In this document: positions 1 through 64,000 of the stretch, piece by piece
How the letters are laid out: every line of letters begins with the position of its first letter
Position numbering within the stretch: position 1 is the first letter of the stretch
NCBI GenBank assembly: GCA_949425635.1
Contig: CASPWD010000005.1
Coordinates: forward strand, 28,552 to 92,551
Direction of reading: 5' to 3'
From: an uncultured Bacilli bacterium
GTDB lineage: Bacteria > Bacillota_I > Bacilli_A > RF39 > UBA660
Length of the DNA stretch: 64,000 nucleotides
Translations under genes and position numbers: made by a program
Notes under the pieces: model-generated
Told to the model about the DNA's origin: nothing
The model's database searches: none
What the model saw: the letters and a program-made list of their open reading frames with translations, nothing else

Positions 1-229
1 CTGTATTTCTTGCATTTACTAGTCCACCATTTTTTTGATGAATAACTCTTACTCTTTTATCTTTTTGTGAATATTCATCGCAAATTTTAGGACATGAATC
101 AGGTGAACCATCATCAACTAAAATCAATTCATAATCTGTATATGTTTGAGATAATATGCTATCTATACATTTTTTTAAATATTTTTCAACTTTATATATT
201 GGTACTATTACTGAAAACATTGGTTTCAT
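1..229 (-). CDS. Glycosyltransferase family 2, N-terminal fragment (gene runs off the window start)
   Basis: Edge-truncated, so absent from the ORF track. Reverse-strand translation from the ATG at complement 227-229 reads MKPMFSVIVPIYKVEKYLKKCIDSILSQTYTDYELILVDDGSPDSCPKICDEYSQKDKRVRVIHQKNGGLVNARN. This is the textbook GT2 N-terminus (VIVPxY..., LILVDDGSxD). Confidence 0.75.
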   Translation of the reverse strand, partial: MKPMFSVIVPIYKVEKYLKKCIDSILSQTYTDYELILVDDGSPDSCPKICDEYSQKDKRVRVIHQKNGGLVNARNT

Positions 230-601
230 AAAGTCACACTCTACTTTCTATATAATTCAACTTTTTTAAATTAAAATTGCTCTTTTGAAACAAACTGCTT
301 AATCTTCAATATTATTTTTTATCTTGATTACCTTATTTTTATATTTTCCGCCCTTATATTTAAACGTCTGTATGTGTCGTTAAACAATACTTGTTATAAC
401 TTATTTTGTTTATAAACTTTGTAATATTTATATTAATATTCAATCACTAAATATAGCATTACTATATAATTAGTCATTTTACATATCATTTTAACAAGTA
501 TGTCTTAACATTGAAATTATAAAATTCTGTTTGTTAACTCTGCAACTATAATTTTAATTCAAACTCATAATAATTTATTTACAATCTATTCTTAGATTTT
601 T

Positions 602-1618
602 TTATAATATCCCTATTTTTTCTAATATATAGTCATCTATTCTTTTTATAATATAAGAACCAATAAATGTTATTATAAATATAATTATTATATAAACTGA
701 AGACGTAAATTTTATATCTAATAACTTAAGAAATAAAAAACTAACGTATTGAAACAAATATATTTCATAAGATATTTTCCCTATAAAATTAAGAATTTTA
801 TTTCCAAGATTCAATTTAACATTGATTTGCATAATAGTTATTAATATTATTATACTTAATATTATTTTTAACACATATTCTCCGTAGAAAAATACTGTTT
901 TATACTTTAGATAACATAATCCCATTATAAGCGAACAAATAACTAATAATACTGAATTCCTTTTATAATATTTCTTACATATTTCTAAAATCTTATCTTT
1001 CCTTCTATATATTAGAATGCCAAGAGCAAAACCGATTGATTCAGTTGGCCAACTTGCCACAAGTTTTAATTTCGTAAAATAATCAACAATGCTCAAAAGA
1101 ACAATAATTGTTACAATTAGGTAATCTTTGCTTCTTTCTGAAATTTTTATTTTATTCACTATATAAAATATAAGATAAAATAGAAGTAAAACCACAACCC
1201 ATCGATTAATATTAATTAATGATAAAAAAGTTATACTAAAATCATTATATACAATTTTTTTTAATACGTTTAGAATAATGTTTATTATTATTGCAGGAAG
1301 TAAAATCTTAGGTAATCTCTTTTTCCAAAAATCATTTAAATAATTTTTGTTTTTGCTTTTTGAAGTTTGTAACCCATATGCAGAGGATAAGAAGAAAAAT
1401 GTTACTCCTACACACGCGAAACTTCCTATAATATCTTGTATTTCATTTCCATACATATTTGGTATATGCACTAATACTACTACAAGCGAAAATATTCCTT
1501 TTATAATAGTTGTGTCTGACAAACTTAAAAAATCTTTTTTTTCTACATCATATTTCATTTGCCATATTATAATACCGAATAACAATCCGACAAATAAAAT
1601 CATTATTACATTATCCAT
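602..1618 (-). CDS. Acyltransferase family 3 integral membrane protein (putative polysaccharide O-acetyltransferase)
   Basis: 338 aa, highly hydrophobic with about 10 predicted TM segments. Sits inside a polysaccharide locus. Layout is typical of OatA/WecH-type acyltransferase_3. Confidence 0.65.
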   Translation of the reverse strand: MDNVIMILFVGLLFGIIIWQMKYDVEKKDFLSLSDTTIIKGIFSLVVVLVHIPNMYGNEIQDIIGSFACVGVTFFFLSSAYGLQTSKSKNKNYLNDFWKKRLPKILLPAIIINIILNVLKKIVYNDFSITFLSLININRWVVVLLLFYLIFYIVNKIKISERSKDYLIVTIIVLLSIVDYFTKLKLVASWPTESIGFALGILIYRRKDKILEICKKYYKRNSVLLVICSLIMGLCYLKYKTVFFYGEYVLKIILSIIILITIMQINVKLNLGNKILNFIGKISYEIYLFQYVSFLFLKLLDIKFTSSVYIIIIFIITFIGSYIIKRIDDYILEKIGIL

Positions 1619-1624
1619 TATTTT

Positions 1625-2815
1625 TTAATCCTTTTTATTCATTTGTTTTTCGATATCAGCATCAACGATTTCTTCACCTGATTTATTTTTTAATTGTTCT
1701 TTAGAGGCTTCTGATAAGCCATTATTTGCAACACAATTCATATCACATGTTGAACATTTATCTAGTTCTTCTTTAGTTACTTTACCATCTCTTAAGTCTC
1801 TAACAATTTTATTTTCATACATAGAATATTTTTTATTTGTCCAGAATTTTAATTTATGAGTTAAAACCCACCAAGCTGGTTTCCAAATATATTTATGCAT
1901 TGCAGGAGATACTGAACCAATCATCCAACATTGTCTATCGCAATGTCTAACTTTAAATCTTACTTCTTCAGCTTGTGCACTATTCCATAATTCTTCCCAT
2001 GTAGCACATTCATTTAAGTTACCCATAACTTCTTTATCTTTAGTGCCATTACATGGCATTACATCACCATATGGATCAATAAAGAATGTATCAAAAGCCA
2101 TATCACATGGGAGTAATCTTTTTTGTCCATAAACGTAATTAATTAGTCCATGATTAAAATATGCTCTAAACCATTTCTTTGGTGATTTAGAATTTAATAA
2201 TTCATTAACTAAATTTTCAAAGTTTTGTGCAACCATTGGTCTGTCATGAATAATATTTTTTGCTTCTACGAAGTAAAAGCTATTATGTAATGAAGCTGTA
2301 GCAAATTCCATATCCATTTCATTTGAAATATTGTATAAAGGAACTAAATCTGGAGCATTCTTATCTTGAACTGTCATACCAAATCCTACATCTTTCATTC
2401 CCATTTCTTTTAGTTTTTTTAGAGTTTCATAACCTCTTTTATAACCATCTTTTAATCCTCTAATTTCATTATTAGTATCTTCTAATCCTTCAATAGAAAT
2501 TCTGATACCAATGTTAGGGAATCTCTTTGCCATAGCTATAATTCTATCAGTAAAGAATCCATTTGTTGAAATAACAATTCTATCACTCTTCTTATATAAC
2601 TCTTCTACTACATCTTGTAAGTCTTCTCTAATAAATGGTTCTCCACCAGTTATATTAGTAAAATACATTTTAGGTAATTTCTTTATTGTTTCAATACTAA
2701 TCTCTTCTTCTGGTTTTGAAGGACATTTATATCTATTGCACATTGTACATCTAGCGTTGCATCTATATGTTACTATAACTGTTCCATTTAATTTTTTTTC
2801 TTTCATATTTTTCAC
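1625..2815 (-). CDS. Radical SAM enzyme with Cys-rich C-terminal (SPASM/twitch-like) region
   Basis: CxxxCxxC cluster 'CNARCTMC' near the N-terminus and a 'TGGEPF' SAM-binding motif. Downstream motif 'LLPCDMAFDTFFIDPYGDVMPCNG...C..C' plus further Cys residues (CSTCDMNC). Overlaps the upstream GT4 gene by 4 nt. Confidence 0.75.
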   Translation of the reverse strand: MKNMKEKKLNGTVIVTYRCNARCTMCNRYKCPSKPEEEISIETIKKLPKMYFTNITGGEPFIREDLQDVVEELYKKSDRIVISTNGFFTDRIIAMAKRFPNIGIRISIEGLEDTNNEIRGLKDGYKRGYETLKKLKEMGMKDVGFGMTVQDKNAPDLVPLYNISNEMDMEFATASLHNSFYFVEAKNIIHDRPMVAQNFENLVNELLNSKSPKKWFRAYFNHGLINYVYGQKRLLPCDMAFDTFFIDPYGDVMPCNGTKDKEVMGNLNECATWEELWNSAQAEEVRFKVRHCDRQCWMIGSVSPAMHKYIWKPAWWVLTHKLKFWTNKKYSMYENKIVRDLRDGKVTKEELDKCSTCDMNCVANNGLSEASKEQLKNKSGEEIVDADIEKQMNKKD

Positions 2816-3951
2816 ATCTTTCTATATAATTTCAAAGTTTTATCTACTACATCATCCCAATTATATTTTTCTAATATAAAGTCTTGGGCATTTTTTTTAT
2901 ATTCTTCTACTATTTTTTTCTTTTTACAAAGTTCTTGTAATTTAGTTTTTAAATCTTCTAGGTCGGATTTTTTGAATGTTACTCCTTTATCTTCTATTAC
3001 TTGAGAACATTCATCTATATCTGATGTTAAACAACAATTACCATAGCTCATTGCTTCAAGTAAACTTAAAGGCATTCCTTCTAAGTCACTTGGTAAACAA
3101 TATATATATGCATTGCTGTATAATTCGTCAAGTTCTTTTCCTTGAACAAAGCCTGTAAATATTATTCTGTCATCATCTTTGGAAGATTCTTTTAATTCAG
3201 AATAATATGAATCTGTATCGCTTGCACCACCAGCGATAACTAGCTTTTTATCTGTTTTAGTTCCTTTAAATGCTTCTACTAAATAATGAATTCCTTTTTC
3301 TGGAACCATTCTTCCTAAGAATAAAATATAATTATCTTTTTCTAAATTGAATTTTTCTTTTATTATTTCTGCTTCTGATATTTGAGGCTTGCTAACTCCA
3401 TTTGGGATAAAAGTTGTTTTTCTGCCATACGTTTTTTTAAAATAATCTTGAACATTTTGACTTAAAACTATTATTTCATCGGCATTTTTTACTGCAACTT
3501 TTTCCCCAAATTTTATATATTTAGTTGCAAAGCCGCCCCATTTAGCTCTTTGCCAATCTAAACCATGAATAGTTGCAATGATTCTTTTTTTACTAAACCA
3601 TTTTATTATCCACATCCATGCACAAGGTCCTTCTGCATGATAATGAACAACATCTGCTTTAGAAAATAATATTTTTATTGTTGCAAAAAATGAAGATGTC
3701 ATGGCTGCTAAGCCTTTTTTATCAATTGTTAATGTTTTTACAATCTTTACACCTTTATATTCTTTTATGTCTTCTACTTTTTGATTTTTATCAAGAGCAT
3801 GTTTACCACCACGATTATAGCATGTTACATCATGACCTTTCTTAGCCATCCTTGTTGAAAGTTCTTCAACAACTATTTCTACTCCACCTTCACGTGATGG
3901 AACTCTTTTATGTCCTAGCATGGCAATTTTTAATTTCTCAATACTACTCAC
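2812..3951 (-). CDS. Glycosyltransferase family 4 (GT-B fold)
   Basis: 379 aa. N-terminal 'KIAMLGHKRVPSREGGVEIVVEEL' and C-terminal 'LPSDLEGMPLSLLEAMSYG' (E-x7-E type signature). Confidence 0.75.
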   Translation of the reverse strand: MSSIEKLKIAMLGHKRVPSREGGVEIVVEELSTRMAKKGHDVTCYNRGGKHALDKNQKVEDIKEYKGVKIVKTLTIDKKGLAAMTSSFFATIKILFSKADVVHYHAEGPCAWMWIIKWFSKKRIIATIHGLDWQRAKWGGFATKYIKFGEKVAVKNADEIIVLSQNVQDYFKKTYGRKTTFIPNGVSKPQISEAEIIKEKFNLEKDNYILFLGRMVPEKGIHYLVEAFKGTKTDKKLVIAGGASDTDSYYSELKESSKDDDRIIFTGFVQGKELDELYSNAYIYCLPSDLEGMPLSLLEAMSYGNCCLTSDIDECSQVIEDKGVTFKKSDLEDLKTKLQELCKKKKIVEEYKKNAQDFILEKYNWDDVVDKTLKLYRKM

Positions 3952-4051
3952 AACTTTTCACTCCCTAAAAAAGAATACATTGTACATGTATTCTATTCAT
4001 TTTGACTTTCTATAATAATGTAATTGTACAATCTAATTTACTAATTTTATT

Positions 4052-4714
4052 TTATTCTGCTCCTTTGTGTCCAAAAACAGCACTGAATGTTTTAAAGAAT
4101 ATTTTAATGTCCATTCTTAACCCATAATGGTTAGAATAATATTGTTCTAATTTAAGTCGTTCTTTAAAAGACACATCGCTACGACCACTTACTTGCCAGT
4201 ATCCTGTAATACCAGGTTTTGTCTTGATAATATCGTCATAATATTTGCCCATATCTTCTTTTTCTCTTGGTAAATATGGACGATTACCTATTAATGACAT
4301 TTCTCCTTTTAAGACATTTAACAATTGTGGTAATTCATCGATTGATGTTCTTCTAATAAATTTACCAACTTTTGTTATTCTTGGGTCATCTTTTAACTTT
4401 TTGTTTTTTTTATATTCTGCTGCTACTTCTTTATTTTCTTTTAACATTTTGAATAATACTTCGTCAGCATTTGGAACCATAGATCTAAATTTATAAAATT
4501 TAAATTCTTTGCCATCTTTACCAATTCTGTTTTGTGTAAACATAATTGGTGCAAAATCTCCATTAAATACTGAAATAATTTTTATAATAAGACTTATAGG
4601 GATTAATAAAATTAATCCTACTAGTCCTGCTATAATATCAAACAACCTTTTTATTACGAAATAGACAGCTTCTTTAATACACACAAATATATTAGAACTT
4701 ACTGCTTCATTCAT
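4052..4714 (-). CDS. Undecaprenyl-phosphate sugar phosphotransferase (bacterial sugar transferase, WbaP/CpsE C-terminal type)
   Basis: One N-terminal TM segment, then 'KFYKFRSM', 'DELPQLLNVLKGEMSLIGNRP' and 'PGITGYWQVSGRS' motifs. Confidence 0.85.
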   Translation of the reverse strand: MNEAVSSNIFVCIKEAVYFVIKRLFDIIAGLVGLILLIPISLIIKIISVFNGDFAPIMFTQNRIGKDGKEFKFYKFRSMVPNADEVLFKMLKENKEVAAEYKKNKKLKDDPRITKVGKFIRRTSIDELPQLLNVLKGEMSLIGNRPYLPREKEDMGKYYDDIIKTKPGITGYWQVSGRSDVSFKERLKLEQYYSNHYGLRMDIKIFFKTFSAVFGHKGAE

Positions 4715-4749
4715 TTTAATACACCCCTATATCTTTATACATTCTATTT

Positions 4750-5469
4750 TTAATCTGCTCTTTTGCTACTATAATAATCACTTACATAGTAAGAATTATA
4801 ATAACTATTTCCTTTAACATTTGCTTTATTAATAATAACACCATCTATTTTACTATTTGATGCTTCAAACACTTTTTTACTTCTTTCAAGTAATTCAATT
4901 GGTGTTTCTCCACTTGCTACTACTATGATATTAGCATCTGAATATTTTGTCATAATTTGAGTATCACTCATACCTAAGATTGGTGGACAATCTAGTATTA
5001 TAATATCATAATATTTTTTTAATTCTTCAATAACTTCAGCGTTATTTTTTGATGATAACAACTCTACTGGATTTGGTGGAGTTGGTCCTGTTGGAATAAG
5101 ATCGATATTTTTAATACTTGTTTTTGATACGTATCTACTTAATTTTACTTCTTCTTTGAAATTTAAAATAAGGTTAGAATATCCACTATTCGTTTGATTC
5201 ATAACATTGAATATATCATGTTGTCTTCCACGACGTAAGTCACAGTCAATTATTAAAACCTTTTTTCCATCTTGACCATAAGCTGCAGCTAAGTTAGCTG
5301 AAATAAATGTTTTACCATTTCCTGCTTCTGGAGAAGTAATAAGAATAGTTTTTAATTCTTTATCAACTGCTGAGAATTGTAAGTTTGTACGAATATTTTT
5401 GATTGATTCACTAAACATTGATTTAGGATTAATAGTTAAAAATAGTTCTGTTTCGTTCATATCTTTCAC
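4750..5469 (-). CDS. BY-kinase (CpsD/CapB-type tyrosine autokinase) of polysaccharide export
   Basis: Walker A 'SPEAGNGKT', Walker A' 'LIIDCDLRR' and Walker B 'IIILDCPP'. C-terminal Tyr cluster 'NSYYNSYYVSDYYSS'. Confidence 0.85.
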   Translation of the reverse strand: MKDMNETELFLTINPKSMFSESIKNIRTNLQFSAVDKELKTILITSPEAGNGKTFISANLAAAYGQDGKKVLIIDCDLRRGRQHDIFNVMNQTNSGYSNLILNFKEEVKLSRYVSKTSIKNIDLIPTGPTPPNPVELLSSKNNAEVIEELKKYYDIIILDCPPILGMSDTQIMTKYSDANIIVVASGETPIELLERSKKVFEASNSKIDGVIINKANVKGNSYYNSYYVSDYYSSKRAD

Positions 5470-6159
5470 CTACTTCTTCTCTCTATGTTTGGCACGTGGC
5501 ACAATACCATAAACTGGTAATCCAAGTTTATTTTCAATCATTTCAGCACTCTTAATTGTAGTATCAAAATAATATACAACAAAAATACTTCCAAGTCCTA
5601 CTACTAGACCTACTAATATATATATTGCAAGGTCTTTAAAAATATTTACATTATATGCACTATCAGCTTCGACAGCTTTATCAACACTTGAAACATTTGA
5701 TAATTTATAAATTTCTTTAATTTCTTCACCAAATACTTTAACAATTTCATTTGCAATATCAGCTGCTAAAGCTTTGTCAGGATCAGAAACTGCTATCTTA
5801 ATTATTTCAGTATTTGTTGTATTAGAAATTGTTACATTAGAATGTAAATTTCCGTATGTGTAATCAAGATTTAAATTTTTAATTACTTTTTCTAATACTC
5901 TTCTTGACTTAATAATGTCACTATATGTAGTAACCAAACTTTTATTCATATTAAGATCACTTTGAGTAATTGCAGAATTTCCTCCTGCGCTTCCATCGTC
6001 ATTAACTAAAACAATAGTAGCATTTGATCTGTACATTGGAGTTTTTAAAAATATTGAATAAATACTACCTAAAACTAAAACCCCTAATAAGATAATTGTT
6101 ACAACTAAGATACGTTCTTTTATGTAATCAAATAACTCTTTTAAATTAATCTCTTCCAT
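5470..6159 (-). CDS. Wzz/CpsC-type chain-length determinant (BY-kinase transmembrane activator)
   Basis: Two TM segments flank an extracytoplasmic domain, and the gene abuts the kinase gene. I place the start at MEEINLKELFDY (ATG at complement 6157-6159) because a GAAGGGA RBS lies 9 nt upstream. The ORF-track start at 6240 has no RBS. Confidence 0.7.
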   Translation of the reverse strand: MEEINLKELFDYIKERILVVTIILLGVLVLGSIYSIFLKTPMYRSNATIVLVNDDGSAGGNSAITQSDLNMNKSLVTTYSDIIKSRRVLEKVIKNLNLDYTYGNLHSNVTISNTTNTEIIKIAVSDPDKALAADIANEIVKVFGEEIKEIYKLSNVSSVDKAVEADSAYNVNIFKDLAIYILVGLVVGLGSIFVVYYFDTTIKSAEMIENKLGLPVYGIVPRAKHREKK

Positions 6160-6514
6160 AATATAATCCCTTCTAATTCTATCTCGAATAAATCTTATCG
6201 TTCTTTTTTGGAATGCTATATAATATACCATTTTTGTCACAAAAAGAAAATATAAAATTTAATTTTATGTATCTATTTTAACATAAAATCTCTTTATGTT
6301 ATATAGAAAATATACTAAATATATATTTTTTTATTAATTACTAGTTAAATGTACGTTAATCGTATAAATGTACTTGATGGAATTATAAAGAAATTTGATG
6401 TACGATAAGTGTTCGACTAAAATAATTGATGCTATTTTAAGGCTAATTATTATATTTGTCTAATTTTACTATAAAAAACACCATAACCTGTTTTTTAGGC
6501 TATAGTGTTAAAGA

Positions 6515-7021
6515 TTATCTAGGTAATCTAATTACTTCAAAGATAAATAATAAGTATATTCCTGCGTATAGAGATGTTTTAAATCTAAGCATTTCGTATG
6601 TACTTACTACCTTATCTACACCAGATACTAACCATGATTCTTTATACTTAGGTAGTTCTGTTGTACGTGGAAACATATGCTTCTTAATAATATCTTGTTG
6701 AATATTATCTAATTCAAAATACTTTAAGCTATTCGTTAAAGCCATATTAGGATGTTCTCCTAATTTTTCATAACTATTATAATCAGATAAATCACTATCA
6801 ACATAAAAGTCATGTAATAATGCTGCTCTAGTAATTGATTCAGTATTCTTCATATTAAATAAGTCACATATATTATAAGTCCACTTAGCTACACGATATG
6901 AATGATCATATCTAGTAATACCATGGTGTAATTCTCTTTTTAATTTATTAAATTTACTATTATTTGTTATATCTTCAATAATGGAGCTAAAGTCTCCAGT
7001 ACTTTTTTTCATCCAAATCAC
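6515..7021 (-). CDS. HD-domain phosphohydrolase-like protein
   Basis: 168 aa with 'H...' and 'ALLHDFY' HD-type motifs. Confidence 0.5.
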   Translation of the reverse strand: MIWMKKSTGDFSSIIEDITNNSKFNKLKRELHHGITRYDHSYRVAKWTYNICDLFNMKNTESITRAALLHDFYVDSDLSDYNSYEKLGEHPNMALTNSLKYFELDNIQQDIIKKHMFPRTTELPKYKESWLVSGVDKVVSTYEMLRFKTSLYAGIYLLFIFEVIRLPR

Positions 7022-7119
7022 CTCAGGACTTTTGAAATTATATCATAAATAGATGTACTATGCAAATTTCTACATTATTAGTATAGTCTTATTTTAATAT
7101 AATTATACTGATAAGTGAA

Positions 7120-8496
7120 TTATTTTTTATATCTCTTTTGTAAAGTTTTGTTTACTTCTTTTGTTAGTACTGGTGGTTCTTCTACATCAGAATATGCTAG
7201 AGTTGTACCTGCTGGTAATTGAGCATTAAGATAAAAACGATCTGTAGTTTTTTCATAAGCAAATCCATAATAGAATAAATTATCTGTTTGATTTTGACTG
7301 ATATAATATTCGGGAGTTGTTTCCCTATTATAAGTTCTATCATATAAGCCAGTAGTATTATTAGTGCTTCTAAGAGCTGTAAATGGTTTATCTAAGCCAG
7401 TTAAGTCATATGATTTATATTCTGACTCCCCATTTAATTTAACCATATTCCAAGTATGAACATAACTTGATACTTGATAATTATCTAGACCTACTCGATT
7501 AGCAATAGCTTTAAATAATGTGGCATAACTTACACAAGTTCCTAAATCACTATGAATAGCTGAGGAAAGTGGATAATCATTATAGTAATTAGCTAAAGCA
7601 ATATCTTCTGCCGCACTACTATCATATTCAATTTGATTAATAACATATAGAATAATATCATCTAATTTATCTTCATCTGATAAACTATCTAAGTTTAAAG
7701 AAGAAACTATATTTTCTATTTCGCTAGCAGTATTTACTAAATTTTCTTTATTTTCTGTAATAGGGATATTTCTTAATGTATTGCTACTTAGCCATAAAAT
7801 AGTACTTTCGTCTAAATATATTCTTGTCTTATTAAAACTTGTTAGTACTTCTCCATGAGTTACGTTAGGACTTCTTCTTATAGTAATTTTAGCTAAATTT
7901 TTACAATTTTTAATATCATTTAAGTCTAAGAAGCCATAACTACTATAATAGAAATAAAATAAGGATTCTGGTTTACTAATATTTATTTTATTAATATTAC
8001 AATTTGTTATATACAATGTTGCTAATTGTGATGGTGTATATAACGTACCATCTAGTATAGTTGCATGAAATATGTTTAATATACTAAGGCTTGTTGGTAA
8101 TGAATTAGTATTATACATATTTCCTTCTATAATTATTAGTTTTTCTAATTTGGTATTAGTTAATTGGGAACAATCAACATTAATACCTTGAATGGTTACT
8201 TTTTTTAAGTTAGTTAGGTAAGCTAAATCACTTAAGTCGTGATTTGACATTGCTGGTATTTCTAATTCACTAATCGTTCCTAATGTTGTTAAATTAATGC
8301 TATTACCTATTACTCCTCTTATAATATTTTCTAGTTCTTTATTTTTAAATGTTACTACTGTTTCTGAATTTGTAACAGTACTTCCTGTTTGTTCTAATGC
8401 GGCTTCACTTGCATACGCTGGGGTTCCTAATAAACTTAGGGTTAGTGTAGAAGCTATAACAGCCGCTCCTACTCTTTTAATTACTTCTTTTTTCAA
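7120..8496 (-). CDS. Secreted leucine-rich-repeat protein with C-terminal transglutaminase-like cysteine protease core
   Basis: Signal peptide (…LLGTPAYASEA). LRR-like segments (LTNLKKVTIQGINVDCSQL...). C-terminal 'GTCVSYATLFKAIANRVGL...SYVHTWNMV...YDLTG' fits a Cys-His-Asp transglutaminase-like core. Confidence 0.5.
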   Translation of the reverse strand: MKKEVIKRVGAAVIASTLTLSLLGTPAYASEAALEQTGSTVTNSETVVTFKNKELENIIRGVIGNSINLTTLGTISELEIPAMSNHDLSDLAYLTNLKKVTIQGINVDCSQLTNTKLEKLIIIEGNMYNTNSLPTSLSILNIFHATILDGTLYTPSQLATLYITNCNINKINISKPESLFYFYYSSYGFLDLNDIKNCKNLAKITIRRSPNVTHGEVLTSFNKTRIYLDESTILWLSSNTLRNIPITENKENLVNTASEIENIVSSLNLDSLSDEDKLDDIILYVINQIEYDSSAAEDIALANYYNDYPLSSAIHSDLGTCVSYATLFKAIANRVGLDNYQVSSYVHTWNMVKLNGESEYKSYDLTGLDKPFTALRSTNNTTGLYDRTYNRETTPEYYISQNQTDNLFYYGFAYEKTTDRFYLNAQLPAGTTLAYSDVEEPPVLTKEVNKTLQKRYKK

Positions 8497-8621
8497 ACTA
8501 TCAAACTCCTATCATAATTTAATTTTACTATATATTTACAACAATGTGTACACACTTTACGCATGTACTTTACAAATATTGTCATTATAGTTTTTTAAAT
8601 TAACGATAGGAATTTTATATT

Positions 8622-10112
8622 TTATACTCTTTTATATTTAAATGTTTTAGTATTTTGTTCTTCTCTTTTTTTATCATAATGTAATTTAGTACTAAGTGCT
8701 GTATATAGTACAATTAGTTCACCTACTAAAAGAAATAATTGTGCTTCCATTCCTTTTAAAGTATTTGATTTTAAATAACCTATTCTTTGAACTATATTAG
8801 ATATTATTATTGGTTTTATATTTGTTTCAAAATCTGGATTATTAATGCTTTCTAAATCAAAGCTATAGAAGCTTAAATCGTTTGTAATATTTTGTAATAA
8901 CAGATTCCTTATTTCGTCTGAATCTAGTCCATTCATGTCATATGCACTATACTCATTTTCGCCTTCTAAGCGAGCCATATTCCACGTATGATTAGTACTA
9001 CTTGGTTGATAATTATCTATATCTACGCGATTGGCTAAAGCAGTAAATAAACAAGCATAGTTAACACAAATCCCTACATCTTTATTTAAAGCAAAATATA
9101 TTGGGGAAGTATTATATCCCGTTACTAATGTTTTATATCCTTTTTGCTCTTCAGATACTCTTATATCATAATCTATTTTATCTGTGATATAGACTATTAT
9201 GGCATTTAATTTTTCTTCTTCCGTTTTATTTGCATTATTTATTTCAGTTGCTATTTGATTCAATTCTTCTATATATGATAAGTATTTTTCTTTTGATTCT
9301 TTATCTAAGTCAATACTATTTAAGGTTTCTTTGTCTAACCATATACATGAGTAATCATCTAAGGTTACTTTGCTTAAACTAGACATTGCCTTTAGTAAGT
9401 GACTATTAGATACATTAGGACATCTTGTTAAAGAAATAGTTTTTAAATTAGTACATTCTTTTAAATCTGCTAAATCTAATAAAGCGTATCCTTCAAAAGT
9501 AAATGATGTAAGTTCTTCAGGGTTTTTAAAATGTATTTTATTAAAGTTAGTATTATTTATTTCTAATGTTCTTGTGTGATAAGGAACGTAGACAATATTG
9601 TCTGGTAAAGTAGCTCCTTGCAAATATAAATCTGTTACAGTATTTGGAAGTTCATTTAAATTGGATAAGTTACAATCTACAGCATTGAATACTATTAACT
9701 TTTGATTATATATTAAATCATTACAATCTATATTCATTCCACATACTTCTAATCTTGTAAGATTAGGAAGATATTTTAAATCGCTAAGGTCATTATTACT
9801 AAGTGGCTCTTCTAAAATTATTGAAGATATTGAATGTAAGTATTCAATAGTTAATTCACCATTAGCGTTGCTTTTTAATAAATTAAAAAGTTCTGGATTG
9901 TGAAAAGTTATATTATTTTCTTGTTTTATTGAATTGAGTTCATGTTCAAACATAGTGTATGAAACCATTTCACTTAATGTTGCTCCAGTTTCTTTAGCAA
10001 GAACTATTTTAGGCGTAATTAATAAACTAAGTGACATTACACCTACTGTTAAGACTGTTCCTGTAGCTATTTTTAAATTTCTTTTTAGGTTATTTCCTTT
10101 ATTGCTTGACAT
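8622..10112 (-). CDS. Secreted/anchored LRR + transglutaminase-like protein (paralog of 7120-8496)
   Basis: Same architecture as the neighbouring gene. Core 'GICVNYACLFTALANRVDI...TNHTWNMARL...YDMNG'. Has an extra C-terminal hydrophobic anchor followed by a basic tail. Confidence 0.5.
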   Translation of the reverse strand: MSSNKGNNLKRNLKIATGTVLTVGVMSLSLLITPKIVLAKETGATLSEMVSYTMFEHELNSIKQENNITFHNPELFNLLKSNANGELTIEYLHSISSIILEEPLSNNDLSDLKYLPNLTRLEVCGMNIDCNDLIYNQKLIVFNAVDCNLSNLNELPNTVTDLYLQGATLPDNIVYVPYHTRTLEINNTNFNKIHFKNPEELTSFTFEGYALLDLADLKECTNLKTISLTRCPNVSNSHLLKAMSSLSKVTLDDYSCIWLDKETLNSIDLDKESKEKYLSYIEELNQIATEINNANKTEEEKLNAIIVYITDKIDYDIRVSEEQKGYKTLVTGYNTSPIYFALNKDVGICVNYACLFTALANRVDIDNYQPSSTNHTWNMARLEGENEYSAYDMNGLDSDEIRNLLLQNITNDLSFYSFDLESINNPDFETNIKPIIISNIVQRIGYLKSNTLKGMEAQLFLLVGELIVLYTALSTKLHYDKKREEQNTKTFKYKRV

Positions 10113-10186
10113 ATGACTCTCCCCTTGTTTCGTTTTATGATTATAATACTGGTTGTTTTTTTAGTCAAAAAAAAGTAGCTTTTTCG

Positions 10187-11839
10187 CTACTTAATTTTAG
10201 ATATTCTTGTTTTTATTCTTTCACTACCTAATAATTTTAAGATTATGTAAAGATCTGGTGTTTGAGTTAGTGTTGTTACACCTACTCTAATTATATTAGA
10301 TACATCAGCTACACTACCTTTATAGTTATCAGGATTTTCTTTGTATTCTTTCATATTAGAACAATATCCTAATTTCTCAGACATTTCTTTCATTTTGTTG
10401 AACCAAGTATCTTTGTCATCTTCTTCATTATAATATTCGTTGAAGTAAGTCGTTAATACTTCGTTGATGTCATCATTACTAAATTTAGGATCAAAGTTAT
10501 ATTCTACATCTGTAAATAGTTCATCAAACATATACCAAATTTGGCCTTTTATTTCTGAGAATGATGCGTAATCTTTACGTGGCTTCTTTTGTTCTCTTTC
10601 AATATTTAGAACACTTGTTGTATATTCTTTGTATTTGTTAATTAGTTCATTGAATTCTTTATCATATTCTTTTGACCAAGTATCGAGTAAATCATATACT
10701 TCAGTTGCTTTAAGTTTAGATAGATAATTTTTAGAGATATTGTCTAGTTTGTCTAAATCAAATAAAGCTCCTGATACTGACATTTTCTTTGGAGAGAATT
10801 CGAATTCTGTAAAGTGTGCATCTGGATGTTTATCACGCCATTCTTCATAGTTAGAATTTGCGATAGTCATAATTGCTTCAATAACAGCAAGTATTGGGTA
10901 TCCTTTTTCTTCATAATATGTCATTCTAGCTTCTGGGTCTAATCTTTTAGATATTTTTCTAATTTTGTCACCATCTTTTTTTAGAATTAATGGTGTATGT
11001 ACATATTTAGGCATTTTGAAGCCAAATGTTTTAAATAATTCATAGTGAACTGGTACTGAGCTTACCCATTCTTGACCACGAATTACATAAGTAGTACGCA
11101 TTAGGTGATCATCAACTAAGTGTGCAAAATGATATGTAGGAAGTAAGTTACTTGATTTCATTATAGGTATATCAATATCATTTTCTGGGAATTCCATATC
11201 ACCATTTACTAAATCAGTAAATTTAAACTTCTTGTTGAAGTCTCCTTGTGATTTTAAACGAATCGTATATTTTTCACCATTATTTATTCTTTCTGCTGCT
11301 TCGTCTGGAGTTAAATTACGATATTTAGCATATCTACCATAAATACCTATTCTTCTTTTATCTCTTGTTTGAGATTCTCTAATTGAATCCATTTCTTCTT
11401 GCGTTAAGAAACAAGGGTATGCTTTACCTTCAATAATTAAATGTTTAATGAAAGCATGGTAAATATCTTTTCTTTCTGATTGGATATATGGTCCATAGTT
11501 ACCTTTCGTTTCGTTTGTATCACGATATTCATATTCATCTGGATTCATATCGTAATGTTGTAAAACATGTCTAATATATTCTACTGCTCCTTCTATTTCA
11601 CGTGCTGAATCTGTATCTTCATTACGTAAATAGAATACTCCACCATTTTTCTTTGCCATTACATAGTCAATAACTGTAGACATGAAGTTACCAATATGCA
11701 TGAATCCTGTTGGTGATGGTGCAAAACGAGTTACTTTGGCTCCTTCTGGTAGTTCTCTTTCTGGATACATTGCCTCATAATCTGCAACGGTTTTTGTGAT
11801 ATTTGGAAATATCAAATCTGCTAAATCTTTTGTAGTCAT
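10187..11839 (-). CDS. gltX: Glutamate--tRNA ligase (long, 550-aa form)
   Basis: Class I HIGH-type motif 'PSPTGFMHIGN' and KMSKS-type 'KISKR'. Preceded by a T-box leader whose specifier region contains GAA. Confidence 0.85.
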   Translation of the reverse strand: MTTKDLADLIFPNITKTVADYEAMYPERELPEGAKVTRFAPSPTGFMHIGNFMSTVIDYVMAKKNGGVFYLRNEDTDSAREIEGAVEYIRHVLQHYDMNPDEYEYRDTNETKGNYGPYIQSERKDIYHAFIKHLIIEGKAYPCFLTQEEMDSIRESQTRDKRRIGIYGRYAKYRNLTPDEAAERINNGEKYTIRLKSQGDFNKKFKFTDLVNGDMEFPENDIDIPIMKSSNLLPTYHFAHLVDDHLMRTTYVIRGQEWVSSVPVHYELFKTFGFKMPKYVHTPLILKKDGDKIRKISKRLDPEARMTYYEEKGYPILAVIEAIMTIANSNYEEWRDKHPDAHFTEFEFSPKKMSVSGALFDLDKLDNISKNYLSKLKATEVYDLLDTWSKEYDKEFNELINKYKEYTTSVLNIEREQKKPRKDYASFSEIKGQIWYMFDELFTDVEYNFDPKFSNDDINEVLTTYFNEYYNEEDDKDTWFNKMKEMSEKLGYCSNMKEYKENPDNYKGSVADVSNIIRVGVTTLTQTPDLYIILKLLGSERIKTRISKIK

Positions 11840-11861
11840 TTTAATCAGTCCTTTCTAATAA

Positions 11862-12080
11862 TTAAAAAAGAGTAATTCCTCCAAAGGACGAATTACTCGT
11901 GTTACCACCTTATTTTGTGTATTACTACACCTCTACATCTTAACGCGATTAACGGAATATCTTGTATACAATATTCAACTCCAAAGTTTCTTCAATTAGT
12001 TTATATACTCTTTTACACCAGACAAGAGTTCTCTATGATATAAGGGCTAATTTACTCTTCTTTTTCCTCGTTTTGTGGTT
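11862..12080 (-). promoter_or_regulatory. T-box riboswitch leader (Glu specifier) with intrinsic terminator
   Basis: Minus-strand read shows a stem I with AGAGA and 'CTGGTG' distal-loop elements. The specifier region is 'AATTGAAGAAAC' (GAA). The T-box sequence is 'AAGGTGGTAACACG' (complement of 11898-11912). It overlaps the terminator GAGTAATTCGTCCTTTGGAGGAATTACTC + T6 (11865-11898). Confidence 0.8.
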
Positions 12081-12111
12081 TAATTATAGTAAATTGTATT
12101 TCTTTTGTCAA

Positions 12112-13068
12112 TTATTTTCTTTTTCCTAAAGTATGAGGTATTTCTTTATAATCTGGTTGGATTAGCATTGTTTCTTCATTAGCTAGTCTTATTTCATTTT
12201 GAACAATAGCTAGTTGTTTCATATTAATACGAGCTATTTTTTTATTAAAGAAGGTAAATTCAGCTTCTAAAAATCCAGATAAAGGGCGATATTCATAAGC
12301 AAAATGACTGGCATCCGATAAAGCTGGTATATAAACTAGTTTATGATCTCTAGTTTTTGATTTGTGACTATGTCCACGATATGTGATAGTTACATTTTTG
12401 GGAGCTTCTACTTTTTTAGAACGACTCAAATCATGGATTAATGCTATTGAGTCATCTTTCATATGAATTGTGCATTCACCATACCCTAAAGATACTAAAT
12501 CATATCTTCTTTCTTCTAGGTATCTTGCTACATCAAATCCTTCATCTATTAATGAACGATAGTCATGATTGCCATATAACATAAAGCATGTAATATCAGG
12601 ATCAAATGGATGAACACGTAAAACTTTTTTTACTTGGGATTCTGTTGTAGGATTTTTTAGTTTGTAGGGAGCATCAGGATAAACTCCATCAATTAAATCT
12701 CCCCCATTAAAAATTATGTGACAATCATGTTTTTTAGCATAATTATAAACAATTTTTAATAGATTAGGATTTTCGAACTCACTACCTATATGTAAGTCAG
12801 AAATAAAAATTGCTTTAAGTATTCTATCTTTAACGCTTATACGAATAGACTTTCTATCACCGAAATTTAAAGTTCTGTTCGTTTTTATAGTTATTTCGCC
12901 ATCTGATGAGAATGATTTACTATAATTATAGCCAGCATTCCTAATGGCTTTTAGAATTTTATTAAATTCCCTATAATCAACATTTAACATGTTTTGAATT
13001 TCGTTTACATTGTGTCCTTCGTTCATTAAAGATAAAGTTAAAGCAATTTTTTCTTTCATAATAATCAC
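12112..13068 (-). CDS. Metallophosphoesterase (calcineurin-like) with N-terminal HTH-like segment
   Basis: Motifs 'SDLHIG', 'GGDLIDG' and 'YGNHD', plus a later 'GHSH'. Confidence 0.65.
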   Translation of the reverse strand: MIIMKEKIALTLSLMNEGHNVNEIQNMLNVDYREFNKILKAIRNAGYNYSKSFSSDGEITIKTNRTLNFGDRKSIRISVKDRILKAIFISDLHIGSEFENPNLLKIVYNYAKKHDCHIIFNGGDLIDGVYPDAPYKLKNPTTESQVKKVLRVHPFDPDITCFMLYGNHDYRSLIDEGFDVARYLEERRYDLVSLGYGECTIHMKDDSIALIHDLSRSKKVEAPKNVTITYRGHSHKSKTRDHKLVYIPALSDASHFAYEYRPLSGFLEAEFTFFNKKIARINMKQLAIVQNEIRLANEETMLIQPDYKEIPHTLGKRK

Positions 13069-13581
13069 CTATTTTTTACTAGTTGTTTTTTTAGTATTTT
13101 TCTTAGTTGTTGTAGTTTGATTACTATCTTCTTTTTTCTCTTCAGGTTCTTCTTCCTTGATTGGTTCATTTGTACATGTAGCATTTATGTGATAAATTTG
13201 CTCATATGTTTCGTTGCTATCAAAAACACTTATTATAGTGTCAATACTCCTTGCACGATTTAGACTGGTAGTTAAAACTTCATTATCTTTTAAGATTTTA
13301 GACTCTACTTTTATTGTTGATTTACGATGAGTTTCTGTTAATTGATAATAAATTATCTGCGTATTTTCATCCACTATTTTACTACAATCGACATCAACAC
13401 TATATGTTCTTTCATTGTCTTTTAATCTTACTTTTTCATCTAGTACTTCGATAGTATTAAATGGATTGCTCGCTATCTTCAAATTTGTTTTATAAGATGA
13501 GTAATTCCTTATAAAAATTGAAGTTATTACAATAACTAGTATAGCTAATAATGATATTATAATTATGTTTTCTTTTTTCAT
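13069..13581 (-). CDS. Membrane-anchored hypothetical protein with K/T-rich tail
   Basis: 170 aa with an N-terminal TM segment. Abuts the downstream gene. No recognisable motif. Confidence 0.35.
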   Translation of the reverse strand: MKKENIIIISLLAILVIVITSIFIRNYSSYKTNLKIASNPFNTIEVLDEKVRLKDNERTYSVDVDCSKIVDENTQIIYYQLTETHRKSTIKVESKILKDNEVLTTSLNRARSIDTIISVFDSNETYEQIYHINATCTNEPIKEEEPEEKKEDSNQTTTTKKNTKKTTSKK

Positions 13582-13873
13582 TTTTGCACCTCTATGAATT
13601 TCTAGAGGTTATTATAACACAAAGAAGAAAAATAAAAAGTTTTTTTGAAAGATAGTAATAAAAAAACATGCGTTTTAAAAAAAGACACATGTCTTGGAGT
13701 TTATTTATAAATAAATTGTGTAAATTCTGATAACATCATATTACCAACTCCTATTATAAATATACTATTTTTTTTGGTACTTATAAAGTTTTTTATTTCA
13801 TTTTAATATAATAATTTTTTATATCCTTTTTTTGCAAAGAAAAAAGTCCTTTAATAGGACTAATTTTAATATT

Positions 13874-13950
13874 TGGTGATCCGTATGGGATTCGGACCCA
13901 TGTATGTAACCTTGAGAGGGTTATGTGTTAAACCACTTCACCAACGGACC
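13874..13950 (-). tRNA. tRNA-Glu (anticodon CUC)
   Basis: Hand-folded cloverleaf: GGTCCGT acceptor / ACGGATC-A-CCA, anticodon stem TAACC/GGTTA with loop CTCTCAA (CUC). The 5' half resembles Bacillus tRNA-Glu (GGnCCGTTGGT...). The T-loop reads TCCGAAT, so position 55 is C instead of the near-invariant U. A terminator hairpin lies at 13841-13868. Confidence 0.75.
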
Positions 13951-14009
13951 AGAAAATGTCTTTCGACATTGTTAATTTTATCATAGTTATTTTTTATATT
14001 CAATATTTT

Positions 14010-15044
14010 TTATTCAGAATATATTTTATTAATTGTTCCGCCACCTAAACATATATCATTATCGTATAAGACTAGCGATTGACCAGGAGTTGCTGATTTA
14101 ACTGGTTCATCAAAAGTAACTTTGATATCGTTATTATCTAATACTTCTATAGAACAAGGTGTTGGTTGATATTTATATCTTATTTTACCTAGAGCTTTTA
14201 TAGGTAATTTATCTACAAGTAAATTAACATCTGTTATTTCAATTGTATTGCTATATAAATCACTTTCAGTACCTAAGATTACCTCATTTGTATCTTTATT
14301 TATTGAGATAACGTATAAAGGATGCTTATAACTTATACCAAGTCCTTTTCTTTGACCTATTGTATAATAAATTATACCTTTATGTTTACCTAATACTTCA
14401 CCTGTTTTTAAGACAAAATTGCCACTATCAGGAAGTTTGTCCATGTTTTCTTCTAAGAATTTTGTATATACTCCATTTTCAATAAAACAGATATCTTGAC
14501 TATCTTTTTTCTTGGCTGTTTCTAGTTTTAAATTTGAAGCAATTTCTCTAATGGTCTCTTTATTAGGATATTCACTTAGAGGAAATAAGATGTTGTTAAG
14601 AATACTTTTATCTATTTTATATAGGAAGTAGCTTTGGTCTTTTGGTGAATCTATTTTGCATAGTTTACCATTTTTTATTGCTGCATAATGACCAGTAGCA
14701 ATATATTCACAGTTAAGTTCTTGCGCTTTTTTCCAAAGAAGACCAAATTTTAAATGTTTATTACATTCAATACAAGGATTAGGAGTTTGAGCATTTTTAT
14801 ATGAGTTAATAAAGTTATCTATAACATGATTTTTAAATTCAGCTTGATAGTTAACGATATGATGTTCAATACCTAGGGTATCACAAACTTTTTTAGCGTC
14901 TATGCATGATGTATCATTTTCTTTAGTGAATAAAGTCATTGTTACACCTACTACTTCATAACCTTGTTCTTTTAAAAGATAAGCTGCTGTTGATGAATCT
15001 ACACCACCAGACATTCCTAATAAGACTCTTTTCATATACTTCAC
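14010..15044 (-). CDS. mnmA: tRNA 2-thiouridine(34) synthase
   Basis: PP-loop 'GMSGGVDSS'. Conserved Cys residues (CIECN...) and 'DQSYFL' match the MnmA layout. A promoter of TTTACA-17-TATAAT lies upstream. Confidence 0.9.
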   Translation of the reverse strand: MKYMKRVLLGMSGGVDSSTAAYLLKEQGYEVVGVTMTLFTKENDTSCIDAKKVCDTLGIEHHIVNYQAEFKNHVIDNFINSYKNAQTPNPCIECNKHLKFGLLWKKAQELNCEYIATGHYAAIKNGKLCKIDSPKDQSYFLYKIDKSILNNILFPLSEYPNKETIREIASNLKLETAKKKDSQDICFIENGVYTKFLEENMDKLPDSGNFVLKTGEVLGKHKGIIYYTIGQRKGLGISYKHPLYVISINKDTNEVILGTESDLYSNTIEITDVNLLVDKLPIKALGKIRYKYQPTPCSIEVLDNNDIKVTFDEPVKSATPGQSLVLYDNDICLGGGTINKIYSE

Positions 15045-15114
15045 TCCTCTTTTTAAATCATTATATACTTCAAATAACGTTATGTAAAGGCAAGAAAAAA
15101 AGAAACTCCCGTTT

Positions 15115-15771
15115 CTAATTATCTCTAGCTTTTCCTAATAATCTTAGTAAATCTAAGAAAATATTAATTATATCAAGGAATAATTGGAAAGCTATGTAAA
15201 TTCCTTTGTTTTCACAATCACTTAGGAAGTTTTCATCTAAAGCACGTTGAACATCATAAGCAATATATGCACAGAATATTAAGATTGAAGCAACACATAA
15301 TATCATGTTTAAAGTATTATTTGCGATGAAGATGTTTACTATTTCTAAAACAATGACTGCTAGTAATCCAACAAATAAGTATACCCACCATTTTGATAAA
15401 TCGATTTTTGTAAATTTACCTATTAGAGCAAATAAACCAAATGTTATAGCTGTTGCTAAGAAAACAAAAGCTATAGAACTCGCAGTATAATATAAGAAGA
15501 TTCCTGTTAAGCTTATTCCTGTTAAAACACAATATAGTAAGTAAAGAATCTTAGCAGTTAATGATGACATCTTCCTTATTCTTAATGTCAAGATAAGAGC
15601 AACTACAATTTCTACAATTAACCATAAATAGAAGCCGTTCATTCCAAATGGAGCATATATTAAATACATCATTTGTGGCGAATATGTTGCTGTAATAGAT
15701 ACACCAAAACATATTAAAAGTCCAATGAACAACCATAAGAAGGACTCTGTTAAAACTTTATTTTTATTCAT
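15115..15771 (-). CDS. BAX inhibitor-1/YccA family membrane protein
   Basis: 218 aa with 7 TM segments and the family-typical C-terminus 'FQLFLDIINIFLDLLRLLG'. Confidence 0.75.
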   Translation of the reverse strand: MNKNKVLTESFLWLFIGLLICFGVSITATYSPQMMYLIYAPFGMNGFYLWLIVEIVVALILTLRIRKMSSLTAKILYLLYCVLTGISLTGIFLYYTASSIAFVFLATAITFGLFALIGKFTKIDLSKWWVYLFVGLLAVIVLEIVNIFIANNTLNMILCVASILIFCAYIAYDVQRALDENFLSDCENKGIYIAFQLFLDIINIFLDLLRLLGKARDN

Positions 15772-15786
15772 GTTCTCTCTCCTTTT

Positions 15787-16332
15787 TTAATTTTCGTTTA
15801 TTATTAAACCATATTTTCTTGCTAGTGTTTCTATTGTTGTGGTATTCATACTACCATAATATCCAAATACTTGTTTTTTATTCTTAATTATTATAGTTGA
15901 TGGAGTTGTTTGGATAAAATCTCCAAATTTCCCCTTTTCTCCTTGTAATTCATAGTCTATATCGAGTTTATCTATAAACTTATTTAAGTCGTCTATTTGA
16001 GATTCATCTATTGACGAAAGTTCTAGATAATAAACAGGAAAGCCAAATTTAGCTTCTGCTATTTGTAAATAAGGAACATACCCAATTGTAGCACTACAAG
16101 TTTCTAAACCTGCAACTAAGTATACTGGATCATCTTGTTCAAATAATTTTAAAGCTTCTTGTAATGTTACTACTTCAAAGTATTTTGTATCAACCTTAGC
16201 TACTTGAACTTCTTCATTATCTTCATGAGTTACAAATAAAGTTACAAGAATTACTGATAAACAAACTAACAAAACTGTATAGATGGCGAAATTATTTTTA
16301 AAGTGTTTTTTTATTTTTTCCATTTTATTCAC
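15787..16332 (-). CDS. Membrane-anchored hypothetical protein (possible thioredoxin-like fold, no CxxC)
   Basis: N-terminal TM segment. 'LVAGLETCSATIGYVPYL' sits where a thioredoxin fold would carry CxxC. Weak call. Confidence 0.3.
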   Translation of the reverse strand: MNKMEKIKKHFKNNFAIYTVLLVCLSVILVTLFVTHEDNEEVQVAKVDTKYFEVVTLQEALKLFEQDDPVYLVAGLETCSATIGYVPYLQIAEAKFGFPVYYLELSSIDESQIDDLNKFIDKLDIDYELQGEKGKFGDFIQTTPSTIIIKNKKQVFGYYGSMNTTTIETLARKYGLIINEN

Positions 16333-17089
16333 CTTTTATAAGTTTTTCTACTGCCTTAACTGCAACTTTTATTTCGTTATCGACATCTAAATTTGTTTCT
16401 TGTGGTAATCCAGCTGCTTCTCTTTCTTGATTCCATACAGCAGATAAAACTGCTCCAGCTTTTAGTCTTAGAGTTGAAGCTACAATATACAATGAAGCTG
16501 TTTCCATTTCACTTGCCAAAGCTCCAGCTTTAATCCAAGCGTTCCACTTATTTTCTAATTCATAAGATACTGGCATTTTTTCTGGGCTATGTTGGCCATA
16601 AAATGAATCTTTACATTGGACTACTCCAACATGACTAGTTAGTCCTAGTTCGTTAGTAGCTTCTACTAATGCATTAGTTATTTTTAAATCTGCTACTGCT
16701 GGATATTCTATCGGAACATATTCTTTACTTGTTCCTTCTTGCCTAATTGCCGCTTGTGCAATAACAATATCTCCTGCACAAACTTCCATTTGCATACCAC
16801 CACATGTTCCAACTCTTATTAAATTTTCGATACCTATAAGAGCTAATTCTTCTATACAAATTGCTGTAGATGGTCCACCCATTCCTGTTGATATTACAAG
16901 GATATTCTCACCTGATAATTCTCCTAGGTAACTTGTATATTCTCTGTTTTGTCCTATTTTAATTGGATTATTTAAATAAGTAGCAATCTTTTCTACACGT
17001 CCTGGATCACCAGGTAAAATAGCATATTTAGCTCCTTTTAAATCATCTTTTGTTAAACCAATATGGTACATTTTTTCTTTGTTTTCCAT
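16325..17089 (-). CDS. udp: Uridine phosphorylase (PNP/UDP family 1)
   Basis: Motifs 'LPGDPGRVEKIA', 'STGMGGPS' and 'SEMETASL'. Forms an operon with cdd. Confidence 0.8.
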   Translation of the reverse strand: MENKEKMYHIGLTKDDLKGAKYAILPGDPGRVEKIATYLNNPIKIGQNREYTSYLGELSGENILVISTGMGGPSTAICIEELALIGIENLIRVGTCGGMQMEVCAGDIVIAQAAIRQEGTSKEYVPIEYPAVADLKITNALVEATNELGLTSHVGVVQCKDSFYGQHSPEKMPVSYELENKWNAWIKAGALASEMETASLYIVASTLRLKAGAVLSAVWNQEREAAGLPQETNLDVDNEIKVAVKAVEKLIKGE

Positions 17090-17099
17090 TTTAACCCTC

Positions 17100-17519
17100 C
17101 TATAATCTGAAACTATTAGGTAATAGTTCTTCTAATGTATAAGTATATAATTTTTGTTCTTTATCATCATATGTATATACTTTAAAGTCGGAGCTGGTAT
17201 ATTCACTTAAGAATTGACGACAATAACCACATGGTAATGTTTTAGAAAAATTTACATCATTAAGATTTTTTCCTACTACTGCAATACATACAAATTCTTT
17301 TTCACCTTCGGTTAAAGCTTTTGCAAAAGCTGTTCGTTCTGCACAAATAGATTGAATACCATCATTTTCGATATTAAATCCATTATAAATTTTTCCACTC
17401 TTACCAAGAAGTGATGCTCCTACTGTGAAGTTAGAATGTTTGCAACAAAAATTACTATTAGCGATTTTTTTAGCTTCACTAATTAATTCTAGTACTTTGT
17501 TATTTTCCACTTTTATCAC
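17100..17519 (-). CDS. cdd: Cytidine deaminase
   Basis: Zinc-binding motifs 'CAERTA' and 'PCGYCRQ'. 139 aa. Confidence 0.9.
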   Translation of the reverse strand: MIKVENNKVLELISEAKKIANSNFCCKHSNFTVGASLLGKSGKIYNGFNIENDGIQSICAERTAFAKALTEGEKEFVCIAVVGKNLNDVNFSKTLPCGYCRQFLSEYTSSDFKVYTYDDKEQKLYTYTLEELLPNSFRL

Positions 17520-17596
17520 ATCCTAATAGTATTTTATCATATTTTTATATTAAAGAAAAAGAAAAGATAGGTTTCTTTTCTTTTGCGTTTTAGCTT

Positions 17597-18589
17597 TTAT
17601 ATTTTTTGTTCAGTTATTGGCTTTTTTTCTAATACTTTAGTTGGCTTTTTGTATCGATATGTGATAGTAGATTCTGTTGCTTCTGTTGGTTTAAAACCTA
17701 AGCGCTCTAAATCTGCTCTACAGCATTCATTGTCTTTTCTTGCTACAACAAACAGTTCATTCATAGTTGTTGTTTCAATGAATTTAGACAACGCTTCTAA
17801 AGTATAACCATTTCCTAAAAAGTTCTCATATATTTTAAATTCAATGTAGTTATTAAATTTAACTGAAATATATCCTATTTCTGTATTATCTTCTCTTAAA
17901 TATATGGCATATCCGACGGATGCAAAGTCTGGAGTACTTTCTTTTTGAAGATACAAACGATCTGTTTTTATGCACTCAATATAACAATCTTCGTCGAAGC
18001 TTTCTAGTTTTTCCATTGTTGAATCTTTTAAATCAAAATTTATTTTATAAGGACTATTTAGAACAGATGAGTAGTCGTCATGTTTAGTTAATTCAACTAA
18101 TGCTACACAATAAGTTCTTAATTTTCTAAAATGTTCATTATCAAAATGAAAACGGATATCTTGTTGAACATCTATGTAGGCAATTAAGTCTGTGTTATAT
18201 TGTCTACTTCTGGCATGACAATCGCATGCCATTTCTAATAAGTCTAGTTCAGACATATCATTTGAACTATCATAGTATTCTGGGTGATGAGGGTTACGCT
18301 TACGATGTAGCCTTATGGCTTGCTCCTGTTTTTCACTTAGAACATGTTCAATATCATGCATTGAATCTATTTCATCAACAATGCTTGCTAAAGACATAAA
18401 TTCTTCAGTGTTTTGAATTTTAGAAATATCATGAATAGAACATCTACCTAATAAACGGATAGCATCTACACTCCTATTTCTGTGTATCAAGTAACGAGCT
18501 AGATACATTCCACTACGCATTACACATGCACGATGAATTAATGTATCGTTCATTTCCTTTGATAACTTTTCTGTATCAATTTTTTTCAT
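17597..18589 (-). CDS. Fusion of a His-rich helical domain (DUF5662-like) with a C-terminal GNAT acetyltransferase
   Basis: N-terminal half carries 'HDISK', 'RNPHHPEYY' and 'CDCHARS'. C-terminal half carries 'IYENFLGNGYTLEAL...LERLGFK', a GNAT motif A-like segment. Confidence 0.4.
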   Translation of the reverse strand: MKKIDTEKLSKEMNDTLIHRACVMRSGMYLARYLIHRNRSVDAIRLLGRCSIHDISKIQNTEEFMSLASIVDEIDSMHDIEHVLSEKQEQAIRLHRKRNPHHPEYYDSSNDMSELDLLEMACDCHARSRQYNTDLIAYIDVQQDIRFHFDNEHFRKLRTYCVALVELTKHDDYSSVLNSPYKINFDLKDSTMEKLESFDEDCYIECIKTDRLYLQKESTPDFASVGYAIYLREDNTEIGYISVKFNNYIEFKIYENFLGNGYTLEALSKFIETTTMNELFVVARKDNECCRADLERLGFKPTEATESTITYRYKKPTKVLEKKPITEQKI

Positions 18590-18738
18590 TATACGGCCTC
18601 CATACGCCTATACACAAACATAAATATTTGTGTTACGGGTATTATACAAGAACAGAAAAAAAGAAGTCAACTTGACTTTTTTTAAAATGTTGTTCTCTTT
18701 AGTATATAAAAGGAAAAAAGGACTTTTATAAAGCCCTT

Positions 18739-19011
18739 TTAAGTTAATATTTTTTTAAATTCACGCTCTGTTAATACTTTTCCTTGGCTTATTAAGTTAT
18801 TATTAACAACAATACCTGGAAAGTTTTTAACATTATATTTATTTTTAGACGATTCATCATCTAAAAGAATTAAGTTAATATCTATATCACTATTTTCTAT
18901 AGTTCTTTCAATTATCTTTTTCATTTTTAAGCCATTTTTTGAATTGGCTCCTATTAATTTAATATCAACTATAATTATCTCTCCTTTCATAATTAGATTA
19001 TAAATTATCAA
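18739..19011 (-). CDS. Small thioredoxin-fold-like protein lacking redox cysteines
   Basis: About 80-90 aa. 'KLIGANSKNG...NFPGIVVNNNLISQGKVLT' resembles Thioredoxin_3-type small proteins. Weak call. Confidence 0.3.
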   Translation of the reverse strand: MIIYNLIMKGEIIIVDIKLIGANSKNGLKMKKIIERTIENSDIDINLILLDDESSKNKYNVKNFPGIVVNNNLISQGKVLTEREFKKILT

Positions 19012-19062
19012 TGTGATGTTTTTTTGTCTAATTTATGAAAGAATAATGTTTTTTTGTGAATT

Positions 19063-19995
19063 TTATCTAATGAATATATAAGCAAAGTATGCAACATAAA
19101 ATAATAACATACCTATACCTTCTTTTTTAGATATTTTTAAGTCATTAAATCCGAAGATTAATAAGATTATACTAGCAATTATAAGTATTGATAAGTCAAT
19201 AATACTTTCAATGTTAATTAGCATTGGATTAACAAGACTACTAGCTCCTAAGATAAATAAGATATTAAAAATGTTACTTCCTATAACGTTACCAACAGCA
19301 ATATCATCTTCTCCTTTTAGTAAAGCAACTAATGATGTACATAATTCTGGTAATGATGTTCCTATAGCTATAATTGATAGTCCAATAAATCTTTCACTTA
19401 ATCCGAAACTACGAGCTATTTCTGTAGCACTATTAACTGTTAAGTTTCCACCAAATACTACACAAGCTAAACCTATTATAATTAAAATAACATCTTTTAT
19501 TTTAAATGGTTTTTGTTCTACTTGTTTCTTAGATGAGTCGACACCTTTTATTAAAGATATTAAGTAGTAAATTAATAGAGCTACTAGAACTAAACCACCT
19601 ATTCTACTTAACATAAGACTTCCTTTTAGAAAATAGTTAACAACAATTAGAACTAGTAAAAGTATAGAGCTAATTAATGATAAACTATAGTCTTTTTTTA
19701 TAACTTCCTTTTCTGTAACAACATCTTTAAATAATGCAGTAATTCCTAGAACAACAAACAGATTAAAGATATTTGATCCAATTATGTTTGATATAGAAAT
19801 ATCTGCTGATTTATTAAGTGATGCAGTGATACTAACAGCTGCTTCTGGTGCTGATGTACCAAATGCTACTAAAGTTAGACCTATGATAATTGTTGGTATT
19901 CGTAAAAATTTAGCAATGTTGGAACTTCCTTCAACAAAAAAGTCTGCTCCTTTAATAAGTAAGATAAAACCTACTAATAGTAATATGTAATTCAT
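19063..19995 (-). CDS. Ca2+/Na+ (CaCA, YrbG-type) antiporter
   Basis: Two alpha-repeat signatures, 'AFGTSAPEAAVS' and 'AIGTSLPELCTS', with about 10 TM segments. I place the start at MNYILLL (ATG at complement 19993-19995) behind a GGAGGG RBS. The ORF-track start at 20028 lies inside the leader terminator. Confidence 0.8.
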   Translation of the reverse strand: MNYILLLVGFILLIKGADFFVEGSSNIAKFLRIPTIIIGLTLVAFGTSAPEAAVSITASLNKSADISISNIIGSNIFNLFVVLGITALFKDVVTEKEVIKKDYSLSLISSILLLVLIVVNYFLKGSLMLSRIGGLVLVALLIYYLISLIKGVDSSKKQVEQKPFKIKDVILIIIGLACVVFGGNLTVNSATEIARSFGLSERFIGLSIIAIGTSLPELCTSLVALLKGEDDIAVGNVIGSNIFNILFILGASSLVNPMLINIESIIDLSILIIASIILLIFGFNDLKISKKEGIGMLLFYVAYFAYIFIR

Positions 19996-20006
19996 TTTCT
20001 TCCCTC

Positions 20007-20130
20007 CAAAAAAAAGACTCTTATACATTACAAAAATAATATATAAAAGTCTTGTTGTTTAAACTATATGCGGATTTTTAAATCGTATTGACGCACATAA
20101 TCCCAAAATGGGTAACTACTCCCTTTTCAT
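20007..20130 (-). promoter_or_regulatory. Candidate yybP-ykoY-like (Mn2+) riboswitch / transcription attenuator
   Basis: Minus-strand read is 'GAAAAGGGAGTAGTTACCC...GCGTCAATACG...CAACAAGACTTTTAT'. The 'GGGAGTAG' and 'CAAGAC' blocks, closed by AAAAG/CTTTT, resemble the conserved L1 and L3 elements of yybP-ykoY. The 3' strand overlaps the terminator AAGACTTTTATA...TATAAGAGTCTT + T8, which sits directly before the RBS. Confidence 0.45.
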
Positions 20131-20144
20131 ATTTATAGATTATA

Positions 20145-20540
20145 TCATAAATTGATTATTTTTTCAATATTATCTAAAGTACCATGTAGTTCTTTAACGC
20201 CCCATCCTTCAAGTTCATCTAAATATGGTTCATAAAATTCATTAAGTAATAAAATATTCTTATGATAATAGAAAGCAAAAGCTATTTCTGCAAAACTGTT
20301 TGGTCCGATATAATTTTCAATATTATTTTTTGTAGCATTTACAATTAAAATCGTGTCATTTTCTGGATGGACTATTCTGTCGAAATGAGCACGTGATGCT
20401 ATTACTTTAGGTAAACCTTCCATACATTCTTTGGGTAAAAGAACATTATAGCCCTTTTCTTTTAAAAGCTGTTCTACTTCTATTATTTTGTCTTTTACTT
20501 TCATACTGCCACAAAGAACAATATTTTTCATACTTATCAC
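20145..20540 (-). CDS. Small Rossmann-like protein, nucleoside 2-deoxyribosyltransferase-like superfamily (putative)
   Basis: The N-terminus 'MKNIVLCGSMKVKDKI' and overall length resemble the second copy at 48572-48886 ('MKIITVCGSLKFKDEI'). Weak call. Confidence 0.3.
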   Translation of the reverse strand: MISMKNIVLCGSMKVKDKIIEVEQLLKEKGYNVLLPKECMEGLPKVIASRAHFDRIVHPENDTILIVNATKNNIENYIGPNSFAEIAFAFYYHKNILLLNEFYEPYLDELEGWGVKELHGTLDNIEKIINL

Positions 20541-21481
20541 TACCTTCTTAGTAAATATTTATATATTGAACCATCAATACTACTTTTATGAGTAATATCA
20601 AAATGTTCTAACATTTCTTCTAAAATTATACTGCCATCAATAACCATTTGTATATATCTAAATATTTCTTTTCTTATAGATGAATTCCCATAATAGTAAA
20701 TTTGAAATAATTTTATTGCTTTTAATATAGAGCTTGCATATTTACTTGATTTAAGAGCATCATATTCACTAATTGTTCCATCATTTTCATAATAATATTT
20801 AAACATATTATCAAATTCTAAGAGAAAATAATTGATTTTATTTTTCTCAGTTGTTCTTAGCAAACCTTCTTGGCTATCCTTATCAAGCAGGTAAACAAAT
20901 TCCATAAACATACTTAAGACTTCTCCATTATTATAATCTATAACTTTTCCTTTAGGTTCTAATAACTGGGTATGCATTATTTCGTGGAGATAGCATGAAG
21001 TTGTTATATCATTTATTTTACTAGTAAGTTCTATGTGTGTTATAGACAATAACATATCTTTATAAAATTCTAAAGTGTCATATAAACCTTGATGGAATGC
21101 TAATAAACCATAATATTGTCCATATTCACTTGTGTATTTTATAGGTATTTTAAATGGACTTACATATTTGCTGACATCATTATAAACTTTGGCTAATTCA
21201 GCTACACCACTTACTTCTAAGCCATCTAATTTAAAAAACATTCTATCATTACAATGTCTGACATCACGAACTTTTAGTTTACTATCCATATATTCTTGAG
21301 CATTTTTTCTCATTTTCCATTTACTAATATTTCTTAAACGGATATCTAAATCAGGCGGATTCACTTTAGAAAGTAAATATGCAAACTCTGAGAACTCAGT
21401 ATCTACTTTTAATGGAGATGAATCTATATCAAATCCATGTAATAACATATTAGCTTTCTTTATTTCTTCGATTGTTTCCAT
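20540..21481 (-). CDS. Hypothetical protein with HExxH metallopeptidase-like motif
   Basis: 313 aa with 'SCYLHEIMHTQL' and a downstream Glu ('NGEVLSMFMEF'). Overlaps the next gene by 1 nt. Confidence 0.3.
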   Translation of the reverse strand: METIEEIKKANMLLHGFDIDSSPLKVDTEFSEFAYLLSKVNPPDLDIRLRNISKWKMRKNAQEYMDSKLKVRDVRHCNDRMFFKLDGLEVSGVAELAKVYNDVSKYVSPFKIPIKYTSEYGQYYGLLAFHQGLYDTLEFYKDMLLSITHIELTSKINDITTSCYLHEIMHTQLLEPKGKVIDYNNGEVLSMFMEFVYLLDKDSQEGLLRTTEKNKINYFLLEFDNMFKYYYENDGTISEYDALKSSKYASSILKAIKLFQIYYYGNSSIRKEIFRYIQMVIDGSIILEEMLEHFDITHKSSIDGSIYKYLLRR

Positions 21482-21594
21482 AACAAATACCTCTTTTTCT
21501 GATTTTGATGATTATTATATCACAGAAAATGTAAATCAAAGTATTTTCGGTTCATAAAAAAACAAACTCATTTCAAGTTTGTAATAAATATAAT

Positions 21595-21670
21595 TGGTTA
21601 CCCCAGTAGGATTCGAACCTACGGAATGTCAGGGTCAGAGCCTGATGCCTTACCGCTTGGCGATGGGGTA
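21595..21670 (-). tRNA. tRNA-Gln (anticodon CUG)
   Basis: Cloverleaf: TACCCCA / TGGGGTA-A-CCA acceptor, D-arm GCCAAGCGGTAAGGC (as in Bacillus tRNA-Gln), anticodon stem TCAGG/CCTGA with loop CTCTGAC, and a T-arm GTAGG-TTCGAAT-CCTAC. A terminator hairpin lies at 21562-21582. Confidence 0.85.
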
Positions 21671-21706
21671 ATTACATATTATATTGTATCACTAAGTTAT
21701 AAAATT

Positions 21707-22171
21707 TTAAATAACAAAATATTTATTATCAAAATATTCAATAAATTTTATTAAGTCGGTGTATTTAATAGATATGGTCTTAGTATTTGTATCTGGGTGC
21801 ATCAGTATTTTTTTACTTATCAATTCTTTATCAATGATTATTTTAGTTATATGAGATGAATCATTTATGATACCTAGAGGTGTTACTCCTCCTCTACTTA
21901 GTCCTAAGATATTATTGAGTTCTTTTTCACTAGCGAAGGTTAAATGTGACGTATTTAATTTTTTTGATAAATTCTTAAAGTCTGCTTTTTTAGTATCTTC
22001 TAATAAATATAAATAATAATTATTATTAGAATCTTTTAAAAATAAATTTTTGCATCCTACTCCATTATTCTTTTCTTTGATATGTTGAGCTTCTTTTGCT
22101 GTGTAAACTGGTTTGTGAACTATTTCTTCAAAAGATATATTAAGACTTTCTAAAATGTTGTAAATATTCAT
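21707..22171 (-). CDS. YbaK/ProX-type aminoacyl-tRNA deacylase domain protein
   Basis: Motifs 'CKNLFLKD' and 'GGVTPLG'. I place the start at MNIYNILE behind a GAAGGGA RBS. Confidence 0.65.
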   Translation of the reverse strand: MNIYNILESLNISFEEIVHKPVYTAKEAQHIKEKNNGVGCKNLFLKDSNNNYYLYLLEDTKKADFKNLSKKLNTSHLTFASEKELNNILGLSRGGVTPLGIINDSSHITKIIIDKELISKKILMHPDTNTKTISIKYTDLIKFIEYFDNKYFVI

Positions 22172-22261
22172 ATTAATACATCCCTTCAAATATAATAATA
22201 GCATAACATAAATATGTTGTTTTAGAAAAAATATAGTATAATAAGATTAGGAGGAGAAGTT

Positions 22262-22678
22262 ATGACAATTGTATGGTTAGTAATAGTTATTGCTTTAGCA
22301 GTTATTGAAGTAATGACAGTTAACTTAGTTACTGTTTGGTTTGTAGCTTCAGGTATAGTTGCATTAATTGCTGCTTATTTAGGAGCTTCAACTATTATAC
22401 AGCTAGCAATATTTGTTATATTAGGTGTTCTTCTATTGTTGTTAACAAAGAAACCTTTAGAAAAATTACTTAATAAGACAAATAAGCATAAGACTAATCT
22501 AGACCGAATTTTTGAAATGGAAGGTATTGTTACTGAAGAAATCAAAAAAGGTTCTACTGGAGAAGTTAAAGTTGATGGTAAAAGATGGACTGCTATTGCA
22601 GATAAGACAATCAAAAAAGATAGTACTGTAAAAATATTAAAAATTGATGGAGTAAAATTAGTTGTTGAGGAGGTATAA
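22262..22678 (+). CDS. NfeD-family membrane protein
   Basis: N-terminal TM segments plus a C-terminal OB-like 'GEVKVDGKRWTAIAD'. Lies immediately upstream of an SPFH gene, which is the classic pairing. Confidence 0.75.
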   Translation: MTIVWLVIVIALAVIEVMTVNLVTVWFVASGIVALIAAYLGASTIIQLAIFVILGVLLLLLTKKPLEKLLNKTNKHKTNLDRIFEMEGIVTEEIKKGSTGEVKVDGKRWTAIADKTIKKDSTVKILKIDGVKLVVEEV

Positions 22679-22683
22679 ACAAT

Positions 22684-23580
22684 ATGGAAATTTTAATCCC
22701 TATTCTAATTATTGTATTTATTGGTATAATCCTTTGTATTAAGGTAGTACCACAAGCTGAGGCTTATGTTATCGAACGTGTTGGTTCTTATTTAGAAACA
22801 TGGCAAAATGGATTACACTTTATGATTCCATTTATTGATCGTATTTCAAATAGATTAACATTAAAAGAAATCGTTAAAGATTTTAAACCACAACCAGTTA
22901 TTACTAAAGATAATGTTACTATGCAAATTGATACTGTAGTATATTATCAAATTACAGATCCTAAGTTATATACTTATGGTGTTGAAAATCCAATTACTGC
23001 AATTGAAAATTTAACCGCTACTACATTACGTAATATTATTGGTGAACTAGAGTTAGACCAAACTTTGACATCAAGAGATATTATTAATGCTAAGATGCGT
23101 TCTATCTTAGATGAAGCAACTGATCCTTGGGGAATCAAAATTAACAGAGTTGAAGTTAAGAATATTATTCCACCAAGAGATATTCAAGAAGCAATGGAAA
23201 AACAAATGCGTGCTGAACGTGAAAGACGTGAAAAAATTCTTCAAGCTGAAGGTGAAAAGAAATCAAGTATCTTAATTGCTGAAGGTGAAAAAGAAAGTGC
23301 TATTCTTAGAGCTGAAGCTAATAAAGAAGCAGCAATTAAAGTTGCTGAAGGTCAAGCTGAAGCAATTATAAAAATGAATCAAGCTGAAGCTGAAAGTATT
23401 AAATTACTTCGTGAAGCTAAGGCTGACCAATCTGTTATAACATTAAAGAGTTTAGAAGCTGTTGCTAAGATGGCTGACGGACAAGCTACTAAAATAATTG
23501 TTCCTTCTAATCTTCAAGATGTAGCTTCATTAGCTACGACTGTTGGTGAAATGCTAAAAGACGATAAAAAAACTAAATAA
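22684..23580 (+). CDS. SPFH/band-7 (stomatin/QmcA-like) protein
   Basis: N-terminal TM segment, an SPFH core ('VPQAEAYVIERVGSY...TKDNV...') and an Ala/Glu-rich coiled-coil tail. Confidence 0.85.
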   Translation: MEILIPILIIVFIGIILCIKVVPQAEAYVIERVGSYLETWQNGLHFMIPFIDRISNRLTLKEIVKDFKPQPVITKDNVTMQIDTVVYYQITDPKLYTYGVENPITAIENLTATTLRNIIGELELDQTLTSRDIINAKMRSILDEATDPWGIKINRVEVKNIIPPRDIQEAMEKQMRAERERREKILQAEGEKKSSILIAEGEKESAILRAEANKEAAIKVAEGQAEAIIKMNQAEAESIKLLREAKADQSVITLKSLEAVAKMADGQATKIIVPSNLQDVASLATTVGEMLKDDKKTK

Positions 23581-23648
23581 TATAAGTAAATTACAATAAT
23601 TAAATAACCATGTAGTTAAATGCTATATGGTTTTTATTTTAGATAATA

Positions 23649-23886
23649 TTGACAAAAGAAAAAAGATATTGTAGATTATGGGCAGAGACGCAAAAAGACT
23701 CTTGAAAGGAAATAAATATGAATTATCTTATGAATATGAATATTAGACGTAGACGTAGTTAGTCACCTATTTAAGTAATCATGTGAAGATTGCGGATATA
23801 GGTGTATTTAAGTATAGCTGTGTCTACAATCGGTAAGATAATTTTTTATATAATACCTATGTTGATGCAGCATAGGTATTTTTATT
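23649..23886 (+). promoter_or_regulatory. Promoter plus Arg-codon leader-peptide attenuator, copy 1
   Basis: Promoter: TTGACA (23649-54), 17 nt spacer, TAGATT (23672-77). An AAAGGA RBS precedes the leader ORF 23718-23762, MNYLMNMNIRRRRS* (AGA CGT AGA CGT). Segment 1 is CACCTAT (23764-70), segment 2 ATAGGTGT (23798-805), segment 3 ATACCTATG (23853-61) and segment 4 CATAGGTAT (23871-79), followed by a T-run. Segment 2 can pair with either segment 1 or segment 3, and 3:4 forms the terminator. Confidence 0.65.
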
Positions 23887-23887
23887 A

Positions 23888-24075
23888 TGAAATGAGATGA
23901 GTATATGAAAAATTTGATAATTAGTTATATGAATATGAGACGCAGACGTCGGTAGAACACCTATCAAGTAAATCAAAGTTGATTGAAGATATAGGTGTGT
24001 TTAAGTATGGCTGTATCTTCAAAAGTATAAGAAATTATTTATACCTATGTCGATATGGCATAGGTTTTTTATTTA
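23888..24075 (+). promoter_or_regulatory. Arg-codon leader-peptide attenuator, copy 2
   Basis: Leader ORF 23905-23955 encodes MKNLIISYMNMRRRRR* (AGA CGC AGA CGT CGG). Segment 1 is ACACCTAT (23957-64), segment 2 ATAGGTGT (23991-98), segment 3 ATACCTATG (24041-49) and segment 4 CATAGGT (24059-65), followed by T6. The architecture matches copy 1 and carries compensatory changes in an additional stem. Confidence 0.6.
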
Positions 24076-24093
24076 GAAAAGGAAGGTTTAAGT

Positions 24094-25158
24094 ATGAAAA
24101 AAGAAATTATAGATATTTTAAAAGAATTAATGAAATATAAGACTGTTAATGGAAGTTTGCAAGAGTTTGAAGGAATTTTTGAATATATAAAAAGTTATAT
24201 GAATAATGGACTTTATTATAATGAGTATGTTTTTAATGAGAATAAAGCTTGTGTTATTTCTAATTATGATGGAAATGAATTTGATGTAGTTTTCTCTACT
24301 CATATAGATGTTGTTCCAGCTAGTAGTTATGAGTATAGTGAAGATGATAAAAATATTTATGGTCGTGGAACGATAGATATGAAAGGAAGTGTGGCCGTTT
24401 TATTAAAACTATTTAATGATATAGAAACAAATAAAAGGATTGCCCTATTTATTACTTCTGACGAAGAACAAGATGGTAATTGTACTTATGAGTTATTAAA
24501 AATTTATAAAACAAAATTGGCTATTGTACCAGATGGTGGAACTCATTTTAATTTAATTAATGAAGAAAAAGGACTATTAAGATTAAAATTAAGTATAAAA
24601 ACAAAATCTGCTCACTCATCTCAACCATTTAATGGCGTAAATGCAATATGTGAACTTGTTGATGTTTATAAAAAGATAATAAAGAAGTACCAATTGCCTA
24701 AGTCTGACAAAGAATATATTACTTCTGTAAATTTAGCAAAATTTGTTGGTGGAGATGCGTTAAATAAGATTGCTGATTATGCCGAAATGTATTTGGATAT
24801 TAGACATATTAAGAAAGATACTAAAGAAAACATAATCGAGTTTATAAAAAAGATAAATAAAGATGTTAAATTAGAAATATTACTTGAAGGTGATGTTTTT
24901 GAGACAAATTTAGATAATGAGGAGATAAAAAGATATATTGAGATTTGTGAAAGTATTTTAAAAAGAAAGATAACTATAGTAGGATGTGAATCTACTTCGG
25001 ATGCAATATATTTTTCAAATCTAGGAATACCTACTATTATTATGAATCCAGATGGCTATTATGCACATTGTCCCAATGAATATGTTAGTAAAGAAAGTCT
25101 TGTTTATTTATTTAAAATTTATAAAGAATTTATAGAAGGCGGTGATATTAATGGATAA
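24094..25158 (+). CDS. M20-family metallopeptidase/deacylase (ArgE/DapE-like)
   Basis: Motifs 'THIDVVP', 'GRGTIDMKG', 'TSDEE' and 'AHSS'. 354 aa. Confidence 0.8.
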   Translation: MKKEIIDILKELMKYKTVNGSLQEFEGIFEYIKSYMNNGLYYNEYVFNENKACVISNYDGNEFDVVFSTHIDVVPASSYEYSEDDKNIYGRGTIDMKGSVAVLLKLFNDIETNKRIALFITSDEEQDGNCTYELLKIYKTKLAIVPDGGTHFNLINEEKGLLRLKLSIKTKSAHSSQPFNGVNAICELVDVYKKIIKKYQLPKSDKEYITSVNLAKFVGGDALNKIADYAEMYLDIRHIKKDTKENIIEFIKKINKDVKLEILLEGDVFETNLDNEEIKRYIEICESILKRKITIVGCESTSDAIYFSNLGIPTIIMNPDGYYAHCPNEYVSKESLVYLFKIYKEFIEGGDING

Positions 25159-25870
25159 TGAAAAATTTTTTAAAGCAATATATAATGATAAAAGCGAATT
25201 ACAAATATGGAAAAAATTAGATAATGGATGTTATATTGGTACTTTAGGATATTCTGAGAAAAATATTAATATATTAATTAATCTTTTAAAATCATTTGAG
25301 GAACAATATGGTGAAAAAATCGATTATGAAGCTGCTAAGGATGAGCTTATGTTATATCAAAATAAAGGAAAATTATTTGTTTACTTTAATAAAGATGGCT
25401 TGCCTATTTCGATGAACGGATGTGTTTATGATTATGATAACGATACTGTGGAATTTAAGAGTGATAATAAAGACAATTTAAAATCGATCTATTTTTATGG
25501 CTTATCAACATTAAAAGCCTACAGAGGTCATGGAGCATGTAAAGAGTTAATAAAATTTGCAATAGAGTTTGCCAAGTTTAATGGATTTGATTATGTATAT
25601 GCAAGGACTGACTTAGTTAATTCTAATTCAGAATGGATTATGGCGAATGCAGGTATGGAAATTTGTTTAAACGGCAATTATATTATTGCTGAATGGGTTG
25701 ATGTTACTGAAAATATTGGTGATTACAGATTACATATGTGGAAAGCTTTAACAGATGGAATTTATTTGGCTCCTAAAGATAAAGCCCTTTTCGCTTATAA
25801 TGATAGTTTAAGAAATATAGTACCAATTTTTGATTGCTCCCCTACTGGTTTTGTAAAGAGAAAAAATTAG
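25151..25870 (+). CDS. GNAT-like N-acetyltransferase (putative)
   Basis: 'YFYGLSTLKAYRGHGACKELIKFAIEFAK' fits GNAT motif A (R-x-x-G-x-G/A). Overlaps the end of the M20 gene. Start could be ATG 25151 or GTG 25142. Confidence 0.5.
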   Translation: MDNEKFFKAIYNDKSELQIWKKLDNGCYIGTLGYSEKNINILINLLKSFEEQYGEKIDYEAAKDELMLYQNKGKLFVYFNKDGLPISMNGCVYDYDNDTVEFKSDNKDNLKSIYFYGLSTLKAYRGHGACKELIKFAIEFAKFNGFDYVYARTDLVNSNSEWIMANAGMEICLNGNYIIAEWVDVTENIGDYRLHMWKALTDGIYLAPKDKALFAYNDSLRNIVPIFDCSPTGFVKRKN

Positions 25871-25893
25871 TAGTAACTTAGGAATCTAGGCAT

Positions 25894-25930
25894 TTAACAT
25901 ACAATATATGAAATTGTATGTTAATTTTTT
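25894..25930 (+). terminator. Intrinsic terminator of the M20-GNAT operon
   Basis: TTAACATACAAT-ATATGAA-ATTGTATGTTAA followed by T6. Confidence 0.8.
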
Positions 25931-25943
25931 AAAATTTTTTTAA

Positions 25944-27023
<1,080 letters not shown>

Positions 27024-27081
27024 ACAAAAAAATTATCATTATAAAAAGTCATCCATAAGGATGGCTTTTGTTGTGGATTAT

Positions 27082-28032
27082 TTATTTAATTGCTATATCT
27101 CCAGAAGTTGTTTGGATTTTTAAAGTATTTTCTGACATACGATTATTACTATCTATTCTTACATCTCCACTTGTTGTTTTCGTTTCTATATAAGTATCGT
27201 TTATTTTATTTATTATAATTTCACCACTAGTTGAGTTAATAGATGAAGAACCTGTTACTGATAAATTTCTAATTGTAATGTCTCCTGACATTGTTGATAA
27301 ATTTATATTACCTGTATTGCCTATTTTTATTTCTCCACTTGTAGAATTCATTTCTGAGGTACTAGATGAATCAACAATAATATCTCCACTTGTAGTCGTT
27401 ACTTTGACATTTTCTCCTTCTTTAAGATAGACTTCCCCACTCGTTGATTTTATTTCAACATCTTTCGCTTTTGCAATAGTTATATCTCCACTAGTAGTTT
27501 TAACTACTATATTCTTAGTATCTTGAACATTTATTTCTCCACTAACAGTTTCTATATTCATATCACTATTGTATGAGTTTAAAATATTAATATCACTTGA
27601 AGTCGCTTTAATATTTATAAATTTATTAAATGATTCTGGTAAATAAATTATAACTTCTTCATCATAGAAACAAAAGCCAAAGCAAAAACTTGAAAAAGCT
27701 TGTTCTTTAACTTCTAGATTATTATCATTATTTGAAATATTATAACGTTCCTTACGCTCTTCTTTACCATAAATTTCTACTTTTATGTTTTCATCTTCAC
27801 TATATTTAATTGTTACATCTGTTGATGACATGTTTATATTTAGTTTATTTACTTCATTTGTATTATAAGTCTTGCTATGTAATAGTTCTTTTTCATAATC
27901 ACCAAAGGAAAAAATAAATTCTCTTTTAAATAGAACAAATAACATAATACTTAGAAGAATTATGATCAGAAAAATATATAAAATTATTTTAAATATACTA
28001 CTTGTCTTCATTGTCTTTACCATCCTTTGCAT
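27082..28032 (-). CDS. DUF4097-type beta-repeat protein (membrane-anchored)
   Basis: N-terminal TM segment, then about 10 repeats of 'T[ST]SG[DE][IV]x[IV]'. Confidence 0.7.
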   Translation of the reverse strand: MQRMVKTMKTSSIFKIILYIFLIIILLSIMLFVLFKREFIFSFGDYEKELLHSKTYNTNEVNKLNINMSSTDVTIKYSEDENIKVEIYGKEERKERYNISNNDNNLEVKEQAFSSFCFGFCFYDEEVIIYLPESFNKFINIKATSSDINILNSYNSDMNIETVSGEINVQDTKNIVVKTTSGDITIAKAKDVEIKSTSGEVYLKEGENVKVTTTSGDIIVDSSSTSEMNSTSGEIKIGNTGNINLSTMSGDITIRNLSVTGSSSINSTSGEIIINKINDTYIETKTTSGDVRIDSNNRMSENTLKIQTTSGDIAIK

Positions 28033-28738
28033 CTAAAATAATATGAACTATTTTTATTACTAAAGAATAAACAATCCAAAGAATCCAAGTTATGTGCCAA
28101 CCACCTGTTGTAAAACTAACATAAAGATATAGAATAGTAAAAACTAAAGCAATAATATCATCCATATCTTTATATTTAGATTTAACTTTAAAATCTGAAT
28201 CAGATAATTTATGATACTTAGCTTGTTCCTTTAAATAACGTTTTTGATTACCAACAGAAATATAATAATACGTTAATATACATGTAGGAATAGCTGCAAT
28301 AAGCAAGAAAATACTTACCATCAATTCATCACTTATAACATCTAAACTTTCGATAAAAATTATCCAAACAACTGCCACAAAATATAAAAAGATACTTATT
28401 GATACAACTAATGGTTCAAATCTTTTATAGACTCTAGGAACAATTATGTCTTCTTGTTCTTTACTGCTATCTTGTTCTTCTTTTAAAGTTTCCTCTTTTG
28501 TTTTACTTTCTAAAGATTCTATCGTTTCTTTTTTCTCTGGAGTAACTCCTCTTATTAATTCATCCGTTGATATATTATATAAGTTACATAATGGAATTAT
28601 TTTATCAAAGTCAGGATTTGATTCACCTGTTTCCCACTTACTAATCGTTTGTCTTGATACACCAATAATATTAGCTACTTCTTCTTGAGACAAACCAACA
28701 CTTTTTCTTAATTTTAATAGTCTTTCCCCTATATTCAT
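27998..28738 (-). CDS. XRE-family HTH regulator with C-terminal transmembrane domain
   Basis: 'LRKSVGLSQEEVANIIGVSRQTISKWETGESNP' followed by 4 TM segments. Overlaps the DUF4097 gene by 35 nt. Confidence 0.75.
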   Translation of the reverse strand: MNIGERLLKLRKSVGLSQEEVANIIGVSRQTISKWETGESNPDFDKIIPLCNLYNISTDELIRGVTPEKKETIESLESKTKEETLKEEQDSSKEQEDIIVPRVYKRFEPLVVSISIFLYFVAVVWIIFIESLDVISDELMVSIFLLIAAIPTCILTYYYISVGNQKRYLKEQAKYHKLSDSDFKVKSKYKDMDDIIALVFTILYLYVSFTTGGWHITWILWIVYSLVIKIVHIILDAKDGKDNEDK

Positions 28739-28841
28739 TTTTTTCTCACCTCTTGAAAAATTATATAAGATTTGGCGAATCTATTCTACCAATAGCACTT
28801 GGAAATTTGTCAACCAAACTTAACATTTTACTTTTCACAAA

Positions 28842-29600
28842 TTATTTTAGACAAATTAATGCAATGTTACGACCTGAAGAAGTTCCATCGTAACGATAAG
28901 AATGGAAAGTATCATGATAACATTTTGTACAGATATTTGAACTAAAGATATTCTCTTTTTTAAAACCTAAATCGGTCAATACTTTTTTATTTAATTCGAT
29001 AGTATCTATGTAATATTTTTGTTTCCCTTCTTTCATGTCACCTAAAGTAATAAACTCATCTACGTCAGAAAAATTTTCTTTAAAAGAATCAACAAGATCT
29101 TTATCAACTTCAAAACAGCAATTCATAATACTTGGACAGATATATGCTTCAATATTAACTGGGTTACAATTATATTCCGATTTCATTAAATTAATTGCAT
29201 TAACAATTATTTTGTTTAATGTGCCTTTCCAACCACTATGGATGTTACCAATAACTTTATTTACTGGATCGTAAAGTAAGATACTTTGGCAGTCGGCTGA
29301 CTGAGTTATTAAAGCAACATTTTTTAAATTTGTAATAAGACCATCTACTTCATTAAAGTCATTGTTTATATTTTGTTCTGTGAGAACACAAACTTTGTTA
29401 GTATGTGTTTGGATTGGATACTTTATATTTTTAAATCGAAAATTAAAGTCTTGTTCTATTTTACTTATTAATTTTTTTCTTCCTTCTTCTCCAACATTAT
29501 TAAGTGAAAAGTCTAAATCTTTCTTTGTATATAAATGAATTATTTCAGAATTGTTATTTAATCGATCAAAAGTAAAATATTTATCATTCATTTTTTTCAC
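28842..29600 (-). CDS. pgeF: Peptidoglycan editing factor / laccase-domain protein (YfiH/DUF152)
   Basis: 'TQSADCQSILLYD', 'HSGWKGT' and 'CTKCYHDTFHSYR' match the family's conserved Cys and His residues. Confidence 0.75.
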   Translation of the reverse strand: MKKMNDKYFTFDRLNNNSEIIHLYTKKDLDFSLNNVGEEGRKKLISKIEQDFNFRFKNIKYPIQTHTNKVCVLTEQNINNDFNEVDGLITNLKNVALITQSADCQSILLYDPVNKVIGNIHSGWKGTLNKIIVNAINLMKSEYNCNPVNIEAYICPSIMNCCFEVDKDLVDSFKENFSDVDEFITLGDMKEGKQKYYIDTIELNKKVLTDLGFKKENIFSSNICTKCYHDTFHSYRYDGTSSGRNIALICLK

Positions 29601-29635
29601 CTCTTATTAGTATTATACATTATATTTTTGTAGTT

Positions 29636-29661
29636 CAGAAAAAAGAAGGATGTTCCTTCTT
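29636..29661 (-). terminator. Intrinsic terminator ending the small-paralog/Nudix operon
   Basis: Minus-strand AAGAAGGAACATCCTTCTT followed by T6. Overlaps the stop codon. Confidence 0.7.
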
Positions 29662-30208
29662 AATTTAAAATATTTTTTATTAACTCAAATTCTTCTTTAT
29701 GATTAATTATTTCATCATTAGCAATTAATGTAAGAAGTTCTTCTTTTGTAAACCAACGTGCTTCACTTACCTCTTCTACTTGTACTATTATATCTTCAAG
29801 GTCAACGTCGGATTTTATTAAATAGACATAGACAAATTCTTTACTATTTACTCCGTTGCTTAAAAATTCTTCTTTTATTTTATTTAAAAATTGAAATTCA
29901 AATTTTTCTGAGTCTAAACCTAGTTCCTCTGCTAATTCTCTTTTGGCAGAAATAAGTGGTTCTTCTCCTGTAGTAATATGACCACCAACTGTTATGTCCC
30001 ACATATTGGGATATAGTTTTTTATCTGGACATCTTTTTTGTAAAAGTATTTTTGTTTTATCTTCGTTAATTAGTAAAATGTGAATTGAGCTATGCCATAT
30101 TCCATTTTGATGAGCTTTATTTTTACTGATCGTTTCTCCTGTTTTTTCTCCTGTAGTTTCATCATAAATATCAATTATTTCTTCCATTTTTCTACTCTTT
30201 TCTTTCAT
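29660..30208 (-). CDS. Nudix hydrolase
   Basis: Complete Nudix box 'GGHITTGEEPLISAKRELAEELGL'. Overlaps the upstream gene by 4 nt. Confidence 0.75.
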   Translation of the reverse strand: MKEKSRKMEEIIDIYDETTGEKTGETISKNKAHQNGIWHSSIHILLINEDKTKILLQKRCPDKKLYPNMWDITVGGHITTGEEPLISAKRELAEELGLDSEKFEFQFLNKIKEEFLSNGVNSKEFVYVYLIKSDVDLEDIIVQVEEVSEARWFTKEELLTLIANDEIINHKEEFELIKNILN

Positions 30209-30999
30209 TTATTTTTTAGATTTTCTTCATTATATTGGCAAAGAACCGATGGACGATGACCACCTGTTTGAACCATTTCCTCTGTTAAAATTACCTTGTC
30301 AGCAATCGTTCTACGGAAAGCAGAATTTACTAATTTTTTATTTAGTAAAAGTTCATATACTTGTTTTAGTTCGCCTATCGTAAATTTTTCTGGCATTAAG
30401 TTAAAGACTATATCTGTATTATTTACTTTGTTTCGAAGTTCCATAATACCATCGATTATTAATTTAGCATGGTCAAAAGCAAGATTACTTTGAGAAGTCA
30501 CTTCATAATTATATTCATCACTTTTTATGTCGATAGGTATTTTCTTAACATCATAGTTAATCGTTTCTTCTCCATTAGTTAATACTATATGATAAAAGTT
30601 ATTTTCTTCTGTTATACATATATCAAACCAACAAGCATTTTCTTGTAGTTTTTCTACTAATAATGTACGATCAATTAATGCCATGTATGATACTGATATC
30701 ACTCTACCTCTAGGATCTCGATTTACAGCATCATTAACACTTAATTGTTGCATGTAGACATTAGTAAGACCTGTTTCTTTTGTTAAGACCCTATCACTAG
30801 CGATTTTAGAAGTTTCACCTGATTCAATAAATCCACCTGGAAGACACCACTTATCAACAAATGGTTCCTTATCTCTTTTAACAAGTAAAATACTAAAATG
30901 CTTTACAGGAAGAGAACGCGTGTTAGCGTTCTTTCGACTATCAATACCGAATATAAGTAAGTCAGTTGTGTATGCTACATTAAATTTTATTTTTTTCAT
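30205..30999 (-). CDS. NrtR-like regulator (degenerate Nudix domain + C-terminal winged helix)
   Basis: The Nudix box is degenerate: 'PGGFIESGETSKIASDRVLTKETGL', with RE changed to DR and EE to KE. The C-terminus 'LAFDHAKLI...LMPEKFTIGELKQVYELLLNKKL..SAFRRTI...RPSVLCQY' matches the NrtR wHTH pattern. Confidence 0.65.
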   Translation of the reverse strand: MKKIKFNVAYTTDLLIFGIDSRKNANTRSLPVKHFSILLVKRDKEPFVDKWCLPGGFIESGETSKIASDRVLTKETGLTNVYMQQLSVNDAVNRDPRGRVISVSYMALIDRTLLVEKLQENACWFDICITEENNFYHIVLTNGEETINYDVKKIPIDIKSDEYNYEVTSQSNLAFDHAKLIIDGIMELRNKVNNTDIVFNLMPEKFTIGELKQVYELLLNKKLVNSAFRRTIADKVILTEEMVQTGGHRPSVLCQYNEENLKNK

Positions 31000-31319
31000 A
31001 AATACATTCTCCCATTAACATCTAATCTAATCTCTTTAACGCTTACTCTCAAGTTTTGTAAAGCTCTTCTTTTAACAGTAGTCGGAAGCTTTGATGCGTT
31101 AATATCTGTTTCTATATTACAACATGGACATTTAAATGTATAGCAGAAATCTTGTTTAGAATACATAAAATCAGGTGTTTCTTCATCTTTTAAAATAGGT
31201 ATTGCATAAATATCTTCGGCTTCAACTTCTAATACTGCTCCACATCCACCACCATTAGTTCCTATTCCTAGACAATAATGTTTTATTGACCATTTTTTTC
31301 CTTCATTTAATACCTTCAT
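30996..31319 (-). CDS. Small Cys-rich (putative Zn-ribbon) protein, paralog 5 of 5
   Basis: MKVLNEG..W.I..YC...GGGCGAVLEVEAEDIY...YTFKCPCCNIET.I. Has its own AGGGGA RBS. Confidence 0.7.
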   Translation of the reverse strand: MKVLNEGKKWSIKHYCLGIGTNGGGCGAVLEVEAEDIYAIPILKDEETPDFMYSKQDFCYTFKCPCCNIETDINASKLPTTVKRRALQNLRVSVKEIRLDVNGRMYL

Positions 31320-31342
31320 TTTTATTTCCCCTAATTAATTTT

Positions 31343-31669
31343 TTATCTATACCCTAATTTTTTTAAGTACTTTAACTTTGTTCCATTGGCTTGTTCAATA
31401 TTAAGGATCGCTTTTCTAACTTCTATAGGTATTTCACTATCATCAATCAAAGTTTCTTTATTACAGCATGGACATTTAAATGTATAAGAGAAATCATTAT
31501 AATTGGAAAGTTCACTATTTCTCTTATCATTATTAGCTTTCTGTTGATAACTTAAATAGATATCCACAGCTTCTACTTCTAATAAAGCTTCGCAGCCACC
31601 ATCATTATTTTTATTAGCTATGCATTCTTTTTCAATCTTCCAAATAACTGGTTCTTTTACAACTTTCAT
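31343..31669 (-). CDS. Small Cys-rich (putative Zn-ribbon) protein, paralog 4 of 5
   Basis: I place the start at MKVVKEP, by analogy with the paralogs. Motifs 'W.IEKEC', 'GGCEALLEVEAVDIY' and 'YTFKCPCCNKET'. Confidence 0.7.
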   Translation of the reverse strand: MKVVKEPVIWKIEKECIANKNNDGGCEALLEVEAVDIYLSYQQKANNDKRNSELSNYNDFSYTFKCPCCNKETLIDDSEIPIEVRKAILNIEQANGTKLKYLKKLGYR

Positions 31670-31694
31670 TACCATCACCGCCATATATTAACAA

Positions 31695-32024
31695 TTATTT
31701 CTTAGATAAAGTTTTTTTATAATCACTCAATCTTTTTTTAGAAGATTCGGTGGTCTTTAATAACTTTCTCATTCTTTCTGGAATGTCATTTTTATTTATT
31801 AAATTTTCTTTTCCACAACATGGACATTTAAAAGCATAAGATTCATCAATGTAGTAATGTAGATATTCATCTCCTGAATTACTATAAGATTTTTGTTTAA
31901 AATTTAAATATATGTCTTCTAAAGAAACTTCTAATATTGCTCCACATCCAAGTTCACTATAATTATCAAGACATTCTTGTTGAATAGTCCAAGTAATTTT
32001 AATAGGTTCTTTTATAACTTTCAT
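31695..32024 (-). CDS. Small Cys-rich (putative Zn-ribbon) protein, paralog 3 of 5
   Basis: MKVIKEP...WTIQQEC...LGCGAILEVSLEDIY...YAFKCPCCGKEN. AGAGG RBS. Confidence 0.7.
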   Translation of the reverse strand: MKVIKEPIKITWTIQQECLDNYSELGCGAILEVSLEDIYLNFKQKSYSNSGDEYLHYYIDESYAFKCPCCGKENLINKNDIPERMRKLLKTTESSKKRLSDYKKTLSKK

Positions 32025-32043
32025 ACATTTACCTCTTTAATTG

Positions 32044-32376
32044 TTAACTTTTGCTTAACTTTTTTTGATTATTTGATTCCTTTTTTTCTTTTTCTTTATT
32101 CACTATGATTTTTCTTATTTTATCAGGAATATCATTATCTTTTATAGATGTTTCTTTTCCACAACATGGACACCTAAAAACAAATATCTGAACTTGATAA
32201 CGATAGCTTTCTCCATCACGTTCATCATATCCATATTGCATTTTCATCTTTGGATATATATCAGACATATCAACTTCTAATACTGCTCCACAACCATAAT
32301 CTCCAGTACTAACATCTGCTATACATTCTTTTTCAATACTCCAAGAAACTGGAACTGGTTCTTTTATTATTTTCAT
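32044..32376 (-). CDS. Small Cys-rich (putative Zn-ribbon) protein, paralog 2 of 5
   Basis: MKIIKEP...WSIEKEC...YGCGAVLEVDMSDIY...FVFRCPCCGKET. GGAGG RBS. Confidence 0.7.
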   Translation of the reverse strand: MKIIKEPVPVSWSIEKECIADVSTGDYGCGAVLEVDMSDIYPKMKMQYGYDERDGESYRYQVQIFVFRCPCCGKETSIKDNDIPDKIRKIIVNKEKEKKESNNQKKLSKS

Positions 32377-32395
32377 AGTAGGTATACCTCCAAAC

Positions 32396-32662
32396 TTATC
32401 TACTTAAACTTCTTCCTCTATTTCTTGCAAGATTTCTAACTCCTGAAGGAACTAATTTATCAGGAATATCAGTTTCGACTCCACAGCAAGGACATTTGAA
32501 TGTCCAGAAATAATCTGTATCTCCTGTGTAGTCTGTACTAGATGTTTGATAGATGTCTTCTTTTTCTACAGCAAGTAATGCACCACATCCGCCACCACCA
32601 TTTCCTACTCCAGTACAAGTTTGTTCTATTGACCATCCTGGTCCTTCTTTTAGCACTTTCAT
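32396..32662 (-). CDS. Small Cys-rich (putative Zn-ribbon) protein, paralog 1 of 5
   Basis: MKVLKEGPGWSIEQTC...GGGGCGALLAVEKEDIY...WTFKCPCCGVET. GAGGAG RBS. Confidence 0.7.
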   Translation of the reverse strand: MKVLKEGPGWSIEQTCTGVGNGGGGCGALLAVEKEDIYQTSSTDYTGDTDYFWTFKCPCCGVETDIPDKLVPSGVRNLARNRGRSLSR

Positions 32663-32679
32663 TTTATCATCTCCTCACA

Positions 32680-32749
32680 TAGTTACATTTTAATACTAAG
32701 TATCGTGTTTTGTCAATATACTTTGTTACATTTTTGTACAAAGTATATT
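32680..32749 (-). promoter_or_regulatory. Promoter with long palindromic operator upstream of the five-paralog operon
   Basis: On the minus strand, TTGACA (complement of 32711-32716) is followed after 18 nt by TAAAAT. A perfect 12-bp inverted repeat, AATATACTTTGT (32715-26) and ACAAAGTATATT (32738-49), has an 11-nt spacer and abuts/overlaps the -35. Confidence 0.55.
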
Positions 32750-32756
32750 TGATTCA

Positions 32757-32783
32757 TAAAAAAATCCCCTGCTTTTAGGGATT
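32757..32783 (-). terminator. Intrinsic terminator after the modification operon
   Basis: Minus-strand ATCCCTAAAAGCAGGGGAT followed by T7, 3 nt after the methyltransferase stop codon. Confidence 0.7.
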
Positions 32784-32786
32784 TTA

Positions 32787-33476
32787 TTATTTTACAAATT
32801 CGAACAAAACTATCTTATGTTCAATAAGTTCACTCTTAACTCTACTTGCTACCTCTACTCCATATATTTCTAAAAAACATTTTCGTGCTTCGTCTTTGGA
32901 ATCAAATTTAAAATAAGTATTAAATCTTTCCATGACTTTAAATCCGTTATTCAAAATCCAATTATTATAATCTTTAGTACGTGTATCTTTATCGTGGCCT
33001 CTTAAAGTTTCAAATTCACTATCTTCCTCATTTTCAATTAATATAATCTTTCCACCTGGTTTTAAGACTCTCTTTAAATCTTGCAAACATAATTCTCTAT
33101 CTCCTAAATCAGTAATTGTTCCAAGAACCCATGGTGATACAATTAAATCAATTGAATCAGAACATAACATTGTATCTTTTAAATTAGTATTAACAAAAAT
33201 TGAATTTTCTTTTCTAGACTTTATTTTAGCTTTTACTAGTTGATTGAATGATAAGTCTATTCCAATATATTTACTTGAGACATCTTCTAAAATTTGTAAA
33301 AACTTACCTGTACCGCAGCCTGCATCCAATACAATCTTATCTTTTGCTATTTTACTTAAATAATTTACAACTTTACTTTCACCATCTTCCGCTTTACTAA
33401 ATATTTCATAGTAATCATTATTTTCATAGTAGGCACTAGAATCTTTTAAGAGATTTTTTTCTTTCATCTTCCTCAC
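32787..33476 (-). CDS. Class I SAM-dependent methyltransferase
   Basis: Motif I 'VLDAGCGTGKF' and post-I 'GIDLS'. Overlaps the end of the ATP-grasp gene. Confidence 0.75.
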   Translation of the reverse strand: MRKMKEKNLLKDSSAYYENNDYYEIFSKAEDGESKVVNYLSKIAKDKIVLDAGCGTGKFLQILEDVSSKYIGIDLSFNQLVKAKIKSRKENSIFVNTNLKDTMLCSDSIDLIVSPWVLGTITDLGDRELCLQDLKRVLKPGGKIILIENEEDSEFETLRGHDKDTRTKDYNNWILNNGFKVMERFNTYFKFDSKDEARKCFLEIYGVEVASRVKSELIEHKIVLFEFVK

Positions 33477-34500
33477 TTCTTTCTTTTGTTTCTGGATATA
33501 TTAAATCCACCATGTACTTAGCAATATTCTGTGATTTACCAATTGCTGGGCGAAAATGCATATGTACTCCTGGTACTGTATTAATCTCAATAATACGATA
33601 TGTTCCCATATTTTGTTTTTTATCAATGCTATTTGTCATAAAATCAATTCCTACATAAGGAAGTCCAGGAAAGGCTTCAAGGACACGCATTCCAATGTCA
33701 ATAACACTTTCGTGGACCTTGTCAGTATAATCAACACATAGGCCACCCATTGCAACATTTGAATTCGGTCGTAAGTAAACTTTCTTTCCTAATTTAGGAA
33801 TAGTATTCATGCTTATACCATTTTTGTTCATGAATCTTAGCATTTCCTCATCTACTAGAATTTCACACAATGCATTAGTGCGTGGATGCATACGATAATA
33901 ATTTTCTTCAGCTATTAATTCCTTTATTGTCTTCTTACCATCACCGTAAACGTGAGCAGGATCTCTTAATAATACAGCATAATCTCTATTCTTAGTTATA
34001 AATACTCTAAACTCTTTTGATGCGAAATATTCTTCGATTAGAACTTTAGCTTTTTCACCTTTACTTCTTATTATCTTTGCTAACGCTTCTATAACATCTT
34101 CTTTAGTTCTAAGATCTGTATAAACATCGTAGCCATGTGAACCAAAAACTGGTTTTAAAACAACTGGACGGTTTAGAATTTCAAATGCCTTAAGAATATC
34201 TGATTTATAATTTGCACTAAAAACTGCACCAGTTGGAACACTGATTCCTGCATTAAACAATATTTCTTTAGTGATTCCCTTATCACCAGCAAGAATAGAA
34301 ACATTGTATGGCATTATTGAAGAATCACGATCATATATTAATTCATCATGTCCTTGATAAGATGCTTTTATTAATTCAAGTCCCTCATCTAAAACGTCAA
34401 CTTTAATTCCACGACGTAACATTTCATAAATTAAAATTTTTTGATTAGAATGTAAATTTTTATAAATATTTTCCATATCACCATCTACTTTCGCCATCAT
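33436..34500 (-). CDS. ATP-grasp ligase (GshF C-terminal / cyanophycin-synthetase-type)
   Basis: 'DKGITKEILFNAGISVPTG', 'VVLKPVFGSHGYDV', 'HVYGDGKKTIKELI', 'LRPNSNVAMGG..VDYTD.VH' and 'IIEINTVPGVHMHFRP' resemble the amino-acid-ligating ATP-grasp of GshF/CphA. An alternative start (ATG, complement 34474-34476) lies 1 nt after the stop of the upstream gene. Confidence 0.7.
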   Translation of the reverse strand: MMAKVDGDMENIYKNLHSNQKILIYEMLRRGIKVDVLDEGLELIKASYQGHDELIYDRDSSIMPYNVSILAGDKGITKEILFNAGISVPTGAVFSANYKSDILKAFEILNRPVVLKPVFGSHGYDVYTDLRTKEDVIEALAKIIRSKGEKAKVLIEEYFASKEFRVFITKNRDYAVLLRDPAHVYGDGKKTIKELIAEENYYRMHPRTNALCEILVDEEMLRFMNKNGISMNTIPKLGKKVYLRPNSNVAMGGLCVDYTDKVHESVIDIGMRVLEAFPGLPYVGIDFMTNSIDKKQNMGTYRIIEINTVPGVHMHFRPAIGKSQNIAKYMVDLIYPETKERSEEDERKKSLKRF

Positions 34501-35086
34501 GACTTTCAGATGAGTCGTATCCCCAACTTGAATAGGATGGAGAAACCTTCTTTTTTGGAGTTAATGTAAGTTTTTTTACTTCATTAATCTTTTCCTCAAA
34601 TTCATCACTTTCTTTCTCAATTTCACTAATTATACGGTCTTCCCTAATTTGTCTTAGTTTTTCTATTTGCTGTTTTCTCCTTTTTAAAGATTTGCTATAT
34701 TTTTCTCCTCTTCCTTGTAATTGTTCTAAAACAGGTATTGTTATTTCTAGTTGTTCGATTAAAGAATCAATATCTTCAAAGTTACTATACTTAGCTGGAA
34801 TACTTGAATCATCTAGCGTTCTATCTATTGTTGGTTTTGATGTAGTTTGTTTCGGTTGGCTACTTCTTATAATAGGAGCACACGATTCACTTGCTTCCCT
34901 ACTTTCAGAGGATACAAAACCTCTTACACTTCTTGGAGTTTGTGTAACACGACTTTCACTAGATTCATGAGATTCACTAGACCATGATGAAAATGGGGTG
35001 TAACTTCTACTTTCACTAGAACACCTACTTTCACTTGAATATCCGTAAGAATATCCTCTACTTTCTCCACTACGACTTTCACTCAT
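34478..35086 (-). CDS. SES[RH]-repeat protein with central coiled coil (unknown function)
   Basis: A strong AAGGAG RBS lies 10 nt upstream, inside the end of the previous gene. The N-terminal ~80 aa carry 8 copies of (S/G)ES(R/H/C), interspersed with GYSYGYS and SSWS. The middle is a K/E/R-rich helical segment. The C-terminus ends 'SSWGYDSSESHDGESRW'. Confidence 0.65.
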   Translation of the reverse strand: MSESRSGESRGYSYGYSSESRCSSESRSYTPFSSWSSESHESSESRVTQTPRSVRGFVSSESREASESCAPIIRSSQPKQTTSKPTIDRTLDDSSIPAKYSNFEDIDSLIEQLEITIPVLEQLQGRGEKYSKSLKRRKQQIEKLRQIREDRIISEIEKESDEFEEKINEVKKLTLTPKKKVSPSYSSWGYDSSESHDGESRW

Positions 35087-35092
35087 TTTAAC

Positions 35093-35929
35093 TCATCTCC
35101 TTAATATTATTACGCCATCACTTTTTTCTTCTTCTGGTTCTAGCGCACTTCTAAATCTTTTTGCTTCATAATTTTTAAAAACTTTATCTACTAAACTTAA
35201 ATTATCGATTTCACTTCTTGGATTACTATTTCCAATATCATAAAGGTAGGCCATATAAATTTTCTTAACTCTATCTAGAAATTTATTCATCAAATCCCTA
35301 TACTTTATAAGTCCATCTTTACCATACATCATTCCAATATAATCAGATATATTAGATAAAAACATATAATCAAAATATTCATCTAACTCTAAATTTTCTA
35401 AACTACAAGTAATATGTCTAATTTTTAATCCACTCAACTTATCTTTAACTAAATTATAACTATCTTCATTTAAATATAAATTCTGCCATACTTTACTATC
35501 TGGATTAAAATACTTACGATTAAAATAATGAGAATTTTTTAAGCTTCTTCCATCTTTATTAAACTCTTGTAATTTATCTAACCAAAACATTCTACTTTCA
35601 ACTGGCAAATCCAAACTGGAAATAATATCATAATCAAAGCTTATCTTTGTATCATAAAGAAGGAAATTAACAAAATCATTAAAATCTAACTTTTTTAATG
35701 CTGATAATTTCAAATCCATGTACTTCTCAGTAAGTGGATTAATATCAAACGTTGTAACATCAAGTCCACCTCTAGCTACTATATTTAAAATATGATCAGT
35801 TGAACCAGTAACTGTTATTACTTTTGTACCAGTTAAATCTAAATCATCCATATATCCTGCGATATTCTCCGTTGTAAAAGGATAAATACTATCAAATCTT
35901 TCCATAACATTTACCACTTCCTTTTGCAC
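35093..35929 (-). CDS. DUF3419 / BtaA-like SAM-dependent (3-amino-3-carboxypropyl-transferase-like) protein
   Basis: 'TKVITVTGSTDHILNIVARGGLDVTTFDINPLTEKYMDLKLSALKKLDFNDFVNFL' matches the BtaA-family pattern as I remember it (xVLxIxSxGxNxL....V.AVD.NP.Q..LLELK.AA...L....F..F). Recognised from memory only. Confidence 0.5.
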   Translation of the reverse strand: MQKEVVNVMERFDSIYPFTTENIAGYMDDLDLTGTKVITVTGSTDHILNIVARGGLDVTTFDINPLTEKYMDLKLSALKKLDFNDFVNFLLYDTKISFDYDIISSLDLPVESRMFWLDKLQEFNKDGRSLKNSHYFNRKYFNPDSKVWQNLYLNEDSYNLVKDKLSGLKIRHITCSLENLELDEYFDYMFLSNISDYIGMMYGKDGLIKYRDLMNKFLDRVKKIYMAYLYDIGNSNPRSEIDNLSLVDKVFKNYEAKRFRSALEPEEEKSDGVIILRR

Positions 35930-37352
35930 ATAAGAACTTAGTTAACTTTTTATCTTTTAATACTTCGTCAAGTGGATTATCTCGTAAAGATATATCAGAT
36001 ATACAGGTCTTATCTACTTCATGTACCCAAGGACATGGACTTACTTGACCAAAATTGTTTATATATAAAAACTTATCTCCAGCTGGACATCTATGAATCG
36101 TAATTGGTTGATGTCCAAAGTTATAATTCACTACAATTTTTCCTTTATATTTACTTCTAAGATCATCGAGTTCACTTATTAAATCTTCTGTATTTCTTTT
36201 CTTAAATAAACTTTTATCTTGTCCTTCAACAGGTTCCATAATAGAAAATATTATTTCATCAGCTGCTAAGCTACTAGAATCTCTTATTAATCCTTCCAAA
36301 TTTCTCTCATTATTAGCATGTATTACAGCTCCGACTCTTACCTTATTTGTTGAATTCTTTAGTAACTCAATTCCCCTAATTGTTCTTAGATAAGTATCTT
36401 TACCTCTAACTGCTTCATGTTCTAACCTATTTCCATCTAAACTAACATGAATCATTTTCAGTTTAAGTTCATTAAGTAATCTTACCTTTTCTTCAGTAAG
36501 AAGTGATGCATTAGTAGAAATATCTGTTATTAATTTACTACTTGCATATCTTAAAATATCTATAATATCTCTTATAATAAAAGGTTCTCCACCAGTTATC
36601 TTTAGATGTCTAAAATCATGTGTACAAAGCTCATCAATTATATGAAAACATTCTTCTGTAGTTAGTTCATTCGTAATCTTACTATTCTTATGGCAAGAAA
36701 ATATACAATAAGAACAACCATAATTACATTTATGAGTTATCTCCCAAATTGCCTTACCTCCACCATCATTAGGTAACGTAAATTTACAATCCATTCCATT
36801 AATAAAGCTTTGTATTAATTCCATATCTACGTTTGTATCATTATTAACAACTAAAACATTATTGGCTTCGAGTCTACTCCTATCAAATTCTTGTAATTTG
36901 AATCTTTGTAATATTTCCTCTTTTGATAGATCGCTATTCCCAAGTCTTTCTAATCTCTTATTAACACTAGTATCAACATAGATTATTTTCTCAAATAAAC
37001 TTTCCAAATTATCATTAAATATTAATGCCCAATCAACTAAAATTGTTTTATTATCAAACTCTTCAATATACATCATAAAATATCTATAAAGAACTTCCTT
37101 ATATCTATTCATATAATCTTCATTTGAATAAATAAACTTATTTAATATTCTAGAATCAACTTCATTATATAAATTTAATTCTGGTATAGCTCTCTTTAGC
37201 TCATTAACATAACTTTCATTCTTAAATAGACTTCTTCTAAATTCATCGACATCTATATAAATAAAATCTCTATTATCAAGCATTATCTTTCTAGCAATTG
37301 TTGTTTTACCAGCAGACATCCCACCAGTTATTCCTATTAATCTATTCTTCAT
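35892..37352 (-). CDS. Fusion protein: dephospho-CoA-kinase-like P-loop NTPase + radical SAM/SPASM domain
   Basis: N-terminal 'LIGITGGMSAGKTT' (CoaE-like Walker A) spans about 190 aa. Then 'CNYGCSYC' (CxxxCxxC) and 'ITGGEPF'. The C-terminus 'HRCPAGDKFLYINNFGQVSPCPW...C...C....C' is SPASM/twitch-like. I place the start at MKNRLIG. Confidence 0.75.
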   Translation of the reverse strand: MKNRLIGITGGMSAGKTTIARKIMLDNRDFIYIDVDEFRRSLFKNESYVNELKRAIPELNLYNEVDSRILNKFIYSNEDYMNRYKEVLYRYFMMYIEEFDNKTILVDWALIFNDNLESLFEKIIYVDTSVNKRLERLGNSDLSKEEILQRFKLQEFDRSRLEANNVLVVNNDTNVDMELIQSFINGMDCKFTLPNDGGGKAIWEITHKCNYGCSYCIFSCHKNSKITNELTTEECFHIIDELCTHDFRHLKITGGEPFIIRDIIDILRYASSKLITDISTNASLLTEEKVRLLNELKLKMIHVSLDGNRLEHEAVRGKDTYLRTIRGIELLKNSTNKVRVGAVIHANNERNLEGLIRDSSSLAADEIIFSIMEPVEGQDKSLFKKRNTEDLISELDDLRSKYKGKIVVNYNFGHQPITIHRCPAGDKFLYINNFGQVSPCPWVHEVDKTCISDISLRDNPLDEVLKDKKLTKFLCAKGSGKCYGKI

Positions 37353-38688
37353 ACCAACACATCCCATACTTTATTGGAACAAAAGCAGCTACTTTCATTT
37401 CCTTATCTTGATTGTTATATTTCATCCAATCTACATTATCTGTAATAATTTCGTACCCCTCTTTTTTTAAATTTTTAAGTAATAATTCTATTTCATGTTC
37501 TAAGTCCTTATTTTCTATATTAGGTTTATTTCCATGAATATACTGTGTCTTATTAATTACATTTCCGTTCTCTTCATAAACTGGAGTTCCATATCTATAA
37601 GCTAAGTAATGTAAACGAAGTTCGTGAGGTTTAATACTTTTAAGTAACTTTCTTGTTTTCTTTAAATCTTCTACCTTTGTTCCAGGATAATCTAAAATAA
37701 AACTAGTTCTTACTCTATAACCCATATCTTTTACTTCTTTAATTATCTCTTCTACTCTTTTAACATCCATCTCTTTGTTCATCATTTTTAATATCTTTGG
37801 ACTACCAGATTCTAAACCAAAATGAATCCATCGAAATCCAACTTTATACATTTCTTCTAACATTTCTGCATCATAACACTTAATGCTACACAAAGCTCCA
37901 AATAAACATTTTATCTTTCTTTTTCTAATAAGATTACAAATTCTCATCATACGTTTTTTATCAACAGTTGCATTATCATCTAAGAATATTATTTGCTTCG
38001 CTTTATATTTTTTTATCAATATTTCTATTTCATCTACAACTTCTACAGGTGACTTACCACACCACTTTCTAAAATAGTAAGGTGTTGTACAAAACTTACA
38101 TCCACCAATACATCCTCTAGAAGTGATTATCGTTCTTGTCTCCATATACTTAGAAATATCCACGAATTCTCTATCTATCATTGGAAGTTTATTGTAATTA
38201 TTTGGCATAAAGACTTGTTTAGTAATGACAACTTTCTCATTATCTTTATAAACAATATTAGGAATTTTATTTAACTTGTCCTTATCAAATACATTTTCTA
38301 TAACATCATTAATTAATTCTTCTGCAATTCCCTTTATAACTACATCAACACCATTTTCTAAAAACTTACTATAAGAGTATGTTGATGTTTTACCAACCAT
38401 AATGACTTTACTTTCTCTATTTAGATTCTTGATTATTTCAAATATATTATTTATTGCTTCACTTGTATGTAGTGGTAACTGATAGTCATAAACAAATACA
38501 ATAACATTTTTACTTTCTAGATATTCATTTATATTATTTTCCATTCTATTAACATCCATATCGATAACTCTTACATTATTAAATCTTTCTTTAACTACTG
38601 TAGCTATTTGTAGAACATCAAGTGGTTCAGCTAAGATTGTTTCATTTGTAAAAGGTTTATTAGGTGGGTTTACTACTAAAATATTCAT
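37342..38688 (-). CDS. B12-binding-domain radical SAM enzyme (class B-like)
   Basis: N-terminal Rossmann-like region of about 170 aa, then 'CIGGCKFC' and a TIM-barrel region. 448 aa. Confidence 0.75.
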   Translation of the reverse strand: MNILVVNPPNKPFTNETILAEPLDVLQIATVVKERFNNVRVIDMDVNRMENNINEYLESKNVIVFVYDYQLPLHTSEAINNIFEIIKNLNRESKVIMVGKTSTYSYSKFLENGVDVVIKGIAEELINDVIENVFDKDKLNKIPNIVYKDNEKVVITKQVFMPNNYNKLPMIDREFVDISKYMETRTIITSRGCIGGCKFCTTPYYFRKWCGKSPVEVVDEIEILIKKYKAKQIIFLDDNATVDKKRMMRICNLIRKRKIKCLFGALCSIKCYDAEMLEEMYKVGFRWIHFGLESGSPKILKMMNKEMDVKRVEEIIKEVKDMGYRVRTSFILDYPGTKVEDLKKTRKLLKSIKPHELRLHYLAYRYGTPVYEENGNVINKTQYIHGNKPNIENKDLEHEIELLLKNLKKEGYEIITDNVDWMKYNNQDKEMKVAAFVPIKYGMCWYEE

Positions 38689-38803
38689 ATTTATCTCTCC
38701 TCTTATTTACATTATAGTAATAACATACAAATAAATAAAATGAATATTTCTCATATACAACATTACTCGTAGTTATATAAAATCGGAGACTGGTTTCTAA
38801 CAT

Positions 38804-38828
38804 AAAAAAAGGACTATTAATTAGTCCT
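38804..38828 (-). terminator. Intrinsic terminator separating gene 38834-39547 from the radical SAM operon
   Basis: Minus-strand AGGACTAATTAATAGTCCT followed by T7. Confidence 0.8.
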
Positions 38829-38833
38829 ATAAA

Positions 38834-39547
38834 TTATTTAGTTAATTTTTTACTTTGAACACTTTCTAAAGAAAAATCTTTGTTTTCAAGAACTGTACAA
38901 GAAAAACCATATTTCTTAGCTATTTTATTTACTGACTCTGCAGTTACATTTCTTTTATCACCTTGATTAATTAATAAAATCAATTTATCTTCAAGTCTAA
39001 TAAGACCGCGGAATAGTCTTCCATCTACTTGGAATTCTGCTTCTTTGTCTTCGTCTAAATAGTTTAAATCATCACTTTCGACATCTGTTGTGTATCCTAA
39101 ACTTAGACTTCCTTCAAGAAATGGGAAATAATCAAAGCCTCTATTATTAGTTCTTGATATGCTATCAGCAAAAGCATCATCTACTACATATTCTTCTCTA
39201 GCGAACCATAATTCAGGAATGGTTTTATCGTCTTCATGTTTTTCTGATATTGGAGCAAAACTTACTTCATGATAAACAAAACCTTTATTATCTAAATAAG
39301 ATCTTATATCATTTGCTATGACTTCTCCACCACGCATTAACATTAATAAAATATCATTTTCTTCACTATATAAAAATGTGTCAAATTGTCTACTTACTAT
39401 TTTTTCTCCACCAAGATTAAAGTTACTTAAAACATTAGTAAAAATAATAATATCATTATCAGTTTTTATATTATCTAAAGCGGTTTTTAATTCACTTGGT
39501 AAAGATTGGATTGCCCATACATCTAAATTGCTATTCATACTAAACAC
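38834..39547 (-). CDS. Hypothetical acidic protein
   Basis: 237-aa ORF behind an AGGAGAG RBS. No motif recognised. Confidence 0.4.
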   Translation of the reverse strand: MFSMNSNLDVWAIQSLPSELKTALDNIKTDNDIIIFTNVLSNFNLGGEKIVSRQFDTFLYSEENDILLMLMRGGEVIANDIRSYLDNKGFVYHEVSFAPISEKHEDDKTIPELWFAREEYVVDDAFADSISRTNNRGFDYFPFLEGSLSLGYTTDVESDDLNYLDEDKEAEFQVDGRLFRGLIRLEDKLILLINQGDKRNVTAESVNKIAKKYGFSCTVLENKDFSLESVQSKKLTK

Positions 39548-39662
39548 TCTCCTATGTTCAATTTTTATGTGGTTTTAATATCTTAGCATATTATTTAAAA
39601 ACTAGCAAGTAAGGTGACAAAATATAACATATTGTTATAGATAAAAATGTAAATTATTCTAA

Positions 39663-40445
39663 TTAGAATAATCCCCATTCGGCAAATTTTTCGAAGCCTC
39701 CAATACTTTTAATATATTCTTTTGCTTCAGAAACTATGGAACTATAAGGCAAATTATCAACAAATTCATCGCCAATTGCACAACTTATTTTTACAACTTC
39801 GCCCGTTTCTTGAGCTTTTTTGAAAGCGTAAATATTTATAGAAACGTCAGCTTTGGATAAATCTTTGCCATGTAACCCGCCTCCTGTAATGCTGTCTGCC
39901 ATATCAGATCCTAATTTTCTGTTCGTTGCTCCTGAGTCGACATCTGTTCCTCCAGTCCATTCTCCTAAAGGGTTTATAACTGCATCAGGATAAATTGTTT
40001 TTAAATCATCTGTCTTGGCATTACTTTGACAAATTATAAGTTTATCATTATCTAAAATATATTTACCATCAAATGGATACTTTGAATAAATTTCTCTAGC
40101 AATTTTAGATAACTCTTTTTGCTCTTTCGTTAAAGGCACTCCTTTAAATATTCCATTATCTCCACATCTAATTTGATTTGTTTGGTTAGCTGCTAGGTGA
40201 ATATCTTGTTTTACAACATTTAAATCTAACTTAAGTGGACCAGCTATACGATTTACAATTTTTTGTACTTCATTTTCTGTAAAGTTTTCACTTGTTTCAG
40301 CAATAATATGACAATTTCCATGGCCTATAAGTACTTCTACAGCTATTTTACAATTGTCATTTTTAGAATAAGCAAGATCAACTAGAGCTCCAGCTATTCT
40401 ATCAGCCACCTTATCAGGATGGCTTGGGTTTACTTTCTCAATCAT
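39663..40445 (-). CDS. Compact S-adenosylmethionine synthetase (MetK)-like protein
   Basis: I place the start at MIEKVNP behind a GGAGG RBS. 'SHPDKVADRIAGALVD' aligns with MetK 'GHPDKIADQISDAVLD', 'CGDNGIFKG' with 'GDQGLMFGY', and 'NPLGEW..GG...DSGATNRKLGSD....ITGGGLHGKDLSKADVS' with 'NPTGRFVIGGP.GD.GLTGRKIIVDTYGG...HGGGAFSGKDPSKVDRS'. It is only about 260 aa, versus about 385-400 aa for canonical MetK. Confidence 0.65.
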   Translation of the reverse strand: MIEKVNPSHPDKVADRIAGALVDLAYSKNDNCKIAVEVLIGHGNCHIIAETSENFTENEVQKIVNRIAGPLKLDLNVVKQDIHLAANQTNQIRCGDNGIFKGVPLTKEQKELSKIAREIYSKYPFDGKYILDNDKLIICQSNAKTDDLKTIYPDAVINPLGEWTGGTDVDSGATNRKLGSDMADSITGGGLHGKDLSKADVSINIYAFKKAQETGEVVKISCAIGDEFVDNLPYSSIVSEAKEYIKSIGGFEKFAEWGLF

Positions 40446-40469
40446 TTTAAAATCTCCTCCTAACACATC

Positions 40470-40595
40470 AAATAAAAACACCCAAGATAACTTTCTTGAG
40501 TGTAAAAGCTATCTTATCGTACTAGCATTACCACCTAATTTAATAGGTTGGTGCGACTTCTTAGGGCTAGTCCCTCCATCGCTCTTTATAAGATG
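40470..40595 (-). promoter_or_regulatory. SAM-I (S-box) riboswitch with terminator
   Basis: Minus-strand read is CTTATAAAGAGCGATGGAGGGACTAGCCCTAAGAAGTCGCACCAACC...GGTGGTAATGCTAGTACGATAAG, showing the S-box blocks GAGGGA, GCCC, AAGAA, CAACC and GGTG.TAA. It is followed by the terminator CACTCAAGAAAGTTATCTTGGGTG + T5. Confidence 0.85.
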
Positions 40596-40669
40596 TTAAA
40601 TTCATTATACTATTTAAAGTATAAAATAACAATAACATTTTATTAAATAAGATTAACTTCTTTTGTTAT

Positions 40670-41269
40670 TTATTTTTTGGCTCTTCGCCTTTCCTCGAAT
40701 TCTAGCATAAATTCTGGGTTCGAACTATCTACAACTGGAATTCCATAATCTTCTGCTATACTTTCTATTTTACTAATAAATTCAGAATATTCATCTGGTG
40801 TAAAATATGTGAAATTTGATAACTTAATAAGATTACTAATCGTAGGAGTTCTATGATATGGAATACCAATTGCTATTACTTTTTCAAAAGGAATAAAATA
40901 ACGTGCTTGGTATTCATCAATTAAATCACTAAAACGTTTATCTGGATTATCTGTTCTTAACTTCATTAAATCGAAACGATTCATTGTACTAGCATCTTCT
41001 ATATATACTGGCTTTTCAACCTCTATATCATCTGAAATTATAAAACAAAAGTTATCTATAATATATTTATTAAATGCATTGTTTGGATGGCTTTTATAAA
41101 CTTCTTCTCCCATATATTTACATAAACTAATATAGTCACCTTCATTAAATCCTATTCTGTTAACTAACATTCTTTTTGATGCAGAACTAATTTCTCTATC
41201 TTTTAAAATATCTAATAGTTTTTCGTCAACTAAACCATTTACTACACCATGATAATACATAAATCTCAC
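40670..41269 (-). CDS. Hypothetical protein
   Basis: 199-aa ORF. No motif recognised. Confidence 0.35.
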   Translation of the reverse strand: MRFMYYHGVVNGLVDEKLLDILKDREISSASKRMLVNRIGFNEGDYISLCKYMGEEVYKSHPNNAFNKYIIDNFCFIISDDIEVEKPVYIEDASTMNRFDLMKLRTDNPDKRFSDLIDEYQARYFIPFEKVIAIGIPYHRTPTISNLIKLSNFTYFTPDEYSEFISKIESIAEDYGIPVVDSSNPEFMLEFEERRRAKK

Positions 41270-41340
41270 CTAATTTAATAATACCATATTTATAACGCTG
41301 AAGAAAATATAAAAGAAAAAAGTCCTTTATGGACTTAATA

Positions 41341-41826
41341 TTAAACATATAATAAGATATTTAATAGAATGGCAATAACTAAAACAATGGCAATCATACC
41401 TAATAATGTAAGTAATGATAAGAAAATTTTAGATATAATATTCATATTTGATGTACAAATTTTGAAAGTTAAACTGATACCTAAGAAAGCAAAGCAAACT
41501 CCAATTACACCATTAAAGAAATTTATAGCATTTAATACAACAAAGATATATGTCCATTTTGGAATATTTTCTATCATAGTATAATCTTTTTCAGTATCAT
41601 AATTTTGGCCATCAACAACTAAAATGTATTTATTAAAATTATAAACTAAATAGATTTCATGCTCTTCAACTGGTAGTTTATATTCAGTAATTACGCCCAT
41701 TAATGATTTATGTCTTAAAGGAGCTATTTTGAATTCTTCGTCATCAATTTTTATCTTATTAGATGAGATAAGTTTTATTTCATAATCTTTCTCTTCAGTC
41801 TTAACAATCCATTTCTTTTTTTCCAT
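41341..41826 (-). CDS. Hypothetical membrane protein (soluble N-domain + 2-3 TM)
   Basis: 161-aa ORF with a hydrophobic C-terminal half. Confidence 0.4.
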   Translation of the reverse strand: MEKKKWIVKTEEKDYEIKLISSNKIKIDDEEFKIAPLRHKSLMGVITEYKLPVEEHEIYLVYNFNKYILVVDGQNYDTEKDYTMIENIPKWTYIFVVLNAINFFNGVIGVCFAFLGISLTFKICTSNMNIISKIFLSLLTLLGMIAIVLVIAILLNILLYV

Positions 41827-41916
41827 GATTTTACATCCTCTTTCTTAATAATATTTCTTCGTAGTTGTTATATTATCATTAAGGTTTGATAAAATCAATT
41901 TTTTCTTATATATTTA

Positions 41917-43149
41917 TTATTGATATGGATTTTTTCTTCTTTTTGTAAGAGTTTTAGCTTCATTTTGTTTTTCAGCTTTTGGAGTTATTGATTCATAAGA
42001 TGGTTCTTCTAATGATGAATTTTCTAAAGCGTCTTCTGTTGTTAAAACACTTTGTTTTGCTTCACTGATTGATTTTGTAGATGACAACATAATAGTTTCC
42101 TCTTCTGAACAAGTGATATAAAACTCTTCTAAAGCTCTTTTATTTTCTTGAAGCTCTATAGTTAGACCAATAATTACAGTTATAGTATTATTTATTAACT
42201 GTTCTAAATCTTGAGAGCAATTTAAATGATTTTCGGCTGATTGATTCAATATTGTTTCTGGGAGATTTTCTTTTATTGTTTCAAATGCCTGGTTTTTTAC
42301 TTTATCTCTGTAAGTAAGATAGCCTGCTGTTCCTACTGTTCCAGCTATAAATGGTGATATAACAGCAAGAAAACTATTAAAGTTAGGTGGTAATTGAAAA
42401 GGTGTATTTATATATGCAATCATGATGGTAATAAAAATATATAGTAAAGTATATAAACCGCCCATACATGAAGCTGCTAAAGTTTCCATTATACGAATAC
42501 TCTTATCTAATTGATGAGAAAATCTAGAGTGTATTACCTTAGTCGTTGTTAGAGTATCTAGTTCTTTATATTTACTTTGTAATGTGGACTCTAATTGTCT
42601 TCCCTTTTCTTCTCTTTCTTTTATAGAGAGATTATTGTCTTTATCATTTATTTCATACTTACTTGATAAAGATGAAAGTGTTTTTTCGTTACTAGTTAAA
42701 TTTTCTATAGTTCTTGTTAAGGCAATATTTCTTGTTTCAATCTTTTTTAGTTCAATCTCGTTTTTGATTTCTTCAGTTAGTTTATCTTGTTCAGTATTAG
42801 CATTTGTAAAGTTTGCTAGACGTTCTTTAAGTTTAAACTTTTTCTCCATTGCCTTTCTAGTGATTGTTCCAATTAATCCAGATCCTCCTAATAAAACAAA
42901 CGGATAAATCTCTCGGGGGATTGATTGAATAAATAGTGGTGTGTCAAAAGCTGCTAAGGATATAGCCGATATAACAAAAAGTCCTAAATATCCAAATAAA
43001 GAAAATGCAATAGTTGTAGTTAGCTTATAATCTACTTGATTTACTTTTGCCATTCTAGTTCTTTCATCATATAGCAAAGATGATTCATTGTTTTTTTCGA
43101 TTGTTCTTTGTAATTCGTTTTTTGACTTTTCAAAATCTTTAATTTTCAT
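41917..43149 (-). CDS. Hypothetical membrane protein with coiled-coil loop
   Basis: 410 aa. Two pairs of TM segments flank a long helical K/E-rich region. Confidence 0.4.
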   Translation of the reverse strand: MKIKDFEKSKNELQRTIEKNNESSLLYDERTRMAKVNQVDYKLTTTIAFSLFGYLGLFVISAISLAAFDTPLFIQSIPREIYPFVLLGGSGLIGTITRKAMEKKFKLKERLANFTNANTEQDKLTEEIKNEIELKKIETRNIALTRTIENLTSNEKTLSSLSSKYEINDKDNNLSIKEREEKGRQLESTLQSKYKELDTLTTTKVIHSRFSHQLDKSIRIMETLAASCMGGLYTLLYIFITIMIAYINTPFQLPPNFNSFLAVISPFIAGTVGTAGYLTYRDKVKNQAFETIKENLPETILNQSAENHLNCSQDLEQLINNTITVIIGLTIELQENKRALEEFYITCSEEETIMLSSTKSISEAKQSVLTTEDALENSSLEEPSYESITPKAEKQNEAKTLTKRRKNPYQ

Positions 43150-43419
43150 AAAAACTCCTATCTAAAAAGATTATATCACATTCTTATTATTTAGATTTAG
43201 CAATTATATAGTAATAAAAAAATGTAAATTAACACTTTTTTTTGTAAATATGCAAAGTAAAATATTATTTTTATAAAATGTGCTTTTGCTTTATAATTTC
43301 AAGGCAAAATATTATTTTAGTTTTAATTAATCTCTTTATTTAATTTATTTAAAAAAGTTTTGTCAATTAATTTCAAAAACTTGATTGACAAAGAGTTTAA
43401 AATAATATATCATTTAATT

Positions 43420-43512
43420 AGCATGATAGATGTCATGCTGGTTACTTTCACGATTAGTGTGAAGGTGAATCAACCAAAACCCCCTGAAGAGAGCGAAAGC
43501 TCTCATTTTTTG
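43420..43512 (+). ncRNA. Candidate orphan small RNA (about 90 nt)
   Basis: Promoter of TTGACA (43385-90), 17 nt spacer, TATCAT (43408-13). Hairpins are AGCATGA-TAGATG-TCATGCT and ACTTTCAC-GATTAGT-GTGAAGGT, the latter enclosed by TGGTT/AACCA. It ends in the terminator GAGAGC-GAAA-GCTCTC + T6 (43489-43511). There is no downstream plus-strand ORF. Confidence 0.45.
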
Positions 43513-43567
43513 TTTTAAATTATGTTAATAAAAAATGTACTAATCTTTTAATTAGTACATTTTTATT

Positions 43568-44119
43568 TTATTTTTTCGTTATTGTATAATTTAATATTTC
43601 TGCTAATTCTTTGGAATTTAAAACTTTTTTATCTATATTAGCTAGTGTTTTTACTTGATTGCCTTCAGAATCAAATACATCTCCACCACGTACTTCAATA
43701 ATTAGATACTTATTTTCTTTTGGAATTTGATAATATAATGTAGCATTCCAAGTGTCTTCTTCTATAAAATAATTATAAGTTTTATCATTAATTGTAACTT
43801 CTTCTTTTGCAGAATTGTATGTTTTATCGCTATTTTCAATATCTTTTAAATCAACAAAGTCTACAAAATATGTACTTTTATTATTGCTTGATAATTCAAA
43901 TGAAGTTTCAAAATATGTTCCTTCTGAAGGATGACCTACTTCTTTGGATTTAATATCAATGGTATAGCCATTAATACTAAAGCTTGTATTAGAAAATGAG
44001 CCAGTCTCGTTTTCAGAATTTTCTTTATTGGAATCACTTTTTGTAAATATACATACTGCAACTACTAAAATTATTATTACGATAATTACTCCTGTTATTA
44101 TTCCTATTTTCTTATTCAT
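43568..44119 (-). CDS. Membrane-anchored hypothetical protein
   Basis: 183 aa with an N-terminal TM segment and an extracytoplasmic domain. Confidence 0.4.
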   Translation of the reverse strand: MNKKIGIITGVIIVIIILVVAVCIFTKSDSNKENSENETGSFSNTSFSINGYTIDIKSKEVGHPSEGTYFETSFELSSNNKSTYFVDFVDLKDIENSDKTYNSAKEEVTINDKTYNYFIEEDTWNATLYYQIPKENKYLIIEVRGGDVFDSEGNQVKTLANIDKKVLNSKELAEILNYTITKK

Positions 44120-44319
44120 TTTTACTACTCCTTTTATTGATTTATTATTTTAATTGTTTCACATAATTTTTCTTTAATCAAGAATTAAGAAACATTATTT
44201 TATAATTAATTTATTTCTTCATAAAAAAATCCGCTGGCTTAGCTAGCAGTTTTTTTATATCAAAATGACTCAAGATTTTTTCTTAATCTTCTGTATATTA
44301 AATTAAAATTAGCTGATTT

Positions 44320-46398
44320 TTAGAGTAAGCTTTTTGTATTGTTAGGATTTATTTTTATAATACAATCATCAATAATTTCACTTATTTTACTAAATATTTC
44401 ATTATCATTTTCAATTGGTTCTATAGCGTCTAAACACTTCTTTATAAACATACTATTTTGATAATAAACGTATTCCATATCTCTTATAAGTAATTTATCT
44501 AACTTTAAATTACTTTTTATTTCAAAAATACTTTGATTTATAAAGAAAAAACCTAATAATCCAACAAGTCTGCTTTCTTCTACTTCAGTTAGTGGATTTT
44601 GTACTTTAAAATATCTTGGAATTTTAGTTATATTTAAATGAATAAAGGAAGACAATCCATCAAAAATATTATCGTAGAACTCAGTATAGTTTGTACTTTT
44701 TGAACTTATTTCTTTCATATTTATTTTAGTATTAAATTGTTCTCCAGTTATTTTATTAACCAAAATGTGTTTTGAAAGCTTTCCATCATGATTTACTTTA
44801 TATTGTGCTTCTCCTTTTTCTAGTAATGATAGAGAAAGAATTTTTTCTCGAAAAAGGTTATCATTTTTTAAAAACACTTCTGTCTGCATTAAATCTTCAA
44901 ATAAAATTCTGGTTATATTAGAAACTTCCTCTACTGATTTCTCTTCAATTCCATTTTGTAAAATTTGACCATCTTTAACTATTTTATTTCCACATAAAAT
45001 GCAAAAATCTTCTTTTTTCTCTATTTTAAAATTTTTGTAATTGAATTGTAGGTCTGTAATCTTATTCATAAATACATTTATTATAATTAAAGCGTTATGT
45101 ATGTAAGTTGGTAAATCCTTTAATGTTTTATTCGCTTCTCGAACTAATTCGAATATAGACATATTATTTTTTAATTTTATAGCATTTTTCTCTTCAAATT
45201 CTGCTAATGCTTCCTTCCATTCTTCTATGTCTAAATCTGTATATTGACTTTTATTAAATTGACTTAATAACATTTCTGTTTTTAATGTTGCATACTGAAT
45301 TCCTAAATCGATGTTTTCATCTGATGTTAAAGTGAATAAATACTCATAAGGGTTCATTGCTTCTTTTGTAGATAAAATATTCATGATTTTTTCGTTTCCA
45401 TATGGATTTCTTCCTATTATTTCTTTGTATCTTTCTATAAGATTAGTAAGTGAATCTGCTGCAACTGGATGTAATTTCAATTCTTTTTTTATTTCGCCAT
45501 CTTCCTTAATCCATTTTAACTCTCTTAATTTACAACAATCCTTATAATTTTTACCACTTCCACATGGGCATAAACTATTTGCCGAAATCTCTCGCTTACA
45601 ATGAAGCTTTGATATTGCTTTTTCGAAGTAACGATTATATTTTTCTATAGTATTTTGATCAAATCTTTCATCTTCATATTCTGTAAATCTTAGCAAAGTT
45701 ATTCCAAATGCCTCCGCGAATTTTTCGCTGATATTTTCTTCTTCTAAGTTAAATTCTTTTTGAAATTGACTAATTAACTTTGGCTTTTTATCAGAAACAT
45801 AATCATATAGGCTTAGACCCAAAAGATAGGTAAAAGAATATTCAAGAGGAAAAGAATTTTTTTCTAAAGAATAAAGTTTATGCAGGAATATTCTATTTAT
45901 TTCACTCTCAAATACTACTGTGTGGGTTTCAGCGTATTTATTTACATATGGAATATTAAAGAAATAATATATTGATTTAGAATTTTCTAATACTTTTATA
46001 AGATTGTATTTATCTTCAGCTATTCTTATTATGTCATTAATAGTTGAGTCACTTAAACTTATATGTTCTTCATCTATCCATTCATCTTCTACAAGATTTG
46101 TTATATTGTCTACTCTGCTTGTAAAGTTTTCTTTGGTTAAGTTAAGTAGATATAAGCAAATAAGCAGCCAATTTGATTCAGAATCAATAAAGAAACAATT
46201 TGTTTTTTCCCCTAATATACTTTTATGGTATTCTGTAATATAAAAAACTAATTCAAAAATTCCTTCATTAAGGTTTTCTAAAAAGTCTTCTACTTTTTCC
46301 TCATCTAAATCGGTATATTTTCTTTTTAAAAACGATAAAAAATTTAAGATATTTTCTTTAGATGATTCCTTTAACATATTTTCTAATTCATTACACAT
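44320..46398 (-). CDS. Large hypothetical protein with internal SEC-C metal-binding motif
   Basis: 692 aa. The motif 'CPCGSGKNYKDCC' lies mid-protein. No other motif recognised. Confidence 0.5.
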   Translation of the reverse strand: MCNELENMLKESSKENILNFLSFLKRKYTDLDEEKVEDFLENLNEGIFELVFYITEYHKSILGEKTNCFFIDSESNWLLICLYLLNLTKENFTSRVDNITNLVEDEWIDEEHISLSDSTINDIIRIAEDKYNLIKVLENSKSIYYFFNIPYVNKYAETHTVVFESEINRIFLHKLYSLEKNSFPLEYSFTYLLGLSLYDYVSDKKPKLISQFQKEFNLEEENISEKFAEAFGITLLRFTEYEDERFDQNTIEKYNRYFEKAISKLHCKREISANSLCPCGSGKNYKDCCKLRELKWIKEDGEIKKELKLHPVAADSLTNLIERYKEIIGRNPYGNEKIMNILSTKEAMNPYEYLFTLTSDENIDLGIQYATLKTEMLLSQFNKSQYTDLDIEEWKEALAEFEEKNAIKLKNNMSIFELVREANKTLKDLPTYIHNALIIINVFMNKITDLQFNYKNFKIEKKEDFCILCGNKIVKDGQILQNGIEEKSVEEVSNITRILFEDLMQTEVFLKNDNLFREKILSLSLLEKGEAQYKVNHDGKLSKHILVNKITGEQFNTKINMKEISSKSTNYTEFYDNIFDGLSSFIHLNITKIPRYFKVQNPLTEVEESRLVGLLGFFFINQSIFEIKSNLKLDKLLIRDMEYVYYQNSMFIKKCLDAIEPIENDNEIFSKISEIIDDCIIKINPNNTKSLL

Positions 46399-46571
46399 AA
46401 TTTTACTCCTTTTAAATCACTTTTATTATATCATTAAATTTATAATTCTTAATATATTATGTTAGGCAATTTATTTCTACTATAGTATTGAATAATTTTT
46501 AATTTTTTTCAAATTTTACTTGAAATATTATAAAAATAATGATATTATCAATTTACATGCAAAACATGTAT

Positions 46572-46646
46572 GCAGGTGTAGTACAACGGTTAGTATGCGA
46601 CCTTGCCAAGGTTGAGATGGCGGTTCGATTCCGCTCACTTGCTCCA
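46572..46646 (+). tRNA. tRNA-Gly (anticodon GCC)
   Basis: Cloverleaf: GCAGGTG / CACTTGC-T-CCA, anticodon stem CGACC/GGTTG with loop TTGCCAA, and a T-arm GGCGG-TTCGATT-CCGCT. A terminator lies at 46657-46687. Confidence 0.85.
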
Positions 46647-46741
46647 TTGGTATTTTAAAGAGACTTTTTAAGAAGTCTCTTTTTTATTGCCATTAATAAT
46701 TTGATATACATAACGATAAAAATATTACCTATAACTCAAAA

Positions 46742-47533
46742 CTAACGATTTTGTTTCATCCATTGTTTTAATTCTTCAAGCATTATTTTAGAATCAGTTT
46801 CTGTTGAAAAAATTGAAATATTGCCATAATTATCCTTATCAAAATAAACCTTTATTTCATGTGGATTTATTGTAATTGTATAGTTATCATCAAATAATAA
46901 ATCTATGGTATAACTTCCTTCTTTTTTACTATCAGAATATAAAATTATTTTCTTTAAAAAAACCTCATTTAAATTGTTAGATAAATTTATGGGAAGTATA
47001 ACATCTTCTTTATTATCAGTGAAGTCTACAATAAATTCATCTATTTCTAGAAATTTATTAATATCATTTTTTACTTCATCATATTTCCACATAATACTTT
47101 GAATGTCATTGTCACTAATCCCCAAACTTGACTTGTAAGTTAATTTGGCGTCAAACAAGAACCTTTTGTCCAGATTAACTCTATAATAATAAATATTACA
47201 GCCAGATACTGTTTCGGCAAAAAGACATCCATCTAATGGTATGATGCACTTCCCTGTACATTTTGCACGACCTTGGTATTTCAATTCAACATTGCTAGAA
47301 TTTAATGAGTTTTTTATATAACTTTCTATTTTATACTTGGGTGATGATTTAATAAGCACACATATTAAAACCATGAATACTATCAAAAGTATTATTACAA
47401 CACCGAAGTTACCCTTTGAGTGTTGTTTATTTTTTATTAAAGCAAAATCTTTAACATTAGACACTCCACAATCTGAACATTTCAATTCGTTTTTGTCTAA
47501 TTTTTTGCCACAATTTGTACAATAATTATTCAT
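46742..47533 (-). CDS. Zinc-ribbon / single-pass membrane protein
   Basis: I place the start at MNNYCTNCGKKLDKNELKCSDCG (CxxC...CxxC) behind a GGTGG RBS. One TM segment, then an extracytoplasmic domain. Confidence 0.5.
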   Translation of the reverse strand: MNNYCTNCGKKLDKNELKCSDCGVSNVKDFALIKNKQHSKGNFGVVIILLIVFMVLICVLIKSSPKYKIESYIKNSLNSSNVELKYQGRAKCTGKCIIPLDGCLFAETVSGCNIYYYRVNLDKRFLFDAKLTYKSSLGISDNDIQSIMWKYDEVKNDINKFLEIDEFIVDFTDNKEDVILPINLSNNLNEVFLKKIILYSDSKKEGSYTIDLLFDDNYTITINPHEIKVYFDKDNYGNISIFSTETDSKIMLEELKQWMKQNR

Positions 47534-47911
47534 ATTACCACCATCTATTACACATGTCATTCAAGTGTTATACTAATAAGAAATAGTTAAAAGCTAATTA
47601 TAATATTTGGTTAAATTTAACATAATAATTGATATAAAAAAACTTGTGCAGCATTTTTATGACTTAACTAATATTAAATGTAAAAATTTTACACTATGTA
47701 AAATAAACTATTTCAACAATTTCACTTTCTAATAAACGATTTTATAGTTGTTTTTATTTTTTAGCAAATATTTTCGCTAATAGATTATAAAATTACACCT
47801 CAATACATTTGTTAAATTATATCATTTTTTACAAACAAATACTATATGACTCGATTATGAACATCTAAAATTATTAAATCATATTTGATATAATATTATA
47901 GAGGTGTAAAT

Positions 47912-48550
47912 ATGGAATATAATTACTGGAATGATGAATACTGGAAAAATAACTTGGCTAATCACAAAGGTGAAAAATTAGACTTTTTAAGTGATATATG
48001 GCTTAATAAATATACTGAAATATTTAAAAAAGTTAAATTTGGCAAAGCTTTAGATTTAGGATGTGGTCTTGGACAATATACAAGTTTCTTATTAGATAAA
48101 GGTTTTGATACTATTTCAGCTGATATATCTAAAGATGTTTTAAAGAAAGTAAAAGAAAATAATCCTAATACAGAAACTATTATGTTGGATATGAGCAAAT
48201 CTTTGCCGTTTCAAGATAAACAATTTGACTTAGTTTTTGCTAATCTTTCAATCCATTATTTTGATAAAGAAACAACTGAGAAGTTATTGGAAGAAATCAG
48301 AAGGATTTTAAAAGATGATGGATATTTTATAGGGTCTGTTAATTCTTCAAAAACTTATAAATTTATAGAAGATATAGCTATTGAACTAGAACCTAATTAT
48401 TATAAAGAAAACGGAAGAACTGTAAGATTGTGGGATAAAGAACAATTTGATTACTTCTTTAAAAATTTTAAGATAGATGTTTTAGAAGAAGTAGAAACTG
48501 AAAGATGGAATCTTATTAAAATAATGTGGGAATTTATTGTACATAAATAA
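47912..48550 (+). CDS. Class I SAM-dependent methyltransferase
   Basis: Motif I 'ALDLGCGLGQY' and 'DLVFANLSIHY'. Confidence 0.75.
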   Translation: MEYNYWNDEYWKNNLANHKGEKLDFLSDIWLNKYTEIFKKVKFGKALDLGCGLGQYTSFLLDKGFDTISADISKDVLKKVKENNPNTETIMLDMSKSLPFQDKQFDLVFANLSIHYFDKETTEKLLEEIRRILKDDGYFIGSVNSSKTYKFIEDIAIELEPNYYKENGRTVRLWDKEQFDYFFKNFKIDVLEEVETERWNLIKIMWEFIVHK

Positions 48551-48571
48551 AAGGTAAACTTAAGTATAAGC

Positions 48572-48886
48572 TTACCTTTTTGTGTTATTTAATTCACTAT
48601 AGTAGATTATTTCTTTACCTAATTGTTTGGCAAATTCTATTTCACTCTTTGTTGATGATCCAATATATCCGCCAACATCTACAACAAGAATAGCATCCGA
48701 TAATTTAATTTTTTCTTTATGCATTTCATCTAACATTATTGCTTCTTCTTCAGTGTAAGCATCTTTATCAGGATTTGTTGGATATATTACGCTTAACATA
48801 CAATTTCCTTGAATTTCCATTTCTTCTGTTATCCTCATTATTTCATCTTTAAACTTAAGACTTCCACATACTGTTATTATCTTCAT
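48572..48886 (-). CDS. Small Rossmann-like protein, nucleoside 2-deoxyribosyltransferase-like superfamily (putative)
   Basis: 'MKIITVCGSLKFKDEI...SDAILVVDVGGYIGSSTKSEIEFAKQLGKEI'. Distant paralog of 20145-20540. Confidence 0.35.
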   Translation of the reverse strand: MKIITVCGSLKFKDEIMRITEEMEIQGNCMLSVIYPTNPDKDAYTEEEAIMLDEMHKEKIKLSDAILVVDVGGYIGSSTKSEIEFAKQLGKEIIYYSELNNTKR

Positions 48887-48938
48887 TTTTATTTCTCCTT
48901 TTCCTTATAATAACATAAGATATAAAAATTGGTATTCT

Positions 48939-49958
48939 CTATTCATCAAAATAACTACATATGTTTATTCTCGTTTCATTTTCATGGTTATTAACTAAGT
49001 AGTAATTGTTTCCATTATCGAATATAGATTCATCTATTTTAGATTTAAATTTTATTAAGTAAAATAGTCCTCCTTTAGGTTCTGTTATAGAGATTATTTC
49101 TTTTCTATATTGTTCTTTTAAGTTAATTAGAGATTTAGTTAAACATTCTTGATACTTAGGAATTCTTTTTGATATAGTCTCTTCTAGGTTATAGTTGTTT
49201 AAATAATCAAGGATTACATATTGATTAAATGCTGATGTACATAGATCATAACTTTTTTTATATTGATATAATTTACTAATGATACTATTATTAGCAAAGA
49301 TGTATCCAACATTAATAGATGGACTGATGTATTTCGAGAATGTTCCTAAATATATAATATTTTTTCCTTTATTTAATTCATATAAAGTTGGATATTTTTT
49401 ATTAGTAAAATTTATTAAATGATAAGGGTCATCTTCAATAACTAAAATATTATATTTGTTTATTAGTTTTAAGAATCCTACTCTACTCTTTTTACTCCAT
49501 GAATATCCTGTTGGATTATGAAATGTAGGTACGACATAAATTAATTTAGGATTATACTTTATTATTTTTTCTTCTAATTCTTTTAGATTAAAGCCCTCTT
49601 TTGATAGATTGATTCCTATTTTATTAAAACTTTTATTTTTTAAAATATCTAAAGTTCCATAATATGTTGGTTGTTCAATTAGAATAGTATCATTGTTTTT
49701 TAATATACTATCAAATACGAGATTTATAGATTGTTGTGAACAAGAGGTTATAATTGTCTCTTCAGGATTAGGATGAAAACACCAGTATTTTGTCATTACT
49801 TCAATTATCTTCTGTCTTAGTTCTTTCAATCCTTTAGGGGTAAGATAAGTATTATAGTTAATGTTACTTTCTATGATAGTAGATATACTCTTTTTTAAAT
49901 TGTCAGAATCAAGAATATTATAAGTACCAAGAGATTTGTTCTTTACTTTTTCTGACAT
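48939..49958 (-). CDS. PLP-dependent aminotransferase (class I/II fold), short form
   Basis: 'PTFHNPTG', 'VIEDDPY' and 'GTFSKYISPSINVGY' (the PLP Lys motif). Confidence 0.65.
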   Translation of the reverse strand: MSEKVKNKSLGTYNILDSDNLKKSISTIIESNINYNTYLTPKGLKELRQKIIEVMTKYWCFHPNPEETIITSCSQQSINLVFDSILKNNDTILIEQPTYYGTLDILKNKSFNKIGINLSKEGFNLKELEEKIIKYNPKLIYVVPTFHNPTGYSWSKKSRVGFLKLINKYNILVIEDDPYHLINFTNKKYPTLYELNKGKNIIYLGTFSKYISPSINVGYIFANNSIISKLYQYKKSYDLCTSAFNQYVILDYLNNYNLEETISKRIPKYQECLTKSLINLKEQYRKEIISITEPKGGLFYLIKFKSKIDESIFDNGNNYYLVNNHENETRINICSYFDE

Positions 49959-50578
49959 ACGTATAAAGCGCTCTTTCCATCATCATAAATAGTAATATTA
50001 AAATAAGGGGAAAGTATTCTTCTAAAATCTTCTTCACTAATAAATGCAAACTCTGTAAAATGAGGTTTAAATTTTTCTCTTATTTGAATATGTTCAACCA
50101 TATTATCAACAAGATAAGATATTTCTAAATATTGTATATCATCGATTCTATATTCTTGAATCATTGGAATTGCTGAAGGCTTCTTTGAGAAAGTATTAAA
50201 AATGAAAAGACCATCTTTATTTAGTAGTTTACTAAATTTTTCGATGTTTGTGTCTAGTAGCCAGTAGTTAACAGCTTGTTCACAGAATATTTTGTCATAC
50301 TTATTAACAGAAGTGTTTACAAAATCTTGAATAGATGTGTTGTAAACTATTATTCCTTTTTCTTTTAAATATTCTGGTATCATATCTCTTTCTTGATCTA
50401 GATATGAAACATTATCAACAAGTGTCTTTAGTTTTAGGGTAAGACGACCATTGCCACCACAAACATCTAAAACTTTATCTGATTTTTTGAGTGATGCTTT
50501 CTCTATAAGATAGTCTACTCCTTTCGTAAAGTATCTTTTGTACATTTTTTCGTATTCAGTATATTTTGGATATTTCAT
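49943..50578 (-). CDS. Class I SAM-dependent methyltransferase
   Basis: Motif I 'VLDVCGGNGRL'. Confidence 0.7.
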   Translation of the reverse strand: MKYPKYTEYEKMYKRYFTKGVDYLIEKASLKKSDKVLDVCGGNGRLTLKLKTLVDNVSYLDQERDMIPEYLKEKGIIVYNTSIQDFVNTSVNKYDKIFCEQAVNYWLLDTNIEKFSKLLNKDGLFIFNTFSKKPSAIPMIQEYRIDDIQYLEISYLVDNMVEHIQIREKFKPHFTEFAFISEEDFRRILSPYFNITIYDDGKSALYVCQKK

Positions 50579-50595
50579 ATTGTTTCCTTCTTTCT

Positions 50596-51279
50596 TTATA
50601 GTAAGTTATAATCTTTATCATATAAGTAAATCACACCATGGGACTTTATATTAAAGGAAGTCTTGTTTGGTCTTATGGAATCTCTAGTGGTACCCGGAAA
50701 AGCATATTCATAATTTGGTAATTTTTCATCATAATAATGGTTTATATGGACTATAGCTTTAACTTGTGGATTTTTAAAAAGATAATCAAGTAAAGGAGCA
50801 TTCAAAGTTGCCTTTTTATCAACTACCTTGATAGTATGATTATCATGATTGACATTATTTACAATTGTATATTCCAAGAAATTCTCTTTACCACGAATAG
50901 TGGTAATAAAATTATTATCTTTAGTACGAATAGCAACACTACCAAATAGATATTTATCGCCATAGATATTTTTAGACATTAGTGGTTTATATTGTTCTAA
51001 ATATTTAAAATATAAATTTAAATCTTCCTTATTATATAAATCTTCTTTGTGAGTATTATTTTTTATACTTGTTTTATAGTATGTATCTTTATTAGCTAAT
51101 TCAACAAAAGTTTGTTCATTATCAATTTCAAAAATACTCTTTTCTTTAGTTAAACAGTACATTTTGTTTTGACATTCAATAATTAAAAATTGATATTTAT
51201 TCTTAAGTAAATCTTTATATAGATTATCAATTGTTGGATTGCTTAATTTTTTAGTGTTAATATGTTGATAATTAATCAT
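50596..51279 (-). CDS. Hypothetical protein (possible class II aldolase/adducin-like fold)
   Basis: 'FGSVAIRTKDNNFITTIRGK' weakly resembles the 'GN.S.R......ITPSG' motif. Very tentative. Confidence 0.25.
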   Translation of the reverse strand: MINYQHINTKKLSNPTIDNLYKDLLKNKYQFLIIECQNKMYCLTKEKSIFEIDNEQTFVELANKDTYYKTSIKNNTHKEDLYNKEDLNLYFKYLEQYKPLMSKNIYGDKYLFGSVAIRTKDNNFITTIRGKENFLEYTIVNNVNHDNHTIKVVDKKATLNAPLLDYLFKNPQVKAIVHINHYYDEKLPNYEYAFPGTTRDSIRPNKTSFNIKSHGVIYLYDKDYNLL

Positions 51280-52012
51280 TTGTAAACATCTCACTTACTA
51301 GTTTTGCTGCAATATCTTCTTTATTCTGAGCTTCTATATAAGTATTATCTTTCTTAATAATGAAAGCTTTATGGTGACCTATTCTTATATTACTTAAATC
51401 ATTAGCAACCACTAAATCACAGTTATTTTTATCACGAAGTTTAGTGGCGACATTAATTAGTTCTTTCTCACTTACATTATCTAGTAATTTGAAACCAACA
51501 AGATAAGTTTGAGGACTAAGATTCTTTATTAAAGATATTATTTTAGGCGTTCTTTTTAATTTAATAATAAGATTATCTTCATAAGAAGATATTTTGTTTT
51601 CTGTAAAAATATCTTCGTTTGTACAAATTAAATTGCAGACATCTTGATTTATATTATCATTTATCCTTTTAGCAAGTTTTTCTGCTGTTGTTACAAAGTC
51701 TACTGTATAATCTGAGACTGCCATAGAATGAATGAAATAATTTATATCTTCTTTTTGAAGCAATTCTTCAATTGTATTTTTCAGTTCTGCAGTATCAGCT
51801 ATTTCAATTATTTCTATTTTATTATTTGGATTTGGTTTTACTGAGTTTTTAGAACATACATAATAGATTTTTTCAATTTGGTCCTCTTTTTTCTCTAGTA
51901 TTTTACTAGTAATGGTACATCCTAATTTTCCTGAACTACTATTGGTGATTTTTCTAACATTATCAATTTTTTCACTAGTTCCTCCAGATGTTATAATTAT
52001 TTTCTTTTTCAT
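51272..52012 (-). CDS. coaB: Phosphopantothenate--cysteine ligase (stand-alone CoaB)
   Basis: 'IIITSGGTSEKIDNVRKITNSSSGKLG' matches the CoaB signature 'ITAGGT.E.ID.VR.I.N.SSGK.G'. Confidence 0.85.
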   Translation of the reverse strand: MKKKIIITSGGTSEKIDNVRKITNSSSGKLGCTITSKILEKKEDQIEKIYYVCSKNSVKPNPNNKIEIIEIADTAELKNTIEELLQKEDINYFIHSMAVSDYTVDFVTTAEKLAKRINDNINQDVCNLICTNEDIFTENKISSYEDNLIIKLKRTPKIISLIKNLSPQTYLVGFKLLDNVSEKELINVATKLRDKNNCDLVVANDLSNIRIGHHKAFIIKKDNTYIEAQNKEDIAAKLVSEMFTND

Positions 52013-52563
52013 TATTCTTCTCCTTCTAAAAGTTCTTTTATTTTATTAATTATTGTTTCCTTTTTAGCTAATTTACCTACTGCTTGATATCCACAAGCAA
52101 GATTTCCTACTATAGGTTCAACAAACTGATATCCATATTCTCTTAACTTTTGAATATTTGCTTGAACAATTTTATTATTGTACATTTCATTATTCATAGC
52201 TGGAGCAAAAATTACTGGTGAAGGTGTGGCCATTAAAGTAGTTGATAGCATATCATCAGCAATACCACTTGCAACCTTACCAAGTATATTTGCTGTAGCT
52301 GGGGCAACTAGGACAAGATCCGCTTTTCTTGCTAAACTTATGTGTTCTACTTCAACATGTTCCTTTTTCTCGAACATATCTGTTACTACCTTATTCTTAG
52401 AAAGTGTCTCTAAAGTTAGTGGCGCTATAAATTCGCAAGCATTTTTAGTCATTATACATTCAACATTAGCCCCTTCTTTGGTAAGATAAGAAATAAGTTC
52501 ACATACTTTATAGCAAGCTATTCCTCCTGTTATACCTATTAAGATATTTTTCTCTTTTAACAT
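52012..52563 (-). CDS. coaC: Phosphopantothenoylcysteine decarboxylase flavoprotein (stand-alone CoaC)
   Basis: 'ILIGITGGIACYK' and 'APAMNNEMY'. I place the start at MLKEKNIL behind an AAGGA RBS. Confidence 0.8.
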   Translation of the reverse strand: MLKEKNILIGITGGIACYKVCELISYLTKEGANVECIMTKNACEFIAPLTLETLSKNKVVTDMFEKKEHVEVEHISLARKADLVLVAPATANILGKVASGIADDMLSTTLMATPSPVIFAPAMNNEMYNNKIVQANIQKLREYGYQFVEPIVGNLACGYQAVGKLAKKETIINKIKELLEGEE

Positions 52564-52653
52564 AAATATTCCTTCTTTCACTTATAATTTTATGATTTGC
52601 TTGTTGATAAGTAAAATATATAAATGTTATAATGTTGATAAGGAGTACTTATT

Positions 52654-53526
52654 ATGAATATAGATTTAGAATTATATAGAGTTTTTTATGTTGTTGCTAA
52701 ACATAAGCACATGACAAAAGCTAGTAAAGAACTACATATATCACAGCCTGCTATTTCACAGTCAATAAAAAAATTAGAAGAACAACTAGATGGAACTTTA
52801 TTTTTAAGAAGTAATAAAGGAATGGAATTAACTGAAGAAGGTAGAATGTTTTATGAATATGTTAAAGGTGCTTTGGAGTTAATTAATAACGCTGAAAAAG
52901 AATTCACTTCATTTAAAGATTTATCTAAAGGAGATATAAAAATAGGATGTTCAGCTACTTTAACAAAATTAGTTCTTATGGATGTTTTAAAAGATTTTCA
53001 TAAAGAATATCCTAATATAAATATTCAGATTACTAATGATTTGACAAGTAATTTAATTAATGATTTAAAATTAGGTAAATTAGATTTTGTTATATTTAAT
53101 GAAAGCAATGTAAAAGAAAAGAACGTTGATTTAAAGAAAATTAAAGAACTAAAACAAGGTTTTGTATACAATTCTGACTATTTTAATGATGATATTTGTG
53201 ATTTTATGGATTTAAATAATTATCCATTAATTTTACAAAAGGTAGAATCAAATAGTAGAAAGTTACTTGATTATATAGCTTTAAATAATAATGTAAAATT
53301 AATCCCTAAAATGGAAGTTGTTAGTCAAGATTTAATTACAGAGTTTGTTAATATTGGACTTGGAATTGGATTTGTTATAGTTGATTTAGCTAAAAGAAAT
53401 TTTAGTAATTTAAAAGAATTACGTATTAATGATAGAATCCCTAATATAAAGGTATTTTTAGCAACAAATAAGTCAGTGTTACCAACACATGCTAGTAAGA
53501 TGTTTATAGATTTCTTATCCAAATAA
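52654..53526 (+). CDS. LysR-family transcriptional regulator
   Basis: HTH 'MTKASKELHISQPAISQSIKKLEEQL'. Divergent from the coaC operon. Confidence 0.85.
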   Translation: MNIDLELYRVFYVVAKHKHMTKASKELHISQPAISQSIKKLEEQLDGTLFLRSNKGMELTEEGRMFYEYVKGALELINNAEKEFTSFKDLSKGDIKIGCSATLTKLVLMDVLKDFHKEYPNINIQITNDLTSNLINDLKLGKLDFVIFNESNVKEKNVDLKKIKELKQGFVYNSDYFNDDICDFMDLNNYPLILQKVESNSRKLLDYIALNNNVKLIPKMEVVSQDLITEFVNIGLGIGFVIVDLAKRNFSNLKELRINDRIPNIKVFLATNKSVLPTHASKMFIDFLSK

Positions 53527-53549
53527 AAAAGGATAGCTTTTAGCTTCCT

Positions 53550-53987
53550 TTACAAAAATCGTTTTAACTTTTCAACAGCTTCTTCTTGCATATCAACAAA
53601 TTCTTGAACTAACTTATTTACTTGCTCGTCTGTATCATTGTTATTTAATAATTTTCTTCCTTCTATAATTCCCATATTAGTTCCTTGTAATAATAACTCT
53701 GCTATTTTAGAATTACTATCATCCATTAAAGTTTTCATTTCAACACTATACCATGTCATTGCTTTATTCATTGCATTTGTTTCATGAGGCTCTCCAGTAC
53801 TATATTCAGGATATAACTCACAAATTTTATCAGATAAAGATTTATAATTATTATATTGTTTATCTAATTCTTCTTTTAAACTATCGTCTTTTACTTTGTC
53901 TAGTACGTAGTGAATGGCGTCCCTTCCCATACAAGCACCTTTATTTAGTTCATCTAAAACATTTACTTCAATTTTCTCTTCATTCAT
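53550..53987 (-). CDS. Helical-bundle hypothetical protein
   Basis: 145 aa, predicted all-helical. No catalytic motif. Confidence 0.3.
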   Translation of the reverse strand: MNEEKIEVNVLDELNKGACMGRDAIHYVLDKVKDDSLKEELDKQYNNYKSLSDKICELYPEYSTGEPHETNAMNKAMTWYSVEMKTLMDDSNSKIAELLLQGTNMGIIEGRKLLNNNDTDEQVNKLVQEFVDMQEEAVEKLKRFL

Positions 53988-54030
53988 AAAAAAATCCTCC
54001 TATATTTATTTTGGGAAGATTTTTTTTATT

Positions 54031-54615
54031 TTATGCAATATTTTTAGATTCTATTAGCTCTTTAATTTTCTTAGCTACTTTGCCGAAAAATGGGTTTTTA
54101 GAAAGTTCATCAAAACTTATCCAATTGTAATCTCCTGATTCAGACGAATCAACTTTAATATCTGTAATTTCATCTATTGTAAATAAATATCTAAAATCAA
54201 AATGATAATGTGATGGTAAGTCTAGTCTTTCATTATAAGGAATTTTATGAGTATCAATATCAAAAGGGACTAAAGTGTCTTCTGTAATTTTTAATAGTTT
54301 GAAGTTACTAAGACTTGTTTCCTCCTTAACTTCTCTAATTGCAGTTACTAATGGGTTTTCATCTGTAGGATCAATATGTCCTCCTGGATATAAATACTTT
54401 TTCATATCTTTGTGATAAATCATTAAAAATTTTTGCTCTTTTATTGAATATATAAAACCACTTGCACAAATGTGTCCATCAAAATTATTCCAATCAGTTA
54501 ACTCTTTACTAGTATGTTTTGTCAAATTACTTAATAGAATTTCTAATCTAGATTGCTCATTTGGAAATAGTTCTAAGTATTTATTAACAGCATTCATTAT
54601 AATTTCTTTTTCCAC
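54031..54615 (-). CDS. Nudix hydrolase
   Basis: Nudix box 'PGGHIDPTDENPLVTAIREVKEETSL'. Confidence 0.75.
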   Translation of the reverse strand: MEKEIIMNAVNKYLELFPNEQSRLEILLSNLTKHTSKELTDWNNFDGHICASGFIYSIKEQKFLMIYHKDMKKYLYPGGHIDPTDENPLVTAIREVKEETSLSNFKLLKITEDTLVPFDIDTHKIPYNERLDLPSHYHFDFRYLFTIDEITDIKVDSSESGDYNWISFDELSKNPFFGKVAKKIKELIESKNIA

Positions 54616-54618
54616 TTT

Positions 54619-55122
54619 TTAATCACCTTTAGTATTTTTATAATTTATATAATGTGGTACATTTTTGTACTCTTCATAATATTTTTCAATACCCATTTCT
54701 TTTATCTTTTGAGTACCATCTAACCACTTTTTAATAGTTGTCTCTTTGAAGTTTGAGTTATTTACTTTTTGGCATGGAAATTCTGGACATTCAGCACAAA
54801 AATCTATATTATGTTCCTTCACACATTCTGGAATAATACAACCTTTAATACTACATCCACTAGACCCACCATTACGGCATCCGCCACATTTAGGATTAGC
54901 AAATTTTTTTAATCGTTTTTGAAATATTCTAAATTCATCTAATCTATCTCTGTACTGGGCTTTTAAATTTTTATCTAAAAACTCTTCGTGACCTTCTAAT
55001 AACTTTAATAGCTCAGTAGCATGTAAACTTATCTCACCATATTTACATCCAGTACATGTACTACAAAACATAGAACAAGGAGCTACTGATTTTAATATCT
55101 TTTCACTTATCCTTTTTTCCAT
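54619..55122 (-). CDS. DUF3795-type Cys-rich protein
   Basis: Multiple Cys clusters: 'CSMFCSTCTGC', 'CGGCRNGGSSGCSIKGC' and 'CAECPEFPC'. Confidence 0.55.
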   Translation of the reverse strand: MEKRISEKILKSVAPCSMFCSTCTGCKYGEISLHATELLKLLEGHEEFLDKNLKAQYRDRLDEFRIFQKRLKKFANPKCGGCRNGGSSGCSIKGCIIPECVKEHNIDFCAECPEFPCQKVNNSNFKETTIKKWLDGTQKIKEMGIEKYYEEYKNVPHYINYKNTKGD

Positions 55123-55154
55123 AACAACCTATCCTTTAAATATTATATCATAAA

Positions 55155-56546
55155 CTATGCAACTAAATCTCTTACTAAACTTTTTTTCTTAGCAATTCTT
55201 TCTTTATTTATTGCTCCTGTACCTAATGATATAATTTCACAATTTGTTTCATATTCTAACCATCTTAAATATTCTTTTACATACTTATTAAAATGAATAT
55301 CATCAATCATACCTTTATAATGATGGAAATCATAATCTAGATGTTGAAAGAAATTAAGATACAATCCATAAGGGTGATTCACTCTACAATTATTTTTTAA
55401 TTTACTTATATCTAAATCAAATACTCTTCTTTCCATCTTTGTAACTGTCGTCTGTTCTGATAAATCATGAATATATTGTTCTCCCTTATCTTCGTAAAAT
55501 CTATCTAATGGTGGTAAGTCTAATAATAAAGATTGATAAGATTTTTCACCTTTACATAATAGTCTCTCTAGTTCACACGCTTGAACAAAAGTAACTAACT
55601 CTGGATGATCTATATAATAAGATGCCTTAGTACCAAATAATTGTTTTAAGTAAACTTCATCAACACTTAACATTAATTCTAATATATAATCTTTATTTTG
55701 AAATGCATCTGTAGCATAAAAATCTAAATCTCCTTTAAACGGATATGTTCTAAGCATTGAAGAAATATTTATCTGTGACCAAGTAAGTTCCTGACCACTA
55801 CCATAAGCCCCTGTATAAATGAGTTCTCCTGCTTTAGTAACATTACTTATTCTAATTGGAAAAGGTCTCATTACCATTATTGTCCCAAGTAAGGCTTCTC
55901 CAGGTATTCCACTATCTGCAAGTAATTGTGTAGTTGAAACATTTCTACTTGTTACATAAGGATAATTGCCACTAAAATTAAGCGACAAATCACATCCTTG
56001 AGCTCCTTCTAATACAACAAACTCTTCACTTCTATTTAAATGACTATGTACTCTGTCTAACCATTCATCGTTGGTACATCGAACCGCATTTTTATAAGTC
56101 TGAAAAAATTCTAAATTAGGATCTCTCATTATTTTTTCCATACTTACAGCACCACAACCTTTGAATGTCGAACCACTTTTTATATGAAGGTGTTCGTATT
56201 CTTTATGTCTATCACAAATTAAAGGCACCATTTCATGAACATATATCTTTCTATCACCTAAATATGGTTTGGCCATTTCATATTCTCTTTTAAATACTTC
56301 CATATCAATTGCAGATCCAGGTCCTATAAATAATTCTGTATTTGGATTAACAATCGATACAGGTATATTTCTAAATACTAAAGATTTTCCATTATGAGAT
56401 ACAAAAGTGTGTCCTGCATTGGGCATACAATTAGTAATGGCAGCTCCAAGATTAATCGTAGAATCAGTAGCTAGTTCACCAACTACTTTGGCTTTTCCAC
56501 AGCTACCAGCTGCACCATCAAGAACGGAAATAACATTTCTAATCAT
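55155..56546 (-). CDS. Divergent adenylosuccinate synthetase (PurA)-family protein
   Basis: 'NAGHTF' aligns with PurA 'NAGHT', and 'VLEGAQGCDLSLNFSGNYPYVTSRN' with '[22 protein letters not shown]'. The P-loop 'GDEGKGK' is replaced by 'GAAGSCGKAK'. 463 aa with extra C-terminal sequence. Confidence 0.6.
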   Translation of the reverse strand: MIRNVISVLDGAAGSCGKAKVVGELATDSTINLGAAITNCMPNAGHTFVSHNGKSLVFRNIPVSIVNPNTELFIGPGSAIDMEVFKREYEMAKPYLGDRKIYVHEMVPLICDRHKEYEHLHIKSGSTFKGCGAVSMEKIMRDPNLEFFQTYKNAVRCTNDEWLDRVHSHLNRSEEFVVLEGAQGCDLSLNFSGNYPYVTSRNVSTTQLLADSGIPGEALLGTIMVMRPFPIRISNVTKAGELIYTGAYGSGQELTWSQINISSMLRTYPFKGDLDFYATDAFQNKDYILELMLSVDEVYLKQLFGTKASYYIDHPELVTFVQACELERLLCKGEKSYQSLLLDLPPLDRFYEDKGEQYIHDLSEQTTVTKMERRVFDLDISKLKNNCRVNHPYGLYLNFFQHLDYDFHHYKGMIDDIHFNKYVKEYLRWLEYETNCEIISLGTGAINKERIAKKKSLVRDLVA

Positions 56547-56655
56547 AATGACACCTTCTTTAATTTTACTTTCTATTATAGCAAAAAAGACTACATATGT
56601 AGTCCATAATTTATAATTATTTTATTTAATTTAAAATACCTTACTTAACCTATCT

Positions 56656-57207
56656 TTATGAGTTTATTTTATTATCATTAATTTCATTATTATTTATAAC
56701 TTTATACCATACTTGTAAAATATCTTCTTGTTCTCTAATCACTTTATCTAGAACTAATTTATTTTCGAAAAATTCTCCTTCAAAGAGGTTGATTCCTTTA
56801 TTTAAAACATATGGATTGTAGTTGATAATAACCTGATTAACAATGGTTTCTTTCATAAATAATGTATTAATTGTAGCTCCACCAGAAATAAAGACATTCT
56901 TAATATTTTTTTCTTCACATAATTTATAGAATTGTTCTAGTGAATTGACTACAAATACATTAGAGTAAGGATATTCTATGTTACTTTTCGAAAATATTAT
57001 TACAGTAGTATCCTTTAAATCGTTTATATAATCACTCCCCCAAGACATTACATTTTTAAAAGTTGTGTTTCCCCAAACTAAACAATCATAATTTTTTAAA
57101 AAATCTAACATTATTTGATAATTTCTTTCAAGTAAAAAATCTTCACTACCATTTTCGTAAGCTATAAGTCCATTTATTGAACTGGCCATTTCTATTGTTA
57201 TATTCAT
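56656..57207 (-). CDS. RibD C-terminal / dihydrofolate-reductase-like family protein
   Basis: 183 aa. 'MASSINGLIA' and 'FISGGATINTLF' are typical of the RibD_C family. Confidence 0.55.
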   Translation of the reverse strand: MNITIEMASSINGLIAYENGSEDFLLERNYQIMLDFLKNYDCLVWGNTTFKNVMSWGSDYINDLKDTTVIIFSKSNIEYPYSNVFVVNSLEQFYKLCEEKNIKNVFISGGATINTLFMKETIVNQVIINYNPYVLNKGINLFEGEFFENKLVLDKVIREQEDILQVWYKVINNNEINDNKINS

Positions 57208-57335
57208 AATATTTAATCCTTTCTAATATTTAGTTAATCCTTAACGAATATTTTATCAAAATTTATAACACTGCACAATTTATAAATGATAATACCTAAA
57301 ACACAAAAAGACCTTATAATTTCTAGAGGTCCTTA

Positions 57336-58250
57336 TTACAAATCTAAATTTGTATCTATGTATTCTTGGATAAATTTACGAGGAGCTGTTGTTAAGAAGT
57401 GCTTATTATATACGATATTAATTTCTACTGTAGGAAGCTCTTCCTTAATATTTAATATTTCTATTTCACCATTTTTCGTTTCGTGTTCAACTAAATTCTC
57501 AATTACATATCCAATACCTAAGTCTTTTTTTACAGCACCTATAATCATCTCGCTCGTATGGATATTTATTACGTTATCAACATTTACTTTATTAGCTGCT
57601 AATACTTCATTAAGATCAGTACGATTAGCTGTACCTGGAATTGGAAGAATCAATAAATAATTTTTTAAATCGTTAAGTTTTTTGATTTTCTTAATATCAA
57701 TAGTTGTTGTATCTTTTTTAGCAATGAAACAATACTTTACTTCAGCTAGTTTTTTTATAATTACGTCTTCGTCTGTTTTGATATCTATAGGAGAAGTGTC
57801 AATGATAAAGTCTACTTTATGGTTATCTAAAAGACTTGTTAAATTTGTAGTCGATCCAGTTATAATAGTTACTTCAATGTTAGGAAACTTTTTATGGAAG
57901 TCAATTATTTTATCAAATAAGAAGAATGAACCGATATTTGATGGCATGCCGATTGAAAGTTTACCTCGTTCTAAGTTTTCTGTTTCAAGCATGTTTCTTT
58001 CAGCAATTATTAAATTGTTATATGACTTTTCAACGAAATATAAAAGTTCTTTCCCTTTTTCTGTTAATTCAACACCATTTAAATTTCGATAAAATAATTT
58101 AGTAGAAAGTTCTTCTTCTAGTTTCTTTATGGCTTTACTTACAGCTGGTTGAGAAGTATAACTCATTCCTGCAGCTTTAGAAATACTACCACATTTTGCT
58201 ACATCATAGAAAGTTTTATATAAGTTAAGATTAACATTTGTTTTATACAT
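57336..58250 (-). CDS. LysR-family transcriptional regulator
   Basis: HTH 'GSISKAAGMSYTSQPAVSKAIKKLEEEL'. Confidence 0.85.
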   Translation of the reverse strand: MYKTNVNLNLYKTFYDVAKCGSISKAAGMSYTSQPAVSKAIKKLEEELSTKLFYRNLNGVELTEKGKELLYFVEKSYNNLIIAERNMLETENLERGKLSIGMPSNIGSFFLFDKIIDFHKKFPNIEVTIITGSTTNLTSLLDNHKVDFIIDTSPIDIKTDEDVIIKKLAEVKYCFIAKKDTTTIDIKKIKKLNDLKNYLLILPIPGTANRTDLNEVLAANKVNVDNVINIHTSEMIIGAVKKDLGIGYVIENLVEHETKNGEIEILNIKEELPTVEINIVYNKHFLTTAPRKFIQEYIDTNLDL

Positions 58251-58379
58251 ATAATATCACCCTTGATAATTTGTTATTATAGCATCTTTTCTAAAATTTA
58301 ACTATTCAATTATCTTTATTTAGACATTGTCATTATTTTTTAAATAATGTTATACTACTCTAAGAACGGAGAATGATTA

Positions 58380-58949
58380 ATGGAAAAATATTTATTTGAT
58401 AATGGATTCTTTGAATTTGTACATAGTGAAGAGGATTTCATAATAGATGGCAATACTAAAAGAATTAAAAGAAACTTTGTTAGAAGACCTCCTGGAATAA
58501 GAGCATTAATTGTTGATAAAGAAAGTAAAAAAATACTTTTTTCAAGAGAATTTAGATATGAATTAAATGATTGGGATTTAAGATTACCTGGGGGAAAAGT
58601 ATTTGATAGTTTAGATGATTATAAAAGATCTTTAGAAAAAGATGATGTTTTAGACCATGTAGAAATGACTGTACCAAAGGAGGTTCTTGAAGAAATAGGA
58701 CTTATTGTAAATAATCCTAAATTAATTAAAGTTTCAAAGGATGGTGCTGGAGTTATATGGGATTTATATTATTACGAAATTACTGATTATAAAATAAGTA
58801 AAGATGGTCCACAGCTTGAAGAAGATGAGGTAATTAATGGATATGTTTGGAAATCTTTTGATGAAATAATTGATTTATGTAATCAAAATCTTATTCATGA
58901 AGATAGAACTGTTGGAGTTTTATTAACATATATTTTAAATAATAGATAA
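58380..58949 (+). CDS. Nudix-family hydrolase (ADP-ribose pyrophosphatase-like, partly degenerate box)
   Basis: 'LPGGKVFDSLDDYKRSL...PKEVLEEIGL'. Confidence 0.55.
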   Translation: MEKYLFDNGFFEFVHSEEDFIIDGNTKRIKRNFVRRPPGIRALIVDKESKKILFSREFRYELNDWDLRLPGGKVFDSLDDYKRSLEKDDVLDHVEMTVPKEVLEEIGLIVNNPKLIKVSKDGAGVIWDLYYYEITDYKISKDGPQLEEDEVINGYVWKSFDEIIDLCNQNLIHEDRTVGVLLTYILNNR

Positions 58950-58997
58950 CAAAAAAAGTTCATAACTATAAAAGATATGAACTTTTATTTTGGCTTT

Positions 58998-59687
58998 TTA
59001 ATTATTCGTATTCTCTAGTTCTTTTAAATATTCTTCAAGATATGAAATCCACTTTGGTTCGTTTTCTTCTAAAAATAAATTGTATAGAAAATCAACCATT
59101 ATTGTTTGTCTATTTGTGGCCTCGCAACGACCTGACTCTGTCAACATAAGATATTTTAATTTTAATAGTTTTTCGAAACAATGAATAACTCCTGAATCGG
59201 CACATAGTTTGTAATTATCAACATTTACTTCTTTATTAGGAAAAATTTCTTTGTCAAAGAAAGGTTTATTATGTGATAACTCATAAGTACATGTTCTTAT
59301 TATAGCAGTTGCACCAATACCATCACACATGTCAGCATCAGAAACAATTTGTCCTTCTAAAGTAGTCGGTCTTAATCCTTGTAATAATTTGCGATAACCG
59401 ATATGACTTATTTCTTTTAAAACTATTTTTTGAGTTTTTTTATCTACACCAACAGTATCCATAATATGTTTGGCATTGGGTAAATCTTTTTCATTTTCTA
59501 AACCAAATAATTTGTAATCATCGACATCATGTAATAGTGCTATTAACAGGGTTAGTTCAACATTTGCATTCTCTTTTATAGCAAATGATGATGCTAGATT
59601 TTCTACACGCTTTATATGACTTACATCATGCCCTGACTTATCATTACTTAAAAGCTCGTATACTTTTTTTCTAATTTCATCTATCAT
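58998..59687 (-). CDS. HD-domain metal-dependent phosphohydrolase
   Basis: 'GHDVSHIKRV' and 'ALLHDVDD'. Confidence 0.7.
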   Translation of the reverse strand: MIDEIRKKVYELLSNDKSGHDVSHIKRVENLASSFAIKENANVELTLLIALLHDVDDYKLFGLENEKDLPNAKHIMDTVGVDKKTQKIVLKEISHIGYRKLLQGLRPTTLEGQIVSDADMCDGIGATAIIRTCTYELSHNKPFFDKEIFPNKEVNVDNYKLCADSGVIHCFEKLLKLKYLMLTESGRCEATNRQTIMVDFLYNLFLEENEPKWISYLEEYLKELENTNN

Positions 59688-59733
59688 ATGATAATCACCA
59701 TTTTTATTATATCATAACATAATATTGTATATT

Positions 59734-60798
59734 CTAGAATTTAGATGCTTTCTTAAGTGTTAATTTATCAATAAGAATGAATAAAATAATTAATATTGCA
59801 CTTATAATAACAAAAAGATAAAAACTTATACCACGAGAGATAATCATAGCACTACTTAATATGGTTGATGGGAAGAACATTTTAAATAAAATCATAAATC
59901 CTCCTTCACTGACACCCATTGCACCTGGAAATGGTAATGAAGATACAGAAATATATAAAACAGCTTGCATAAAGATAAAAGTTAAAAAATTAACATCATT
60001 TAGGCCAAAAGAAAGATATACAAAATAAGGTATACTATGATATAGAATCATTTGAATAGTAGTAGTAAAAATTATTTTAAGTAAGACTAATTTATTAGAT
60101 TTTAAATATATAGAGCATTTATGATACTCTTCTACTTGGTTTAATATTTTTTCTTTTAATTCAGTAGTTTTTTTATAATGAAGGAAGTTTAAAAGGGAAA
60201 TAATGATATTCACTAATTTTATTGCAAAGTTTCTAGAAAATATCATTATAAGAAGGAAAATTAAGATGAGTATGTTAATTGTAAGTCCTAGAGCAAGAAG
60301 ATATTTAATGTTCCCAATATTATTTATTAGAATGTCATAGTTATAGGCAAAACCAATAATAGCAATACTACAAGAGACAAATTGAAAACTAGATAATTCT
60401 ACTAGTAATGCTAAAGCTGAATGAGCAATTGGAAGTTTATCCTTACTCATAAAATAAAGTTGAGCTGGATCTCCTCCACTAGCAGATGGCGTAACTGAAC
60501 TAAAGAAGAAACCTACTAAGGCATACTTAAAAGATTTTAAATAACTTATTTTGCAGTTAAGAGTTTGTAATACACGACGAATATTAATTCCTTCACAGGA
60601 AATAAAAATGAACATTGAAATTATAGCAAATATAATATATGTTATGTTTACTTGTTTAATATTTAAAAATATTTCAGTCATGTTGTTCTTTTTGAAAACT
60701 ATAGAAATTGTTAAAATGGCGAATATTAAAAATATAATGATGTTTAAGATATTTTTTCTGATATTTTTATTTTTCATAATACTTATCCACCGTTTCAA
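59734..60798 (-). CDS. Flippase-like / lysylphosphatidylglycerol-synthase TM-region family membrane protein (UPF0104)
   Basis: 354 aa with about 8 TM segments and 'PSASGGDPAQLYFM'-type motifs. Overlaps the upstream deacetylase gene. Confidence 0.55.
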   Translation of the reverse strand: MKRWISIMKNKNIRKNILNIIIFLIFAILTISIVFKKNNMTEIFLNIKQVNITYIIFAIISMFIFISCEGINIRRVLQTLNCKISYLKSFKYALVGFFFSSVTPSASGGDPAQLYFMSKDKLPIAHSALALLVELSSFQFVSCSIAIIGFAYNYDILINNIGNIKYLLALGLTINILILIFLLIMIFSRNFAIKLVNIIISLLNFLHYKKTTELKEKILNQVEEYHKCSIYLKSNKLVLLKIIFTTTIQMILYHSIPYFVYLSFGLNDVNFLTFIFMQAVLYISVSSLPFPGAMGVSEGGFMILFKMFFPSTILSSAMIISRGISFYLFVIISAILIILFILIDKLTLKKASKF

Positions 60799-61453
60799 AT
60801 TTGTACCCTTTTCTTAAAAGTATAGGAATAACTTTATCTAATGCTTCGATGGTACGAAGAGGAGCATTTGGTGCACCGCGGCCATCATGAAGACAGATTA
60901 TATCACTGCCTTGAATTCTTTTTAAGAGTTTGACTTCTATTTCAAATATAGATGTTTTAGACTCCCAATCTTCAGCCATTACATGCCATAAAACTAATTT
61001 AAGATTGTGCTTTTTTAGATTGTATAGTGTAGCTATGTTTAAGTCTCCCCAAGGTGGACGATAATAAACAACTTTTTGATTTAATGAATTCATAATATCA
61101 AGACTTTTTGAAAAATCATTACTTGTTTTAAATGGGGACATAAGATAAGCATTTTCGTGCTTTAAAGAGTGGAGGCAAATTAAGTGTTTTTCTTTTGACA
61201 TTCTTTCTATTGTATCAGGATATTGTTTAGCAAAATTTGCCACACAAAAGAAAGAGGCTTTTATATTATATTTTTTTAATACATCTAATAACTTATTGGT
61301 ATGTTCACTTGGTCCGTCGTCAAAAGTAAGATATATAGTTTTATCTTTTTCGCGACGATTTTTTTTATAAATGTACTTAAAATAGCGACTTGGAAGTATT
61401 GCATATAGAAAAAAGATTATAGTGATTATTGATAGAATTATTAAAAGAATCAT
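60767..61453 (-). CDS. Polysaccharide deacetylase (NodB homology domain)
   Basis: N-terminal TM segment, then 'LTFDDGPS', 'LHSLKHE' and 'YRPPWG'. Confidence 0.8.
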   Translation of the reverse strand: MILLIILSIITIIFFLYAILPSRYFKYIYKKNRREKDKTIYLTFDDGPSEHTNKLLDVLKKYNIKASFFCVANFAKQYPDTIERMSKEKHLICLHSLKHENAYLMSPFKTSNDFSKSLDIMNSLNQKVVYYRPPWGDLNIATLYNLKKHNLKLVLWHVMAEDWESKTSIFEIEVKLLKRIQGSDIICLHDGRGAPNAPLRTIEALDKVIPILLRKGYKFETVDKYYEK

Positions 61454-61470
61454 TTTTCTTCCTCTTCTCT

Positions 61471-62514
61471 TTATATGATTGTGGTATATGGAGTGTTATC
61501 GAAACTATTTTTTAGTTTTTTCATATTTCTTCTCATTTGTGATAACTTTTCTTCATTATTAATTAGTTTTATAATATCTTCTGCTAAGAATTTATTCTTT
61601 TTCCATATAACTTCACCTAAATTATTATCTTCTATATATAGGGCGTTCCCTACTTCTTGAGTTAGAAAAGGCTTTATAACTAACATTGGTGTTTCTGTAT
61701 TTATAGCTTCAAACATTGTAATTCCTCCAGCTTTAGTAACTATAAGGTCTGCTTCTTTCATATATTTAAAAACTTCGTTAGTAAAACCAATTATATTAAT
61801 ATTATGGTAAATTGAAGATATTTTTTGTTTAAGCTTCTCATTGTTTCCAACGATAACATTTACTTTAAATGAGCTATTATGTTCAAGAGACTCTAGTAAT
61901 TCATCAACATCAGGAATGAGTCCTAAACCACCACCCATTATTAAAATATTCTTTTGTTTGGTTTCTTTTTTGCTATTTATAAATTCTTTTCTTACAGGTA
62001 TTCCAGAAATTATAATTTTATCTTTATTCACTCCTTTTTCAATTAAATTTTCTTTTGTTTTTTCACATGCAACAAAGTATAAATTAGTTTCATTACTAAT
62101 CCACTCTTCATGTGCATCAACATCTGTTATACATGTGTTTAAAACAATATCATTGTTTACCATTCTTTTATAAGCAGAGATATATTGAGAACAAGTTGGA
62201 AAAACTGAAATTATTAAATCTGTATTATTTTCATATATTAGATCATCAATCTTTTTTACTATTACTTTTTTTAAAGGAGCACTAGTATTTCGAGAACTAA
62301 TTTTATTTAAACAATTGTATAAAGTATGACATTTACCAACAAGAAAATTAAATGTACTATAGATATATTTATTAAGAGTTGGGAACATGTATTCTATAAA
62401 ATCGATTATTTTAATGTTATAATCAGGATTCTCTAATAGAATTTTTTCTTTTATAGACTTTGCAGCACTATTATGCCCATAGCCGAAATTTCCTGTAAGA
62501 ATTAAAATGTTCAT
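61471..62514 (-). CDS. MGDG-synthase/UgtP-like diacylglycerol glycosyltransferase (GT28)
   Basis: 'ILILTGNFGYGHNSAAKSI' matches the UgtP N-terminus. C-terminal 'TKAGGITMFEA'. Confidence 0.75.
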   Translation of the reverse strand: MNILILTGNFGYGHNSAAKSIKEKILLENPDYNIKIIDFIEYMFPTLNKYIYSTFNFLVGKCHTLYNCLNKISSRNTSAPLKKVIVKKIDDLIYENNTDLIISVFPTCSQYISAYKRMVNNDIVLNTCITDVDAHEEWISNETNLYFVACEKTKENLIEKGVNKDKIIISGIPVRKEFINSKKETKQKNILIMGGGLGLIPDVDELLESLEHNSSFKVNVIVGNNEKLKQKISSIYHNINIIGFTNEVFKYMKEADLIVTKAGGITMFEAINTETPMLVIKPFLTQEVGNALYIEDNNLGEVIWKKNKFLAEDIIKLINNEEKLSQMRRNMKKLKNSFDNTPYTTII

Positions 62515-62703
62515 AAACTCACCTCACTTTGATTTTATAATATCAACTGGTTGCACACTACCAAATCTGTTTTACATTTTGTATAATTTAGGTTGCATTT
62601 TAACAAAAAAATAGATTTCTGGCTTTTTATAGCTTTATTATAATTAAGTAAAGTGACTTTTAACTTACAAAAAAATGATAAATTGGCATTTATCATTTTA
62701 GTT

Positions 62704-63258
62704 TCACAATTCTTTTAATTTTGAAATTAACTTTTGATGAATCGGCCTTACGAAGTCGACTATTTCGTTATTAGTTGCATCACTTAGTGATATCCATTTA
62801 ACTCCACTGCTTTCATCTTTACGATATTTAAGTTCTTGTTTATCATCCGCTTCGAGTAAATATATTACATCTAAATGTGTATGTGAGGAAATGTACTCAC
62901 CTTTTTTTATATGAGCTTTTGTAGCATTCGCTTGTATAGCAAATATTTTATCATCTAATATTTTAGTTTTTAAACCTGTTTCTTCTTCGACTTCACGAAT
63001 AGCGACTGACAAAAGATTTTCTTCTCCGTCAGCGTGTCCTCCTGGATAAATCCAACCATCATAAATATTGTGATATACAACGAGCATTTTTGTTCTATCC
63101 TTATTAACAACAAAAGCTGATGATGTAAAATGACCAAAGATATTTCTTCTAGTAAGGTAGTCCTCAAATGTGTTTATAAATTTTAAGAAATAATCTTTAT
63201 CTTTTAACTCTTGTTCATTGTATGGATTATATTCTATTATTGATTCTTTAATTTTCAT
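62704..63258 (-). CDS. Nudix hydrolase
   Basis: Nudix box 'PGGHADGEENLLSVAIREVEEETGL'. Confidence 0.75.
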   Translation of the reverse strand: MKIKESIIEYNPYNEQELKDKDYFLKFINTFEDYLTRRNIFGHFTSSAFVVNKDRTKMLVVYHNIYDGWIYPGGHADGEENLLSVAIREVEEETGLKTKILDDKIFAIQANATKAHIKKGEYISSHTHLDVIYLLEADDKQELKYRKDESSGVKWISLSDATNNEIVDFVRPIHQKLISKLKEL

Positions 63259-63307
63259 ATTGTTTCCTCTTATAAAGAAAGAGTAATGTAGTTAGTATTA
63301 CTCAAAT

Positions 63308-64000
63308 CTAATAATTCATTGTATAGTGTTCTTCTTGGATAAAACCTGGTGCAGCTTCTGCTGGTTCATATATTAATTTAATGTCTTTATCTTTAATATA
63401 GAAATCCCCTATTGAACCGATTGTTTGAAAAGATAAGACTTCTTTAAATTCGTTATCAATATTTTTATAAATGTAGTGTGTTACAGGAACTGGTGAAATT
63501 CTATTATCACTTATTCTTGTAATCAATTCTAGTGTTCCATCTTCATCAAGATCAATTGCATAGAAAACTGAACCCTCATTTTTCAAGTTCATTAATTTAT
63601 CATTTAAATATATATTGTTATTATCTATTTTTACGATTGCTTCTGTATCTTTATTCAATTTTAATTTATCTCCTGAAGAAACAACAATATCTCTTAATAT
63701 TATGTGGCGATATCCATCTTTAGCTTCTTTTTCTTCTTCGTCAAGACTTTCGATTAAAGATTTTAAGATTTTGCTTCCTCTTTCAGAATCGCTGATTGTT
63801 CCTGCTTTTTCTTTTTCGATACTTTCAATAGCAATAACAATACTTTCAATATTACTTAGTTGGCTGTATTTTAATTCAACTTCATTTTCTGCATCACTAT
63901 TATCATAATAGAACGCATATTGATTACTAAGTGTCTGTGGATTTTCACTACCAATCTTATCTAAAATTCGAGTTATAATACTTAACTCTTCTGTTTTTAA
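63308..64000 (-). CDS. Hypothetical protein, C-terminal part (gene runs off the window end)
   Basis: The minus-strand frame is open from 64000 to the stop at 63308 (231 codons). The track's 116-aa ORF starting at TTG is only its tail. Contains an FG-GAP-like 'AIDLDEDGTLELI' segment. Confidence 0.5.
   Translation of the reverse strand, partial: LKTEELSIITRILDKIGSENPQTLSNQYAFYYDNSDAENEVELKYSQLSNIESIVIAIESIEKEKAGTISDSERGSKILKSLIESLDEEEKEAKDGYRHIILRDIVVSSGDKLKLNKDTEAIVKIDNNNIYLNDKLMNLKNEGSVFYAIDLDEDGTLELITRISDNRISPVPVTHYIYKNIDNEFKEVLSFQTIGSIGDFYIKDKDIKLIYEPAEAAPGFIQEEHYTMNY

Follow-up and report, generated by a model that had tools for sequence, protein, structure and literature searches.

A mostly disordered ESR-repeat protein encoded in a conserved six-gene enzyme cassette of uncultured gut Bacilli, a probable substrate of an undescribed modification pathway

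We find that a small, mostly disordered protein carrying paired Ser-Glu-Ser-Arg motifs (the ESR protein) is encoded within the same six-gene cassette in every locus long enough to judge (about 44), and it is probably the ribosomal substrate of an undescribed protein or peptide modification pathway. The order of the cassette is invariant: B12-radical-SAM enzyme, fusion of a CoaE-like kinase and a radical SAM enzyme, DUF3419 (BtaA-like) protein, ESR protein, ATP-grasp and class-I methyltransferase. The ESR protein founds an unnamed family with no Pfam or NCBIfam model and only 98 hits among 1.84 billion representative proteins, and no homolog was found outside such cassettes. An initial annotation had described about 10 such motifs at both termini around a coiled coil in a protein ending in Trp and encoded directly upstream of an ATP-grasp ligase, and this observation proved to be real. 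Its interpretation, which invoked graspetide esters, Ser phosphorylation or scaffold-peptide chemistry, is only partly supported by our data.

Motif architecture of the ESR protein

In the window, the 64,000-nucleotide stretch of DNA analysed here, the ORF at 34478..35086 exists, but on the minus strand. It encodes 202 aa, beginning MSESR and ending DGESRW, and contains 7 ESR, 2 ESH and 1 ESC motifs, of which eight lie at residues 3-69 and two at residues 194-201. The motifs form five doublets around one long predicted helix: SESR-S-GESR, SESR-CS-SESR, SESH-ES-SESR, SESR-EA-SESC and SESH-D-GESRW. Nine ES[RH] tripeptides occur, against a maximum of 5 in 100,000 composition-preserving shuffles, and nine of the 11 ES[RH] tripeptides in all 111 ORFs of at least 60 aa in the window (22,109 aa) lie in this one protein. 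Tandem Repeats Finder reported no DNA repeat over the motif regions, its only rows being a 21-nt 2.4-copy row in the helix-coding part and a 10-nt row at the start codon. Moreover, Ser and Arg codons vary (AGT/TCT/TCG; CGT/AGA/AGG), so the repeat is kept at protein level, as the initial annotation had proposed, and the protein is a real, selected gene product.

AlphaFold2 with a 27-sequence alignment predicted residues 1-100 and 175-202 to be disordered (pLDDT about 40-55) and a single helix at residues 103-174 (pLDDT 83-94), whose first half has a clean heptad a/d pattern. Searches for known families with Pfam, NCBIfam and PADLOC on the window protein, with Pfam on 27 family members at E<=1, and with a profile search of the PDB gave nothing but weak, noise-level matches to coiled coils. 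A PqqA-like E-x-x-x-Y spacing was not consistent across members.

Across the family, the ESR protein is only 27-75% identical, yet M-(x)-E-S-R, the ES(R/H) motifs and the helix signature stay invariant, as do Y100, I106, D107, I110, L113, E114, P118 and other residues of the conserved region. Motif number varies from 0 to 10 (3 in the 117-aa member P0030), and whole units are duplicated, as in the family entries P0203 and L017. Of 532 gaps between successive motifs, 256 are exactly 5 or 6 residues. The tail SES(H/R)-D-(S)-GESRW is nearly invariant in 67 of 118 full-length members (subfamily A), which end in ES(R/H)W. Of the other 51, which have the same cassette, those with an intact C-terminus end in unrelated residues (KGFHR, KGLRR or NKLK; subfamily B), whereas some are truncated or mis-assembled records. 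In the window protein, Trp is the true last residue. An alternative genetic code in which TGA encodes Trp and extends the ORF was rejected, because the stop after the Trp codon is TGA here but TAA in five orthologous loci, and TGA is used as a stop by 6 of 61 long ORFs in the window.

The six-gene cassette and its enzymes

The features of the cassette, all on the minus strand, are as follows.

38810..38828 (-), terminator-like hairpin (7-bp stem with 3 GC pairs, followed by a T run) that closes the upstream gene and marks the 5' boundary of the transcription unit
38697..38716 (-), putative -10 box (TATAAT, 38711-38716) and RBS (GAGGAG, 38697-38702) of the cassette
37342..38688 (-), gene 1, B12-binding radical SAM enzyme (448 aa, CIGGCKFC cluster motif), probably a C-methyltransferase
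35892..37352 (-), gene 2, fusion of a CoaE-like P-loop kinase (residues about 1-180) and a radical SAM enzyme with a C-terminal auxiliary-cluster (twitch/SPASM-like) domain (486 aa; the longest ORF starts at 37367)
35093..35929 (-), gene 3, DUF3419 protein (278 aa), of the family of the BtaA-like domain of betaine lipid synthase, probably a SAM-dependent alkyl (3-amino-3-carboxypropyl or methyl) transferase
35097..35102 (-), AAGGAG ribosome-binding site of the ESR gene, 10 nt before its ATG and overlapping the end of the DUF3419 gene
34478..35086 (-), gene 4, the ESR-repeat protein (202 aa)
34877..35086 (-), N-terminal arm of gene 4, predicted disordered (residues 1-70), with eight (S/G)ES(R/H/C) motifs in four doublets separated by Ser/Tyr/Gly-rich linkers
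34565..34780 (-), central conserved amphipathic helix of gene 4, predicted (residues 103-174), starting at the family signature KY(N/S)N(L/F)(D/E)DIDxLIExLE
34481..34513 (-), C-terminal doublet SSESHDGESRW of gene 4, ending in the genetically encoded Trp (subfamily A only)
33436..34476 (-), gene 5, ATP-grasp amide ligase of the cyanophycin-synthetase-G-domain / GshAB-C-terminal type (346 aa from the probable start; the longest ORF starts at 34500)
32787..33467 (-), gene 6, class I SAM-dependent methyltransferase (226 aa; the longest ORF starts at 33476)
32766..32781 (-), terminator-like hairpin at the 3' boundary of the cassette

The gene lies between DUF3419 and the ATP-grasp in 10 of 10 GTDB species genomes, 21 of 21 metagenome loci and all other contigs long enough to judge, in at least four different chromosomal contexts. 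Absence of the protein or its motif from orthologous operons had been set beforehand as a refuting condition, and we found that every orthologous operon long enough to judge carries the protein with the motif. The ESR gene is also translationally coupled to its neighbors: its RBS sits inside the end of the DUF3419 gene, and the probable ATG of the ATP-grasp lies 1 nt after the ESR stop codon in the window (34476) and 1 nt after, or overlapping, this stop codon in all loci (stop-N-ATG or TAATG junction). The cassette is a discrete unit of about 5.9 kb, bounded by the terminator-like hairpins and preceded by a putative promoter of its own, and orthologous loci carry TGTGCTATAAT at the same place. 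A strong promoter-like site (11 of 12 matches) for the next genes follows at 32716-32687. The leader is very short and holds no riboswitch that might reveal a ligand; the only Rfam match in 32300-41400 was a SAM riboswitch at 40511-40594, which controls a separate MetK-like gene.

The enzymes are 46-92% identical across loci; four of the five are 59-92% identical to those of the window, and DUF3419 is 46-86% identical. Cassettes were confined to uncultured gut and digester MAGs labelled Bacilli, Mollicutes or Clostridia. A phage or mobile-element origin was rejected, as megablast of positions 30000-40000 gave no match to 50,697 phage records, GC content is uniform at about 27-30%, and the cassette lies among housekeeping genes in other lineages; it is chromosomal and compositionally native. 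No protease or exporter is conserved with the cassette. A C39-ABC exporter, an M13 peptidase with an ABC-2 exporter, and coaE-MBL-coaD are each adjacent in a single lineage only, and are not part of the system. Literature searches on DUF3419 with radical SAM or ATP-grasp enzymes, on dephospho-CoA kinase with radical SAM, on SESR and on RF39 with radical SAM found no description of this system.

For gene 1, Pfam gave Radical_SAM (6e-22) and B12-binding (4.4e-07), and orthologs are 59-92% identical. For gene 2, Pfam gave CoaE (1.4e-15), Radical_SAM (9.5e-21) and SPASM at 21.4 bits against a cut-off of 21.5. The closest solved structure to its radical SAM part is SkfB (6efn, 3.6e-15), and SkfB is a peptide-modifying enzyme. 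The P-loop, DxD, CX3CX2C and four C-terminal Cys (CX12GX4C plus two further Cys) are conserved in 119 homologs; at least 309 homologs were found, and all of the 120 listed are fusions. The kinase domain aligns full-length to dephospho-CoA kinases (PDB 1uf9 and 1jjv), with 60.9 bits against a cut-off of 65.55 for NCBIfam TIGR00152, and its P-loop and DxD are conserved, although the HP and PLL.E motifs seen in the aligned CoaE structures are replaced (YRY and WALI.ND). A stand-alone CoaE coexists with it at one locus, L019. It appears to be a divergent dephospho-CoA-kinase paralog. The initial annotation was right that a P-loop kinase domain is present, but its suggestion of a generic protein Ser kinase is not supported: this fold family phosphorylates a nucleotide 3'-OH, and Ser phosphorylation is therefore possible but not the default reading.

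Gene 3 matches PF11899 at 5.5e-11, with 42.7 bits against a gathering score of 28.2, but only profile positions 6-131 of 385 are covered. The same family assignment was found in all orthologous loci, and DUF3419 has been linked to BTA1 (PMC10685587). The ATP-grasp of gene 5 is indeed of the amino-acid-ligase type, as initially annotated. All 18 NCBIfam hits are amino-acid or peptide amide ligases, including cyanophycin synthetase (1.9e-67), GshAB (1.4e-58) and N-acetylglutaminylglutamine synthetase, and PDB hits are CphA1, CphA2, GshAB, RimK, LysX and Ddl (cyanophycin synthetase 7wac, 4e-46; GshAB 3ln7, 8e-39). No graspetide or microviridin ligase family or structure appeared, even at E<=10. 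PADLOC gave only generic radical SAM (pVip 7e-20), methyltransferase and kinase similarities, and the viperin NCBIfam model scored 59 bits against a cut-off of 180; hence, a defence-system reading was rejected.

Possible roles of the ESR protein

We consider it somewhat more likely than not that the ESR protein is the dedicated, ribosomally made substrate of the five enzymes encoded around it, whether as a precursor or as a carrier. Our analysis establishes the motif architecture, the family, the invariant synteny with translational coupling and the enzyme family assignments, whereas the role of the ESR protein as substrate, the identity of any modified residue and every chemical step, including 3-amino-3-carboxypropyl transfer, are inferred. 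In this model, the disordered arms present 1-8 N-terminal copies of (S/G)-E-S-(R/H), plus 2 C-terminal copies in subfamily A, and these motifs, mostly doublets with Glu-to-Glu spacing of 6, would be the modification sites. The conserved 70-residue amphipathic helix would be a docking or oligomerisation handle, playing the role of a leader or follower peptide placed C-terminal to most cores. The invariant synteny, the translational coupling, the discreteness of the cassette as a unit, substrate-like evolution of the protein relative to its enzymes, the doublet unit, the predicted disorder and hence accessibility of the arms, and the small and exclusive family are in accordance with this model. 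Moreover, three enzymes have protein- or peptide-modifying nearest relatives: MCR glutamine C-methyltransferase and ApyD; SkfB, StsB and MftC; and RimK, the CphA G domain and GshAB.

Enzyme roles can be suggested from family membership only. The B12-radical-SAM enzyme would C-methylate an sp3 carbon, and the twitch/SPASM-type radical SAM domain would abstract a hydrogen atom from the peptide. The fused CoaE-like kinase would phosphorylate a hydroxyl, either the Ser side chain or a nucleoside 3'-OH generated in the same reaction, and the BtaA-like protein would transfer a SAM-derived group (3-amino-3-carboxypropyl or methyl). The ATP-grasp would make an amide bond, and not an ester cross-link, by adding an amine or amino acid to a carboxylate, which may be the Glu side chain of ESR, a newly installed carboxylate or a C-terminus, and the class-I methyltransferase would finish the product. 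However, every enzyme hit lies far below the trusted cut-off of any characterised family, and these reaction types are only guesses made without direct evidence of modification. Because no protease or exporter is conserved, the product probably stays on the protein or acts inside the cell.

Other features weigh against a substrate role. Pfam at E<=0.01 found no PqqD-like RiPP recognition element in any cassette protein, and at 117-231 aa with a coiled-coil-like helix the protein is long for a RiPP precursor. In addition, the kinase domain belongs to a small-molecule (nucleotide) kinase family and the nearest relatives of the ATP-grasp mostly ligate small substrates, so that part or all of the enzymes could act on a metabolite, for instance a nucleotide, CoA-like or SAM-derived one. 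The ESR protein would then be a non-substrate partner, such as a coiled-coil scaffold that assembles the enzymes, a regulator, or a storage or binding protein for the product. This accessory reading is favored by the full-length CoaE paralogy, by the one lineage in which the cassette directly follows stand-alone coaE, an MBL-fold gene and coaD in the same operon, by the hit of the radical SAM domain to prokaryotic viperins 'associated with kinases', by the lack of a Pfam match to a recognition element and of a conserved protease or exporter, and by a helix that looks like an oligomerising coiled coil. We nevertheless consider it unlikely, since an invariant short motif repeated a variable number of times in a disordered arm is typical of enzyme substrates and not of scaffolds, the viperin and CoaE hits lie below the family cut-offs, the CoaE HP and PLL.E motifs are replaced, the closest solved radical SAM relative modifies a peptide, and the coaE/coaD adjacency occurs in only one lineage.

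Alternatively, the ATP-grasp may load an amino acid or amine onto a carboxylate of the ESR protein, either the C-terminal Trp or the Glu of the terminal GESRW, and the other enzymes may elaborate this tethered building block before its release, as the initial annotation suggested from the encoded C-terminal Trp. The ATP-grasp belongs to the clade that extends alpha-carboxylates of amino acids or peptides (CphA G domain, GshAB, N-acetylglutaminylglutamine synthetase, with weaker hits to RimK and LysX), and its gene is translationally coupled to the codons of the nearly invariant tail. However, members without an ES[RH]W end still have an ATP-grasp 67-72% identical to that of the window, neither a PEARL/LanB-like enzyme nor a releasing hydrolase is conserved, and the conservation of up to eight N-terminal motifs is left unexplained. 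Trp-scaffold chemistry as the core function is therefore not supported, and this carrier reading is doubtful.

Least likely is the graspetide reading, also taken from the initial annotation, in which the ATP-grasp cross-links Ser hydroxyls to Glu carboxylates within or between ESR motifs to form omega-esters. Ser and Glu are invariant and regularly spaced, in doublets 6 residues apart, and an ATP-grasp gene is adjacent and translationally coupled. However, all significant hits of this enzyme are to amide-forming amino-acid ligases, Arg/His is as invariant as Ser and Glu, which an ester cross-link does not explain, and four further enzymes are equally conserved. Graspetide chemistry is not supported.

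An unlikely but more novel possibility, which our data do not rule out, is that the ESR doublets are converted on the protein into a previously unknown post-translational modification or peptide-derived cofactor, by a route resembling diphthamide or betaine-lipid synthesis. Such a route would combine 3-amino-3-carboxypropyl transfer by the BtaA-like enzyme, N- or C-methylation and ATP-grasp amidation or cyclisation with radical SAM chemistry and a nucleotide-type phosphorylation, and would give a housekeeping-like modified protein specific to uncultured, small-genome gut Bacilli.

If the ESR protein is the substrate, it represents a new precursor family with a new recognition logic, in which an internal helix is flanked by many short cores arranged as doublets. 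Its enzyme set would then have no described precedent as a combination, comprising a CoaE-kinase/radical-SAM fusion, a BtaA-like transferase acting on a protein, and a cyanophycin/GshB-type ATP-grasp acting in a ribosomal pathway. The high conservation of the cassette, its chromosomal and compositionally native character and its confinement to these uncultured gut and digester MAGs point to an important but unknown piece of the physiology of these bacteria.

Comparison with described systems

In graspetides (microviridin-type omega-ester or amide peptides), as here, an ATP-grasp gene sits next to a Ser/Glu-rich ribosomal product, but the present ATP-grasp has no detectable relation to graspetide ligases. 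LysW amino-group carrier proteins and pearlin (PEARL) scaffold peptides match in concept, as small ribosomal proteins with a conserved C-terminal motif containing Trp or Glu on which an ATP-dependent ligase starts the chemistry. However, the ESR protein is predicted disordered plus one helix, without a Zn-ribbon carrier fold, and ends in Trp, Arg or Lys instead of an acidic EDWGE-like tail with terminal Glu. The LysX_arch model scores only 37.7 bits against a cut-off of 275.6, Pfam and NCBIfam scans of all cassette proteins show no LanB-like (lantibiotic-dehydratase-like) domain, and the tail is absent from subfamily B.

ATP-grasp enzymes that add amino acids to carboxylates of proteins or peptides include RimK on ribosomal protein S6, the cyanophycin synthetase G domain, the GshAB C-terminal domain and tubulin TTLL glutamylases. 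Gene 5 belongs to the same clade (RimK-family 2.3e-12), and its candidate acceptor is likewise a disordered, Glu-containing tail. In contrast to the three-domain cyanophycin synthetase (N, ATP-grasp G and Mur-ligase-like M), it is a stand-alone enzyme of 346-354 aa, without the CphA N and M domains or the GshA domain, and only the G domain is matched (residues 70-340 to 210-476 of 862), with 228 bits against a cut-off of 850.

In BtaA/BtaB betaine-lipid synthesis and diphthamide synthesis, 3-amino-3-carboxypropyl transfer from SAM is followed by N-trimethylation and then ATP-dependent amidation. The cassette similarly holds a DUF3419 (BtaA-family) protein, a class-I methyltransferase and an ATP-dependent amide ligase, and the Ser side chain is a primary hydroxyl, like the acceptor hydroxyl of diacylglycerol. 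However, only the N-terminal third of the DUF3419 profile is matched, the acceptor would be a protein and not a lipid, no evidence distinguishes 3-amino-3-carboxypropyl from methyl transfer, and diphthamide enzymes belong to other folds.

Protein C-methylation by B12-radical SAM enzymes is represented by the best NCBIfam hits of gene 1, MCR glutamine C-methyltransferase (1.7e-35) and the RiPP enzyme ApyD (1.5e-34), which according to the family names act on protein or peptide Gln or Asp residues. Their scores are about one third or less of the cut-offs (122.6 against 360 bits; 119.4 against 750).

Repeat-motif precursors of radical SAM/SPASM maturases include the His-Xaa-Ser repeat protein HxsA with HxsB/C and the triceptide precursors GrrA/XyeA. 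The radical SAM enzyme of gene 2 falls below the cut-off of every named maturase family (best hit 93 bits against cut-offs of 265-725; HxsB, 6.5e-15, 54.8 bits against 370) and is fused to a CoaE-like kinase. The motif (S/G)ES(R/H) has no aromatic residue, so the three-residue cyclophane chemistry of triceptides does not apply. Moreover, four further enzymes are obligatory, the precursor has a conserved 70-residue helix, and the motifs come as doublets. What is shared with these systems is a ribosomal protein that carries a short tripeptide-scale motif repeated a variable number of times and is encoded next to a radical SAM enzyme with a C-terminal auxiliary-cluster domain.

The ESR-repeat protein and its family

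Analysis of the ORF at 34478-35086 showed that it lies on the minus strand and encodes a protein of 202 aa, which starts MSESR and ends DGESRW. It holds 7 ESR, 2 ESH and 1 ESC motifs, each usually preceded by Ser or Gly, eight of them in residues 3-69 and two in residues 194-201. The motifs form five doublets, namely SESR-S-GESR, SESR-CS-SESR, SESH-ES-SESR, SESR-EA-SESC and SESH-D-GESRW. Nine ES[RH] tripeptides are far beyond chance, since a maximum of 5 was obtained in 100,000 shuffles of the same composition, and they are 9 of the 11 such tripeptides in all 22,109 aa of ORFs of at least 60 aa in the window. No DNA-level tandem repeat was found, and the Ser and Arg codons vary. An AAGGAG site lies 10 nt before the ATG, inside the end of the preceding gene. 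AlphaFold2 with a 27-sequence alignment predicted disorder for residues 1-100 and 175-202 and a single confident helix at 103-174, the first half of which has a heptad a/d pattern. Hence, the observation made in the initial annotation, that about ten such motifs lie at both termini around a coiled coil and that the protein ends in Trp, is confirmed, with the strand corrected and the doublet arrangement added.

Data from homology searches indicate that the protein belongs to a real, unnamed family. A word-indexed search found 48 relatives, all unnamed, nearly all of which start M(S/Y/C)ESR and end (S/G)ESRW, whereas a profile search of 1.84 billion representative proteins found only 98 hits. 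Pfam, NCBIfam and PADLOC have no model for it, and a PDB profile search and a lenient Pfam scan gave only coiled-coil noise. The alignment shows invariant M1, E3, S4 and R5, near-invariant further ESR columns, and a conserved helix domain beginning KY(N/S)N(L/F)(D/E)DIDxLIExLE. Across 118 full-length members the motif number ranges from 0 to 10, with a median of 6 and with 3 in the 117-aa member P0030. Of 532 gaps between successive motifs, 256 are exactly 5 or 6 residues, so the unit is a doublet. Moreover, some members carry exact duplications of a doublet-plus-linker unit, for example the family member P0203 and the ESR protein of locus L017.

Two architectures were distinguished among these members. 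Subfamily A (67 of 118) ends in ES(R/H)W, like the window protein. The remaining 51 do not, and those with an intact C-terminus (subfamily B) start MESR or MESN, have only N-terminal motifs and end in KGFHR, KGLRR or NKLK; some of these carry an extra YEDWLKT..W..GGLSS..EMH insert. The C-terminal Trp of the window protein is genuine, since the stop codon after it is TAA in five orthologs. However, it is not universal.

Genomic context of the cassette

In every locus long enough to judge, the gene order is the same: B12-binding radical SAM, CoaE-like kinase fused to radical SAM, DUF3419, ESR protein, ATP-grasp and class-I methyltransferase. This covers 10 of 10 GTDB species genomes, 21 of 21 metagenome loci and the contigs retrieved by exact protein look-up. 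The hosts are uncultured MAGs from mouse, human (Hadza), rabbit and wolf gut and from a digester, labelled Bacilli, Mollicutes or Clostridia. Flanking genes differ between lineages, and comprise tRNA synthetases and GatCAB; the nusA-infB-truB region with coaE and coaD; purA and rpsU; or the genes of this window. Across the loci, four of the five enzymes are 59-92% identical to those of the window and DUF3419 is 46-86% identical, whereas the ESR protein is only 27-75% identical outside its motifs. In some MAGs or contigs single cassette genes are split into two ORFs, DUF3419 in locus L008 (7173-7996) and the B12-radical SAM gene in loci L017 (4390-5720) and L042 (5106-6448). These are frameshifts, either assembly errors or occasional pseudogenisation of the cassette.

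The window has about 27% GC throughout, and within it the cassette is bounded by terminator-like hairpins and has its own short promoter and RBS region without a riboswitch. The features of the cassette and of its surroundings are as follows:

10187-11839, ORF downstream of a T-box leader
11881-12077 (-), T-box leader (RF00230, 124 bits)
13877-13950, 21598-21670 and 46572-46643, tRNA genes
30996-32662 (-), five tandem paralogous genes for Zn-ribbon-like proteins of 88-113 aa
32687-32716, strong promoter-like site of these five genes
32766-32781, terminator-like hairpin bounding the cassette
33436-34500 (-), longest ORF of the ATP-grasp gene, with the probable start at the ATG at 34476
34478-35086 (-), ESR-repeat protein
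38810-38828, terminator-like hairpin bounding the cassette
38834-39547 (-), ORF of 237 aa
39663-40481 (-), MetK-like ORF of 260-272 aa
40478-40503, terminator-like hairpin directly upstream of the MetK-like ORF
40511-40594 (-), SAM riboswitch (RF00162, 63.6 bits)
40670-41269 (-), ORF of 199 aa

The longest ORF of the ATP-grasp gene, which is also the public gene call, probably starts 8 codons too early. The start is most likely the ATG at 34476 (MENIYKNLHS...), 1 nt after the ESR stop codon, and the same stop-N-ATG or TAATG junction occurs in all loci. This start gives 346 aa, as in all subfamily-B loci.

Upstream of the cassette, the SAM riboswitch and its terminator-like hairpin precede an unusually short MetK-like ORF, which keeps SHPDK, CGDNG and GGGLHGKD-type motifs but matches only the N-terminal MetK domain in Pfam and NCBIfam. 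It is conserved at about 82% identity in close relatives, and may be a compact SAM synthetase that supplies the SAM-hungry cassette downstream. The two ORFs of 237 and 199 aa that flank the MetK-like gene have no Pfam, NCBIfam or PADLOC match, and the 199-aa one is conserved (56-61% identity) in close relatives only. The five tandem paralogs share the pattern GCGA.LEV ... FKCPCCG, and the one tested has no Pfam, NCBIfam or PADLOC match. They are present only in the closest relatives (loci L002-L004, L008 and L009) and so are not part of the conserved cassette.

Enzymes encoded with the ESR protein

Gene 1 has Radical_SAM and B12-binding domains, and its best NCBIfam hits are MCR glutamine C-methyltransferase and the RiPP enzyme ApyD, both far below cut-off. 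The N-terminal domain of gene 2 aligns full-length to dephospho-CoA kinases (TIGR00152, 60.9 bits against a cut-off of 65.55; PDB 1uf9 and 1jjv). Its P-loop and DxD motif are conserved, but the HP and PLL.E motifs of the aligned CoaE structures are replaced. The C-terminal part of gene 2 is a radical SAM domain with CX3CX2C and four conserved C-terminal Cys (CX12GX4C and two more), for which SkfB is the closest solved structure. At least 309 homologs of gene 2 exist, and all 120 listed are the same fusion at 57% identity or more, the only name that any carries being 'dephospho-CoA kinase [Mollicutes bacterium]'. In one lineage (loci L019 and L020, 4750-6538 in each) a stand-alone coaE, an MBL-fold gene and coaD (GSFDPFTNGH) directly precede the cassette with overlapping gene ends, which shows that the fused CoaE-like domain is a paralog. 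This arrangement also hints at a link to CoA or adenosine-3'-OH chemistry, but it was not seen in other lineages.

Gene 3 passes the Pfam threshold for DUF3419, the family that includes the BtaA-like domain of betaine lipid synthase (PMC10685587). Gene 5 matches the cyanophycin synthetase G domain (1.9e-67; PDB 7wac, 4e-46), the GshAB C-terminal domain (1.4e-58; PDB 3ln7, 8e-39) and N-acetylglutaminylglutamine synthetase (3.6e-45), whereas RimK, LysX and Ddl hit only weakly. No graspetide ligase appeared even at E<=10. Thus, the suggestion in the initial annotation that the ATP-grasp joins Ser and Glu side chains as in graspetides fails on the identity of the ligase, and we regard it as very unlikely. 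Gene 6 is a generic class-I methyltransferase.

The ESR protein as candidate substrate and its relation to known systems

The best-supported reading is that the ESR protein is the dedicated substrate of the cassette, and we consider this somewhat more likely than not. It is supported by invariant synteny in different chromosomal contexts, translational coupling on both sides, a short invariant motif repeated a variable number of times in a disordered arm, fast divergence everywhere else in the protein, and peptide- or protein-modifying nearest relatives for three of the enzymes. The helix is the only other conserved element, and is the natural candidate for enzyme docking or for oligomerisation. 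By homology the ATP-grasp should form an amide on a carboxylate rather than an ester cross-link. The universal carboxylate is the Glu of ESR, and the C-terminal carboxylate is a candidate only in subfamily A. A coherent but unproven scheme is SAM-derived alkylation of the motif by the BtaA-like enzyme, methylation, amide formation, and radical SAM chemistry with a coupled phosphorylation. While the motif arrangement, the family, the conserved gene order with its coupled junctions and the family membership of the enzymes were established here from sequence, the role of the ESR protein as substrate, the residue that would be modified and each chemical step, including the alkyl transfer proposed for the DUF3419 protein, are inferred.

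No protease or exporter is conserved with the cassette, and a C39-ABC exporter, an M13 peptidase and coaE/coaD are each adjacent in only one lineage. In loci L017 and L022 the ESR protein (gene at 10001-10642 of L022) has a duplicated 38-aa unit (ESR doublet plus LSYADWLKT.P....GG), and a Peptidase_C39-ABC exporter (12640-14694 of L022) lies 300 nt downstream of the cassette, so this lineage may cleave at the double glycine and export the product. In loci L014, L015 and L023 an ABC-2 exporter and an M13 peptidase lie upstream instead. Since no protease or exporter is conserved across lineages, the product is more likely a modified intracellular protein or a cofactor-like species than a secreted bacteriocin.

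The interpretation offered in the initial annotation is partly supported. Its idea of a scaffold peptide elaborated at the C-terminus corresponds to a carrier or scaffold reading, a LysW- or pearlin-like system centred on the GESRW tail, which fits the ATP-grasp clade and the invariant tail of subfamily A. However, this reading fails for subfamily B and lacks the defining enzymes, and we consider it unlikely. Alternatively, the ESR protein may be an accessory protein while the enzymes work on a nucleotide- or CoA-like metabolite. This reading is doubtful, but is kept alive by the CoaE-like domain, by the single coaE-coaD adjacency and by the absence of an RRE match in the Pfam scan of the cassette proteins at E<=0.01.

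Full-text literature searches found no description of the protein family, of a CoaE/radical-SAM fusion, or of DUF3419 in a peptide pathway, and the system is of interest because it can be tested directly. The general principle of a ribosomal repeat-motif precursor next to a radical SAM maturase is already known from Hxs, Grr and Xye, whereas the motif, the precursor architecture and the enzyme combination found here are not.

Follow-up and report, generated by a model that had tools for sequence, protein, structure and literature searches.

Phage PurZ catalyses the first step towards 2-aminoadenine (Z), an unusual base of DNA. The enzyme, also named DgsS, is an ATP/dATP-dependent N6-succino-2-amino-2'-deoxyadenylate synthase, described from Vibrio phage phiVC8 (6FM1/6FKO/6TNH) and cyanophage S-2L (7ODX) and represented by the family model NF038379. 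A GTP-dependent form, PurZ0, occurs in actinophages (Gordonia phage Archimedes, 7VF6; Ghobes). Short archaeal PurA, as in Pyrococcus horikoshii (PH0438; 2D7U/5K7X; PRK04293), uses IMP and GTP (5K7X contains GTP, IMP and hadacidin), and canonical PurA (E. coli b4177; TIGR00184) belongs to the same superfamily and shares its two-step ligase chemistry. PurA conserves Asp13 at 99%, and all of 147 phage PurZ sequences carry Ser at that position (PMC12884076). In the latest phylogeny, the PurZ group consists of phage sequences and four archaeal sequences only (PMC12884076). Natural 2-aminoadenine synthesis is a phage trait in the literature searched.

The window, a 64,000-nt stretch of DNA from an uncultured Bacilli bacterium, carries a PurZ-type ligase gene of its own as an ordinary chromosomal gene. 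An ORF scan confirmed the coordinates of the four minus-strand ORFs listed in the first-pass annotation, one of which had been described there as a 463-aa protein with PurA sequence blocks. PNAGHT, LEGAQG and YPYVTS were all found in it. The gene and its principal elements are as follows:

55155 to 56546, minus strand: PurZ-type ligase gene, 463 aa (Pfam Adenylsucc_synt PF00709, 90.2 bits)
56487 to 56507, minus strand: P-loop G14-S15-C16-G17-K18-A19-K20, with Ser15 at the PurA catalytic Asp13 site (alignments)
55482 to 55781, minus strand: family-specific helical insert of about 100 aa, approximately residues 256-355, absent from PurZ, PurZ0 and PurA
55425 to 55451, minus strand: aspartate-binding loop T366-T-V-T-K-M-E372-R-R, with the PurZ-type TTVTK (alignment)
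55341 to 55358, minus strand: phosphate-donor base pocket L-N398-F399-F-Q401-H of the ATP/dATP type (mapping to S-2L PurZ)

Family, fold and phylogeny of the ligase

Comparison with NCBIfam models ranked PurZ (NF038379) as the top family for the 463-aa ligase at 187.3 bits, short of the curated cutoff of 300. The archaeal PurA model PRK04293 was second-best (145.7 bits, cutoff 368), followed by bacterial purA TIGR00184 (99.5 bits, cutoff 395.6) and NF002223 (75 bits, cutoff 402), and none of these cutoffs was reached. PurZ also came first in a sequence search of the PDB, where the best matches were the PurZ proteins of phiVC8 (6e-31) and S-2L (2e-29) and E. coli PurA matched at approximately 2e-8. 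Identity to phage PurZ is 24-35%.

An AF2 model of the protein (pLDDT 91, pTM 0.90) gave Foldseek TM scores of 0.83-0.85 against PurZ/DgsS, compared with 0.62-0.67 against long PurA, and the top match in BFVD was annotated as an N6-succino-2-amino-2'-deoxyadenylate synthase. The architecture is that of the short archaeal/phage type of the PurA superfamily with an insert added. Short archaeal PurA has this compact architecture too (TM 0.85-0.89 on the target), but the ligase lacks the Asp and scores lower with the archaeal model than with that of PurZ. Canonical PurA, which has about 430 aa and other extra segments, shares the NAGHT, EGAQG and YPYVTS blocks with the ligase and differs from it in having GDEGKGK, GATTGRRRR and TKLD.

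In an IQ-TREE phylogeny with E. coli PurA as the only outgroup and archaeal PurA outside the sequence set, the ligase fell inside a clade of ATP-type PurZ with support of 93/91, while PurZ0 was placed on the other main branch. An inner clade of 23 rows, which holds the ligase family together with the viral sequences L104, L166 and P0131, had support of 99/94, and FastTree recovered the PurZ clade with 100% support. The nearest viral relatives, found by searching viral contigs with a hand-made degenerate peptide pattern, lie in phage replication modules.

The window and 80 related species-level loci make up the set of 81 loci compared here, and family motif counts were made on 75 members. The gene is one of a large family in uncultured gut Bacilli; it is intact in 75 of the 80 loci, and a frameshift was seen in two. 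The family dN/dS is approximately 0.09. Public records label proteins of this family "adenylosuccinate synthetase", an annotation that the PurZ-type placement corrects. No RNA runs with the ligase gene were found; the matching runs were mouse-gut DNA contigs only.

Active-site residues and the internal insert

It had been proposed that the GDEGKGK motif with its catalytic Asp is replaced in this protein. Alignment bore this out, with G14-S15-C16-G17-K18-A19-K20 standing column for column with E. coli G12-D13-E14-G15-K16-G17-K18. The first-pass annotation had allowed that a proper alignment might reveal a conserved Asp after all; when this was run, Ser15 occupied the Asp13 column. The counterpart of the segment G-S15-C-G-K in phage PurZ is the motif G-S-T-G-K, and judged from the alignments the loss of GDEGKGK is not random divergence but a match to PurZ. 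GSCGK[AG]K is present in 73 of the 75 family members, and Ser fills the Asp13 column in 180 of 184 PurZ-type alignment rows. The residue at this position lies beside the purine 2-position. Asp is found there in the near sister P0126, indicating that reversion to Asp can occur. At P-loop position 19, 13 of the 15 family rows sampled have Ala, against Gly in every one of 156 rows that belong neither to the family nor to its sisters.

The aspartate-binding loop carries TTVTK where E. coli PurA has GATTGRRRR. Ser15, T366 and R373 map to S23, T273 and R280 of S-2L PurZ, and N398, F399 and Q401 to N305, F306 and Q308, so that equivalents of the whole substrate-contacting set (S23, T273, Q308, N305, F306 and R280) are present. 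In S-2L PurZ, N305, F306 and Q308 bind adenine (PMC8342488). The GTP-specifying (N/T)KxD motif is absent from the ligase and LNFFQ stands in its place. The corresponding motif is TKLD in E. coli PurA, TF.D in the PurZ0 type and NF.N in classical PurZ; the N-F-x-Q of the ligase is exactly the adenine-binding type of S-2L. LNFFQH is found in 65 of 75 family members. PurZ0 shares with the ligase the Ser, the TTVT loop, the short fold and a C-terminal GTG, but its donor motif ends in Asp (TF.D or SFAD, GTP type) rather than in the Q401 of the ATP-type NF.Q. The loop following P-I-R-[VI] is also of the PurZ type, and in PurZ this loop crowds the sugar C2'. The first-pass annotation was right to set the protein apart from canonical PurA and to compare it with PurZ. 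Ser at Asp13, TTVTK, NF.Q, the ranking by HMM, PDB and fold searches, and the nested tree position go beyond this and make it a member of the PurZ-type radiation.

Against this PurZ-like background of short fold, Ser, TTVTK, P-I-R-[VI] with its C2' loop and shared clade, the ligase differs from the phage enzymes in four features of sequence: the insert, Glu372, Ile for Val after P-I-R, and Ala19. The extra length of the protein had been assigned to its C-terminus. This was not the case: the additional sequence, about 100 residues, lies inside the protein, where it separates the ELTW strand from the aspartate loop. The actual C-terminal end carries the GTG motif and could be aligned with those of PurZ0 and PurA. 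The insert was confidently helical in the full-length AF2 model and, when modelled alone, gave a pLDDT of 89.6 and a pTM of 0.83; a fold search with the insert alone against the PDB yielded no relative (best E-value 3). It contains the conserved motifs YLKQ.FG and ALELERL.YK and has a dN/dS of 0.10-0.17.

The insert is spliced directly before the aspartate loop and co-occurs with an invariant Glu372, the two having arisen together. Glu372 is present in 75 of 75 family members and also in the two sisters that bear the insert; every other row lacks it, the other PurZ-type proteins having hydrophobic residues or Pro instead. It occupies the position of E. coli R304 and adjoins the aspartate-binding R303. 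T366, R373 and R374 do not vary, nor does the remainder of the pocket for aspartate and nucleotide, and all of these are of PurZ type. The insert and Glu372 remodel the aspartate loop. They may form a lid, have a regulatory role or alter specificity, and a loop remodelled in this way could take a different co-substrate.

Gene neighbourhood and chromosomal setting

The ligase gene is surrounded by the following features:

57336 to 58250, minus strand: LysR-family regulator gene, upstream of the RibD_C gene (Pfam HTH_1 and LysR_substrate)
56656 to 57207, minus strand: RibD_C/DHFR-like reductase-fold gene, upstream neighbour (Pfam RibD_C, 36.7 bits)
56588 to 56605, minus strand: terminator-like hairpin with a T-run in the 109-nt intergenic gap between the RibD_C and ligase genes (hairpin scan)
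54619 to 55122, minus strand: Cys-rich DUF3795 gene, downstream after a 32-nt gap (Pfam DUF3795, 48.9 bits)
54031 to 54615, minus strand: Nudix hydrolase gene, 3 nt after DUF3795 (Pfam NUDIX, 43.5 bits)
53550 to 53987, minus strand: gene for a DUF2383-like four-helix protein, the last of the closely spaced downstream genes (Pfam DUF2383, 25.8 bits, below cutoff)

The first-pass annotation had placed the ligase gene in an operon with the RibD_C, DUF3795 and Nudix genes. All of these genes, and the LysR gene, are present by Pfam, and the DUF3795, Nudix and DUF2383-like genes follow at gaps of 32, 3 and 43 nt, close spacing being limited to this downstream side. The arrangement itself fared less well, as RibD_C, DUF3795 and Nudix adjoin the ligase gene in only 3 of 81 loci, these being the window and the two loci most closely related to it (L001 and L002), all at least 86% identical to one another. 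The hairpin, one of four terminator-like sites where 0.8 were expected, also parts RibD_C from the ligase gene. The LysR gene points in the same direction as the ligase gene and is not divergent from it, and no evidence of its control over the PurZ-type gene was seen at the locus. The RibD_C-like protein has 3KY8, YyaP and DHFR as its nearest structures, and the Nudix protein the uncharacterised 3FCM; the Nudix and DUF2383-like protein clusters each occur in 4 of 81 loci. The further suggestion that this context points to a nucleotide-modifying pathway was not sustained, given the recurrence in 3 of 81 loci, matches to generic or uncharacterised families only, and the separation of RibD_C by the hairpin. 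RibD_C, DUF3795, Nudix and LysR genes flank the ligase gene in this one species group only and do not amount to a conserved pathway.

Three candidate partners were considered and set aside. A general Nudix partner was rejected because a nearby Nudix gene occurs in only a handful of the 81 loci; a Ppx/GppA-like phosphatase, the only frequent neighbour (36 of 81 loci), is absent from the window; and a nearby HD protein proposed as a DatZ analogue belongs to the YpgQ/YedJ-like HD family. Among the genes near the ligase, none of the Z-cluster partners MazZ, DatZ, DUF550 or DpoZ was recognised, Pfam and PADLOC giving no relevant match, and PADLOC defence models run on seven local proteins returned nothing meaningful.

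The window genes are ordinary chromosomal ones, and no phage genes were found among those scanned. Neighbours at the ligase loci, as read from translations, include release-factor-, SAM-synthetase- and pyruvate-formate-lyase-like genes. Unlike phage PurZ, the ligase is cellular and chromosomal, is kept across a bacterial lineage, and has no MazZ, DatZ or DpoZ partner.

Probable function and rival explanations

Taken together, these results suggest that the 463-aa protein is probably not a housekeeping adenylosuccinate synthetase but a chromosomally encoded protein of the ATP-type PurZ clade, stably kept in uncultured gut Bacilli and acting on a guanine nucleotide. Most likely it succinylates a guanine (deoxy)nucleotide in an ATP-dependent reaction. 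The ligase would use ATP or dATP to phosphorylate O6 of this nucleotide, most likely dGMP and possibly GMP, and addition of L-aspartate would then yield N6-succino-2-amino-(deoxy)adenylate, which PurB and the kinases of the cell could turn into Z nucleotides. Counting against a PurZ function are the score of 187 bits below the NF038379 cutoff of 300, the lack of a linked Z-cluster partner at the locus, the lineage-wide conservation of the gene, and the remodelled aspartate loop, which could mean a different co-substrate.

The main rival, which we consider possible but unlikely, is that the gene encodes the adenylosuccinate synthetase of the lineage itself. A PurZ-type gene, whether acquired from phage or retained from an ancestor of the short archaeal type, would have replaced canonical PurA in these gut Bacilli with their small genomes and would convert IMP (or dIMP) and Asp to (deoxy)adenylosuccinate with ATP in place of GTP. 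Intact genes in nearly all loci, the low dN/dS and housekeeping neighbours without a universal partner gene all agree with this, as does the chemistry, which is the same as that of PurA except for the residue near purine C2. Expression of the Z-cluster in E. coli gave a toxic product, and harm would be expected from constitutive Z synthesis (PMC8342488). A gene conserved throughout a lineage among housekeeping genes fits a core metabolic enzyme and not one with such a product. A search with E. coli PurA of the window and the 80 loci (0.83 Mb) recovered the family itself and no canonical PurA, although these loci are a small and biased part of about 80 genomes and the result is weak. On the other side stands the Ser, a PurZ hallmark kept in nearly all members at a position where PurA almost always has Asp, even though reversion is possible, as in P0126; the PurZ-type C2' loop and the ATP-type pocket are retained as well. 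It is more doubtful that the enzyme is a PurZ derivative of altered chemistry, in which the insert and Glu372 have changed either the nucleotide or the amine co-substrate, the latter to a different amino acid, an amine or ammonia, so that an undescribed purine derivative is formed. The placing of Glu372 beside the R303 position and its appearance with the insert, the family-specific Ala19, and an insert with no known fold relative are in keeping with such a change, but the rest of the pocket is invariant and PurZ-like, and no linked tailoring enzyme recurs across the family.

A dedicated nucleotide- or nucleoside-modifying operon with RibD_C, DUF3795 and Nudix under LysR control appears very improbable. 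The shared strand, the short downstream gaps and the conservation of the order in L001 and L002 favour it, and conversion of (d)GTP to (d)GMP, which MazZ carries out in phages, would in principle be open to a Nudix enzyme (PMC8342488). The neighbours are nevertheless restricted to three closely similar loci, a hairpin interrupts the unit, the regulator is not divergent, and this lack of conservation counts against the operon as the general mode of the family. Least credible of all is a passive phage remnant, or prophage cargo, with no cellular function. Its nearest relatives outside the bacterial group are indeed phage genes, and two loci carry a frameshift; it is disfavoured because purifying selection is strong, extending to the insert, and because the loci that remain intact belong to different species. 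These selection and conservation data already contradict a remnant, the scanned window genes include none from phage, and the family has its own fixed novelties in the insert and Glu372.

A conserved and selected chromosomal enzyme of PurZ type in many gut bacterial species would mean one of two things. If cells too run PurZ chemistry, there would be consequences for how DNA is modified, for the control of nucleotide pools and for conflict between phages and their hosts in the gut. If instead a PurZ-type active site with Ser in place of the "essential" Asp can serve ordinary AMP synthesis, the use of the Ser signature to predict Z-genomes would change. A literature search on the purine metabolism of these Bacilli lineages returned nothing usable. 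An extension of the preferred reading, in which the gene is a PurZ-clade ligase acting on guanine nucleotides, is that an uncultured small-genome lineage of gut Bacilli has domesticated phage PurZ and makes Z nucleotides from guanine nucleotides in its normal physiology, which we regard as rather unlikely. Were it true, the DNA, RNA or nucleotide pools of these cells would contain Z or the succino compound that precedes it, which could serve, for instance, to modify part of the DNA, as a signal or as a link between the G and A nucleotides, and the insert and Glu372 would provide a control that is missing from the phage enzymes.

Fold and signature residues of the PurZ-type protein

The 463-aa protein has a PurZ-type fold, carries the PurZ signature residues and belongs to the PurZ clade, and its gene is chromosomal and under purifying selection. 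ORF calling and Pfam analysis showed that the four minus-strand ORFs described in the first-pass annotation are present, and LysR genes were found nearby:

52654-53526, opposite strand to the PurZ-type gene: LysR gene (Pfam)
54031-54615, minus strand: NUDIX (Pfam)
54619-55122, minus strand: DUF3795 (Pfam)
55155-56546, minus strand: PurZ-type gene, Adenylsucc_synt, 463 aa (Pfam)
56656-57207, minus strand: RibD_C (Pfam)
57336-58250, minus strand, as the PurZ-type gene: LysR gene (Pfam)

Phage PurZ was top-ranked in every comparison with the 463-aa protein. The NCBIfam PurZ profile NF038379 gave 187 bits, which is below its cutoff of 300, followed by archaeal PurA (146) and bacterial purA (99). 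A PDB sequence search returned phiVC8 PurZ (6e-31), S-2L PurZ (2e-29) and Pyrococcus PurA (2e-23), with weaker matches to PurZ0 (3e-21) and E. coli PurA (approximately 2e-8). An AlphaFold2 model built from 52 sequences (pLDDT 91, pTM 0.90) gave Foldseek target TM-scores of 0.83-0.85 for PurZ/DgsS, 0.85-0.89 for the short Pyrococcus PurA, 0.79 for PurZ0 and only 0.62-0.67 for long PurA, and the top match to it among the structures of the viral library carries the annotation N6-succino-2-amino-2'-deoxyadenylate synthase.

The reported loss of the canonical P-loop was borne out by alignment, in which G14-S15-C16-G17-K18-A19-K20 is placed against E. coli G12-D13-E14-G15-K16-G17-K18. PurA sequences have Asp13 in 99% of cases, and all 147 phage PurZ/PurZ0 sequences have Ser (Poubanne et al., PMC12884076); in our 184-row alignment, 180 rows have Ser in this column. 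The substrate-touching residues specific to S-2L PurZ are S23, T273 and Q308 (Czernecki et al., PMC8342488); the adenine of its ATP/dATP donor is held by N305, F306 and Q308, and the sugar C2' is crowded by V241 and the insertion that follows it (PMC8342488). By HMMER alignment to 7ODX, S23 corresponds to S15 of the 463-aa protein, T273 to T366, R280 to R373, N305/F306/Q308 to N398/F399/Q401, and R240/V241 to R232/I233, after which a PurZ-like loop follows. The donor motif divides the 184-row alignment cleanly, with TKLD in E. coli, TF.D in PurZ0-type rows, NF.N in classical PurZ, and NF.Q in the family of the PurZ-type gene, its sisters and S-2L. Since it carries NF.Q, the enzyme should by homology use ATP or dATP, and not GTP, as donor.

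What had been described as extra C-terminal sequence proved, in alignments and the AlphaFold2 model, to be an internal insert at about residues 256-355. Its predicted fold is a helical bundle, whether modelled within the whole protein or by itself (pLDDT 89.6, pTM 0.83), and it contains conserved motifs; a PDB fold search with the insert found no relative (best E-value 3). The insert sits immediately ahead of the aspartate loop, which reads TTVTK-M-E-R-R in the family. The Glu of this loop, Glu372, is invariant in the family (75 of 75 members) and shared by both insert-bearing sisters, whereas all other rows have V, P, L, I or T; it arose together with the insert. E. coli PurA has R304 at this position, one residue after the aspartate-binding R303. 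Position 19 of the P-loop holds Ala in place of Gly in 13 of the 15 family rows sampled, whereas each of the 156 rows that belong neither to the family nor to its sisters has Gly.

Distribution and viral relatives of the family

A word-indexed search returned 1194 homologs, the best 120 of which span 449-488 aa with identities of 61% or more; few of these 120 are named, the labels being 'adenylosuccinate synthetase' or 'hypothetical protein'. A relative is encoded by 94 stretches of the species-representative genome collection, of which 80 loci were fetched. Gut MAGs of uncultured bacteria, with the labels Bacilli, Tenericutes or Mycoplasmatota, account for nearly all carriers; among them are Candidatus Onthousia, Candidatus Ventrenecus and one closed 1.5-Mb chromosome. 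The gene is intact in 75 of the 80 loci, has one frameshift in each of two, and is incomplete in three, two being cut by contig ends and one (L074) ending approximately 110 nt before the end of the locus. Among the 75 full-length members, GSCGK[AG]K was conserved in 73, PNAGHT in 72 and LNFFQH in 65, and dN/dS against the closest relatives was approximately 0.09 overall and 0.10-0.17 in the insert. Ten carriers (L006, L010, L028, L033, L037, L039, L049, L063, L067 and L075) are titled 'uncultured Muribaculaceae bacterium', yet their sequences group with Bacilli MAGs, and these are probably mislabelled submissions.

An exhaustive representative search gave 2102 matches, 69 of them below 1e-30, and a scan of IMG/VR with the degenerate pattern E-x-TTVTK-xx-RR-[VI]-F gave at least 120 loci; among the matches listed, 90 of 106 matched ORFs have a recognisable Ser P-loop. 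Trees were built with FastTree (184 rows) and IQ-TREE LG+C20 (61 rows), both rooted on E. coli PurA, a single long branch that served as the only outgroup. In both, the PurZ0-type rows form one branch, and the reference PurZ enzymes, viral contigs and family form the other (93/91 in IQ-TREE, 100 in FastTree). The family itself forms a monophyletic group (95/58), and its nearest sisters are representative proteins P0122 and P0127, in which the insert is present (100/98), followed by P0123, P0125 and P0126, whose insert is short (100/99), and P0124, which has none (100/100). Beyond P0124 lies a 23-row clade (99/94), into which the viral sequences L104, L166 and P0131 fall. In these three viral contigs PurZ is flanked by HNH endonuclease, RusA-like resolvase, exonuclease and SSB-like genes, and the 54-kb P0131 contig also encodes a PD-(D/E)XK nuclease, a helicase, ThyX and a primase-helicase; the neighbours of the inner sisters P0123 and P0129 are cellular-looking. 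Most simply read, the trees point to capture of a phage purZ by a bacterial lineage that then gained the insert; the reverse transfer, from cell to phage, is also possible.

The near sister P0126 (372 aa) reads GDCGKGK, with Asp back at the catalytic position; PNADHT stands in place of PNAGHT, and the TTVTK loop is gone (EIIPHDGEVRR). This protein has the look of a copy that has degenerated or been re-purposed. Directly downstream of PurZ, and translationally coupled to it, each of the three nearest viral relatives has an unannotated ORF:

L213:8893-9459
L104:876-1340, minus strand
L166:1142-1618

These ORFs encode proteins of 154-188 aa that are mutually homologous (BLASTP 2e-17 to 6e-7), share a G[FY]RF.GN motif and match nothing in Pfam or PHROG; they may represent an undescribed partner of the nearest-viral PurZ sub-clade.

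Predicted reaction and alternatives

It is somewhat probable that the enzyme acts on a guanine (deoxy)nucleotide, which would be phosphorylated at O6 with ATP and then attacked by L-aspartate to give N6-succino-2-amino-(d)AMP. The main rival, that the protein is the IMP-to-AMP enzyme of its lineage, is unlikely on our estimate but draws on the housekeeping-like conservation of the gene and on the toxicity of 2-aminoadenine (Z) synthesis in E. coli (PMC8342488). The Ser is nevertheless strictly retained in the family, which argues against this rival, though P0126 shows that Asp can return. A changed co-substrate is less probable still; the insert, Glu372 and Ala19 leave room for one, or for added regulation.

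The PurZ group in the searchable literature consists of phage members and four archaeal sequences only (PMC12884076), and no description of the bacterial family was found there. The family is a variant of a known enzyme that is new to this literature. Also new here are the donor-motif split, the invariant Glu372 that goes with the insert, the stepwise series of sisters from no insert to full insert, a terminator-like site upstream of the gene, and the lack of conservation of the neighbours in the window.

Genomic neighbours

ORFs of the window and the 80 fetched loci were clustered all-against-all. Across these 81 loci the RibD_C and DUF3795 clusters each occur in 3 and the Nudix cluster in 4, and the order RibD_C / PurZ-type / DUF3795 / Nudix is confined to the window, L001 and L002; the proteins of the latter two are 86-88% identical to the query. 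The proposed operon is doubtful, as the 109-nt gap between the RibD_C and PurZ-type genes contains a terminator-like hairpin and T-run. Gene context had suggested a nucleotide-modifying pathway, which the evidence does not support for the family in general: the neighbours rarely recur, the structures matched by the Nudix and RibD_C-like proteins are all uncharacterised or generic, PADLOC gave no meaningful matches for seven local proteins, and a nearby HD protein is YpgQ/YedJ-like and not like DatZ, a partner in the phage Z-cluster. The gene for this HD hydrolase (58998-59687) and a weak second Nudix gene (58380-58949; 21.7 bits) are within 3.5 kb of the PurZ-type gene, and no specific link of either to it was found.

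Just one neighbour is frequent, a divergent phosphatase of the Ppx/GppA family (298 aa; 32 bits with Pfam and 42 bits with TIGR03706, well short of the latter's cutoff), which lies directly upstream on the same strand (position -1; e.g. L025:2321-3217) in 36 of the 81 loci and is absent from the window. Since carriers L004, L046, L055 and L065 group together in the sampled tree, this adjacency may be plain inherited synteny. Judged from translations only, other neighbours resemble a peptide chain release factor, SAM synthetase, pyruvate formate-lyase and ABC-transporter ATPases.

The window, which is contained in mouse-gut metagenome runs, has a G+C content of 24-34% and looks like ordinary chromosome. 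The 20 larger ORFs scanned outside the four-gene locus include a class I Glu/Gln-type tRNA synthetase, a tRNA methyltransferase with MnmA-type domains, a dephospho-CoA kinase domain, glycosyltransferases and radical-SAM enzymes, with no phage or purine genes among them. At 35892-37367 an N-terminal dephospho-CoA-kinase-like (CoaE) domain is fused to a radical-SAM domain, and this gene adjoins one for a B12-binding radical-SAM enzyme (37342-38688). A 232-aa ORF with no Pfam match (50596-51294) lies just downstream of two adjacent ORFs, 51272-52012 and 52012-52581, whose translations look like split CoaBC halves, putatively a phosphopantothenoylcysteine synthetase and decarboxylase.
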